A stretch of DNA of 64,000 nucleotides, taken from Dipteris shenzhenensis (taxonomy: Eukaryota). The DNA is taken from assembly GCA_047967505.1 (NCBI GenBank), contig CM106538.1; one strand, written 5' to 3'. Shown piece by piece: positions 1-64,000 of this stretch. A model generated the notes under the pieces. The model worked only from the letters and a program-made list of their open reading frames with translations, had not been told where the DNA came from and made no database searches. The translations under genes and the position numbers were made by a program. How positions within the stretch are numbered: position 1 is the first letter of the stretch; every line of letters starts with the position of its first letter.

Positions 1-2123
1 CTCTCTTGCTTTCTTCAGAATGGCAATAAAAGGCTGAGTTCAAGACAAAAGGTAAAACCTCTCGTAAATGGAAAAAATATTTGCAATAAGGCATATCGCA
101 ATATTGCTAGATTATCCCATGGTACATATTGGGATTTAGTCACCAAGGCAAAGGGCGGCAACAAATTTAGCATTCACGGTAATAGAGGAAGGTCCAAATC
201 AAGAATCTCAACTATCAGGGCAGCAACAATTTTGCAAGACTTCATACATGAAAATGCTTTACTCAACCCCATATATCTACCAAACTCCCTAACGGTGACG
301 CGATCACTGAAATGCACCTTCCAATGGGCTTGACAAAGCTCAAAGTATTTGACTCTATTGTAGAAAAGCAAAGGCAAAGAGGGGATGCTGTAGCTTCTTC
401 TCATACTTTGTATACTCTTTGGAAGAAGAACTTTGGATATGTTAAAATCCCAAAGAGGCAAAAAATGTCAAAGTGCAATGTCTGTGATGATTTAAAGCAA
501 GCGATTGAGAGTGCAACATGTCCAAATCAAAGGGAATTATACAAAAAAAACCGAAAATCTCATCATGACCTTATTCGACATTCTAGACAAAAATATGCAT
601 TTTGGAAGGAGCAAGCTATTTCGCATCCCGATGAATACATGTGCCTTATTCTAGATGGCATGGATCAGAATACAACAACATTGCCTCATTTTGTTGCCAC
701 TCCACCTAAATTACAAGGAAAGCACTTTCTAAAGACACATCTATGTGGAGTGTTAGTGCATGGAATTAAGTTCTTTGCAGATATATGGATTGATTCCTTG
801 CATCTACATGATAGCAATCAAGTTGTAACATCTATTATGAAGGCAATTCGCAGTGTACATGCAGAAAAAGGTCGCCTACCACCGACTTTGAGAATACAAG
901 TTGATAATTGCTGGAGAGAAAATAAGAATGTTCTCATGTTTGCATTTTGCTCCATGCTAGTTGCTCATCGAATCTTCAATGAGGTCGAATGTGGATTTTT
1001 GTATGTTGGGCATATACATGAGGATATCAATAAGGTTTTTAGCACAGTCTCAAGAGAGCTTAAATGCAAGGATGTGGAGACAATAGATGACTTGGTCAGA
1101 AGATGTGGCAGGCAAGTTGGTGGTCGTAAGGAAAGTACAGTATGTGAGAGGCTCGAAAGAATGTATGATTGGAAGAGCTTCATTCTACCTTTCATACAAA
1201 CGGGTGGTGATGCATTGACAGGTCATATCAATCCACACTACTTTAGTTTTTTTTTTTAAGATGAAAAACCTGTAATGCAATGGCAACAATATTCTCATGA
1301 TACAAAATGGGAACCTGAAGAACCTTACAGTCTCTTAACTTCAATTCCCAGCAAGGAAAGGTATCCAACATGGGCTCCTATACAAGAATTCAATGAGAGG
1401 TCTAACTGTGAAATAGAAGGACTAAAAGCATTTATTACATACAAAGAGGAAATGCTCCGGAGATATCCTGATTCAAAGCCTACTTGGAGAGAATGCACTA
1501 CCACTGTAATTAACAAGACACGAAATTTAATAAAGGACCTTGAGAGAATGTGAGGCTCAAAGGATGTCAAGGAAGAATGCAATATGTTTTGGCCAAATGT
1601 TCATAACGATTTGTGCCCAGCTCCAGTCTTTGAAAATGAATTTGTATCATTACTCCCACATCCATATTGTGGACCAAAGAAGAGAGAGTTTATGCCACAA
1701 GTAGATATAGAGGTCGATTGTTTTGTTGTGGTTCGGCCATCGGATGATGAATATGAGAATGTGAAGTTTTGGGTTGAAAAAGTAATTGATGTACAAAGAG
1801 ATGACCAAGGGAGAGCTACAACATTTACAGCAGTATGGTATGAGCCAAAGGGCAGGAAGGAGAATATGGATAACAACACATTGTATACTAATTGTATAAT
1901 GAAGGAGTGGGTCCCAAATGATGAAGCGGTCTCGCAAGTTTTGACGGAGACAATCATAGTGTCTTGGCATTCAAGGGCAAAGAAATCAAAGAAGCGCATG
2001 GGATATGAGGTAGAAGGAAAAATAAAAATACCACAACAAAGTATTTTGCATATACATGAATTTTTAAGGATGCTCGCCATGGAGGAAGTAGAAGGAGACA
2101 GTGCAAATGAAGAATGTCCATGA
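1..2123 (+). mobile_element. Sola-like (DUF7869-type) DNA transposase pseudogene, 5' end outside the window
   Basis: Collinear ORFs 312-1259, 1275-1553 and 1584-2123, broken by frameshifts and stops. Motifs SKCNVCDDL, LILDGMDQ, IQVDNCWRENKN and FLYVGHIHEDI form a DD(D/E)-like triad. Homologous along its length to 45026-47758. Superfamily assignment is from recalled motifs. Confidence 0.8.
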
Positions 2124-2250
2124 TTAAAGTTTTGTATTGAAGTCCATTGAAGGATTTTATTTGGGTACTAGGCAAGAAGCCAATTCAAGACAATTATAAT
2201 CAGAGTCATCACTTCCTATGTCAAATGAGAGTCAAAATATGCACTAGATC

Positions 2251-2470
2251 TCACCCAAGGGTCAAGGCTTGGCAAGACAATAGGGAGTTAATGCAGATGG
2301 CACCTCGCAAGGGACTGTCACATTGAGCAATAAGAAAATGGGGAGTCAATACACCCAAGGGGCAAGGCTTGGCAAGACAAGTGGGAGTTAATGCAGATGG
2401 CACCTGGCAAGGGACTGTCGTGACATTGAGCAATAAGACAATGGGGAGTCAAATTATGCAGATGGCACAA
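2251..2470. repeat. Tandem repeat, ~100-bp unit, about 2.2 copies
   Basis: CACCCAAGGG.CAAGGCTTGGCAAGACAA...GGGAGTTAATGCAGATGGCACCT...CATTGAGCAATAAG occurs at ~2252 and ~2352. Confidence 0.85.
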
Positions 2471-3054
2471 ATTGAGGCTCTTTAAGAGCAACAATTTAAA
2501 TTGTAAACATATGTTCAATCTATATCATTTTGGATACAAAGACTCCAGCTGAGAGCAACGTCTCTCAATGTAAACATATAATGATAGCTATAATTGCTAT
2601 TATAATTCTTTGGTTCAATACAAAACTTGGGTCATATGGCATCATGTCTTTTTTCTATTTATTAAAAGTTTTAAAAATTTTGTGCATATTGCGAGTGACA
2701 ATGTTATTTACATGAAATGTCTCCTTTCATGGATTTATAAATTTATCACGTCAAGGAAAAATATTAAAAATAATTAAATTAACAAATAACTTAGGTATAG
2801 CTAGAATTTCTAAAATAGGATTATTTCAAATTCTTGCATGTTGGTGCAAAAGTATAGATTGAAAAAACAAGATTTTTATGTGAATATGATAGTGCCACAA
2901 AGTGAACTTTTGATTTGGGAAGAATATTTTCAGAAAGTAAAATTTTGATTTGGGAACTTGGATATTTTCACAAAGTAAACTTTTCATTTGGGAAGGATTT
3001 TTGGGCTTCGTCCAAAAACAACAGAAAAAGTCCAAAATTAATGAAATAGGTGTT

Positions 3055-3234
3055 TAAACCTGAAACCCTTGCACCTAGACCCTAAATTATTCAACCTAGA
3101 TTCTACATTCTAAAATATTTACCTTAGGTGCTAAATCCTAGATCTTAAACCCTAAACCCTTGCGCCTAGACCCTAAATTGTTCAACCTAGATTCTACATT
3201 CTAAACTCTTTACCTTAGATTCTAAACCCTAAAT
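3055..3234. repeat. Degenerate AAACCCT-rich duplication (~92-bp unit x2)
   Basis: AAACCCTTG..CCTAGACCCTAAATT.TTCAACCTAGATTCTACATTCTAAA at ~3063 and ~3155. Confidence 0.75.
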
Positions 3235-4210
3235 ATGGCACATCTAGAGGTCCGTAATACTACATCTCATCTTCAGACTCATAACATTGTCAAGTGGGGG
3301 TTAGCTTTCTTAAAATCAAATTTACCTATTAAGAAAGTTTCCTTCAATAAGGTGGAAGATATAGGAAAATATAATGAGAAGAAAAGAACTGCACAAATGG
3401 GTTCAAAATTAAGAAATCATGGCAGCTCTAAAGACTACCATAACGGCATGCTTTCAAGTATTGAGGACATTATAATAAGTGATGTTGATGCAAGAGAAGT
3501 TGCAAGTGACTCAACTATGCTCACTGGTTTAGAGGACATGTCTTGTGTTGCAAGTGACTCGAACATGATCACTAGTATAGAAGACTTATCTTGTGTTGCA
3601 AGTTACTAGACAAACATGCTCATTGGTATAGAAGACTTATCTGGTGTTACAAGTGATCCAAACATGCTCACTAGTATAGAAGACTTGTCTTGTATTGCAA
3701 GTGACTCAAACATGCTCACTGGTATAGAAGACTTATCTTGTATTACAAGCAACTCAAACATGCTCATTGGAATTAGCATGGATCATATGGATGGAAGAAC
3801 ATCTAACTGTGAAGGAGAGATATTTCAACCACAAAATTCATGAGGCATTGGTAGCAAGTTGACTTTAATGAACAAGTTGTCTACTAGTTGCCAATTCCAA
3901 GATATTATAAAGTGACATCAAATAATTCCCAAGGCCACTCTGCAATTGATTTTAGAGATGAAGATTCAAGAGAAATAGATTCAATTCTTAAATAATGGAC
4001 CCACAACTCAAAAACTCAAGATACTATCCACAAAAAGAAAGTATGTGAGTGTCAAGAGGCAATGAATCATGGCACCGATTCCAGAACCCAAGAGACATGT
4101 AATGCTATCTTAGGAGAATATAGAAAGGACTCTTATGCGCATTTGTTGCAGGAAAATTTGCATAACAAAAGTTGCAAAAGATGATTATGAAGCCATGCGC
4201 ATCAGCTACA
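3235..4210 (+). pseudogene. Probable 5' part of a third Sola-like transposase, with a 48-bp coding minisatellite
   Basis: ORFs 3235-3609 and 3616-3843 share a frame, separated by one stop. Downstream LS*ENIERTLMRICCRKICITKVAKDDYEAMRISY aligns with RLTRDAVTKVSMIDCCKQNCCQFADHQMISKLRIEY (45227-45463). Truncated by the gypsy remnant. Confidence 0.5.
3499..3772 (+). repeat. 48-bp minisatellite, about 6 copies (16-aa unit ASDSNMLTSIEDLSCV)
   Basis: Unit starts (TGCAAGTGAC-like) at 3501, 3549, 3597, 3648, 3696 and 3744. Confidence 0.9.
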
Positions 4211-6448
4211 AGGGTGGGATGTCAGTTATGTCATGCCTTGCAAATAATAGTGATGGACTTTGTAGCAATGGCAACAAACCAGCAATAACCCTGAGGGGAG
4301 GACTACCCATGAGGCATACATATGTGATGAAAGCATCCATCCTGAGTGCTATAAAGCTGGCATGTGTAGACAAGTAGAATATATTTTTATCATCTTTGGC
4401 CAAGTCTTGCATATCATGCGCATAGTTTTTGTCCCTATGGAACATTCCCATTTGATTGTTGGATGAGGGGATATGATCCTAATTTGGAGTTGCTTCCATT
4501 GGATAAGCACTCATGCATTGAGGTGATCTTCCACTTGTAGAGCAGTCACAAGCTCTCGGTACACCACCATTGTGCATTGTAGTGGGACTTCATTGATGTC
4601 ATCTTCCATTGCCTCATTGTTGTGCACTGCAATTGGAGTTCAAGCTTGGAGATGATTATCTTTTGGGATTTCATCTCTTCCATTTTCTCTTTATGTTTAT
4701 GGTAGATGGATGTATATGCCTCCTTAAGATTTTTCATTTGCAAGGTGACCTGTGCTTGTTGATGAATGACTTTAGTGGTAGTGGACCATTGGTCCAAGAC
4801 TTGTGCTTGTGGAGTGCTGGCCTCTTTAGTAGTAGCAAGTTGGTACTTCAAGTTTTTATAGTCCCTTGTAAGCTCTTCAATGCTGAATGTGTGTATTGCC
4901 AAAGACTACTGTTGCGTGTCTTCAAGCTTGTCTTGGCCAATATTGGAGCTCTTCTTCTTTGTGGATTGGAGTGAGTCAAGCTTGTGCCAATGCCTCCGTC
5001 TACTAAGCATGTGCAGAGCTCAAGGAGTTATAGTAGGTCTATAGGATTGCCATTGCTTGTACTGCTGATGTCACATGTATTTGGCTTTAGTGGAGGTTGG
5101 AGGTCACATCCCTCACTGCCTTCTCTTGAGCTTGAAGAACTTGGTTCATGCGCACTTCTTCAACCTCCTTCTCATCTATTTGCACCCGAAGTGCCTTGAC
5201 CTCTCTGGCGATTGCCTAGAATTGGTCTTCGATTGATGCTGCAATTTGTTTGTCCAATTCTTGTGCATGTTCCTCCTTGGCCAAGCTAGTGAATAGTTTG
5301 GACATTTAGATCGTTTGGCTAGCTTGATGATGGAGAATGACAGACGGTTCATACAATTGGTGCTCATGTAGCCATCTTGACAATTCTGTAGTACTTGTTG
5401 GGGGTTGTTCCAATGGTATTTCAGTCAATTGGGTATAGTAGTCATACTGTTGATCTGGCACTAGCTCCCCTTGTGGCTCATGGACTGCTGGCATGGCGTC
5501 GATGGGCGATGCTGGTGCCGATGTAGCCTCAGGATTTGGTGTGGATCTTGCCTCAGGTTCAGGCTTCTACTATTGTTGCAGATATATTGGTTGCAATTGT
5601 GCACCGAGCTGTAGCATCTCATGGGGCAATTCCTCAATTCTGATCTCCAGAATAGGCATTTCTTATCAAGTATCTGTATTTGCCAATGTGATAGTAGGAG
5701 AAGTTGGTGATGGCTCCCATACTACTGAGAAGGGAATTTCCAACTCCTCAATAGGTTTTGGTGACTAGGGCAAACTTATTTCTCATTCTTGTAGCTCCGA
5801 TAAGTGTGGAATTTTACATTTTTGGCCTAATGAACCATCTAGTTTTTTTGTGAAGAAGATGACTAAGTGCAGAGTGGAAGGGATTGGTTCTTGCCACATT
5901 TAACCCCCAGGATTGTAGATAGAAAGTGTGCTTCTTTCTTGAGGTGAGGTTAATGATGGTGCGAAGTAATATGGAACATTGTGCCCTTGGCACATGGAGG
6001 TTTTGTACTTTGAGAAATTTAGCATTGGCAAGCCTTGTAGGGTATTTGGCACCTTGTGTTGGGAGTGATAAGGCCCTTTGAATGACTGTATTATCAAGGA
6101 TAATATTGAGTGGGCTCTGATGTACAGTGATGGTGCCGTACTTGCGAACTTGTGCATTGCTAGAGTGGTAAGAATGGAGAAAGCCCCTAATGTATGTGCT
6201 CATTGTAGGATTGTCTTCCAAGGATTCTAGGCTCTCATACAAATTTCCTAGATCCCTTTGCTCTAAGAAAGTTGTTGCTGCATTGGAAAGAGCATAAGTT
6301 GATGTAAGTGGCCACACAAGTTCCAATGACTGGGCCTCGTCAATGGTTTTGTAGGCCGGTGGTGACTTGGGTGGCATTTTTTCTTCTTAGGTTTCCATGT
6401 CCTGGACATAATCCTCCTCAAAGCTATCGCTTTGAACCACAAATGCAT
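4206..6448 (-). pseudogene. Extra ORF downstream of pol (copy 1), fragmented, function unknown
   Basis: Same-strand fragments 5814-6377, 5306-5494, 4546-4902 (coiled-coil-like) and 4206-4451. Three blocks align in order with 56826-57392 of the second gypsy. Confidence 0.8.
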
Positions 6449-9329
6449 GTGGTCATTGTGGTTGAGAGGATGTAGATGTCTGTAAAATCTAGAGGGGATC
6501 TCGTACTTGAGGTGGTGGGCTCTTTCTACGTATCGTCTTTAGTGGCGGCATTGTTTCTGAACCTGCATCCATGTGTATATGGTGAACCATTGATCATTAG
6601 ATTAGTTGGCATGCAGATATGCCATTTGTGTGTGTTTGTGAGACATCTTATTTTTACACATGCTTTGTCATAGGGTAGCTAGGACCTAGGCATCACTTCT
6701 AAGCCCTAAGTTGAAATCGGTTGATGCTACCTGTATGTGCGAAGATGTACGTACATATGCAAGTGAGTGCTCGTGATACAATATAATCCTAACTAAAGAA
6801 GACTTCAGTTTCCCAAATCTTAATTTTTATTGAGGATGGCTTGCGTGTTAAAGTCCTAGCACTTCAGTCGGCTCCCATTTATTGTTGTGTTGAATTGGAC
6901 TGTATCCAATGTTTCTAGCAGTGCAGCTCTAATGGGATTCATCTTTTAGACTCGGTAGGGTCCTTGACCTAGATACTTGAGTTTTCCCTTGTGTACTTGG
7001 CATTGTATAACAAGACCAGGTCACCTTCCTTGATGTCTTTGGCTTTAAGATTCATGTCAAACCATGCCTTTCTTCTGTGTTTTTCTATTGTCATGGTATG
7101 GTAGATGACTAATCTGGTCTCTGTATGCTTCTCCAATTGATCGAGTCTTTCTTTCAAGGATGCTTGATCTCCCATGCATTCCTGTACTGCTATGTGTAGG
7201 CTTGGTATTACAAATTCTAGTGGGACCATAGCTTCGAGGCTGTACACCAATTGAAAAGGTATATTCCTTGTACTTACCTTAAGTGTGGTTCGGTATGCCC
7301 ATAAGGCTTCATTTAGTTTCTCTGCCCAATCAAAACACTGTGGTTCTACTACATTGGTGAGGATAATGCATAATATTTTGTTGGTGGATTCGGCCTTTCC
7401 ATTCCCTTGGGGGTAGTAGGGTGTGCTTTTTCTATGGATTACCATAAAGCCACACAAGAGTTCTTGGATTACCTCATTCAAGAACACTATATTAGAGAAT
7501 TTGGGAATCTCCCAAGTCCCACTTTCAAGTTAAGTTCTAAGATTTAACCATGTGGCCAAAACTTGAACCCTTATTTGAAAGTGGGACGTGGGAAGATTCC
7601 CTACTATGGTGTTAAGGATGGATTCCACTTTCAAGTAAAGGGTCCAGATGTGACCATGTGGACAAATCTTAACCATATTGGGAAGTCCCAAACTATTTGA
7701 AAAGTCCCAAATTCCCTAAAATAATGTTAATTGACAAAATGAGTGCCTCTATCCAACACAATTTCAATGGGGCATTCCACATTCTTGTATAACAATCTTG
7801 CTATGCTTCTCACAACTGCCTTTCTTACTGCTTTAGCTTCATCCCATTTATTAAAGTAATCAATGGCCACAATGATGTAACGTGCCTATGTTCCCTTTGC
7901 TGTTGTATGGATGGGACCCACAAAGTCAATCCCCCATTTTTCAAATGGTTTTTGTGCAACAACTTTTCTTAGGGGATTGAAGTCTTTGTGTTGGGGTTTA
8001 GTAGTCCATTGGCATACATCACAGCCTTTGACATATTCATAGGCATCTACTCAAAGTGTTGGCCACCAATAGCCTGCGAGGAGGAATTTTCTTGCTGTGG
8101 CTTCTCCTTGGAAGTGTCCTCCTGCAATGCCTTCATAGACTTCACTCAGAATTGGCATGATCTGATGAGGCATTACACATCTTGTTAAAACCTGGTCCTT
8201 GCCCATCTTGTATAGTTGTCCTGCAATGAGTTGATAGGGTGTAGCTTTTAAAATTAGTTTTCTAGCATATCCCACTGCTTTCATTTCAGGACGGTGGTCT
8301 TCCTACGATTAAGTACCCAGTGATATCTCCACACCAATCTCAAACAACATCTATCTAAAATAGTGTGGCATCTGGCAAGTCATGTTCTACTCTAGTGGCT
8401 TCTTCTCCCGACTTGACACGAGACATGTGATCGGCAATGTAGTGTTGGGCACCTTTGCAGACCACTATTTTGAAGTTGAATTTTTGAAGCAAGAGGAGCC
8501 ATCTGGTTATTCTTCCTGTTATACACGAACGGTTCACAAGATAAAGCAATGCTTGATGGTCAATGTAGAAGACAAAATCATTTGCCAACAGATCGTGCCA
8601 AAATTTCTTAACACTACACACCATTGTTAGGGGTTCTCTTTCTGTGGTGGTATAGTTGATCTCTGCATCATTGAGTTGTCGACTAGCAAAGTAGAATGGG
8701 TAATCTTTCTTATGTTCACCAGGTTGACAAAGCACACTCCCAATTGCATATTTGGATACATCAGTATGAACATGAAAATCAATATCCCAATTGGAAGATA
8801 TAAGGATGGGTGCTGTGATTAGGTGCCACTTTAAAAGATCAAAGGCTTGGTCACACTCTTCTGTCCATAAGAGTTCCACTAATAATTTGTAAAGTGGTTT
8901 GGCTATTATGGCATACAACAAGGTAAATCTTCGATAATAACCAACATGTCCCATAAAGACCTGTGCACCTTTGGAATTTGTAGGAGGAGGCAATTCCATG
9001 ATGATTTGGATTTTGTCATGTCAGTTGCAATCCCATGTTGAGTAACGATTTGTCCCAAAACAACTCCGTGGGTGACCATGAACTAGTATTTTGTTGGATT
9101 TAGGGAGATGCCATACTCCTTGCACTTGATTAGTATTGCTTCAAGACATTTGAAGTGGTTTTTTTGGTTCGAGTGGATGCACAAATCATCCAAGAACACC
9201 TGTAAAAACTTATTCAAAAATGGCTTCAAAGCTGTGAACATGACTCACTGCAATGTGGCCGGGGCATTACAAAGGCTGAAGGGCATGACTCTATAGGCAA
9301 AAATACCACATTCTGTAGCAAATGTTGTT
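4215..9329 (-). mobile_element. Truncated Ty3/gypsy retrotransposon (RT 3' part, RNase H, integrase, extra 3' ORF), no LTRs
   Basis: FAYRVMPF (~9290); RNase H VHTDVSKYAIGSVL...YTTTEREPL (8355-8999); integrase zinc finger GGHFQGEATARK (8051-8284); integrase core STPYYPQGNGKAESTNK...LWAYRT (6969-7487). Closely similar to pol at 54.9-56.2 kb. Confidence 0.92.
7483..7728. mobile_element. MITE (~246 bp) inserted in the gypsy integrase
   Basis: Imperfect TIRs AACACTATATTAGAGAATTTGGGA / TCCCAAATTCCCTAAAATAATGTT. Removing the insert restores integrase ...DRGTHFVN-EVIQELL. ATT is present on both sides. Confidence 0.8.
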
Positions 9330-10904
9330 GGCATTGCAATGTTAAATTTATGGTTTTCATTGTGCATTGGAATGTTTTTCAAGTTTTCATGTCAAATACT
9401 AAATAATTTAAGCTGAGTTATTGTAGGTGGCTTGTGCAATCATGTTGCAATTGAACAAGATTTTTGATTTTACACAACAAATACTTCATTCCCAAAGTCA
9501 ATGAAACATCTCACTTATTTTCTCATTAAAATGACATCAATGAGATAAAGAAAGATCATATGCATCCTTCCCAAAATTAATGAAACACTCTAATTTATTA
9601 ATCAATCTAAAATAACAAAAAAATAATAATAGAATTTGACATTCTTAGTCTAAGAGACACTATAGATGCAACAACTGATTCCCAAAATTAATGAAACAAT
9701 AGACACAGCAACAAACCAAAGATCCACAGTGTGACTATGTATAAAACAAGAGATCCATTGTGGTTGATGGCAAGATGAAGATGGGTTAGAAAGATGATAA
9801 GAGTATGAGGAAGGGATCAAAAAATAGGAGAGTGTAAGGTTCACTCTCCCAATTTCATTTTCCCAAAATATCGAGATTTTTCCAAAATTACTAATACGGT
9901 GTATTTATAGGAAGGAGCAAGAAGAGACGAGAAATAAGTGACTTGAACATGAGCCGCGAAGGCATGTAACATTGAAGGAATTCTATATGTATCGATGAAT
10001 AGAAGTATAGATGTTAGGTGGACATCATTGAGATGATCTATTTTTGGAAGATACATTGGCTTTTAGTGAGGCTGATCATGCCACGACTAAATTGAAACTT
10101 CTCAAACATATGAGAAGGCATGCAAAAGGAAAAATGATGTAGAAGAATGCCAAGGAGAGAAGACGAGCCATGAAAGTACGGAGAATTTGGAGGAGAGAAA
10201 AGATGTGCTAAGAATCTTGCTATGAAACCCATGGAAGACATAGAGCATGCAATTAGAATTGTGTCAGAAGCTATAGTTCGCTCCTTTTGTGCATGGTCCG
10301 ACATTAGTTCATTGTATTCTATTTTGGAAGGCAATGCTTATAATGAACTTACATGACTTTTACTTGTTTTGTAATGGAAAGTTTATAGTTATTGAAAACT
10401 TTCTTCTTAGTTTGTCTATTGGCATTAAATGCTGACGTTATTTCATAGTGTGTGCATTCGCGTAAAATCAGATATTTTGCATGAGTGCAAAATCATTCAA
10501 GGATAGACTCTTGTGTGCGCATGTGCGTTCTTCGCATACAGCATGCTTCATAGCTTGCATCCTCACATCTAAACGTTCCATTGGACCCATGCAAATTAGA
10601 TCTTAACTCACATTTCAGGATTCTGTCCAGAAGTGCAAGTGCGTGCCCTTGATAGTGGTGTTCCTGATTTGTGCCGTCATTATTTCGCAGATGGCAGTCC
10701 AATGCAAATGCTTAAAATGTGGCGATGAAAACGGTTTTGCAGTTAGCCATGGCAACGAAGACAGGACCGACTGCACGAATCGGGGCCGACTACGTGCTTC
10801 TTGCAGCCTATATATACACACCACCAGCAACCTTCCATTCACAATCAACGCCTTTTCACAATCGATTGCCTCTCAGCTACGTTCATCATCTCCAATCAGC
10901 CGCC

Positions 10905-11501
10905 ATGGAGCGCTCAGGAGCCGCTCTCTCCACAACTTGCAAACCTTCCGTCTTTGCAGTCCCTGTGCGTCTTCCTCACTCTAGCTTCCCACCATGTATA
11001 TTCACCTTCAGTCAACTAGGCTAAGCGAAGCTTGTCACTCATTTGCTCTAACGATCTCTTTTGTCGAAGCTCCCTCTTTCTCAACCACTTCTCTGGGTCC
11101 ATTCCCAAAGAATTCGGCAGTCTGCCCAACCTCTTTGCTTTGCAGCTCCAGGACAACGATCTCACGGGGCCCATCCCCTCTGAGTTGGGCAATCTTTCCA
11201 ATCTGCAGTTTCTGTGAGTAGCTGAAATATTGTCCCTGGACTGTGAATTATTTTATGCACGACAATTCATCGAAGTTACCTTAGTCACATGACTCCTTAC
11301 CATAACATTCCGTTTTCTCGCGCAGGCATCTCATGAATAATGGTCTCTCGGGCCCTATCCCAACGAGTGGCGTTTTCTCCAGGTTCACTGCCGAAAGGTG
11401 AGCATGTCTCTCGCGAGCCACCTGAAAGTTGTATAACGATCACCTGAACCTTAGTCAATCTGCCTATTGCAGCTACGCAGGTGATCAACAAGCCATGTTA
11501 G
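10905..11501 (+). pseudogene. Disabled paralog of the SERK-like LRR-only gene
   Basis: Near-identical to 62879-63980. A 430-bp deletion fuses the first 16 nt of exon 1 to the middle of exon 3 and shifts the frame. Exons 11070-11213 and 11326-11397 are intact. The last exon has a 23-bp deletion (CTACGCAG|GTGATC). About 0.9 kb upstream also matches ~61980-62878. Confidence 0.92.
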
Positions 11502-12394
11502 CATGATCTTGATGTTGCGACTCCTGCCACCTCCGTTTTCGCAACTTTCAGGAGTACAATTTCCGCATTATCCAGCGCATGCAGCTCGATACGGGAATTG
11601 CTGTGAGAACCCTTCCAATTGATAATTAAGGTGCTAGTTGGCTTTTCCTACTAAGAAGTCTACGAGTTCATGCTTCAAGATTGTATTCTACTAAGGTTAT
11701 TAAAGTTAACTCTAATATAACTGTGTTTAGTTAAGTTTACTAAAATTAGATGAAGTTCAAAGAAAAATAGGTTGCTCAAAGGTGCCCCTTAGAGTTGGCT
11801 CTTAAAGAATGGATTCATTGAGGCATTTTCTTTGCTAGCTTTAAAACCATACACTATTGTTTTATGGAATGTGCTCCTCGTAATGGTGAGCAAGTCAATA
11901 GCACTAAACTTCTTGAGATCTATGGACCGGATTTAAAAACGACAAACAAGAGTTAAGAGCCAATAGAAGAGGAGAGAGAACACTTTTTCTTAACTAAACT
12001 AAGATGATGTTTACTAATATAAGATAAAGTTCAAAGAAAATAGGTTGCTCAAAGGAGCCCCTTAAGTGATCATGCTAGCTTTAAAACCATACACTATTGT
12101 TTTATGGAATGTGCTCCTCATGATGGTGAGCAAGTCAATATTAGTACTAAACTTCTTGAGAACTGCCCCCTCCTAAGACATATCCCCTTGTGTCTGTCGA
12201 ATGCCATGATGATGATCCCACAAGTCTTCTTTCATTAGTATTCTTGATGGACAAAAGGTGAGCTTGTCCCTCGCAAGCCACCTGAAAGTTTTGAAATGAT
12301 CAATGTTAAGGCATGCATGCTCTCCAAATGCCTAAGAATTTTGCAATTTTCTCATCCATTTCATTTGTGAATTTGCATGCCGCTACATAGGAAA

Positions 12395-13536
12395 TGTTGA
12401 TCACTAGTTACACATATATAGGTGAGACCTAGTTCAAGTTAGGGTGACCTATATATAGCTCTAACACCCCCACTGAAACAAAGGTCTCTAGCTACGGATG
12501 AAAAAACCCTTGGGGAGCACAAGGGAAAAACTCGAGCTCCTATATACAAGTATACAAGTTGATCATAGAGTTAAATTAATGCATTTGTACAATTGTTTAC
12601 AAGTATATAATGCAGATGTGCATCTATATACAAATGTTAAGAGTCACCCATAGGTGTGTTAATCTTAGAAGAGAGTGAGAATATCTGCAAGGATCTGAGA
12701 AGTGGACAATGTTCAATCATTATCATCCCTTTCTTCAGTTCATGTCTGACATAATGATAATGAACAACAATATGCTTGGATTTGTTATGCTGGACATAGT
12801 ATTTAGCTCGACTAATGGCACTTTGATTATCACATCTGAGAGGAGTACTGGATGAGGGAGGATGTCTAATATCTGTAAGAAATTGGCACATCCAAACCAA
12901 TTCTCGAGCTACTAGAGAGGCCGCTACATACTCAGATTCTGTGGTAGAAACATCAACGCAACGTTGCTTCTTATTTACTACCATGCAACCATTGATAAAG
13001 AAGCAATTACTGCTTGTAGACCGCATAGAGAAGTGAGAACTTGCCCAATCTACAGTTGTATATCCCAAAAGATAAAGAGACATCACAGAAAATGATTCCA
13101 TATGACGTCAATAAACTAATTCAAAGTCAAAAGTGCCTTTCAAATACTTTAGAACGCGTTTTGCTGTAGACCAATGTTGCATTGAGGGAGCAGCCAGATA
13201 TTGACCTAGAAAATTGGTAGTAAAAAAAATATGGTCGAGTGCTCAACCCAACAAACTGTAGGCAACCAACAAGATTGGCATAGGGTTGATGTGAAACCAC
13301 AACATCATGAGTCGATCGATTATTTTTGATAGAGCTCACAAGACAAGGAATGGTCACAGAGTGAGCATTCATTAAGACAAACTTTTGAACTGCATCTTGA
13401 ATGAATTTTGTTTGTCCAAGTAGCAGAATTCCCTTGTGATGAAATCATTGAACTTGAATACCAAGACATGAATGAATGTCACCAAGATCAACCATATCAA
13501 ATGTTAAGGATAAGATTGTCTTATATAGCTCTAACA
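12395..13536 (-). mobile_element. Internally deleted Ty1/copia element inserted in an LRR last-exon remnant
   Basis: Copia RNase H (12637-13101: STTESEYVAAS...LRCDNQSAI...SKHI) and RT remnants. Both ends share TATATAGCTCTAACA. PPT CCCCC at 12467. TSD GGAAA (12390-94) / AGAAA (13537-41). Confidence 0.85.
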
Positions 13537-14498
13537 AGAAATTCTAGACTATGTGGATCTGTGATTAGAAAGCCATATTGTTAGCATGATCTGGATGTTA
13601 CAACTGCTGCCACCTTTGTTTTTCTTGAGTTTTCACATCAACAAGAGCATGTAGCTTGCGATTGATAATCCATGAGTGTTGAGACATTGGATTTTAGATT
13701 TTTGTAATGTAGCTAGATTTTTGCCCCTTCTAACTGATAACTATCTGCCAAAAAAATGAGTTCTAGCTTCAAGAGCATAGTGTACTAAGGTCGTTAAAGT
13801 TAATTTTGATATAATTTTGGTTAGTTAAGTTCACTAAAATGAGATAAAGGTCACAAAATAGGATACATAAAGGTATCCCCTTAGATTAAGCTCCTAAAGA
13901 ATGGATTCATTGATGCATTGTCTTTGGCAAAATAAGTGATCATTCATTCTAGCTTTAAAGCCATACGTTATGGAAAGTATGACTCATGATGGTGAATCAA
14001 TAGCACTAAACTTCTGGAGGTATATGAACCTCATTAAAAAGGGATAAACAAGAGTTAAGAGATAATAGCTAGAAGAGTTGAGAGAACACCTTTCCTTAAA
14101 CACATTTAATCCATTCTCTACTTTTTATGACATTTTTAGTATGCAAAAAAGAAGGCATGTTATGCTAAATTATTTGACATGGGTTAGTTTTATAATTTAC
14201 GCATCAATATTATTTGACTGACTATAACCCATTTATGTGTTTCATATCTATGTACTTACTTTTGTTTCTAAAGTTCTCATTGTAAGTTTATAACCACTAC
14301 CAACATAGGCAATGTACACTACTAGCCTAACTCTATCAAGTCTCAATGTTGGGTTCCTAGCTTTTGTTTAATTGTTTGTAGATCTCAATATTTTAATGTT
14401 TTAATTGGAATTGGATCTCAAATAAGCCTTACCATTCCTTTTAGTTGGGAAAATGCTTTTGTAGCATTGCATGTGTTGTGTATACATGGCATATAAAG

Positions 14499-14542
14499 TA
14501 TGTGTGCGCGTGTTTGTGTGTGTGCGTGTGTGCGTGTGTGTG

Positions 14543-14573
<31 letters not shown>

Positions 14574-14708
14574 TCTTGGACATGCATGCATGCATGCATG
14601 TGTGCATGTGTGTGTGCTTGTGCATGCATGCATGTGTGCATCAGTGTGTGCATGTGTTTGTGCATGTGTGGATGCATGCATGCGTGTGTGTGTGTGCATG
14701 TGCGTGCA

Positions 14709-14788
<80 letters not shown>

Positions 14789-14795
14789 CGCGCAT
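14499..14795. repeat. Compound (TG)n/(TGCA)n microsatellite
   Basis: Seen directly. Equivalent (CA)n tracts at 29675-29794, 31742-31766 and 37218-37516. Confidence 0.95.
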
Positions 14796-15334
14796 GTATG
14801 TATTTCTTTTTACAAATTATCAAATTAAAAAAGGCAATTGAAAAAGAGAGAAATTTAAACATGTGTAGTATGCGTGCATGCATGCATGCATGTGGTCCTC
14901 TTTGGAGATGGAATCACACTTCAAACTTCGGAGATGAGGCACTATCATTTAAGTGCCAAATGGTACCTCACAGTGAAGGGAATATATATAGAAGGATGTG
15001 AAATATAATTTTGCAAAATACTAGTTGGTACTAGTGTGAGTCAAAATACTGGCTGGCATACTAGTGTCAGGCATACTAGTGTCAGGCACAAATCTCCCTC
15101 ACCTACTCTTACGCATTAAATCACTATTCTTACCCAATGTGAGGTACAATTATCCCTCTACTACTCTTACATTTTGAATAACCACTCTTAGCCAATGTGA
15201 GGCAAAATTAACCCTCCACCACTCTTAATCATTAAACAACTATGTAGATTCTTTGTTGCCTAAGCCCACTATAAACTTCTTCAAAAAATTATCCACAAAG
15301 AGGTGTGGGTCAACATTAGCTTGGGTGTAGCCTT

Positions 15335-18300
15335 TGGCAAACTCACATATACAAAAATAAAGTGAGGTGAGGAGAATGAGACAATATGCAAAATAGTTTT
15401 GCCAATATCAATGATGGGCTATGATTCAATCTCATCCTCAATGCGATCAACCCTTGCCAAACTATCTACTTCAAAATCCAAACTAGTGTTGAGATCTACA
15501 AATACATTCAACCCACTACTACTTGTGTTACACGTGATCATCGAAATCAGCATCACCAATGGTAGGCTTGTCCTCACGGGTAATGGCCTTAATATCTGTA
15601 TCTCCTATCTCATGATCATCCTCCTCTCTCGTATCACAGTCATCATCACCTCCATGGCCATGATCATCCTCCATACGCTCCATATTAGTAATGTACTATA
15701 CATCACTTTGGAACGTGGCGTAATAGGTATGACATGCCACCACCTATTATTATGCACCATTGGTTGATAGACAACCTAATTCAAACACAAATACAATCAT
15801 GTTATTTTCCTTGCATCGAAGCTATCAAATATTTAAAAGTGAGTATTTTTATATGTGTGTACAATACATGTTCACATTGTTGCGGTAGTACTAGTGTGTC
15901 CTTACTACTTTGCCAAAAATTTGTGGAGTCAATAGTTACAAAGCCACTTGCATGGCATTTGATTCTTGCATTAGGTCCTCTTTCCACCATGTCCTTAAAC
16001 CACTTTACATCCAAAACATACACAAAGAAGCGTTGAAAGTCAAGCTTAATAATATCTTGGATTATGCCACAATAATCATCCATGGCTCCATTGGCTTCCT
16101 CAAAGCTAGCAATGATGCCGCAATCTTGTGTGTTTCTCTTATCATCAATCCGTTGTGTTCGAAAATGCTTGCCCTCACACCATATAGCATTGAACATAGT
16201 ATACTACACCAAGACAAAATCAATCAAATAAGCAATCTAAATTGTTGAAAGCTCCTAACTTATGCATAACATTCTATATACCGACCTTGCTCATGCATCC
16301 CCTAGCATACTCCCATTCTTCCATTATGATATGCATCCCCTCATCTTTCTCTGCTCTCTCCATTTCATGAAGTAGCCAATCCACATGAATATCCTTTGGA
16401 AGTGCTCTTAGATGCTGAGGGTATGGCACATGAGATCCATGATGTGTACGAAAGAGGGCCCTTTCTCCTTGTCTTCTTGCCTTTGCATCCTCGTATCTTG
16501 TCACCCATCTTTTCATCACATCACTATTAAGCATACAATAGAGGTTGATATTATTAAGCAACTTCGTGTCTATTACTTTGGTGCGTCCTTTCCCTTGAGG
16601 CACAATAGAGGTCATCCTTAGGTCTTCATCATCTCTCCATAGTCGTGGGAGAGAGCTATCCACATCAACAAGAAACTCAGAAATATATACAAGTGACTCT
16701 TGTACCAACCAACCCTCAGCCATGCTACCTTTGGGTCTTGCATTTTGTCTCATGAAACCCTTCAAGGTCTTCATGAAGTGCTCGAGGAAGAACAACCATC
16801 GTGCATGTATAGTACCGCATATAGCAATCTCATCCACCAAATGCACTATGAGATGTAGTTGATGCAACAAAATGCAATCATTGACGCATGCATGGATGAA
16901 CTTGTAATCTAATCCTCCAAGAGAGGTCACATGTTTCCTTGCCATACCTCTTGAGATCAGTAATTTATTCTCCCTTGGAAGCATTTTACACAATAACCTG
17001 CATGTGAATACCATAAATGAGAAAAAGCATTCGAGTAATTGACCCACTAGCATAATTCACCATGTTTGCAAAATAGACTTTAAAGCTTACTTGAGTAATG
17101 CATTTAAACTTTCATTGCTCCATCCATAGATGGTTTGCAAGTTTAGTAACTCAAGGGAGGCACGTAGAATAGAGAATGTGCACCCCTCAAATAGTGGAGT
17201 CGATGCTGCGATAAAAAGATCGTCCTGCTCCATACTATCATCTCTACCTGAGGACTGATGGACATATAAATCCTGCACCATATCATCAAACACCTCCTCC
17301 TCCACGGCCTCATGAGGTAATGGTGGAGGGCTACTATCAACATCACTCCATGCATTCATAATGGTCCCTCCTGAATATCCCACCTCATATCGTCAATGCT
17401 TTGCCTTCTCATGATGAGCATAGGGCAACATATGCAGGTGTGGCACTGCATCTTGTATCAAATTAAAACGGGATCATAACTCAAACACATGAACACCCAT
17501 AGGTATCTCAATCAACCTTAACTCTCTAACACTTGACATGTTTACGGTCACATCCCATTCTCCATACTTTATGATGTGATTGAGTGTAATTTTACGTGCA
17601 TGATAGATGTTTCCTTAACATCGATCACACATACATTTGATTTTTTGCTCCAACCACATTTCGCGATGGTGGATATGGAGGGATTCATCCTCACTGGAGC
17701 TACTTGTTGAAGATGAAGACATCCTACATATAAACAACCCAAAAATTTTATTCTTGGATGAGTTGTAAATGTTAAAAATCTATGGAGCATCTAAAAGCAC
17801 GTCTAACACCACATCTGTACTATGGAGCATGTCTATAGGCGCATCTAAAACTTACTTTAGATGTGTTAATAGACGTGCACATAGACGCGCTTTTAGATGC
17901 ATAGATAGATGCATAGATAGAGGTGGTGGGAGATGCATGGCAACCTACTTTGGGGGGGGTAGTGGTGGGGACAGGGATGATTCAGATGATGCAGAGGTGT
18001 GCTAGAGGGTGATGGTACGATCTATTATGACATCACTCAGACAGGAGGCATCTTAATGGATGCACGGGGGAAGGACATCATGGCCTTCATGCACTCTGTA
18101 ATTGCTAACAACTATAGAGATTGCTTTATTCACTACAAAGACCATCCAAAAAAGTTGGCTCATGAGACCCTCGTTGCTGTTCGCTCTAGGTATCCCAATC
18201 CCCCCAATGTTTAGTTCATAGATAAATGGGCCAAGTCAAAGATTGTTACAATACTTGGCAATAAAAGATCTTCACTTAAGAGGCAGACACTAGTCAAGAT

Positions 18301-21300
18301 TGCCAGGCTCGAGAGGGAGGTCAACCACCAAGGGGCCAGCCCCATACCACTCACAAGAATGACTGGAAGAAAGCAATGAAGGCAACAAAGGTGGACCCCA
18401 ATCTGCAACACATGGAGGCACGAAGGATCCAAATGGAGCAATATGGAAGCATGCATTTTGGAGCAGGGTGTGTTGAATCATGGGAGGCCCAATTTGTAAG
18501 TATCACAACAACATAAAGCAACTATAGACGCGCTTGGTAGATGCACAAAATAGCGGGCGCATCTATAGGCGTTGCTTTAGTAGAGAAATTACGGGCGCGT
18601 CTAAATGTGCGTCTAAAAGCTCGTCTATTTGCACGTAAATTACCGCATCTACGTGCACATCTGACCTGAGAAAGTATGGGCCCGTCTAACATCCCGTTTA
18701 TTAGCCCGTCTAACATCCCGTTTATTAGCGCGTCTATTTGCGCATTTATTTGCGCATTTACACTGAGAATCAGGCACGCATTTAGACGCGTAAATAGACA
18801 CAAACCAGAGAATATAGAAAGTGAGATTTTGGTGTACATCATTCCTTTCCAAACATTGCCCATGATTACCAAAGCACATAATTTTTTGCAAGCCCACATA
18901 TACAAGAATTAAGTGAGATGAGGAGAATGAGACAATATGTAAAATAGTTTTGCCAATATCAATTATGGGGCTACGGTTCAATCTCATCCTCAATGAGATC
19001 AACCCTTGCCAAACTATCTACTTCAAAATCCAAACAAGTGTTTAGATCTACAAATACATTCAACCCACTACTACTTGTGCCACTCATGTGCTCATCGAAA
19101 TCAGCATATCGAATGGTAGGCTCGTCCTCACGGGTAATGGCCTCAATATCTATATCTCCTATCTCATGATCATCCTCCTCTCTTGTATCACGGTCATCAT
19201 CACGTCCATGGCCATGATCATCCTCCATACACTCCATATTAGTAAATGTACTATACATCACTTTGGAACGTGGCATAATAGGTATGACATGCCACCATCT
19301 ATTATTATCCACCATTGGTTGATAGACAACCTAATTCAAACACAAATACAATCATGTTACTTTTCTTGCATCAAATATTTAAAAGCAAGTATTTTTATAT
19401 GTGTGCACAGTACCTATTCACATTGTTGCGGTAGTACTAGTGTGTCCTTCCTACAAGTTTGCCAAAACTTTGTGGAGTCAATAGTTACAAAGCCACTTGC
19501 ATGGCGTTTGATTGTTGCATTAGGGCCTCTTTCCACCACGTCCTTAAGCCACTTTACATACAAAACATACACAAAGAAGCGTCGAAAGTCAAGCATAATA
19601 ATATCTTGGATTATGCCACAATAATCATCCATGGCTCCATTGGCTCCCTCAAAGCTAGCAATGACGCCGCAATCTTGTGTGTTTCTCTTATCATCAATCC
19701 GTTGGGTTTGAAAATGCTTGCCCTCACACCATATAGCATAGTGCACTACACCAAGAAAAAATCAATTAAATAAGCAATGTAAATTATAAAAAGCTCCTAA
19801 CTTATGCATAACATTCTATATACCGACCTTGCTCATGCATCCCCTAGCATACTCCCATTCTTCCATTGTGATATGCATCCCCTCGTCTTTCTCTGCTTTC
19901 CCCATTTCATCAAGTAGCCAATCCACATGAATATCCTTTGGAAGTGCTCTTAGATGTTGAGGGTATGGCTCACGAGATCCGTGGTGTGTACGAAAGAGGG
20001 CCCTTTCTTCTTGTCTTCTTGCCTTTGCATCCTCGTATCTTGTCACCCATCTTTTCATCACATCACTATTAAGCACGCAAAAGAGGTTGATACTATTATG
20101 CAACTCCGTGTCTATTACTTTGTTGCGTCCTTTCCCTTGAGGCACAATGGAGGTCATCCTTAGGTCTTCATCATCTCTCCATAGTCGTGGAAGAGAGCTA
20201 TCCACATCAACAAGAAACTCAGAAATATATACAAGTGACTCTTGTACCAACCAACCCTCGGCCATGCTACCTTCGGGTCTTGCATTTTGTCTAACGAAGC
20301 CCTTCAAGGTCTTCATGAAGCGCTCAAGAAATAACAACCATCGTGCATGTATAGTACCGCATATAGCAATCTCATCCACCAAATGCACTATGAGATGTAG
20401 TTGGCTTGTGAGAATAGAACGTCGAAATGTCTCCTCCACTAAACAAACCGCCTCCACTGACATAACTCGAGCATTCTCAAGCGTGGTGGGATCTATTTCC
20501 TTTGAGCCCACATACCTCACAAGCTTTCCCATCTTGTAAATACAATCTTTCACGTCCTTCGACGCACTACGTGAAATGCTAGTAGGTAGTATGAACTGAA
20601 CCCGCGAGGAGGTGGTTGATTAGTTGCTTATAGATATTCACTCAGAAATTTGAAAGGAAAAAGATATTATGCATATAAAATACTTACTTGGAGCATCTTG
20701 TGCCAATCATGAGATTTCAAGCCATATAATTGCTCTACACCTCTTTTCTTGCTCTTTGTAAAGGCTCCCTTCAAACACCTCATGCATCCAGTGGACTCAG
20801 AAATTTGAAAGGAAAAAGATATTATGCATATAAAATACTTACTTGGAGCATCTTGTGCCAATTATGAGATTTCAAGCCATATAATTGCTCTACACCTCTT
20901 TTCTTGCTCTTTGTAAAGGCTCCCTTCAAACACCTCATGCATCCAGTGGGAGTATGAATTGTAGTAATAGCGCACTTCACCATTGCCATCTCTAGCTTTG
21001 ATAACATCCATAGTGCATGAGTAAAAAAACACTCCCATTTGGTCTCTCTTGAGGCCAAGCTTCACGCATCCTCCCTGTGGTACATAGATCCTCCCTTATG
21101 CCTGCCGAATCTCGTGTCCCATTCAAATGCTCCCAAATGGTAGATGCCACTTTCTTGAAGATATGCATGGGATCAAGCAGGTGATTGATCTTGAGGTGGG
21201 ACCAATATGGTAAACGATAAAAGATGGAGTATCTAAACAAAATAAAGTGTTAGCATGCAATCTTTACTTTCAGCCAATATAGCCAATCTTTACTTCCAGC

Positions 21301-23723
21301 CAATAGTTACAAACCCTTACCAGCAAGTGGTGGAGGCATGGAGGACCCCAGTCTGCAGCACGTGGAGGCACGAAGGATCTAGATGGAGGAATATGGAAGC
21401 GCGCATTTTGGAGCAGGGGGTGTTGAATCATGGGAGGCCCAATTTGTAAGTATCAATCTCAAATTATGTTGCTTATGTAGTTTATTAGGAGGTTGGTTGT
21501 TTCTTTGTACTAATCCCTCCGCAAAGTGTGTCGCGGTCATGCAGCTTGAGATCGTGGGCAGATACCCTACTCCAGTGGAGACAGCCTACCACCGCCACCA
21601 TCACAGAGGAGATACATGGAGACACTTCTATGATGATGGGTTGATTACTGAGGAGCAGTATACTCGAGCTACTGGAGCGGCCCCCCAAGTATTTGAAAGT
21701 AATTAAATAATGCCAAAATTATAAGTAAAGATTTGATTTTTCATACATTGATATATGTTGTCCCTTGTTTACAGACCCATGCACAAGACGACGAGGAAGA
21801 CGAGGAAGGAGGCGCAGAAGGGAGCACAGAAGGGAGCGTGGAAGGCAGCGAGGATTAGTCGTAGAAGTAGTGCTAGCTACTCTTTTTTGTACTTCAAGCC
21901 ACTGGCTTAGCTTCGTGCCTCTTGTATATAGACTCCTCTTATTTTTTGTACTTGAAGCCACATGACGTGGCTTAGCTTCCTTATTTTTTGTACTTGAAGC
22001 CACATGACGTGGCTTAGCTTCGTGCTATATGTATATACAAGCACTTTTTGAGCTTTCAATTTTATTGTGTTTTGGAGTTGTAATGTTTTATTTGGAATTG
22101 TAATTAAAATGTGGTTGGCTATAAGAATTGAATTACACAATGTGGATATGGGATTCTTGTAACTATATAGCATACACAACATACACAGTATTCTGTAAAA
22201 TTTATTTTTAAAAAAAGCCCGCGTCTATCAATGCGTTTAAAAACGCGTTTATATTCGCGTCTGTCTGTTCGACTTGCGTCTATATGTGCATCTATAAATG
22301 CGTTTATAAGCGTGTCTATTTATGCGTCTAACTGTGTGTCTATACGCGCATGTGCCTGATATATAGATGCGCAATTAGACGTGGGTCTCCAGATGCAAAA
22401 ATAGATGCACAAATAGATGTGCCCGTAAGTTTTTTATTTAGTTCATGAAACGTGTCTGTGCGCACGTCTATGGGTGCTTTGTCTTATTGTGTATTAGTCT
22501 CACATTATATTGTTTATGTAGTTTATTAGGAGGTTGTTTCTTTGTACTAACCGCTCCACAAATTGTGTCATCTTGTACTGCTTAACAGAAGAAGGTGCAT
22601 GTCCTTCTCCATGTAGATGTGTTGCGGGCAGGTACCCTACTCTTGTCGAGATAGCCTACCATCGCCACCATTGCAGAGGAGATACATGGACGCTCTTCTA
22701 TGATGATGGGTTGATTACTAAGGAGCAGTATATCTGGGCTATTGGAGCACCCCCCCAGGTATTTGAAAGTAATTAAATAATGTCAATATTGTAAGTAAAG
22801 ATTTGATTTTTCATACATTAATACATGTTGTTCCTCGTTTACAAGACCTTGCGGTTGATCAGGAGGGAGAAGATGAGAAAGAAGGGAGCAAAGAAGGGAC
22901 CGAAGAAGGGAGTGAGGATGCGAAGAACTTAGACTATTCATAGAAGTACTGCTAGCTACTCTTTTTTGTACTTGAAGCCACTGGCTTAGCTTCGTGCCTA
23001 TCTTGTATATACACTCCTCTTATTTTTTGTACTTGAAGCCACAGGACGTGGCTTGGGTTCGTGCTACATGTACATACAAGCACTTTTTGAGCTATGAATT
23101 AATATACACTCCTTTTATTTTTTTGGCTTTCAATTTCCTTGTGCAACGTTCTATTAATTAATGCCTTGTGAACTAAACGTTTTAGAGTTGTAATGTTTTA
23201 TTCAGAATTGTAATTGTTAACTATAGACGTGCTTGTAATCGTGCTAATTAAAGTGCGGTTGGCTGTAAGAATTGAATTGCATAATGTGGAAATGGGATTC
23301 TTGTAACTACATAGCATACACAACAATGGATTCTTGTAACTACATAACATACACAACATACACAACATTCTATTCAACCACACAAAATTTTGCTTTTATT
23401 AACAAAAAATATTTTGTAGAGCATATATAAGCGTGTCTATAAACACGTTTATGTACACATCTTTATTTTTTTTTAATTTCTAGGAGGGCATCTATTTGCG
23501 CATCTATAGGTGCGTCTATAGGCACGTCTATCTATTTTTTTTAATTTCTAGTAGGGCCTCTATTTGTGCATCTATAGGTGCATCTATATGCGCGTCTGTC
23601 TACTATATAGATGCACCTTTAGATGCGGGTCTGTAGACGTGCCAATAGATGCGCCCGTAAGTTTTTTTTTTAATTATGGAAACGCGTCTATGTGCATGTC
23701 TATACATGCCTTTTCTTGTTGTG
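15335..23723. mobile_element. Outer En/Spm (CACTA-superfamily) element with a CACAA terminus; left end missing
   Basis: Minus-strand transposase pieces: 17087-17383 (PLFEG..SIL..LELLNLQTIYGWSNESLNALL), 16274-17053 (IHACVNDCIL fused to a DUF4218-like HLIVHL...GSMAEGW), 15802-16197 (DUF4216-like). Plus-strand ORF2 from ~17937. TAGACGC-type subterminal repeats. Terminus TCTTGTTGTG at 23714-23723. Confidence 0.85.
18504..22491. mobile_element. Inner non-autonomous En/Spm element (3988 bp) of the same family
   Basis: Termini CACAACAAC...TCTTATTGTG with 3-bp TSD TAT (18501-03 / 22492-94). Transposase pieces 19414-19746, 19816-20553 and 20822-21240 (LYGLKSHDWH, IFYRLPYW..LDPMH) on -. ORF2 3' exons ~21330-21900 on +. 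Confidence 0.92.
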
Positions 23724-23941
23724 AAGGGTGGTATTAGTCAGTATGGTCATTGGTAAATGTGTTAGGAGTTGGTATATACTAACCCCTGTACCAACACATA
23801 TACCGACAACCCTACCCACCATGGATATTTTGATGTCCACACCGACACCTTCCCCGCTTGCCAACTATACCGATGATCTTCATGCCCACAGCTGCGAAGC
23901 ATCGGATGACAGTGTCGGAAAGAGGCCTATTTCTTGAAGTG
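23724..23941. mobile_element. Terminal remnant of a second CACTA family
   Basis: Ends GTGTCGGAAAGAGGCCTATTTCTTGAAGTG. Its reverse complement matches CACTATAAGACATGGGCCTCTTTCTGACAC at 41068. ACCGAC subterminal motifs. Confidence 0.7.
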
Positions 23942-24259
23942 TCTAGGGCTAGATGGATGTAGACTTGAATCCTAGAAAATAATTACTAGATTTCATAGAA
24001 AGGTTTGCATATACATGAGGCATCATATACTGGTGATGGACATGGAGTACTTAGAGACTTGGAAGGGTTGTAGAAATTGAGTAGAAAATCAAGAAGAAGT
24101 ATTTAGACATGCTTGAAAAGTTTGTCAAATGACCTCATAGAAAGGAGAAAGGATACATGAGAAATAAGGGACTTTTAGGTGAACTAAAACATGTAGCATT
24201 GAATCCATGATTACATATATATCCATTACATGCACATATGCTTGGCATAACATTTTGAA

Positions 24260-24960
24260 GATGCAAACGATTATTTTGAGGCTGATCATCCCACAACAAA
24301 TTGAAACTTCTTAAAGATATCCAAAGGCATGGACAAGGAGAGAAGGATGCAAAAAATGTCTACGAGCGAAGACCACCCACGAAAGCATGCCAAATTTTGA
24401 GGAGAGCAAGATGTGATATAAAGAATATGGCTATGAGACCTATGGAAGAAATGGATCATGCAATTAGGCTAGTCTGATAGGCTCTAGATCCTTTGTGCAT
24501 GGTCCACAAACCACTATGAAATGTAGTTTATTATTTGCCATTTTGAAATGTATTTCATTGTTTGCAACTTTGGAAGACTCTTGTTATCATCTCACATTAT
24601 TTTCCATTTTTTAAATGTAGTTCCATGTTTGCCATTTTGGAAGACTCATGTTATCATCTTGCATGACTTTTATTTGTTTTGTAGCTAAAAGTTTCCTTAT
24701 ATTAGTTTGAGTAGAAACTTTTAGCTACAAAATGTAGTTTATTATTTGTCATTTTGAAATGTATTTCATTGTTTGCAATTTTGGAAGACTCTTGTTATCA
24801 TCTCACATTATTTTCCATTTTTTAAATGTAGTTCTGTGTTTGTGATTTTGGAAGACTCATGTTATCATCTTGCATGACTTTTATTTGTTTTGTAGCTAAA
24901 AGTGTTTACTTCTATTTTCTTTACTGGCATTTAATGTCAATGCCATTTCATGGTATGGCT
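24260..24960 (+). repeat. Third, diverged copy of the sequence upstream of the LRR genes
   Basis: GAGGCTGATCAT.CCAC.AC.AAATTGAAACTTCT and GCATGCAATTAG blocks are shared with 10040-10450 and 61990-62400. Confidence 0.75.
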
Positions 24961-25022
24961 TTTGTTCTTGACATGTGCAAGTAGTAGTGTGCATCTAGAA
25001 AAAGTAGCCTCACATAGCCTCA

Positions 25023-26190
25023 CACTACAAGGTATTCATTGGTTTCCAACGGAAACACTGATAGAAATTACAATAATTTTTGTGTGTGTGTGCAAAGCAT
25101 CGGCGGTAAATGTGTCAATAAACATCCATTGGTATTAGTATCAGGTATACACCAACACTGGTAAAGCGTTAGTACATATCGACACACAACACAAGCTAAA
25201 TTTATGTTTTGGTGTGGTAGAATAGGGCTTGTCTACCCCATCATTCCCTGCTATTATATGTGTTTTATTAGAAGGTAAGTATTACAACATGCCATTTGAG
25301 GTAGGAACGTGCAAAATTTTCTGGAACTCTCAAATCATGTCTTATTATAAAATTTCATTTCTGAAGAGTGTAGTGGAAATCTTGAATATGAGATAAAACA
25401 TGGCAAAATTACCGAACGTATGCTAAATACAAGGTAATCTACTATGTATCCTACTGTGAACCACTTGACCCATCCTCCGAATCCCTTGACTCATCCCCAC
25501 CTCTGCATGATCCCTCGGCCTAGTTGCCTTTGCTTGATCCCTCACCCTACTCTCTCTCCCGATGTTCCCACCTACAAGCTCCTCCTCTTCTGTGTTTCCT
25601 AGGGTTTCAGTGGGTCCAATTGATCACGCTAAGAATGAAACAACTAAAAAATGAGATTATAGCTTAATTGTAATTAGATCAATGGTACGATTAAACATTA
25701 TTTAGAACAATGATGATTGGAGTAAACTTACATGATGAATGCCCACTTTAGCCCAATCGATGTCATATTCTTGACACTCCATCTCTTCAAACAATGCCCT
25801 CGCTCCTAGTTTTAGTGGGAAATTGTACTCCTTATCTATAGGACAATCATAGATTCCTGGACCCAAATTATGAGAGTTAGATGAAGTGTCATATATGGTT
25901 AAGTAAAAAAATAGAACAATAAATTATAAGATAAATAGACTTACCACCCATGCCTTGTAGCTTGTCCTTCTGCCATGCTTGAGGTGAAAAGTGACTATGG
26001 TGTCAAGAAGGCTTCTCACTGCCCTCTTTTGACTCGTCCATTTATCTAGCATTTCTCTGAGATCTTTCTTGGCAGGCTTCCAATCCTCTTTGTGTACCCA
26101 CAAAGGCCTACTCTGCCTAGCATGCATGCTTCACATGCTACATAGCACTTGTAATGATTCAATGGTATCATTCCAAATCTTTATTCCAAA
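25023..26190 (-). mobile_element. CACTA end fragment with a spliced ORF2-like remnant
   Basis: CACTACAAG at 25023. Minus-strand exon 25732-25860 (DCPIDKEY...GARALFEEMEC..YDIDWAKVGIHH) followed by a GTAAGT donor. Confidence 0.6.
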
Positions 26191-26206
26191 TGCTTTTGGT
26201 CTCATG

Positions 26207-26452
26207 CTCGGGGGGGTCACTCATCATATGTAATCCTATCACGTGAGTTCAACAGAAGGATATTTTTTATTTCCAAAATTTACAGAAATAAATATACATA
26301 AGGGACTATTTAAAATAGTTTTGGGAAAAATTTACAGATTTGTATAGAAAAGGGGTACATTTTATTTATGAAAAATTTACAATTAAGGGATTTTACAAAT
26401 AGGCCTTGAACGCACATGATATAGAGGGTTTATACATAGTGACCCCCCCGAG
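26207..26452. mobile_element. MITE, 246 bp, CTCGGGGGGGTCA termini, 8-bp TSD
   Basis: TIRs CTCGGGGGGGTCACT / AGTGACCCCCCCGAG. Perfect TSD GTCTCATG at 26199-26206 and 26453-26460. Confidence 0.95.
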
Positions 26453-27847
26453 GTCTCATGTTCAATATTGGAATGTCTAATACACAACTTGAAGATAGTT
26501 TGTCAGCATTGAGCAATGCATAAGTTATGGGTCAGGCAAGGTACCCATGATATTCAAAAAATGCCGTGAACCTCACCAAAAATGGCTATACTCAAGAAAA
26601 CAATGACCTAGAGATATCACAATCAGATTGAAATGCTTGCTTTCTGTGATATTTGATGCATTCAAGGCAGCTATGTTTTATTCTCCACTCTATAGAATAT
26701 ATATCCTATTGTTCTGAATGTAGAGAAGTTGATTTGATCAAAACTATAGAATATCTAAATTTTCCACTCTATAGAATATATATTCTATTATTGTGAATGT
26801 AGACAAGTTGATTTGATCAAGGATTTATGAGCTCCACCTCCTAAAATTTGTAGTCACATGTCACATACCTTCCACCCATTGGATGCCTCCCAATAATAGT
26901 GACCACTGCGAGCTTCTACCAAAGCTCTAGTGTAGCCAACCCACATGACTTGCATATATTCAAGAGTGTGCTAGCGTCAGGCACTACTTCACATGAAAAA
27001 GTATCCTTGAGATAGATCTATACATGCCATGTTTGGCATAGCTGAATCTAAAATGAGCAAGCAAGAGATTTACAAAGCACAATCAATGCAAAGAAATGGG
27101 CTTCCATTTGTGCAACAATTTATTTTGTTCTTCATTGAACCTACTATGTTTCTTGAGGATAAAGCATCTGAATAGACCATGCATTGCCATGAATCTATGT
27201 TTCTTTGAATGTTTCTTGGGGAAAACAATTAGATTCATGCTAGATTGGGGTCATATATTGGGGACAAAACATCTTATTTAAGTTTCCATTTTGGTCAAAA
27301 TACTTTGTGTTTTGGCTATCTTACTACTTTGTGTTCTTACATTATTGCTTGACTACAAATTTGTGCTCCAATATTGTTGCTTGAACTCTATGTGTTATCC
27401 CATGTTGCTAAGGAAATTGCCGGATAGAAGCAAGTAATTATTTCAATATCAAGCTTGAAGCCATGTTTTTTGGGGTGAATCCTGGTAGAAAATTTAGTAA
27501 TGTGGGAGCTGGGGATGTAGTTTATGTGTTAATCCAAACTCGCAATTATATTGGGATGATATCATCCATCCAATGGAGGTAAGGTGGTAGGCAATTGTGA
27601 ACTAGCTCTATAGTCATCCCTTGCATAGTTGAATTGATTTCCATGAAGATTCAATACCCATTTCTTGACCATGATTTTATGTTTACATCTATCTATGTAT
27701 GTTTTTAAAATTTCTATAGTTGGAGTCTTTGTGTTTGTGCTCCATTCATCTCTACTCTCCCCTTGAAATAGCAATAGCTACTTTATTTTATGTTATACTA
27801 GTACTTAAGGAAACTTGGTACAAATGAATAGGTCATGTTACATACCC

Positions 27848-30800
27848 ATCATGGATCCTAGCCACTCGTTATTGCATGAGCATGTTTTTTGTTGATCGGT
27901 AGTTATTTAGAACATACTATGCTAGAATCTTTCCTATGAATTTGAATTTCTACAACCATGGGATTTAAATTTTCACCATTCAAACCTTTGGGGTACACTT
28001 GATGAAAAAACACACTTACACAAACTAATATATAAGAAACTCTCAAAGTCATCAAAATGGTGAGAGTGATGCCCATGCTGTTACACTTTTCAAGATTATC
28101 CTTTTCACCCGCTTGATCACTCATGAAATGATCAGCCTTCATAATGAACTTAAGGCATATAGTCATTCCAATGTCTTGCCATGGGCTCACATATGAGGGA
28201 GTTTAAATATGAACAGATTTTGAATCCAATTCAAAAATGTAAGGTAAGGTTAAGAAGTTCCTATGCTTTAAAAATTTGTGAAGAGGAATCACGTGCATCT
28301 TAGTGACACCAGTGTATATATTGCTCAGTATTTGGTAGTGAATTGCAAGAAGGTAAGGGCAAGAAGTTTCTATTCTTTAAAAATTTGTGAAGAGGAAGCA
28401 CGGGAATCTTCATGACACCACTGTATATATTGCTTAATATTTGGTAGTGTAGTACCTTATTTGAATCGAGACATTGAATCTTAACCAACATGATTTGAGG
28501 TACGGCCGATGATTATATGTTCCATTTTTTTAATAATCATGTAAGCTTAGACTTTCAATGTATCACATTTGACCTATGCTTCATTCATAGGACTATCCCT
28601 AAGATTGAAATGGAGTGGGATGGATGAATATTGGCATATGAGCTTATTCAATTTTGGTATTTACGGTAATATTAATGTAATCACCTTGATACATTAGGGT
28701 GAATTTTATCGTAACACATGTTGCATACATGATGTCCCATGTTGATGTGGCTTTGGTTTAAGTTCAATTATTGGTTAGCTATTTGATTATTCACTTCTAT
28801 AATAGTGTATGTGATCAAAATACAAGTCATTGTGTGGTCCCATTTTCAATTATTAGAGTTTGAGCTAGCATGGAAACCAGAACCAATCAAAGTTTCTATA
28901 GGCAATGGTATCGTCAAAATGCCCCACTAATGGTTAGCTTTAGGCTGTGGCCATTTAAATGCACCAAAGCCTCAAAGGAAAGAAATAAAACCCTACATAA
29001 TTGCAACAACTGCAAGACTATTGTGGTATGAGTGCAAATTGTATAAGGCTAGAAACTAGATAACTTAGCATATTAAGCTTGCTTCTGTTGTTGATGATCT
29101 TAGAAATTATTGTACACGTTTGAAGTCCAACATAGCATGGTAGCAAGAGGTGTTGTAAAGACATATTTCAACATAACCTAGACATGGGGAGAGGTAGATT
29201 TCTATTTCCAAGACAATGGAGAATGCATACCTCTTTGTGGAGAATTTGTGGAGAATTTTTCCAAGACGAGGTAGTGGGCTTAGGCCACAAAGAACGTGTA
29301 GTTTTTCAATGATTAAGAGTAGTGGAGGGATAATTTTGCCTCACACTAGTTAAGAGTCGTTGTTCAAAAAGTAAGAATAGCAGAGGGATAATTGTGCCTC
29401 ACATTGGGTAAGAATAGTGATTTAATGAGTAAGAGTAGTGGAGGGAGAATTGTGCCTCAAACTAGTATACCAGCGAGTATTTTGCAAAATTATATTTCAC
29501 ATCCTTGTATATATATCCCTTATCTGTGAGGTACCATATGGAACTTAAAGGATAGTGCCAAATCTCCAAAGTTTAAAGTGTGATTCCATCTTCAAAGAGG
29601 AACATGCATGCATGCAGACTACACATGTTTAAAATTCTTTCTTCAATTAACTTTTCAAATTTGATAATTTGGAAACACACACACACACACACATGTGCAC
29701 ACATGCACACACACACACACACACACATACACACACACACACACACAGAGACACACACACACACACACACACACACATGCACACACACACACACATAGAT
29801 TTGATTAGTAGATGTATCTCACACACACAAACACTTATTTCTTTATGTGCACACACACATGCACACATGTATACTTCCCCAACTATGAATTATTCGTTCA
29901 TTTACTGCCGTGAAATCTCCCCTTTACACTCTCTTTTTAACCACCCCACACGCCAAGCCCACTAATTGTCCCATACCTCCTTTAATCCTGTCTCAACCCA
30001 TGCACTCATTCGCTCCTCATCTTGTGACTTAAACTTCACTTGTGGCTTAAAGTTTTTTTAATTATCGAAGATTCCATATGGTTTTCTATATTCCTACATA
30101 AAGCGATAACAAGTCCGGGGAAACAGGCATTACCTGTCTACCCAAATGTAACTATGATGTTCTAACACCTAGTTTGTTTGGATGGTGGTAGGTAAGTGGA
30201 CCCCGAGCATGGAACCTGGACTGTCTGAGGATTCGACAACTTTTTTCTACATTATGTTTATCAAACTTAATATTATTAAAATTTATTAATTTTGATTGAA
30301 ATATTTGCAAACTCTAGTTGTTGCATTTTTCAACTTAGATGTCTCAAACTTTTTTTTCTTATATGTTTCCCTTTTTTTACTTTTTATCCAATTGATGGAA
30401 TTAATTGTATGGCTCAATTATTGATGGGACTTTTTAACCTAAACACACACATAAATGTAAAGTATATATGCCATGTATACACAACACATGCAATGCTACA
30501 AAAGCGAGACAAAAGCATTTTTCCCAACTAAAAGGAATTATAAGGCTTATTCAAGATCCAATTCCAATTAAAACATTTAAATATTGAGATCTACAAGCAA
30601 TTAAAGAAAAGCTAGGAACCCACCCTTGAGACTTGATAGAGTTAGGCCAATAGTGGTACATTGCCTATGTTGGTAGTGGTTATATAAACTTACAATGACA
30701 AGTACTTCAAAAACAAAAGTAAGTCAATAGATATAACATACATAAATGGGTTATAGTAAGTCAAATAATATTGATGTGTAAAATATAAAACTAACCCATG

Positions 30801-31640
30801 TCAAATACTGTAGCATAACGTGCCTCATTTTTTGCATACCAAAAAAGTCATAAAAAGTAGAGAATGGATTAAACGTGTTTAAGGAAGGGCATTCTCTCAA
30901 CTCTTCTATTAGCTCTTAACTCTTGTTTATCCCTGTTTAATGAGGTCCATAGGTCTCAAGAAGTTTAGTGCTATTGACTCACCATCATGAGGAACAAATT
31001 CCATGAAGTATGGCTTTAAAGCTAGCGTGATCACTTATTTGCCAAAGACAATGCCTCAATGAATCCATTCTTTCAAAGCTTAATCTAAGGGGACTTCTCT
31101 ATGCATCCTATTTTGTTGACCTTTGTCTCGTTTTAATGAACTTAGCTAACCACAATTATACCAAAGTTAACTTTAAAAACCTTAGTAGACTATGATCTTT
31201 AGGCTAGAACTCATCTTCTTGGCAGTTAATTATCAATTGGAAGGATAAAAAATCTAGCTATATTACAAAAATCTAAAATCCAATGTCTCAACACTCATGG
31301 ATAAGCGATCGCAAGCTACATTCGCTTGATGATGTGAAAACTCAATTAAAAAAGAGGTGGTAGCAGTCGTAACATCTAGATCATACTAACATGGCTTGTT
31401 GAGCAGAGATCCACGGAGTCTAGGGTTTCCTGCGTAGTGGCATGGAGATTCACAAACAAGATGGATGAGCAAAATGCAAAATTCTTAGGCACTTGGAGAG
31501 CATGCATTCCTTGACGTTGATCATTTCAAAACGTTCAGGTGGCTTGTGAGAGACAAGCTCACCTTTCATCCATCAACAATGTTCATCATCATTATGGCAT
31601 TCAACAGGCACAAGGGGTATCTCTTAGGAGGGGGTACTTC
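27848..31640 (-). repeat. Segmental duplication unit B (inverted relative to A), includes an LRR last-exon remnant
   Basis: Reverse strand ~31388-31437 reads YAGNPRLRGSLLNKPC*. 27848-29690 is a direct repeat of 35471-37220. Confidence 0.85.
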
Positions 31641-31819
31641 TCAGGCATGATTAGATAGAAGTAGGTTGGATAGCTAGAGGTATAAAGAGCAAGGAGCACA
31701 GGACACAGAAGAAGATGCATATTACATATATCTTTTCAAACCACACACACGCACACACACACACACGTTCAATTATACTATTTTATCTTGATAACTTGTA
31801 AAAATAAAGACACTGACGG

Positions 31820-32554
31820 ATATAGTATATATGGTCTGCATCCATGCAATGCTAAAAAAACATTTTTCCCAACTAAAAGGAACGGTAAGGCTTATCCAAG
31901 ATCCAATTCCAATAAAAACATTCAGATATTGAGATTTATAATTAAAATAAATTTTATTTCTTAAAATTAAAGGCAACCTAACCTTGAGACTTGTTAGAGG
32001 TAGATACCCATAATACTAACGTAGACCGATAGTGGTACATTCTCTATGTTGGTAGTGCTTTATAAACACACAATGACAAGGAATTCAGAAATAAAAGAAA
32101 GTCAAATTCTTTAGCATAAGGTGCCTCCTTGTGCACACAAAAAAATTCATCAAAAGTAGAGAATAGGTTAAATGTGTTTAAGAAAAAGTGTTTTCTCTAC
32201 TCTTCTATTGGATCTTAACTCGTGTTTATCCTTTTTTAATCCGGTCCATAGGTCTCAAGAAGTTTAGTGCTAATATTCACTTGCTCACCATCATGAGGAG
32301 CACATTCCATAAAACAATAGTGTATGGTTTTAAAGCTAGCATGATCACTTATGTTTTCAAAGAAAATGCCTCAACAAATCCATTCTTTAAGAGCTTAATC
32401 CAAGGGGCACCTTTGAGGAAATGATTTTCTTTGAACTTCATCTTATTTTAGTTAAGAAAACTCCTCTTCTATTGACTCTTAACTCTTGTTTGTTGTTTTT
32501 TAATCTGGTCCATAGATCTCAAGAAGTATAGTGCTATTGTCTTGCTCACCATCA
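31820..32554 (-). repeat. Partial duplication unit C
   Basis: Reverse complement of blocks at 11730-12160 and 13950-14480, e.g. GAGGAGCACATTCCATAAAACAATAGTGTATGGTTTTAAAGCTAGC. Confidence 0.8.
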
Positions 32555-35470
32555 AGAAGCTGTGAATGCCTGATCATTGGAATTACCTTTGCGTGGATGA
32601 ATGGCCTGAGTCCTGAGTTCTTCAGCAAGTAAGACTGACTGAAGTTCTTCTAGTGTCTGAATTTTATGTTGAATGGCAATAGTGTGGAGTAGATTCTTGT
32701 ATCCCTCACCTAGTCTAGATTCAGGATGGCTGGAACCATTTCTGTTTGATTCATGGTCTCTTCTGCTGCTGCTACGAGTTGATTATTATAGTCTTTGATC
32801 CTGATTACGTAAGTATCACCAGTTTCACTGCTGTTGCAGAAACACAGGTTGATCTGGTTTCTCAGTATGAGAATCCTGGAAGTATTCTTGGACTCATAGA
32901 GAGCATATCCCATGCTTCTTTTGATGTCTTGACTGTGTTGAGCTGCCCTAGCATGACATTTTGCATATTCTGCTTGATTAGATCATATGCATACTTGTCT
33001 TTCTTGTCCCATTCTTCCTACGCTCGGGCAATGACAAGATCTGCTATAGGTGCGGAAACTATTGGTGTAGCTAGAGATCCCACTATAGATCCCATTGCTG
33101 GTGCTGTGACAATAGGTGGAGTAGAGCAACTGCTAGCTGGATCATCCAATGGTCTAGGTGTAGATCCATCGACATACTCCCATTTGTCCTAAAGTACAAG
33201 AATAGTCTCCATCCGGTATCGCCATGTGCCGTAATTGGAGTTGTCTAGCTTAGCATATGCCTCCAGATTGAGGTTGCTAGACGTAGACACGGTGCAAGAA
33301 ATGTACTAAAGGTGTCGTGAAAATCACTGTCTGAATCAACTACAAATAAAGGACTGTAGCAAGTGAAATCTGAACTATCGGTGAAGGTAGAAGTGCAATA
33401 TATAATCCGATCTGAATTACAAGGCTTGTGGCAAATGATGCCGAGAATAGCCGTAGAGCACAAAAAATGGAGTGATTTTCTTTTTTGGAGTGCCCTCAAA
33501 TTCTTCTTGGATCAAGAGATACGGCTGGATCTAGGTGGAGGGGCAAAAGGAGTGCAAATGTGCTCAATGACGATGTGGCAGTCAGGGGGTCACATGCAGT
33601 GACTATGCCTGTGAAGAGGTGTGCCAGTGGAGCACTGTATGATGATGTGGCAACAACTGGGTGAACATGCAGTGATTGTGTGTGCCTTGCAGGAGGTAAA
33701 TGTAGCTGACAGGGGGCTATCATGTGGCAGTGCTCAGGTGTCACTAATTGACTTAACCCAAGGTCATGTTGGCCCAACCATGGTTAGATTAACTAACCCA
33801 AGGTCAGGTTGACCTAACCAAAGTCAAGATGATCTAACCAGGGTTTGACTGGTCAATGCTGACATGGCACGGTGACATGGATGCTAACGTGGCTGGTGAT
33901 GTGGCACTGACAGTTGGACTACTGAGATGTGGCAGCTGAGTTGTCTCTAATGATGTGGTTGTGCTAACATGGCCTACTGAGGATCTCTGATGATGTGGCA
34001 AGGATAAGGTTGCCACGTGGAAACCAGACTGCCTGTGGCTTATCTTGCATGTGGCGGATTGTAGGAGACCGAAATCTGTAGAGATTCCGTCGAAATCAAA
34101 AGATTCTATCATCTTCACAAAGACATCCGCCGCTTGCCCGTCATGGCTACGTCAAGCTTTTCCCTTGCTGCTACTGAGGTCACCATTTGTCAGAGTTACA
34201 TGTAGGTGCAATTGTGTGCGAGTTGATGGAGTCGCTGGCAATAGGAGCTGTTGGCCCCTTTTGGAGCTGTTTGGAGCTGGTCGGAAGATGGTGTAGGAGG
34301 CGTTTTTTGACAGTCGCTCATAGGAGCCTTTTGCTTGAGGAGAAGCACTGCCTTGTACTAGGAGATGCAGGTCGGTGCAGGGCTAGTTGTTTGTGGTGCC
34401 CCTTTGTTGGAGAGCTTGGAGGTTACTTGTTGCTTGCGCCCTTTCGTGGAGATTGTGGAGCGGTTGCCGTTCGAAGCTGTACTCCTGTGGCTGTTGGGAG
34501 TTGATGCTTTTGGAGCCGTATGCACTGGTCGTCCGTCGAGGTCGTGCTTCTGGTGTTGCATTTGTTACCGCCCGTGGCTCTGGGAGCTTGTAGTGGACAA
34601 GGCGGCTAGTCGTTGTCGCTGTTGGATGCACTATGGTGAGTCACCAGTTCGTTGCTCGCGAGTCATCATGTGGGAGACGCTATTGACGGCTACTTACAGA
34701 TAAGGCCCGTGAGTAGGAGTAGATTGTAGGTTCATTGATGGCAGCTTTGGGGTTGCTAACTAAGCGTTTACATGCGCAGAGAGTTGCCAATGGAGTAGGT
34801 TTGTTGTAGCCGCCTTAGGAGCCGAGCTAAGAAACCGTTTTGCTCGTTGATGGAGGTGGTGAGGCTGCAAGAGTTTAGGAGCTCGTTGATGCCTTGAAAA
34901 AGCAAGCGCAGGAGTTGAAAAAACAAACTCTCAAAATACAATAGTAGAGAAAATCTCTGTGTGCATCAGGAAAGGAACTTCTTTGAGATCTATCTCAATG
35001 AACTAAGGAACACACAAAGGCCTCTCTCTCTCAAAGCATGAGCTCCTGGTTCTATCTATCTCTCACACTTCTCACAAAGAACTCCGCATGAAGTGAACAG
35101 AAACCCTCAAAAAGATGGAATGAGATTAACGGAAATCTCTCAAGGAAAATGGACGAAAATTTTCTTGAAATGAATGGAAATTTTCTATCATGGAAGCGAA
35201 CACTTGATCTCTCAATCAATCACACTCTCTCATATGGATCGCAATGCCTCGGTGGAAGGCAAGGGAGCTGTCATACCATGACAAAATATGAAGAGGGGAG
35301 AGGAGAAGAGTGGAGATGAGGAGCGAGGGCACATCTAGGGAGCACACCACAAATGACTAAATGTACACTAGATTTCGTTAAAAATGTAGAATATATACAA
35401 GCCCATATACTCTATATGTGTTAGTGCTATGCACATGTAATCACATGATGTTGATCTTGGTCTCTCAACA
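32555..35470 (-). mobile_element. 5' part of a Ty1/copia element (LTR, PBS, long leader, gag), 3'-truncated
   Basis: LTR 35279-35470 (TG...CA). Degenerate tRNA-Met PBS TGGTATGACAGC (minus, 35267-35278). Gag KLDNSNYGTWRYRME..WEYVDG (~33170-33255) and a UBN2-like segment at 32710-32913. Confidence 0.8.
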
Positions 35471-37740
35471 CATCATGGCTTCTAGCCACTGGTTGTTGCA
35501 TGAGCGTGTTTTCTGTTGATGGGTAGTTATTTAGAATGTTTGCTAAAATATTTCCTATGAATTTGGATTTCTACAATCATGGGCTTAAAATTTACACCAT
35601 CAATTGTTGATTCAAACCTTTGGGGTAAACTTGATGAAAAGAGACACCAACAAACTAATACTCTCAAAGTCATCAAAATGGTGAGAGTGAAGCCCATGTT
35701 GTTACACTTTTCAAGATTATCGCTTTCATCCTCTTGATCACTCATAAAATGATCAGACTTTATAATAAACTTAAGGCATAGAGTCATTCCAATTTCTTGC
35801 CATGGGCTCACATATTAGGGAATTTAAAGATGAACATATTTTGAATCCAATTCAAAAATGTAAGGTAAGGGTAAGAAGTTCCTATGCTTTAAAAATTTGT
35901 GAAGAGGAAGCACATGCATCTTAGTGACACCAATGTATATATTGCTTAATATTTGGTAGTGTAGTGCCTAATTTGAATCAAGACTGAATCTTAACCAACA
36001 TGATTTGAGGTAGGGCCGATGATTATACATTCCATTTTTTTAATAATCATATAAGCTTAGACTTTCAATGTTTCACATTTGACCTATGCCTTATTCGTAG
36101 GACTATCCCTGACATTGAAGTGGAGTGTGAAGGATGAATATTGGCATATGAGCTTATTCAATTTTAGTATTTACATGTTTCTTTTAACCTGTAGATTATT
36201 GCCAATATTAATGTGATAACCTTGATACCTTAGGGTGAATTTGGCTCGAACACATGTTGCAGACATCATGTCCCATGTTGATGATTGCTTTGGTTTATGT
36301 TCAATTATTGATTAGGTATTTGATGATTCACTTCTATAAAAGCGTATGTCATCAAAATACAAGTCATTGTGTGGTCCCATTTTCAATTGTTAGAGTTTGA
36401 GCTAGCATGGAAACCAAAACCAATCAAAGGTTCTATAGGCAATGGCATTGCCAGAATGCCCCACTAATGGTTAGCTTGAGGCTGTGGCCATTTAGATGCA
36501 CCAAAGCCTTTAAGGAAAGAAATACATAATTTCAACAATTGTAAGACTATTGTGGTATGAGTGCAAATTGTATAAGGCTATAAACTAGATAACTTAGGAT
36601 ATTAAACTTGCTTTTGTTGTTGATGATCTTAGGAAATTATTGTACACGTTTGAAGTACAACATAGCATGGTAGCAAGAAGTGTTGCAAAGACATATTTCA
36701 ATGGAACCTAGACATGGGGACAAGTAGATTTCTATTTCCAAGACAATGGAGAATGTACACCTCTTTGCGGAGAATTTATTGAAGAAGTTTGTAGTGGGCT
36801 TAGGCAACAAAGAATTTCTTGTTCTTTAATGATTAAGAGTAGTGGAGGGATAATTTTGCCTCAAATTGGTTAAGAGTGGTTATTCAAAAAGTAAGAGTAG
36901 CAGAGGGATAATTGTGTCTCAAATCGAGTAAGAATAGTGATTTAATAAGTAAGAGTGGTGGAGGGAGAATTATCCCTCACACTAGTATACCAACCAGTAT
37001 TTTGCAAAATTATATTTCACATCCTTCTATATATATTCCCTTCTCAGTGAGGTACCATATGGCACTTAAAGGATAGTGCCGAATCTCCAAAGTTTGAAGT
37101 GTGATTCCATCTCCAAAGAGGACCACATGCAATATGCATGCATGCGTGCAGACTACACATGTTTGAAATTCTATCTTTTTCAAAAAACTTTTCAAATCTG
37201 ATAATTTGTTAAAAGAAACACACACACACACACACACTCACTCAGGAGGTTCACCTCCTAGTATTTTAGTGTACCACGTGCATTCAAAAGGAGGGGTATT
37301 TTAATTTTGCTTTTGAAAAAAATTTAACAAGTTTACAATAACAAGAGGGGGGTTTTAATTCAACATTATAAAAAAAATCCATTAGTTTATAAGTAAAGAG
37401 GGGTAGTTTTATTAGGGAAAAAATGTAGTTGAGGGGTTTTTTAAATAACCTTTGAATGCACATGATTACTAGAATTTCTTAGTGCTGCACCCCCCGAGCA
37501 CACACACACACACACATGTATAATATATATGACATGTATACACAACACATGCAATGCTACAAAAGTATTTTCCCCAACTAAAAGGAATGGTAAGGCTTAT
37601 TCAAGATCGAATTCCAATTAAAACATTAAAATATTGAGATCTACAAACAATTAAAGAAAAGATAGGAACCCACCCTTGAGACTTGATAGAGTTAGGCCAA
37701 TAGTGGTACATTGCCTATGTTGGTAGTGGTTATAAACTTA
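35471..37740 (-). repeat. Segmental duplication unit D
   Basis: Direct repeat of 27848-29690 and 30450-30690. ORF 35527-35811 is a near copy of 27903-28190. Confidence 0.85.
37241..37498. mobile_element. Diverged MITE of the CTCGGGG family inside a (CA)n tract
   Basis: Termini CTCAGGAGGTTCA / TGCACCCCCCGAG. Internal inverted CACGTGCATTCAA / TTGAATGCACATG, as in the other copies. Flanks CACACTCA / CACACACA. Confidence 0.75.
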
Positions 37741-38845
37741 CACAACAAGACAAAGTGCCCACAGACGTGCACACAGACACGTTTACAGAACTTTAAAAAG
37801 AACTTACGGGCGCATCTATTTGTGCATCTATTTGCACATCTAGAGACCCGCGTCTAACAGCGCATCTATATAGCAGACAGACGCGCGTATAGATGCACAT
37901 CTAGATGCCTAAATAGATGCTCTGCTATAAAAATTAAAAACCAGACAGACGCATCATTAAATGCGTGTATAGACGCATTTATAAACGGTCTTATAGATGC
38001 TTTTATAGATGCACAAATAGATGCTCCCTGAATAGACAGACCCGTATATAGATGCGTTTATAGACGCACTAATAGACATGCTACATAATATTTTTTTTTT
38101 AATTTACATAATGCTGTGTATGTTGTGTATGCTATATAGTTACAGGAATCCCATTTCCACATTGTGTAATTCAATTCTTATAGCCAACCGCATTTTAATT
38201 ACAATTCCAAATAAAACATTATAACTCCAAAATGCAATAAAATTGAAAGCTCAAAAAGTGCTTGTATGTACATATAGCATGAAGCTAAGCCACGTCATGT
38301 GGCTTCAAGTACAAAAAATAAGAAGAGTGTATATACAAGAGGCACAAAGCCAAGCCAGTGACTTTAAGTACAAAAAAGAGTAGCTATCACTACTTCTATG
38401 ACGAATCTAGGTTCTCCATTTCCTTGCTCCCTTCCACGCTCCCTTTTGTGCTCCCTTCTCCACCTCCTTCCTCGTCTTCTTCCTCATCTTCTTGTGCAGG
38501 GACCTGTAAACAAGGGACAACATATCTCAATGTATGAAAAATCAAATCTTTACTTATAATATTGACATTATTTAATTACTTTCAAATACATCGGGGGCCG
38601 CTCCAGTAGCCCGGATATACTGCTCCTCAGTAATCAACCCATCATGATAGAGGTGCTTCCATGTATCTCCTCTGCGATGGTGGCGGTGGTAGGCTGTCTC
38701 GACAGGAGTAGAGTATCTGCCCACGATCTCAAGCTGCAAGACGACACAATTTGCGGAGGGGATAGTACAAAGAAACAACCTCCTAATAAACTACATAAGC
38801 AATATAATTTGAGATCGATACTTACAAATTGGGCCTCCCATGATT
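37741..38845 (-). mobile_element. End fragment of the CACAA-terminated En/Spm family (ORF2 3' end)
   Basis: Starts CACAACAAGA. Reverse complement of ~21427-22491. ORF 38572-38778 matches 21383-21706 and 22534-22776 (HRHHRRGDTW...GAAP.VFESN). Confidence 0.9.
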
Positions 38846-39094
38846 ATATGATTGTCCTGAACCAATGTGGTTGAACAGACATTAGTTATTGACCAGCCTA
38901 TTGGTTGAAATTATTGTGTTTCTTAGTACTTAAATTTGTTAAATTTAATTTCCTGCTATTTAGGTCATACACCAATGTTAAATTGTGGAATTCAGAAATG
39001 AAAAGCAATATATTGTTATTTTCTAATGGTGAAATTCATAAATGAAAAGCAATGTACTTGTTATTGTCTAATATGTGAAGTTAAGACCACTAGG

Positions 39095-39240
39095 CTAAAC
39101 CATCCCGGTGGTTGAAACTGTGACAATCTCCTAAACCATCCCGGTGGTTGAAATTGTGACTGTCCTAAACGTGTCCTAAACTAGCCCAGTGATTGAAAAT
39201 GTGATTGTCCTAAACCAGCACGATGGTTGAAAATTGTTTT
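39095..39240. repeat. Short tandem repeat, ~37-bp unit x4
   Basis: CTAAACCATCCCGGTGGTTGAAA.TGTGAC at ~39095, 39131, 39176 and 39210. Confidence 0.8.
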
Positions 39241-39399
39241 GCTTCATTGTAAACTTTAATTAGACTGTGACCTGGAATGTTTGTTGTTGCAAAACACACA
39301 TAGACTTTGACTTGGACCGACAAGCTATGAATGACTTGAGATATGGTCATGTTGGAGCATTGGTCCATGGCAATCGATGCCCATGCCTCCCCAATTAAT

Positions 39400-39851
39400 G
39401 CACAATGCATCATCTCACATGACAAATCATCAGGAATGGTTCACAGAGTTGAAACCATTATAAGGTCAAAACAAGATCATCTACACAGCAGCAGATAATA
39501 CACTGAATCGAGGTCAAGGGACATGCATTATCCCTATGAACAATTTCACTAGTACAAAAGGATTGGTGAAAGATGTACTCTACATTCCGAAGCTCAACAA
39601 GAACCTTTTGTCAGTAGGTCAAATGACAGAACACAACTATCGAGTCACCTTCGACGGAGATGAATGCACTGTCAGAGACAAATCCAGAAGATTTAGCTAC
39701 TAGGAAAAGGTGTTAAGGAGGGACGCTTGTACAGAATGCTAGCTATAGTACCAGATTTGCATGCATGTTAGCTCAACTGTAACAGATGCCACTATCTACA
39801 AAATGGCACAAGAGATATGGTCATGTCAATTTCAAGAGCTTGCTAGATCTC
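39400..39851 (+). mobile_element. Ty1/copia fragment, part 1 (protease region to GAG-pre-integrase)
   Basis: DVLYIPKLNKNLLSVGQMTEHNYRVTF and WHKRYGHVNFKS. Continues at 60337. Confidence 0.85.
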
Positions 39852-41067
39852 TGTTAACCCTGTGGCAACAAGGCCCAGAAGTCTAGTCTAGGACAACAAC
39901 TATGAGAGCATTGTGTGTGGAGGAGAGGCGAAGCTCCGGTTGTGATATCTTGAGCTTGAAAGATAGTATGATAAATCTGATAGCCAAAATCCTCTCTAGA
40001 AAAGATCCAATCATACTTGCAAAATTAGAATCTAGAGAGAGAGAAACTAAATCTAGAGAGAGAAATACTAAAAGCCTATACTTTCAGAGGTCCCTCCACT
40101 TTGTGTAGAGACCCAAAAGGTCCCCCTTAAAAGTGGAGAGACCAACATGTATAAATATCTCTCAATGGAATGAAGCTCCCACTCTTTGGGATTTAGTGTT
40201 CAAGCTCACTATTGTGTTCATGCGATTGATTTCCTCGAATTTTTTGAGTACATTTTTTTATATTTTAAAACTCTTATGGACGTCCAAAATGCAAAAAACA
40301 CGTTTTTAATAACCGGTCAATGGACATTGGTTGACTGGCTAAATGCCGCTTGGTGTATACAACACAGTGCGGTATTTGACTGAATATATTACACGGTGTA
40401 ATAAAACACCACACGGTGAAAGAAACACCTATTGGTAAACCCCTACACCAATTGGTATCAAATGCAATGATCGGTGAATCCCTACACCGAGCTGTGTATT
40501 AGGATTACACTAGCCGGTGTAGTCCATTGGGACACATGGTGCAGATGCATTGGCTAAAAAACATCGACCGGTGTGGCGACATACTGACTGGTATGTTGAG
40601 TTGGGTCTATAAAAGGCGAGCTTCGCAACATTTGTTTTCACCCTTGACCAGAATTCATCACTATCTTTTGATATTTCCCACATTTCGACTGTATTCGACT
40701 ACTTTCCCCCTTCTCCTTCAGGCTTTTGGTGAGCTTCTAGCCTTGCTTTTATTTTTAGTTAGGGCCGGGTGAAATGTTTTTGAGGTAAACCCCCCTTTTG
40801 GTAGTTGATATTAGGAGCACTTAATCTATTTTAGTTTTATCCTTTATTTTGGTGTGGTGACTTTCTCGTATGATATAATATTGTTATAGTTAAGATATGA
40901 CACTTTGTGGCTATTATGTGTAGAATATAAAGATGTTTATTTATGAAATGTGACTTATAATGCAACCTGCTAGGCTAACCACTCTTGTTAATTGATAAAT
41001 TAATCTTGTGAAAATGACTTTTAAACAAATTTTTGTCACTCTTAATGGTTTAATATACTTATAAACA

Positions 41068-42250
41068 CACTATAAGACATGGGCCTCTTTCTGACACCCA
41101 TACCGACGCTAAATATGATGAATTTTTTTTTAACGAGTGGAAAGTGTCAGAAAATCTATCACAATGGACGTAGCAAAGAAAGCATCGGTATGGGTGTCGG
41201 TGTCACGTTCGGTAAAATATATCCAACAATGTCAGTATGGGCATTGGTGTAAGCATCTATATATACCAACACTGTAGTGTGGGTATAAGCGTCAGTATAT
41301 ACCAACGTTTTTATGGAAGCTAAATAAAAACTATGTGGGGCAGGATGTTTCAGTCCCATCGTGCCCCACATAAATTTTTTTCCATTAAAATCACAATGAA
41401 ATGCGATGATGCGATACAAATGCGAAGCTGTACATTACAATTTTGCAATGAAAGTCTACAAAGTAATGTCAACATGGTACAAAATGGCAAATCCACTGAA
41501 GTAATACGCTAATGCGTTACAAAATAGCAAAAGTACCGAACTCCAAAATGGCAAATCTACCGAGGCACGCAATCTACTACAAAATGGCAGTAGTGCCAAA
41601 ATATTGAACCTAGTAAATATTGTTCTATCCTACTCCTTGTCCTGCTCGTCCTTCTCACTCTCCTAGCCCTTGGTTTCTAGTCTACGTGCAGCCTCCTCTC
41701 CCTCGGTCTCTCTGTGTGTGCCATGCCCGATCCCTCGCCCTCCTTTACTGTGTACCGAGCAGTTTCTTCCTCAGATCCCGTTTCTCCATCTAGATCTCCA
41801 AATGGGTCAGACATGCCTCCTTGAGAATAAAACAAGTTAGAAAAACTAAGAGCATTGATTGTAAGCCAATGGTGATAGTCAAATGATAACGAAGAGGAAT
41901 AGGGTATACTCACATGATGTGCCGCCACCCTTTCCCAATCGATGTGGAGTCCTTCTCTCTCCTTCTCCTTAAACCATGCCCTGACTCCAATCATGAAGGC
42001 CCTTCTGTACTCCTCATTGTCTAGAGGGCTTCCAATTGTCGATTCCTATGGATCCAAATTGAATTAGTTATATATAAATGACAAGACATTTGAAACTCAA
42101 ATTCAATTTACTAAAACTATGAAAAGAGATCAACGTTCGCTTAGATGTAGCCAATCGTGGAACTATTTTTGGGGCCATGATGCGATGCGCTCCTGAGTGA
42201 ATATTTGAATTTTGCATGGACCCGTGCTCTCGTCGGAAATTTTCTCAATG
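41068..42250 (-). mobile_element. CACTA end fragment with a spliced ORF2-like remnant, nested in the gypsy 5' LTR
   Basis: CACTATAAGA at 41068 with ACCGAC/GTCGGT subterminal repeats. Exon 41914-42035 (PLDNEEY...GVRAWFKEKERE..HIDWERVAAHH) followed by a GTGAGT donor. Confidence 0.65.
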
Positions 42251-42889
42251 TCATAAAGGCACACTGGAGTAATAATGAGACACAATCTATTAGTTTAGAA
42301 CACCGCATAGCTCAACACACATCATCTCTACATTACTTTGCATTGAGCAGTCTTTGGCCTACACCACCTGATCACTTATCATCGCATAGCCTTTTGTTGC
42401 AGCTTTGCCACCTGTCACTAGGCACTCACCCATGTAGATCATTAAAATTGAAGGTTGGCTTGGATAGACCACTACGTTGGTTATTGGTGTAATAGTTAGA
42501 TGCAATCTATCATTCTAAACACCACCAGTCATCATGAAGCCTTTTGCCGTATCTTCGCCCGTAGCCCATGCAACTCATAGGTTGGCTTAGACAAACCATC
42601 GCGCTAGTTTTTGGTGTAATAATGAGATGCAATCTATCATTCTAAGCATTGTATCAATGTAGTTTGACGACCTATCATCGCCCAGAATTCAAGGTTGTCT
42701 TGGAGAGACCACCACACTGGTTCTTGGATTTATAGCTCCATTACCTATTTTTACATATTACAAGAGGAGGTCTATGACGAACAGTGTGCTAGCAAATAGA
42801 AGGAGCTCTATGAAAGCCACTGCATTGGTCCTTTGATTTATAAATTTGTGTAACAAGGAAAATGCATTATGTTGTGCAACCAAGCAAAG

Positions 42890-43042
42890 TGCAATTGATG
42901 ATATGGCCCTTGAGGGGTCCCCTCTAGGGGCAAGGGCCATATCGACATGCCATTTCTCTCTAGTGGCATCCTGGATAATGTATAATGCACATCGATCCTT
43001 GACCCTAGAGGGGACCGCTCAAGGTCCATATTGTTAATTGCA
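42890..43042. repeat. ~150-bp hairpin / MITE-like inverted repeat
   Basis: TGCAATTGATGATATGGCCCTTGAGGGGTCCCCTCTAGGG pairs with CCCTAGAGGGGACCGCTCAAGGTCCATATTGTTAATTGCA. Confidence 0.8.
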
Positions 43043-43371
43043 TTTTCAAAAAGCTTAATTGCATTTTTCTAGATGTATCTCCATGCAACCACAATGGTGG
43101 GGTCGTTGGAGGTATTTTAGCACTATTTTGGTCATAAACCAAGGAAATTGTAGTCCTTCTTTCCTAGTATTTTAGTCCTTATTGCATTAAATATAAATAA
43201 GGGCAAAAGTACAATTTATCGAGTGAAAATTGAGCAAAAGAGATTACAATGTACATCTACATCCAATAACAGGTTATATAAAAATTATCAACTTATACCA
43301 GGCAAAATTTGAACAAAGGATTTTACATTTATAAAAACTCGGCAATTTCTTAGAGCCTTAAAGGCCCTGAA

Positions 43372-45019
43372 GAGCAGAGAAATGGTGGTGCATCTTCTTC
43401 AGGAGGAACTTCAAAAGAAACTGTCTTCTACTCAAATGCTAGAAGAGGTAGAGGCAGAGGTAGGGGAGGCCGATCTGGAGGCTGTGGTAGAAATCAAAAT
43501 ATGCAGCAAACTCAAGAAAACCAGTCCTATGGAGGAGGACGTGGTCACTCTAGAGGCAGGGGGAGCCAAAGAGGTCGTGGTGGATGGCAGAGAGGCCAAA
43601 ATGCAAACAGCAATGTTGAATGCTACTATTGTGGTAAAATGGGTGATATGGCTAAAGACTGCTACAAAAAGCAGAATGACATTATGAATGGAAAATTGCA
43701 GCAAGGCAATTATGCATCCTCTAGTAGACACAGTGATGACAAAAATGAGCATTTGTTTATGGTGCAGCACATGACCAATTCCATGACAAGTGTAGAAGAA
43801 AGAAATGATGTGTGGTATGTTGACTCAGGTGCATCAAACCACATGACAGGTCATGCAGAATGGATGCAAGATGCAAGGAAAATGGAAAAACTAGGATTTA
43901 TGGAGACTGGTGATGATACTGCACATCCTATTGTGCAGATTGGTAAAATTCCTTTGTCTATGTAGGATGGAAAAAAGAAATACCTATTCGATGTATTTCA
44001 TGTCCCGAATATCACCAAGAACCTAATTTCTGTTGGTCAAATGGTTGAGCAAGGCTTGCAGGTTAGATTTAATCCTCATGGATGCTTTGTTGAGGATATG
44101 AAAATAACGGTCGCTTGATAGCAAAAGGAAAGAAGAAGGGCAGGATGTTTACGTTGGATGCGGACATGCCTGAATTGAGTGTAGCAATGTTTGCACATGG
44201 GACCGGTGTAGTTGCAGATATTAATATCTGGCATAAACGCATTGGTCATGTTAATGTATAGCGACTTAAATCAATGCAGGCCCAAAATATTGTTGCAGGA
44301 TTGCCTAAATTCAAGGTTGCAAAAATGCATAATGTATGTGAAGCCTGTCAATTTGGAAAACAGGCAAGGAAACCATTTCCTAGACATGTTCAAGAGAGTA
44401 AGAAGCCATTGAAATTAATCCACTCTGATGTGTGGACTACTAAAGCTGCATCTATTGGAGGCTGTCATTATTTTGTCACTTTTATTGATGACTATAGCAA
44501 AAAAGTTTGGGTGTACTTTATGAAAAAGAAAAGTGAAGTGTTTGGGAATTTCAAAGCTTTTCAAGCTATGGTTGAAAAAGAAACAGGCCTGCAAATAAAA
44601 TGCCTAAGGTCAGATGGAGGGGGAGAGTACCTCTCAAATGAGTTTGCAAGGTTCCTGCAGGAGCATGGCATAAAGTATTCATGCAGTCATACCCCACAGC
44701 AAAATGGACTTGCAGAAAGGAAAAACAGGCATATTGGAGAGGTATCTCAGGCCATGCTAAATGAAAAAGACCTACCAGATTATTATTGGGCTGAAGCAGT
44801 TGCTACAGCAGTTTACATAATGAACAGGACTCCCACTGCAGCAATACATGGCATGACGCTAGAGGAGATGTATACTGGTAGGAAACTAGATATTTCTCAT
44901 TTGAAAATTTTTGGTTGCATTGCCTATGTTCATGTTCCAGATGAGTTGAGGTCCAAGTTGGATCCAAAAGCTGAGAAGTGCATCTTTATTGGTTATTCTC
45001 TGCAGCAGAATGGGTATAG
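43372..45019 (+). mobile_element. Ty1/copia internal fragment (gag zinc knuckle, protease, integrase)
   Basis: CYYCGKMGDMAKDC and WYVDSGASNHM (43501-43965); CEACQFGKQ...IHSDVW...LRSDGGGEY...PQQNGLAERKNR...KCIFIGY (44274-45023). Confidence 0.92.
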
Positions 45020-45025
45020 CTAGGT

Positions 45026-47830
45026 GTGGTAATTGAAAAGTATCATAGTGATGTATCAGGCATCGATACCATCCACTTAATAAAATGGCCCATTGCACAA
45101 ATAACCTTTTTAGATGGAACTTCATTAAGAATCAATGACACCATGAATTTTCCAAGTGGTTCTAGGCAAGAGCACATGGAAGATGAGGACCCAAATGAAA
45201 AATCCACATAAAAGAGGCGTTACTACATGATAAAGAGAAAAGCTAAAAAGCATGGCATGCCATTAGCATCATCTAGACTCACAAGGGATGCAGTCACAAA
45301 AGTATCTATGATTGATTGTTGTAAACAAAATTGTTGTCAATTTGCCGATCATCAAATGATATCCAAATTACGCATAGAGTATTGGGACCAAAGTTTGGAG
45401 GCTCGCACCAATTATATATATGACACTCTTGGGGTTGCTTGTCGAAAAGATGACAATGGGTAGTTCAAATATGTCTTTTCATTGAATGGTATGCAAGTTT
45501 GTTGTAGAGCATGGTATTCCAAAAACAACATTTTATCGATACAGGGAGCAATTTGAAATTGGTATATGAAGGTGCATCAATGGTAATAAAGGAATCGTGC
45601 GGAGAGGTTGGGACCACACAGAACTGGGTAGAGCCATAATCCAAGATTTTGTGGATAAAAATTCTGAGCATATGCCACACAAAAGTAGAACACTTCAGGA
45701 TGGATCAAGGGAAACACAGTTGGTGATACCGGATGTATACAAGCAGGTTGATATCCTCTATGAGTTTAACATGCAGTTAAAGCATCGTTTGGGTTGTAAG
45801 GAGATGTCAACTTCCACATTCAACCATATATGGAACTCTGAATTCAAGCATGTAACTTTGTCAAAAACAAGTGAATTCTCTAAGTGTGGTTTATGTAGTG
45901 CAGTCAAGGCTCAGCTTGCAGTGACAACATGCCAAAATGAATGTAATAAGTTGATGGAAGATAGAAGAAAGCACGTGTTACAACAAAAAAGTTGTTAAAA
46001 TGTGTACTACACTTGGCGCAGATTTTCTGAAATGTATCCTCAGACATACTTGTGCATTATCCATGATAAGATGGACCAAAAGAAGACAGCCATCCCTAGA
46101 TTACGTAATCGTTCAAAGGACATTGAAAAATCCTTTCAGCTCCCAATGGCTTTGACTTTCATGATAACACATGGACATGGTCAAGGATGTTATGGTCACT
46201 TTTCTTTATCCTTCTGGCCGTCGGATCCTAACTTCACAATCGGTTCATTGGCTTTGTGTTTGAGAAATCTTGAAAGATTCGATAACCATGCACTTGGAGA
46301 TTTGGTACATGATGGGATGCCAAGGTCTGACAACGCTCTGCTAAATGCACTAACCTCAAGAGAAGCATTGGATTCTCACTATGTTTCTAATGACAAGCAA
46401 CAACTTCATCTTGGAGCAGTGGGTGGAACATTAAAAGACCTTGGACTTGGAAGTTCCCATCAAGAAAATCCTTATAAGAAACTACCCGAACACCTATTGT
46501 TGCAGTTGGATAATTGTGGTTCTGAAAACAAGAATAGGTACTTGTTTGCATACCTATCATTACTTGTTGCTCGAGGGATTTTCAAGTCAATTAAATTGGG
46601 ATTCTTGATGGTTGGGCATACACATGAGGATATTGATGCAATGATCAGCAGGTTTTCAGAGAGGTTAAGAACTAGCCAAACATTGACATTTGCACATCTC
46701 ATGGATACTTTTAGACAATGTGAGGAGTCTTCTCCAATGCCATTTTTGGTAATGGAAGTCCCTGATTTCAAGAGCTATGTTGATGGATGCCTATGCGATG
46801 GGCAAGATGCTTTAGTGGGACACTCAAAGCCTCTCCAATTTCGGTTCTTTATGCGAAATGAAGCTCCTATCATGCAATATAAAGTGCATCCATGATCATT
46901 AGATTGGCAACCAAGTGAAGGTGGCATTGAGTTGTGGAAGAGACATCCGGATGGTCATCCAATGCTACCAAGTGGAGAGCCACCTTGTGTACCCATGTTC
47001 CAGTATGTGAAGGATCACTCAGATGTGATAGTTGGTATCAAGGAGTATGGACACTTTTGGGGAAAATGGGTGCACCTACAAGGTCCAAAAGCATCTTTCA
47101 CAAAGTTTTACAAGCCGGTAGTGAAGTACTGAAGAACATGATTAATGAGCTTGATAAACCAAACAATAGTGTAGAGGGCATGTATGAGAGATTTTGGCCA
47201 AAGATGCAACATATTGATTGTGTGCAAGTAGTTGATAATGAAAACGATGAGTTTCAAGGAATTGAAGAGTTGAATGATCACTACTGTGGACCTCAAAGGA
47301 AAAAGCCAAAACAATCATTTGATCTAATGGTTGATGTACAAAAAGGACACTTTCTTTTGGTCCGGACCAGCAGAAAAATTTACCCAATTTGGCTAGGCAT
47401 TGCTCAAACTGATGTACAGAAGGATAATAAATCTAAAAATTTCAAGAAGGTTTTCATACAATATTGGGCACCTATATGCAAAAGACGCAATGCACAAATT
47501 GAGGAGGTGTCTGTAGATTGTTGGAACAAGATTTGGATGTGCAATAAAGGTGATCCTCCACGTTGGGAATCTGTTGATGCTATTGTATGGCCATGGGTTC
47601 CAAAAGGTAACCTCTCAAAGAAGGTTTTCTCGAAGAGTAGCAACCTCCCCATCAAGGTGAAGATACCAACCATTACACGCAAGCGAGCTTTATCTAGTTT
47701 GTCTCATAGTACAGATTCCAACTCTGATGCTGAGTCCACAATGGATGGAAAACATTGAATGTTACATAATCACAACCCCTCAAAAATTCCCAAATTATTA
47801 GGATTTTCCCAAATTCTCTAATATGGTGTT
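45026..47830 (+). mobile_element. Sola-like (DUF7869-type) transposon: fragmented transposase plus right terminus
   Basis: FSKCGLC, IIHDKMDQ, LQLDNCGSENKN and FLMVGHTHEDID in ORFs 45597-46895; C-terminal domain 47137-47758. Terminal TTCCCAAATTCTCTAATATGGTGTT ends at 47830, directly against LTR sequence. Confidence 0.82.
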
Positions 47831-48397
47831 CCCTCCTCTTCCTCCCTCTCTTCTCCTCCCTCCTCCTCCTCCCTCCTCCTTCCTCCCTCCCTTCTCCTCC
47901 CTCCTCCTCCTCCTCCCTTCTCCTCCATCTCCTCCTCCTCCCTCCTCCTCCTCCTTCTTCCTTCTCCTCCCTTCTCCTCCTCATCCCTCCTCCTTGTCCC
48001 TCCCTTCTCCTCAACCCTTACCCCTCGAATCCGCGAAGGAGACTAGCTTTCCACTCCTCAACCTTGGACTCCTCCTTAACCCTGCAACCCCCTCTGAACC
48101 GTGGAACTCCTAGTTAAATCTCTCAACCCTATCCCCACTTCTAACCGTGAAATCCCCTTCTAAATCCTTGAACTCCCGTGGAGGTGAGAGCCTCCATCAA
48201 TCGTTATAATCAAGCCCTCTTTCTCATTCATAAATGCATGAGATCTACTTTCCATGCTTTAGTCTACACCTCTTAGCGGAACATGACCCGAGGACCTATG
48301 CTACACTTGTGAACACCTATGCTACAACAAGCAACGACACGATTGTAGGTGACCAACAGCCTCGGAACCTACACTTGGGTAAAATAGGGACAACATT

Positions 48398-48415
48398 TGG
48401 CACCGCTGCCGGGGA
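48398..48415 (+). promoter_or_regulatory. Primer-binding site complementary to the tRNA-Asp 3' end
   Basis: TGGCACCGCTGCCGGGGA just after the LTR end (...GGACAACA); 16/18 match to the recalled plant Asp PBS TGGCGCCGTTGCCGGGGA. Confidence 0.88.
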
Positions 48416-48729
48416 GGTTAGCGCCTGAAGTGAAAGCAGAGCACGTGCTTGCATGTGTGAAAAAAAAAAAAAAAGAACCCCCTACGAAAAACCATACATG
48501 ATACATCCCTCAAGGCAAATGAGTAAAAAAATGCTTCCAAATAATGCAAAAGGATAATGTTGACTTACAAAACCACATTAATACACTAAACACCCAAAAT
48601 TAACCCTTAATCCCCCCACATCCTATAAAAGCAACTCCAAACCCCGCATTTCTTTCCCCACCCTTTTGCTAGCCACTTCATTTTCCAAATTCCATTCAGC
48701 CGCCATAATTTTCGTCTTTCTCTATTTTC

Positions 48730-49757
48730 TGTCCACCACCACCACCACCACTTTTTCCATCAATCCCCCCTCACCACCACTTTTTCCGTCACCCCCTCCC
48801 CTTCCATCTCCATCTCCACCTCCCATCATCTTCCTCCCCACCACCTCCACTTTTTTCATCCATCCCCCACTCAAGGTAACCATATCCCTACCTCTCTCTA
48901 CACCCCATCTCCCCTTTTTCCCCTCCCCCTCCATCTTCCATCTCATCCACCACCATCCAATCTCCACCATCTCTCTACCTCTCTCTACACCCCATCTCCC
49001 CTTTCTCCCCTCCCCCTCCATCTCCCATCTCCTCCTCCACCCCCCAATCTCCACCATCTCTCTACCTCTCTCTACACCCCATCTCCCCTTTTTTTCCTCC
49101 CCCTCCATCTCCCATCTCCTCCACCTTCTCTCTACCTCTCTCCACATGCCATCTCCCCTTTTTCCCCTCCCCCTCCATCTCCCATCTCCTCCACCACCCC
49201 CCATCTCCTCCAACCCCCATCTCCATCACCCTCCACTCCACTATCTCTCTACCTCTCTCTATCCCCCTCCACCTCCACCTCCCTTCTCCCGCACCCCCTC
49301 CACCCCCACCTCCTTCCCCCCCTTTCCCTCTTTCCCCCCCATCTCCACCTCCACCCCCCACTCTCTTCCCCCCCACCTCCACCACCCATTTCCCCCCCCT
49401 TTCCCTTTTTCCCCCCATCTCCACCTCCACCACCCATTTCCCCCCCCTTTCCCTCTTTCCCCTCCATCTCCACCTCCACCCCCCATTCCCTCCCCCCCCA
49501 CCTCCACCACCCATTCCCCCCCCCCCTTCCCTCTTTCGCCCCCATCTCCATGTCCACCCCCCATTCCCTTTCCCTCCAGCTCCAGCTCCACCCCCCCCCC
49601 CTTTTCCTCTTTCCCCCCCCATCTCCACCTCCACTCCCCCTTCCCTCTTTCCCCCCATCTCCACCTCCACCCCCCCTTTACCCCCTCCACCCCCCCCCTT
49701 TCCCTCTCTCCCCCCCATCTCCACCTCCACCCCCCCTTCTCTCTCTCTCTCTTCCTC

Positions 49758-49789
<32 letters not shown>

Positions 49790-49835
49790 TTTCCCTCCCT
49801 CCCTCCCCAGCAGTCCCCCCTCCCCCACTCTCTCT
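48730..49835. repeat. C-rich polypyrimidine low-complexity tract in the gypsy leader
   Basis: ~1.1 kb almost without G on +. ~87-bp units (CATCTCTCTACCTCTCTCTACACCCCATCTCCCCTTT), then CCCCATCTCCACCTCCACC units. Confidence 0.9.
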
Positions 49836-51119
49836 AATCCCCAGGGCCATGGAAGGCCTTGGGCTGTGACTGCCCTGCCAGCTAGGCACGGTGCCTGTGC
49901 AAAGGTGGCAGTGCCCACCTGAAACAAAGCCCCACCTGCGCACCACGCGGCGATGCCCAACGCTCGCCAGCCTTAGCCTTAAGGCTTTAAATTCATCCCC
50001 CCCCCTCTCAAAAAAAAAAAAAACACCTAAGCCATTGCCCACTGACCCCCCCCTCAGAAAACAAAGGGGGTTAAAGTAACCCTAAAAACTAACCATAGTT
50101 AGGTTAGTTGAACTTAGGTTAGGTTAACTGACTATAGGGCTAGATTGAGTTAACTGTGTATCAATTAGTAATTCACTTTAGTTAATTGGGTTAACTACAG
50201 TCACACTAGGTGATTCAGTTAGATAACTAGGTTAGATTAAGGCCTAGTACAACAACTAAGTCCAAACTAACTAGCAGTTAGTGCACAACACTAGTTAGCT
50301 CAAAGGTCTAGGACCATTCAAACTTGGCCCTAAAGACAAAAGGGCCCCTAAAATCCCCTAACTTTGAGGGTCCATATCTTGCCTGTTTGGGACCCAAATT
50401 GGACCCAGATTGTGAAGCACAACTTCACATATGAACCATTAAGCTATGGGAAATTTTTCTAACCAATCCCACACCATTTAGGGATCCATAAACACGTTAA
50501 TTTGTGCCTCCATGTGGGTGACTTTTTCGCACTAATTCACTCATAAGATTGCGCCAAGACCTCCGATTGACAATTCGTCTGCACCGGCAAATTTTCCCAC
50601 TCACATGAACAATCCTAGGCACGTTTTTAACACAACAGTTCCTATGACACTAACCAACTCTAACCCCCCTAACAATTTTGACTCCTTTTTTGGGAACCCA
50701 TATCACGGCCGTTTAAAGAACAAATTGGATCCGGATTGAACCCAGATTTCATGCATGTAATTAAGATCTATTGTAAATGAAGTGTTTCGACGTGTTTAAC
50801 TATCAATTTCAGGCTCGGGTAGTTGCCTAATGTAGGCACTGATTTTGACCTGCCGCTTGTTTATTTTTTACCATTTTCGGGTCCACGAATGTCGAAATCA
50901 TAATCAGACTTCGCAGTCATATGCACCCACCTAAAAGTCACAAATAGGACTTGTTTCTGCACCTAAGATCATGAAAAGACTAGAACCTGGCTACTTCCGA
51001 GAGCTTTTTTCGACCCTCGCCGCTCTTCAAAAATTCAACCTCTCACCATCAACAAGCAGCATGGAGGAAATTACAATTGAAGAAGCAATAAGTAGCAATG
51101 ATCAAATTCCTTTAGAACA

Positions 51120-54100
51120 CCATAAATAACGATGCAACCGCAACAACAACAACAATGGCAGACGACACTTTGGTAAATTGGAAATGCCAAAGTACAATGG
51201 ATGAGGGGACCCCCCCAGGTTCCTTCAACTCTTCGACGTAGCATGTTGTGTTAGCAGCAACTAGTCAACTGAAACCAACACCGCTTGGTTCCTGATGGCC
51301 CTAACCGATGAGGCTTCGGAATGGTACCTCGACCTTCTCATAGAGGAGAGAGCCACATGGGCACTACTATCTGACCAGTTCAAAAGAATATTCCAAATAG
51401 AAAGGCTACAAGATGACCCCGTATTACAACTCGGCAATATAGATATTCACAAGAAATTAGAAAAGGTCAGAACATACTTGGGAAGAATGAAAAGATTAAT
51501 AGCAAAATGTGATCCCCATCCGGATGACAAGTACCTCATAGCATGGTTCATCTCTGGCTTGAAAAAATTCATTTGCAAGGATATGAAAAAAGTCAGCTAT
51601 GCACATTTTAGCGACGCTCATGAAGCTGCAATTGACATTGAGGATGGCATGATCGATTTTGACAGTGACAGTGATGGCTATAAATCAAGTCATCGTGACA
51701 AGAAATCTTCAAAGAAGGGAAGCACTTCCCACAAAAATCGCACCACTGAAGACAGTGTGGAAGCCATGGCCCTAAGAGTAAAAGAAGAAATGATGCAGGC
51801 CATCGAGCAAAAGTTGCATGTCTCTCAGCCACCACAGTACCCACAGAGAGAAAATATTTGGTGCCCACTTTGTATGGCCAACCATACAGCCAATGAATGC
51901 CCAATCTTGAGGAACAGACTCAACCCACCAGAAGTGGCTTAGCCCCCTCGCTTATGGTGCCCCATTTGCAATGCTACAAGGCATGATGTAAATACTTGCT
52001 TCTACAATATGAGGGTAGCACAACCCCAGCCCCAACAATAGCAACAGCCACCGCAAATCCCAGTGTACAAACAACCCCGGGACTGGCATCCAATGCATAA
52101 GTGCCACGTCTCAACCCAAAACTCTCGGTGAGAACACAAGTGGCTCAACTAATGAGGAATCCCAATCCTCCGCAATGTCCATGGGCTCCCAATCTTGCTC
52201 CACTAATTCCGGTGCAACAACTCCAAACTGAAGAGCAGGAACCTCACTATGAGTATGAAACAGAATACCCTATGTACTACATGGATGGTGCTGAAGGACT
52301 CATCCCAGTATATGCAAATCAAGTAAGACCCACCACATATTGAACACCCATCAAGTGTTTTGGTTGTGGAGAAAACCACTACATAGTAGAATGCCCACAC
52401 AATGGTAGCCCCACTTCATTCCAACCTGTGTGCAGGGAATGCGGAGTTGGGCATGCTTGAATGGATTGCCCACTAAGAACAACCACAGAAGTAAAACCTG
52501 AAGTACCCCTGGGCATGATAAGTGTGGAAAATCACAGTGTGGCAACACCAAGTGTGGCATTAGAGCCGGTCTTGATCATAACAAGACAACAGAAAGAAGC
52601 GGCGTGGCAAAAACTCCTTTCCGCTCAAAAAGCAAAGAGCCCTCTAGCAAAACAAGCCATGCCAATCCCACAACGCAGTGACATCATGCCTAGCACATCC
52701 ACGGAAAGTGCCACCCAAGGAGCTAAGGAAGCATACCCCAATGCTGAAACTGAAAAGACACACTACCAAGCCTTGAAGCAATGGGTTCAATAAGAAGAAG
52801 GCAGACAAGATGGCAGTAGCAGAGGTCTGAGCACTATCAACACCTAGCATTGACACATTGATTGATCCCAACAACTTCCAAGAGGTAATAGAGCAACATG
52901 CAAAACATCCCAAGTTGGATGGCACCACACTAGCAAGCTTGATAGTCACGATGCCAATTAGGACCTTACTAAGAAATTGCCCTACAATGTAGGAAAGTTT
53001 CAAGGAATGGATCAAATCTTCACAATACTTCCCCCCACCCGAAGAAGAGGAAAAGAAAATTTCAGTAAAATTCGGTGCTCGAGATGACATAAAAAATGTA
53101 ACCATCCCGCTGGAGCATAAAGCCTTTGGTCAATACCCAATGATAGTAGACGGCAGAGCCAAAGTAAACATTTTGGCAAGAGAGCTATATGAATGGGGTC
53201 TACCTGTAATGCAAAAGTCCACATTTAACATCCACCTAGCTAACCACACGAAAATGAAGCCATTAGGTATCATTGACAATGTGTCAACAAAAATTGATGG
53301 AGTAAGATTCACACTCTAGTTTACTATCTTGGATCTTCCCAAGGGTGCCACAGCATACCAGATATTCTTGGGAAAACCATGGCTTCGAGAAGCGTCGGTA
53401 CTCCATGATTGGGGCACCAATAGGATCACCATCCAAAATAGAGAAACTACTGTAAAGATAAATCTAGGAACAGGGGAAATCAAGCCCACTATTGCTAGAA
53501 ATGTTGAAGACACTTCTTCCACTACAGCCACCAGTCATACATCCCTTGAACCTACCAATGCACAAAAGCCCATAGAAGGGGATACACAAAGTGACATCAA
53601 CAATTGGATACAGACGTTGGCTACAATAGATAACTGTAAAACAACACATCTAATGTTGCCAAATGTGGATGCCCAAATGATACAACTAGGAGCACCAATC
53701 TGGGACGATGAATCAAAAGTAGTGGAAATGCCAGTCCTCATGACAGGCATTGAATGGGATAGTGACCTTGAAGAGTCCATAATAGAAGGCTACGGTGCCG
53801 ACATAGAGTGGGATCTAGAAATAGAAGCTAATAATGCATCCTTGGAAGGCCAAGTATTTGACAATGACTTGGCAATCCTACAGGCACTCATGGCCATTGA
53901 ATTCCCCAAGATCAACCCTCCATCATAATCCAAAAGCAACCGGTCTAGGAAAAAGAAGGAGGGTGTACAACGCCACAAGGCCAAGATAGAGCATTTCAAT
54001 GAATTCGAAAGAATGCAGACAAGAGTGGTAGAATTGTACTTGACTAAGCCCACAAAAGCACTTGAGTCCCCAAATTTTAAATGGGATCCGAAAGGGCTTG

Positions 54101-56202
54101 GAGGTCTTTGTATGGCCGAGGAGCCACTCCTTGGGAGTGCAACTCCTATTGAAAATCCATCACTAGTCTCACTAAGCAAAAAGCTTCGAAAGTTCAAACC
54201 CAATGTGAGAATGAAGGGTGAAAAGGTGAATAGTAACAAAAAAGAAGAACAAGGGAACACAAGTGAATTGGACCAAACATATTCCAGTGGAGCTAGCAGC
54301 CAAGCAAGCACCTCAAAGTGCCATGAAGGCCTAAGGGAAGTTCTGGATTACTTCAAAGACTACACTAGAGGAGAAGCAACAATAGCAATGCCTAGGCGAG
54401 TCAGGGAATCAGAGCTCAAAGAAACAGAGAATATTGAGGATACCCAAGTTTATGAAGGACCCACCGAGACAAGTAAAATGAATCTTGCCTTGAACGGTGA
54501 AGAAGAAAAGCCTACGTACATCGGTGAACAGCTCACTCTAGAACAAGAAAATGAATTGAAAGCATTGCTAATAAAATATAGAGATTGCATGGCTTGGTCC
54601 TACAAAGAAATGAAAGGAATTTCCCTAGAAGTTGTAGTACATACCATACCAATAAGGGAAGGATCCAAACCAAAGGTATGTGGACCTTACAGGACAAATC
54701 CCAAGTATGGCACCCATGTCTATGAAGAACTAGAAAAACTAATGGAGGTTGGTTTCATTTATGAGATCGAGCATACCGATTGGGTGTCACCAATTGTGAT
54801 TGTTCCTAAGAAAAACAAGAAGCTAAAAATATGTGTGAATCTCAAGAACGTCAATGCAGCAACAATCAGATATCATTATCCCCTACCATTATCTAAAACA
54901 GTTTTAGAAAGGGTAGCAGGATTTGAGGTACAACCAAGTACAAATTGCACCTCAAGATCAGGCAAAGATAGCATTTGCCACAGAATGGTGTATTTTTGCA
55001 TACAGAGTCATGCCATTTGGCTTATGCAATGCCCCATCTACTTCTGAAAGGGTAATGTACACCGCCTTCAAGGAATTTCTCAACAAGTTCCTACAAGTCT
55101 TCCTCGACCACTTGTGCATGCACTCAAGAAAAAAGGATCACTTGAAATGCCTTGAAGAAGTGCTTAAAAAATGCAGGGAGTATGGAATCTCTTTGAATCC
55201 TCTAAAATGCCAATTCTTGGTCACACATGGAGTAGTCTTCAGACACCTAGTCTCTCAACATGGGATTGCAACTGACATGGATAAAATAAAGATCATCATG
55301 GAACTTCCCCCCTGCTAAATGCCAAGGAAATTCAAGTCTTCATGGGACATGCTGGATACTATAGAAGATTCATACTGAGGTATGCCATGATTCCAAGGCC
55401 CCTATACAAGCTCCTAGTCAAATTCATTCGGACAGAGGAATGCGAACAAGCATTCGAAACCCTCAAGTGGAGATTGATCATAGCCTCTATTCTAATGGCA
55501 CCAAATTGGGACATAGACTTGCATGTACATATTGATGGTTCCAATTATGCAGTAGGGAGTGTGTTATGTCAACCAGGCAAACACATCAAAGACTACCCAA
55601 TATACTTTGCAAGCAGATAGCTAAATGATGCGGAGGTGAATTACACCACAACAGAAAGAGAAGCCTTGGCAATGATCTACAGTGTGAAGAAATTTGGACA
55701 CTATCTATTGGCTACTGACTTTATCTTCTACATAGATCATCAAGCCTTATTATATCTTGTGAATCGGCCATGTACCACAAGACGGATCACTCGATGGCTT
55801 CTACTGCTACAAGAATTCGATTTCAAAATCGTGGTGAGAAATGGAGCTCAACATTTCATTGCCGATCACATGTCACGATTGAGGACAAGAGAAGAGCCGA
55901 AAGGAATAGAAGATGACCTACCAGATGCCGCATTATTTCAAATAGATGCTGTGCCTGATTGGTGTGCAGACATCATTGGGTATTTAATGGCAGGAAGACC
56001 ACCTCCTAAAATGAAAGCAATGGATGCTAGGAAACTAGTTCTAAAAGTTGCACCCTATCAACTCATTGCAGGACAATTATACAAGATGGGCAAGGACGAG
56101 GTTTTAAGGAGATGTGTGATGCCATATGAGATCATGCCAATCCTCAGTGAAGCACATGAAGGCATTGCAAGTGGACATTTCCAAGGGGAAGCAACAGCAA
56201 GA
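51120..56202 (+). pseudogene. Gypsy gag-pol (capsid, zinc knuckles, protease, RT, RNase H, integrase N-terminus; integrase core deleted)
   Basis: ALTDEASEWY...WALLSDQFKRIF; MIVDGRAKVNIL (~53140); WVSPIVIVPKK; YRVMPFGLCNAP; YTTTEREALAM; HEGIASGHFQGEATAR, after which integrase homology stops abruptly. Many stops and frameshifts. Confidence 0.92.
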
Positions 56203-56682
56203 AGTCCTTCTCGCAAAATACTAAATTAAGCATATAGGACGAATGCCTACCTCACTAGTCATGCATAGCGCACCCACACGTTTCAAGCACCATGAATAAA
56301 TTGCACAAATAAAAGCCCCAAGAGATACTTGTTTTAAATCCACACACACAGCACCGTCATCAAAAAGAGTCAAATGCATTAGCCACTCACAAAAGAAATA
56401 GGCACTCTTGGCACATGAAACTATTTTGGCACTGTCAAACTGGGACCTGATTCATGTGTGCAATGCTAGGGTGAAGACAGTCCATTAAGATGGGAAAAAG
56501 GTCTACAATGCCATCGACAAAGTGACACCATGCCAAACGGCCTAAGCCTCAACCTCAACAACCCTCCTCAAATCACCAACATGAAGAAGGACACAGTCCA
56601 GAATCACCTACCTAGAGGTCAACACCAAAACGACCACGGCTAGTGGTCCTAGACAGTGATACTGATGATCAAATAAATGCAA

Positions 56683-58932
56683 CATGCTAAGAAGAAATGC
56701 CACAGAACCAAGGGATACTAGAGGCAGGAGAAATTGAGCCAGAGTAATTGACTATGCAAGATGTAGGTTCAGAACACCTTGAGGACCAGACCAACAAACA
56801 GCTAGCAACAGATGGAACAATATAGCTTGTATGGCCACGAGTCTCAACGTTCACCATGTTACCCAATGCTTACAACTTCTTGCAGTCAAAGGGACTAGGT
56901 AGTCTTTTTAAGAAGCTAAAATCCTTCTCACCAACACTTGCTATGACAGAATACATTTGTCAATTCATAACATCATATAAAAGCAAAGAGTCTAAAGCTT
57001 GCATACACCTCCACATTGGGTAAGTATAAATATAAGTGCACGGAGTGGCAAAATCAAAAAGCTATAATTTCCAAGCTGGAAATTCAACTACTGGGTCAAG
57101 CCGATGACGATGCAGAGGGGTCAGCACAAGATCTTTTGATACAAGGCATCACTACATTTGCAAATCAAAATGTTACATGTAGTAACTGGTCTTGATTGGA
57201 CCAAACCAGTAAGCACAAAGAATCTCCGAGATCTATGCCAGCACATGGATGAAGATGAGAGGAATGTGTTATGTCTCTCAGTGCATGCAAATCTCATACG
57301 GGTAAAGGCTGATGCAATACTAGTTACATTATGAATGCTTGATGGGAAGCCTCCCTCTTCGGGTAATAGCCGGACTCCTACCTTTACTACAACAATCACC
57401 AGCAACTTCCATGGGATACAACTCCTAGAAAAATACAAAATTAAAGCTGTCAATGCCTACCAGAAGTGACAGGGATCTGCTAGAGGAATATGTGGTATAC
57501 CTTCAATCTAATCTCCCCTATCTTGCCACTCTCTATTCTGATCTACTCATAGCACTACCTAACTCTCGGGGGGGTCACTCATCATATGTAACCCTATCAC
57601 GTGAGTTCAACAGAAGGATATTTTTTATTCCTAAAATTTACATAAATAAATATACATAAGGGACTATTTAAAATAGTTTCAGAAAAAATTTACAGATTTG
57701 TATAGAAAAGGGGTACATTTTATTAATGAAAGAATTTACAGATAAGGGATTTTAAATATAGGCCTTGAACGCACGTGATATAGAGGGTTTATACATATTG
57801 ACCCCCCCGAGACCTAACTCCAGTACTATCCTCCATACCTTTCTAGAAATCCACACTAATCCATATTCCTTGCCATGCCTCTTTGCCCATGCCTCTCATC
57901 ACTATCGCCTAATCCAAGAATCTAAATCCTATCATCCATTTACACCTAACTTTTTTCCAACACTTGACAATCCATCCCTTGAGGATTCTCAAGTTACTAA
58001 ATCAATTTGTCCTGCTCTCCCTCCACTTTCCTCCAACATCCCTACTAACTTCTCAAATTCACTACTTGCTTCGAGACCTCAATATTTTCCCCTACAACAT
58101 CTTCCTTTCCCCCAAGACCATATGTCCCTCCAATCTCCCTTGAGTTTTCAATGGAAGACACCATTAATGATTCCATCAATAAGCTTCAAGAATTGGATAA
58201 TCCAATTCACACACCCACAAGGGAGTTGCAATAAGATACAGATAGGATTACCATGCATGGTAATCCCATTGGTGGTTTTTGGAGGCAATACCCAAACATG
58301 CAGTCAAGAGGAGGATGGGACCTCTCGAGAATTTCAATGAGTATCCACCAAGCACAAATCACTCCAAACATCATCATGAAATTAGAGCCGCAGCCTGCTT
58401 GGCATATACCAAAGCTGCTTAATGAAAAGTACCTCCTTGAATACATGCAGGCTCCATCTTCCTTTCGCACGCATCCCACATTTGATGCGGTGCTGCAAAT
58501 GCACCTCGCAATTGGCTGTTAATCAATAGAAATTCTAAAATCAAATGGACAAGCTAGGAAACACTCATTAGAGCCTTGGACAGACATTCATAAATTATGC
58601 AAAGCAGTTATTATGACAAAACACTCAAGGAAAGTGCAAGATACAGTGAAGCCTTAGCAGTCATCCTGCAGGTGTCCCTCACCATTGATGACCATTTACT
58701 CAACCTCAGCTTCAATCCAAATCAACAGATAGATGCTCAAACAACAAGTCGCCTCTTTCAAAGGGCCATATACCTTCAAGGGCGTTATGTGTGTTTGTTT
58801 GAAGAAATGGTTGACACTAGCTTCTTAAAAACTGAGCAAGCAATCTACGGTGTTCATGGACTACAAGGGAAAAATCGACAAGAGCTCGCTCCATCTATCA
58901 CTGCCACCATCTTTACCATACTCATTGGGTAA
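56683..58932 (+). pseudogene. Extra ORF downstream of pol (copy 2), internally deleted and MITE-interrupted
   Basis: LVWPRVSTF...FLQSKGLGSL (56826), NQKAIISKLEIQL (57052) and MGSLPLRVIAGLLPLLQ (57342) match copy 1. Further sense ORFs at 57453, 58253-58522 and 58597-58932. Start coordinate approximate. Confidence 0.75.
57565..57811. mobile_element. MITE, 247 bp, CTCGGGGGGGTCA termini, 8-bp TSD
   Basis: Near-identical to 26207-26452. Perfect TSD ACCTAACT at 57557-57564 and 57812-57819. Confidence 0.95.
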
Positions 58933-59010
58933 AGACAACCGCATCACAACATCGTCTGCAGACCCAACCATAACCCGAGGATGCGGGTAATCAAAATGAT
59001 CCAAGGGAGT

Positions 59011-60336
59011 TGTTAACCCTATGGCAACAAGGGCCAGAAGTGCAGTCTAGGACAACAACTATGAGAGCATTGTGTGTGTAGAGTAGAGGCGAAGCTCCAC
59101 TTATAATATCTTGAGCCTAAAAGATAGTATGATAAATCTTAAAGGATGAGGATAGCCAAAATCCTCTCTAGAAAAGATCCAATCATACTTGCAAAATCAA
59201 GATCTAGAGAGAGAGAGACTAAAAGCTTACACTTTCGGAGGTCCCTTCACTTTGTGTAGAGACCTAAAAGGTCCCCCCACTGTGTGTAGAGACCTAAAAG
59301 GTCCCCCCCAAAAGTGGAGAGACCAACATGTATAAATATCTCTCAATAGAATGAAGCTCCCACTCTTTAAGATTCAGTGTTCAAGCTCACTATTGTGTTC
59401 ATGCGATTGATTTCCATTGCGTCCATGCTCTCTTACACTATCATGTTCTAGCATGCCCTTACCCTTATACTCTCTACCCTTGAACTCCCTCCTCCTTCTC
59501 CTTCCTCCCTCTTCCTCCCTCCTCCTCATCCTCCTCCCTCCTCCTCCATCTCCTCCTCCATCTCCTCCTTCCTCCCTCCCTTCTGCTCCCTCCTCCTCCT
59601 CCCTTCTCCTCCATCTCCTCCTCCTCCCTCCTCCTCCTCCTCCTTCCTCCCTCCCTCCTCCTCCTCCTCATCCTTCCTCCCTCCCTTCTCCTCCCTCCTC
59701 CTCCTCCTCCCTTCTCCTCCATCTCCTCCTCCTCTCTCGTCCTCCTCCTCCCACCATCTCCTTTCCCTTCCTCCTCCTTCCTCCCTCCCTTCTCCTCCCT
59801 CCTCCTCCTCCTTCCTCCTCCTTCCTCCCTCCCTTCTCCTCCCTCCTCCTCCTCCTCCCTTCTCCTCCATCTCGTCCTCCTCCCTCCTCCTCCTCCTTCC
59901 TCCTCCTCCTCCCTTCTCCTCCTCCTCCCTCCTCCTCCTCCCTCCCTTCTCGTCAACCCTTACCCCTCGAATCCGCGAAGAAGATTAGCTCTCCATCCTC
60001 AACCTTGGACTCCTCCTAAACCTTGCAACCCCCTCTGAACCCTGGAACTCCTAGTTAACTCTCTCAACCCTATCCCCACTTCTAACCCTAAAACCCCCTT
60101 CTAAACCCTTGAACTCCCGTGGAGGCGAGAGCCTCCATCAATCGTTATAATCAAGCCCTCTTTCTCATTCACACACGCATGAGATCTGCTTTCCATGCTT
60201 TAGCCTACACCTCTTACCAAAATAGCACCCGAGGACCTATGCTACACTTGTGAACACCTATGCTACAATGTGCAATGACACGACTGTAGGTGACCAATAT
60301 CCTCGAAACTTGCACTTGGGTAAAACAAGGACAATA
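59011..60336 (+). repeat. 3' LTR (1326 bp) with an internal (CCT)n tract
   Basis: Matches 39852-40234 and 47831-48395. CT-rich tract at ~59485-59950. Confidence 0.93.
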
Positions 60337-61975
60337 ATCTTAGGAATCAGAATGTGGCAATTGGGATTCCTAAGCTACATTTTCTTGGAAAAGTTTGCGA
60401 AGCATGTTGCTTCGGCAAACCAAAGCAAACCAACTTTGGCAGAAGCACGTCTCGAGCACGAGGTATTCTTGATTTGATACATACAGCTGTATGGGGTTAT
60501 GCCCAAACCTGCAGCATCAATGGTCACATTATTACTTGACTTTCATCGATGACTATAGCTGATATTGTTGGGTTTACTTTCTGAAAGAGAAATCTGAAGT
60601 GTTTTCCAGCTTTCAAGAATTCAAAGCCATGGTAGAAAACCAGACAAGCAGAAAGATCAAAGTCATGAGATCAGATTGAGGAGGTGAATACATCAGCTTT
60701 AGCATTCATAAACTTTTCCAAAAGTCACGGCATTCGAAGACAATTCACTTGTGCAGACACTTCTCAGCAGAATGCAAGAGCTGAAACGAAGAATGGAACT
60801 TGAGCAGACAATGCTAAAGCAATGCTTAGTGAGAAGAATCTTCCGAATCAGTATTGGGCAAAAGCAATAGCCACTGCAAACTATTTGCTTAATCAGCTTT
60901 CTACCAAGCTGATTGAGGGTATGACACCTTATGAAGCATTCACTGGACACAAGCCACACATTGGGCATCTCCACATATTTGGTTGCATAGCATATGCCCA
61001 CATACATGATGATCATTGTAGGAAATTGGATGCGAAGTCATGCAAATGCATTATGGTTGGCTACAGTGAAGAAAGCAAAGCATACAAGTTGTATGATCCC
61101 ATCAATCGCAAGGTCATTATCTCCATAGATATAATCTTTGATGAGGAACCAGAATGGAAAACCTCAAACAAACAGGAGATAGACGCACCGATTTCACGGT
61201 CATCCATAGAAATGGTTGATGAAGAAGAGCAAGAATTGCCAGTAACACCCCAAGCAGAGCCACAACATCTCAGATGATCTACTAAGGAAAACGGACCTCC
61301 AGCCAGATTGAGATATGCTTAGAAAGGCAAAGCAATTCAGGTTGAAACCACCAACTATGCTCTTATGACTACCATCATAGCTACAGAAGAGCCAGTGTAC
61401 TTTGAAGATGCCATAGACAAGCCAGAATGGCAAACTGCTATGAATGAAGAAATGGATGCTTTCTATAAGAATAATACTTGAGAATTATGCGACCTTCCAC
61501 CAAGAAAGAAGGCCATAGCAAAACAAATGGGTACACAAAGTGAAGTATAATCCAGATAAAAGTATTCAAAGACATAAAGCCAGACTAGTTGCAAAAGGAT
61601 TTGCACAGCAATATGGTCAAGATTATGATGAGACTTATGCTCACAGTTCTTGATATCACTAGCAATACTCAGCAGATAGAATGTGTATCAGCTCGATGTT
61701 AAGAGTGCATTTCTCAATGGTTACCTAGACGAGGAAGTCTACATGCAACAACCAGCAGGTTATGTTTAACCAGGAAAGGAGAATAAGTTTTGCCATCTCA
61801 AGAAAAGTCTCTACGGCTTAAAGCAAGGACTCAGAAGTTGGTACAACAGAATCGACAAGTATCTTGCTGATCTGGGATACATGAAGTCCAATGCAGATCA
61901 TACTCTCTACTACAAAGTTCAAGGGGAAGACATTACTACTGCACTTTTGTACGTAGATGATCCGATTATGACCAG
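60337..61975 (+). mobile_element. Ty1/copia fragment, part 2 (integrase, RT), 3'-truncated
   Basis: [68 protein letters not shown]. Confidence 0.92.
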
Positions 61976-62878
61976 ACCTCATTGAGATGATCTATTTTTG
62001 GAAGATACATTGGCTTTTGTTGAGGCTGATCATGCCACGACTAAATTGAAATTTCTCAAACACTTGAGAAGGCATGCAAAAGGAAAAATGATGTAGAAGA
62101 ATGCCAAAGGAGAGAAGACTAGGCATGAAAGCATGCAAAATTTGTAGGAGAGAAAAGATGTGGTAAGAATATGGCTATGAGACCCATGGAAGACATAGTG
62201 CATGCAATTAGAATTGTGTGAGAAGCTATAGTTCGCTCCTTTTGTCCATGGTCCGACATTAGCTCATTGTATGCCATTTTGGAAGACACTCCTTATAATG
62301 AACTTACATGACTTTTACTTGTTTTGTAATGGAAAGTTTATATTGAAAACTTTCTTAGTTTGTCTATTGGCATTAAATGCTCACGTTACTTCATAGTATG
62401 TGCATTCGCATAAAAGTAGATATTTTGCACGAGTGCATGTGCATTCTTCGCATACATCACATAGAGGTGACTTATGAGTTTTTATCCACGTGGATGCATA
62501 TGACATAGCCCACATCCCCGCATCCTTCATAGCGTGCATCCTCACATCTAAACGTTCCATTGCACCCATCGAAACATCCAAACTCACATGTCCGTAAGTG
62601 CAAGTGCGTGCCCTTGATAGTGGTGTTCCTGATTTTATGCCGTCATTATTTTGCAGATGGCAGTCCAATGCAAATGCTTAGAATGTGGCGATGAAAACGA
62701 GTTTGCAGTTAGCCATGGCAACGAAGACACGCCGACCGGACCGACTGCACCAATCGGGGCCGACTACGTGCTTCTTGCAGCCTATATATACACACCACCA
62801 GCAACCTTCCATTCACAATCAACGCCTTTTCACAATCGATTTGCTCTCAGCTACGTTCTTCATCTCCAATCAGCCGCC

Positions 62879-63980
62879 ATGGAGCGCTCGGGAGCTGCTA
62901 AGCACTTCATCCTTTCTGCTTTCGCCTTATGGGCTCTCCTGCCGGCTCTCGCTCGCGCCAACCCGGAGGGTAAATATTAGGCTTCTACTTTGCATAAGCC
63001 TTCCCTCTTCATGCAATAGCGTATACAAATATAATACATTGCTTTCTGCTAACCGATCGACGGCTTGTATTTTACAGTGGACGCTCTGATTGCATTCAAA
63101 AATGGGCTTACCGACCCGCAAAACGCCCTCGCCAGCTGGGATCCCAACCTGGTGGATCCCTGCACCTTCTTCCATGTGACCTGCGACGACAACAACCATG
63201 TCGTCCGAGTGTACTCATCTACCCACCACCTGTTAAACGCGCATTTAATTTGCTCCCTAATAAGTTTTGGCTCCTGATTCTGCATTTTTCCAACAGGGAT
63301 CTGCCCAACTATGGTCTTTCCGGTCCGCTCTCTCCACAACTTGCAAACCTTCCGTCTTTGCAGTCCCTGTGCGGCTTCCTCACTCTAGCTTCCCACCATG
63401 TGTATTCACCTTCAGTCAATAAGCTAAGCTAAGCGAAGCTTGTCACTCATTTGCTCTAACGATCTCTCTTGTCGCAGCTCCCTCTTTCTCAACCACTTCT
63501 CTGGGTCCATCCCCAAAGAATTCGGCAGTCTGCCCAACCTCTTTGCTTTGCAGCTCCAGGACAACGATCTCACGGGGCCCATCCCCTCTGAGTTGGGCAA
63601 TCTTTCCAATCTGCAGATTCTGTGAGTACAAATATTGGCCCTGGACTGTGAATTATTTTATGCACGACAAGCCATCGAATTTACCTTAGTCACATGACTC
63701 CTTACCATAACATTGCGTTTTCTCCCGCAGTCATCTCATGAATAATGGTCTCTCGGGCCCTATCCCAACGAATGGCGTTTTCTCCAGGTTCACTGCCGAA
63801 AGGTGAGCATGTCTTTCGCGAGCCACCTGAAAGTTGTATAACGATCAAGTAAAGGCATGCATGCTCTCCAGATGCCTGAGATTTCCGCATCTTGCTCACC
63901 ACCTCGTTTGTCAATCTGCATATTGCAGCTACGCAGGAAACCCTGGACTCTGTGGATCTGTGATCAACAAGCCATGTTAG
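62879..63980 (+). CDS. Secreted LRR-only protein, SERK/LRR1-ectodomain-like, 187 aa, 6 exons
   Basis: Exons 62879-62969, 63078-63210, 63297-63368, 63478-63621, 63731-63802 and 63929-63980 (91+133+72+144+72+52 = 564 nt), all GT-AG, open frame: [66 protein letters not shown]...[34 protein letters not shown]. Confidence 0.93.
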
Positions 63981-64000
63981 CATGATCTTGATGTTGCGAG

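Follow-up and report, generated by a model that had tools for sequence, protein, structure and literature searches.

Results

A decayed coding module follows the integrase in two broken Ty3/gypsy elements

Two retrotransposons in the stretch of DNA analysed here (64,000 nucleotides, hereafter the window) each carry a decayed coding module of the element downstream of the integrase and on the same strand as pol. The module was kept at the protein level while the lineages of the plus-strand element (A) and the minus-strand element (B) diverged until their synonymous sites were nearly saturated. It is a lineage-specific, sense-oriented extra module, probably derived in part from a protease. Elements A and B are old, broken Ty3/gypsy retrotransposons of a non-chromovirus lineage in a fern-like plant genome, and both copies of the module are long dead, inert relics from which no product is made now. 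The features are as follows; P0005 and P0007 are related sequences described below.

Element A
47832–48393, plus strand: 5′ LTR, as far as it can be aligned to the 3′ LTR (91.5% identical to 59770–60334)
51265–51942, plus strand: gag (Pfam Retrotrans_gag, E = 1.7e-8)
53080–53454, plus strand: primary protease (alignment to the protease domains found in P0005 and P0007)
54757–56229, plus strand: RT, RNase H and start of the integrase (Pfam RVT_1, RT_RNaseH)
56505–56996, plus strand: block 1, N-terminal part of the module (tblastn to B 6554–6150)
56977–57090, plus strand: block 2, end of a charged helix-type segment (in another frame than block 1)
57158–57425, plus strand: block 3, protease-like C-terminal domain (frameshift near 57331; invariant motif 57330–57392)
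57564–57812, plus strand: nested MITE of 249 bp, outside the module (terminal inverted repeats of 13–14 bp, 8-bp target duplication)
59770–60334, plus strand: 3′ LTR (pairs with the 5′ LTR; CT-rich tract upstream to about 59479)
Element B
8075–9518, minus strand: RT and RNase H (Pfam RVT_1, RT_RNaseH; tblastn to A)
6856–8302, minus strand: integrase (translation; GPY/F-type motif at its end, then INGSRLK)
6150–6554, minus strand: block 1 (tblastn; longest open piece 6386–5817, 190 aa)
4744–6149, minus strand: middle region present in B only, Pro/Glu-rich, then charged helix-type (translation and composition; no HSP to A)
4630–4743, minus strand: block 2 (inside open piece 4905–4549)
4209–4489, minus strand: block 3, protease-like domain (frame change near 4430; open piece 4478–4209)
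3451–3802, no strand assigned: 48-bp tandem array downstream of the module

Only pol is alike at the DNA level between the two elements (75.5% identity between the region A 54757–56229 and B 9324–8075; blastn found nothing outside pol), and the homology of A to B ends at 56215. This agrees with the first-pass annotation, which had described two diverged gypsy elements. Element A keeps only the start of its integrase, the rest being deleted, and lacks the approximately 1.4 kb that separates blocks 1 and 2 in B. Its primary protease contains one in-frame stop and reads D-G-R-A at the catalytic site in place of D-T/S-G-A; Pfam gave no match on the two ORF pieces of this protease. The 5′ LTR begins in a CT-rich low-complexity tract, and a candidate primer binding site lies just after it. 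The MITE nested in element A has a second copy at 26206–26453, 94% identical and with an 8-bp duplication of its own. Element B is without its 5′ part, no 3′ LTR was identified for it in the window, and its module shows at least four frame changes and many stops. The C-terminal 46 aa of its integrase match P0007 (E = 2e-7) and P0005 (E = 7e-6). Pfam searches of the element pieces and of P0005, P0006 and P0007 gave no chromodomain after the integrase, and no RNase H beyond the RT-linked one was found by Pfam in 46 + 14 pieces or in P0005, P0006 and P0007.

Three protein blocks are collinear in A and B

By tblastn we re-found the three blocks that had been reported as common to both elements. 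They are collinear, lie downstream of the integrase on the pol strand (plus in A, minus in B) and, in A, stand before the 3′ LTR, so that their placement after pol in sense orientation holds. Block 1 (B 6554–6150, A 56505–56996) was matched with E = 8.7e-7 in the whole window and 4.5e-9 in a small database; in its core (A 56826–56987), 21 of 54 residues are identical to B. Block 2 has 21 of 38 identical residues (E = 9.4e-5 and 2.9e-7, respectively). The core of block 3 (B 4322–4260, A 57330–57392) is identical at 19 of 21 residues (E = 0.008 in the whole window, 5e-6 in a further search), and the similarity continues upstream to B 4489 and A 57158 across the frameshift of A, with 38 of 93 aligned residues identical. 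A third copy of the blocks is absent from the window.

The extent of the module differs from what had been proposed. The span 56683–58932 does contain shared sequence, but it is too wide: sharing stops at about 57425, and beyond that point lie the MITE and the ORFs 57762–58340 and 58594–58932, for which neither B nor Pfam offers a match. A large open reading frame encoding a protein of roughly 1000 aa or more had been expected from joining the two copies. This joining is not supported, and a deletion in A or an insertion in B of about 1.4 kb separates them; the module spans about 783 codons in B (6554–4206) and about 307 in A (56505–57425), and its longest open pieces measure 190 aa and 74 aa, respectively. 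In the region found only in B, no frame has fewer stops than the others, which leaves it as candidate coding sequence only.

The blocks were conserved as protein

The tally given earlier for 17 codons of block 3 was re-derived exactly: 13 differ synonymously, 1 non-synonymously and 3 are identical, with 34 of 51 bases the same. Over the blocks, differences at codon positions 1, 2 and 3 number 40, 37 and 69, each out of 113. From block 1 to block 3, Nei–Gojobori pS/pN came to 0.65/0.47, 0.88/0.32 and 0.98/0.09; all these selection measures, made on only two copies, both broken, are biased by the choice of the blocks for protein-level similarity. DNA identity inside the blocks is 52–68%. Neutral simulations at the observed nucleotide divergence matched the amino-acid identity of block 1 in 15 of 20000 runs and that of blocks 2 and 3 in 0 of 20000. 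Codon counts, pS/pN and simulations thus agree with the past purifying selection claimed before. A separate, older origin of the blocks was considered on the basis of their higher third-position divergence and dropped, the gap between the blocks (69/113) and RT–RNase H (106/220) being modest.

Relatives carry a second aspartyl protease at the same place

Two relatives, of the same gypsy lineage by RT–RNase H, were available for comparison, P0005, which is one ORF of 1981 aa (59% identical in RT–RNase H), and P0007 from the fern Adiantum nelumboides (64% identical in RT–RNase H). In both, a coiled coil and then a second aspartyl-protease domain follow past the end of the integrase. Searched alone, the tail of P0005 matched gag-asp_proteas with 30.1 bits against a cutoff of 28.2, over positions 3–89 of the 92-position profile. 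The layout resembles that of the window copies, as the region starts at the same place after the INGS-K/R-LK end of the integrase and consists of a helical segment followed by a domain that has an h-h-G motif at its end; by manual count, about 105 residues lie between the helical segment and this motif in B, P0005 and P0007. The window copies differ from the relatives in an extra N-terminal domain (block 1) and, in B, a much longer middle. Block 3 moreover resembles the primary protease more than the second one of the relatives, and no catalytic motif is visible in the window copies. In the relatives the post-integrase module is in frame with pol, and in P0005 it is fused to it; the module of the window may therefore be an extension of Pol and not a separate ORF.

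The possibility that block 3 is orthologous to the second protease of the relatives was examined and dropped. The whole tails of P0005 and P0007 gave no significant alignment to the module (P = 0.11; 4 of 100 shuffles reach the score) and tblastn of these tails against it found nothing. Orthology is unsupported because block 3 resembles the primary protease of P0005 and the tails do not align significantly.

Block 3 resembles the primary protease

BLASTP with block 3 picked the protease motif of P0005. By hhalign, block 3 aligned to a profile of four protease sequences with a score of 21.9 (P = 0.0033), which was reached by 0 of 200 and 0 of 60 column-shuffled profiles, and to the P0005 protease alone with a score of 29.0 (P = 1.4e-4, probability 52%, 69 columns). 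When 121 real 115-aa segments from six proteins were scored, the only two holding the P0005 protease came out on top with 29.5 and 28.9, followed by 17.2, and the median was 10.5. Segments over the second protease of P0007 scored 14.0–14.4, and none over that of P0005 was among the top twelve. In the hhalign alignment block 3 shows the C-terminal strand and the h-h-G-x-P/D-x-L motif of retropepsin in register with the rest of the domain, and the protease signal leans largely on this one motif of about 13 residues.

Other searches gave no protease. With E-values as high as 10 allowed, Pfam assigned no family to the open pieces of the module, and the block 3 pieces matched none of the retropepsin families gag-asp_proteas, Asp_protease_2 and RVP. 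With an HMM of the four protease sequences, hmmsearch aligned block 3 to the correct columns of the profile, though at -3.9 bits (E = 3.7); global hhalign of block 3 against the protease gave nothing, and the block 3 profile retrieved no retropepsin from the PDB sequences. Upstream of block 3, no frame of A or B contains a recognisable D-T/S-G-A motif, owing to decay or to ancestral loss, and hhalign sets W-K-Q of B opposite D-T-G. Retropepsin is a strand-rich fold; the AlphaFold model of block 3, built from a three-row alignment and of low confidence (pLDDT 62), is all-helical but too weak to weigh on either side. Judged from the profile alignments, the C-terminal domain is most likely derived from retropepsin. 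An origin of the module by tandem duplication of the element's gag–protease region was dropped, as all matches to A 51000–53600 had E > 0.1 and were not collinear.

Block 1 stands without detectable relatives

No relative of the block 1 ORF was found among 1.84 billion representative proteins. The single match listed, a bacterial repeat protein (E = 8.8e-4, 42 residues), was judged spurious. Word-index searches returned no accepted match of near length for the block 1 ORF, and for the block 3 ORF none among longer proteins. Pfam gave no match for block 1. ESM Atlas yielded sub-threshold leads for it, namely Transposase_32 on 17% of a cluster at 0.84 and an ATHILA ORF-1 cluster at 0.83. The AlphaFold model of the block 1 ORF reached a pLDDT of 36, and PDB sequence searches returned chance matches only.

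Discussion

A and B hold the remains of a sense module owned by the element and placed after the integrase. The explanation towards which the evidence leans, by a small measure, is that this module was composed of three parts and that its C-terminal domain came from the element's own retropepsin-type protease. Block 1 would be an N-terminal domain for which no relatives are detectable, block 2 together with the middle seen only in B a charged segment that forms helices, and block 3 a C-terminal domain of about 90–100 residues. We infer this three-part arrangement, and it matches the layout of P0005 and P0007, where a coiled coil and then a complete second aspartyl protease are in frame with pol. 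Probably the module was produced either at the C-terminus of Gag-Pol or by an ORF that follows closely behind. Its helical segment would bring copies together, and the protease-like domain would add a second protease; alternatively, as no D-T/S-G is recognisable, this domain may have served as a non-catalytic partner of the primary protease in the particle, for pairing or docking. The roles suggested in the first-pass annotation, as silencing suppressor or as movement or targeting factor, are conjectural. Tentatively, and with confidence clearly below that in the three-part module itself, we propose a history in which a fern gypsy lineage duplicated its own protease and put the copy behind a coiled coil after the integrase, at the end of Pol, and in which a sub-lineage then gained the N-terminal domain, without relatives in the protein databases searched, and lost the catalytic motif, leaving a pseudo-protease that was selected to regulate or dock the primary protease.

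The most serious competitor is an accessory protein whose separate fold has no kinship with proteases and which would act for example in host interaction or targeting, so that the likeness of block 3 would be a chance or convergent short motif. That Pfam, HMMER and PDB searches find no protease, that a catalytic motif is absent and that the low-confidence AlphaFold model is helical would all suit such a protein, as would the lack of relatives of block 1 in 1.84 billion proteins and two word-index searches; extra ORFs of this kind are reported to diverge strongly and, for the most part, to share no domains (PMC6317226). On the other hand, the block 3 profile singled out the protease segments among the 121 (P = 1.4e-4) and the relatives carry a protease domain at the same position; we regard a separate fold as rather unlikely.

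An env-like protein of the Athila type, membrane-anchored, with a coiled coil and made from a spliced transcript, is improbable. The place would fit, as env-like ORFs of non-chromovirus gypsy elements lie in sense orientation downstream of pol and ahead of the 3′ LTR (PMC7264820), and a charged helical segment is present. One borderline hydrophobic stretch lies near the C-terminus (Kyte–Doolittle 19-residue mean 1.63 in B and 1.51 in A), but it holds one Arg and three Pro and is also the best-conserved part, unlike a membrane anchor; by hydropathy calculation, all other pieces stay below 1.4 and an N-terminal hydrophobic segment is missing. The ATHILA ORF-1 lead from ESM Atlas is below the reliable range. 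A full-length match to a characterised Athila env-like family had been named as evidence against novelty; PF03078 has no match in the module, and the relatives have the module in frame with pol.

Capture of a host gene fragment, or the remnant of another element nested at the same place, is very improbable. LTR retrotransposons do transduce host genes in sense orientation (PMC7264820), but here the sequence stands at the same place and in the same order in two elements with near-saturated synonymous sites, no host-like homologue came from the word-index and 1.84-billion-protein searches, and the similarity to the gag–protease region of A was neither significant nor collinear. Finally, both copies are full of stops and frameshifts and the blocks are short, but chance similarity, or a neutral residue of shared ancestry without coding constraint, can be dismissed because the codon tally, pS/pN and neutral simulations contradict it, amino-acid identity being far above the neutral expectation at a DNA identity of 52–68%, and the collinear blocks reach E-values of 1e-5 to 1e-10 in searches beyond the whole-window scan.

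Plant gypsy elements commonly have additional coding capacity behind pol, and to almost none of it has a fold or role been assigned. The extra module described here may trace to a known enzyme, the element's own protease, and intact relatives exist. A shared post-integrase module with an apparent second protease copy appears to be an undescribed layout: the open-access literature searched contained nothing relevant on LTR retrotransposons with an additional or second protease domain, and the passages considered of PMC6317226, PMC7264820, PMC11963269 and PMC9289625 name no extra protease domain. If a second protease, active or inactive, were indeed fixed in a fern lineage, it would form a new class of acquisition beside the chromodomain, the extra RNase H, env-like proteins and AlkB, and would offer a handle on how particle maturation is regulated. 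Domain surveys that filter 'common' retrotransposon domains would miss such an acquisition; in one published survey, protease hits were removed as 'common' domains before the search for novelty (PMC9289625).

As the first-pass annotation had noted for Athila/Tat elements, extra ORFs are known at this place, and sense ones are a known feature of non-chromovirus gypsy elements (PMC7264820; PMC6317226). By the definition in PMC6317226, an eORF-3′F comes after the polyprotein coding region and before the 3′ LTR on the gag–pol strand, has at least 250 codons and is separate from the polyprotein. In position the module corresponds: in A it covers 56505–57425, with the integrase remnant (to 56229) on one side and the 3′ LTR (59770–60334) on the other, and in B it comes after the integrase, whose end is at about 6856. 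The strand corresponds too, all three blocks being on the pol strand in both elements. Open pieces reach at most 190 aa in element B and 74 aa in element A, which falls short of the length. The module thus shares place and orientation with the eORF-3′F and aORF-3S of the Athila/Tat/Ogre group and of SIRE copia elements, which belong to long elements with tandem repeats in the region from pol to the LTR, diverge fast and are mostly without known domains (PMC6317226; PMC7264820). It differs from them in that there is no frame of 250 codons here, that the module is fused to pol in relatives and that its conserved part looks protease-derived.

The env-like ORF of Athila likewise follows pol in sense orientation and includes a coiled-coil-like segment, whereas the module has no Pfam ATHILA ORF-1 match and only the one borderline hydrophobic segment. 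TRP28 ORFs of Retand, Grande and RIRE2 also occupy a long region between pol and the 3′ LTR with tandem repeats (PMC11963269), but these are antisense and belong to PF04195, while the module is sense. The TRP28 and PMD families had been suggested for comparison, and Pfam gave no match to PF04195 or PF10536 in the sense pieces of the module. In the Tat elements with an additional RNase H (aRNH), an extra enzyme-type domain likewise follows the integrase, and there is debate over its status as a component of pol or an ORF of its own (PMC13468544). The module contains no RNase H match; the duplicated enzyme here would instead be the protease.

Two gypsy elements share a coding module downstream of integrase

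The module, a decayed coding region 3′ of integrase in pol orientation, belongs to the 3′ portion of element A, a plus-strand Ty3/gypsy element, and recurs in element B, a diverged gypsy element on the minus strand. The first-pass annotation had reported three collinear blocks of protein similarity between the two elements; these proved to be genuine, to keep the same order and to read on the strand of pol in each.

Features of elements A and B and of the shared blocks (N- to C-terminal)
47832-48393 and 59770-60334, plus strand: aligned LTRs of element A, mutual identity 91.5%
51265-51942, plus strand: gag of element A (Pfam Retrotrans_gag)
9518-8075, minus strand: RT and RNase H of element B
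~6856, minus strand: integrase end of element B, GPY/F-type motif, then INGSRLK
6554-6150 (B, minus) and 56505-56996 (A, plus): block 1, E 8.7e-7 (whole window) and 4.5e-9 (small database)
4743-4630 (B, minus) and 56977-57090 (A, plus): block 2, 21/38 residues identical, E 9.4e-5 and 2.9e-7, respectively
4322-4260 (B, minus) and 57330-57392 (A, plus): block 3, 19/21 residues identical

The ungapped core of block 1 has 21 of 54 residues in common. Similarity around block 3 continues upstream to position 4489 in B and 57158 in A (38/93 aligned residues identical), through points where A has a frameshift (~57331) and B changes frame (~4430). No additional copy of the blocks was found within the window.

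Between its LTRs, element A contains gag, a protease, RT and RNase H; its integrase is broken off past 56229 and most of it is missing. The primary protease has D-G-R-A at the catalytic site (53130-53160), where relatives have D-T/S-G-A, and its domain carries an in-frame stop. Element B is without its 5′ part, and no LTR of it was found in the window. The sole DNA-level alignment between the elements joins 54972-56215 of A to 9324-8075 of B (75.5% identity). Among named proteins, the RT-RNase H piece is closest to two hypothetical proteins from the fern Adiantum nelumboides (64-68% identity). Neither a chromodomain nor an additional RNase H was found in two scans, of 46 and of 14 open pieces, or in three related polyproteins; A and B are therefore classed as non-chromovirus elements lacking the Tat hallmark.

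Long CT/GA-rich low-complexity tracts (47820-48050, 48800-50081 and 59479-60019) open both LTRs of A, that of the 3′ LTR being longer, and also occur in the 2.9 kb from the 5′ LTR to gag. Tandem arrays lie 3′ of the module in B (3451-3802, 48-bp units) and A (59239-59328, 30-bp units); other gypsy lineages with a long pol-to-LTR region are reported to carry such arrays (PMC11963269). The stretch immediately 5′ of the 3′ LTR of A (59011-59415) is 83.5% identical to 39852-40234, and no recognisable LTR or module adjoins the latter copy.

The blocks were maintained as protein

At the DNA level, blocks 1-3 of A and B are merely 52-68% identical. In 20000 simulations for each block, with the observed number of substitutions placed randomly, amino-acid identity came up to the observed level in 15 runs for block 1 and in none for blocks 2 and 3. 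Differences at codon positions 1, 2 and 3 numbered 40, 37 and 69 of 113 in the blocks, and 56, 20 and 106 of about 221 in RT-RNase H. Synonymous/non-synonymous proportions (Nei-Gojobori) were 0.65/0.47, 0.88/0.32 and 0.98/0.09 for blocks 1, 2 and 3, values from which a numerical dN/dS would be unreliable because synonymous sites are near saturation and which, like the other measures of selection on the blocks, are inflated because the blocks were found through protein similarity. As a qualitative conclusion, it is safe to say that the blocks were maintained as protein during divergence of the two lineages. The past purifying selection proposed in the first-pass annotation is borne out by the simulations, the codon-position bias and the Nei-Gojobori proportions, and its count for 17 codons of block 3 (13 synonymous changes, one non-synonymous, three identical) is exact.

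Third positions differ at 12/74 sites in the N-terminal integrase piece (8054-8302) versus 106/220 in RT-RNase H (8358-9020), a hint of mosaicism or recombination in the past of A and B.

Both copies of the module are relics

Both copies are non-functional. In element B, the module (6554-4206) has at least four frame changes and many stops; in element A, blocks 1 and 2 are in different frames and ~1.4 kb present between them in B is absent, reflecting either loss from A or gain by B. No frame of this middle stretch of B has fewer stops than the rest, and part of it has a charged, helix-type composition. A protein of 1000 aa or more, as first proposed, is unsupported because the shared module comprises ~783 codons in B and ~307 in A. 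The span originally assigned to it (56683-58932) takes in unrelated DNA, namely a nested MITE and two ORFs (57762-58340 and 58594-58932) that lack both a counterpart in B and a match in Pfam. What stands of the proposed extra ORF is its membership of the element, its position after pol and its sense orientation; its size does not, and the module is possibly an extension of Pol rather than an ORF of its own.

Other features of the window
57564-57812: MITE, 249 bp, nested in element A, with terminal inverted repeats and 8-bp target duplication
26206-26453: second MITE copy, 94% identical to 57564-57812, with its own 8-bp target duplication
252-2123, plus strand: ORFs of 335, 97 and 189 aa, just past the 3′ side of element B
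10021-11442 and 61975-63847: segmental duplication, 86-95% identical
15333-16861 and 18884-20403: direct-repeat pair, 92.7% identical
27844-29693 and 35468-37236: direct-repeat pair, about 86% identical
60804-61277: copia-type fragment (SH3_retrovirus, E 1.5e-31)
12637-13107: copia-type fragment

In both MITE copies the terminal inverted repeats (CTCGGGGGGGTCA type) are 13-14 bp long and the 8-bp duplications, of a length typical for hAT-type elements, are perfect. The 335-aa ORF has a Pfam match, DUF7869 (E 1.3e-48), and probably represents a gene of DNA-transposon type. Exon-like pieces of the segmental duplication read, in translation, like the N-terminus of a putative SERK-like LRR receptor kinase. 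Each copy of the duplication has element A or B as a neighbour, no more than a few kb away. The two direct-repeat pairs are likely LTR pairs of other elements.

Origin of the module

No piece of the module matched a Pfam family at E thresholds up to 10. For the block 1 piece (190 aa), no true relative was found among 1.84 billion representative proteins or by word search, and its AlphaFold model was unusable (pLDDT 36); the block 3 piece had no relative among longer proteins. Two database polyproteins related to the pol of A and B, P0005 (a single continuous ORF of 1981 aa) and P0007 (from A. nelumboides), extend beyond the integrase end with a coiled coil followed by a second aspartyl-protease domain. 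The P0005 tail alone matched Pfam gag-asp_proteas over nearly the full length of the profile (30.1 bits, cutoff 28.2). Past the second protease, both tails share a short motif, W-V/I-P-K, which is repeated and has A-Q-G in front of it; no family was assigned to it.

BLASTP showed a resemblance between the invariant motif of block 3 and the C-terminal motif of the P0005 protease. Using hhalign, the A/B profile of block 3 scored 21.9 against a four-sequence protease profile (P 0.0033), a score matched by 0/200 and 0/60 column-shuffled profiles, and 29.0 against the primary protease of P0005 alone (P 1.4e-4, probability 52%, 69 columns). In a control with 121 real windows (115 residues each, taken from six proteins), the sole two holding this primary protease scored 29.5 and 28.9, followed by 17.2 (median 10.5). 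The second protease domains of P0005 and P0007 showed no resemblance to block 3 in this control, and their whole tails gave no significant alignment with the module. Because these favourable hhalign and window tests stand against a non-significant HMMER search with a small protease profile, a PDB sequence search that returned no retropepsin and the lack of a visible D-T/S-G motif in either copy, a protease origin of block 3 is considered likely yet unproven. Global hhalign likewise gave no match to protease, and the AlphaFold model of block 3 was helical and of low confidence. Resting on two relic copies and two database relatives, the comparison suggests that the module is probably partly protease-derived.

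For a module in the sense position after pol, the textbook would suggest an env-like protein (PMC7264820). Hydropathy gave a single borderline segment, which coincides with the conserved motif and contains an Arg and three Pro, with no hydrophobic stretch near the module start, and a match to ATHILA ORF-1 was absent. Capture of a host gene is unlikely, given that position and order are common to deeply diverged elements and that protein searches found no host-like homologue. Comparison of the module with the gag-protease region of the element gave no support for its being a tandem copy of that region, and chance similarity of the blocks is excluded by their E-values and the neutral simulations.

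Comparison with known extra coding regions

Elements of the Athila/Tat/Ogre group often carry sense extra ORFs 3′ of pol, which are described as highly divergent, with shared domains mostly absent; section 13 of PMC6317226 names the plant mobile domain, Transposase_28 and Athila ORF-1. Antisense TRP28 ORFs occur in Retand elements (PMC11963269) and an extra RNase H may follow integrase in Tat elements (PMC13468544). No extra protease domain came up in section 13 of PMC6317226, in the passages cited from PMC11963269 and PMC13468544, or in full-text searches of an open-access collection. One survey discarded protease hits as 'common' ahead of its search for new domains (PMC9289625), and a duplicated protease would therefore escape such a screen.
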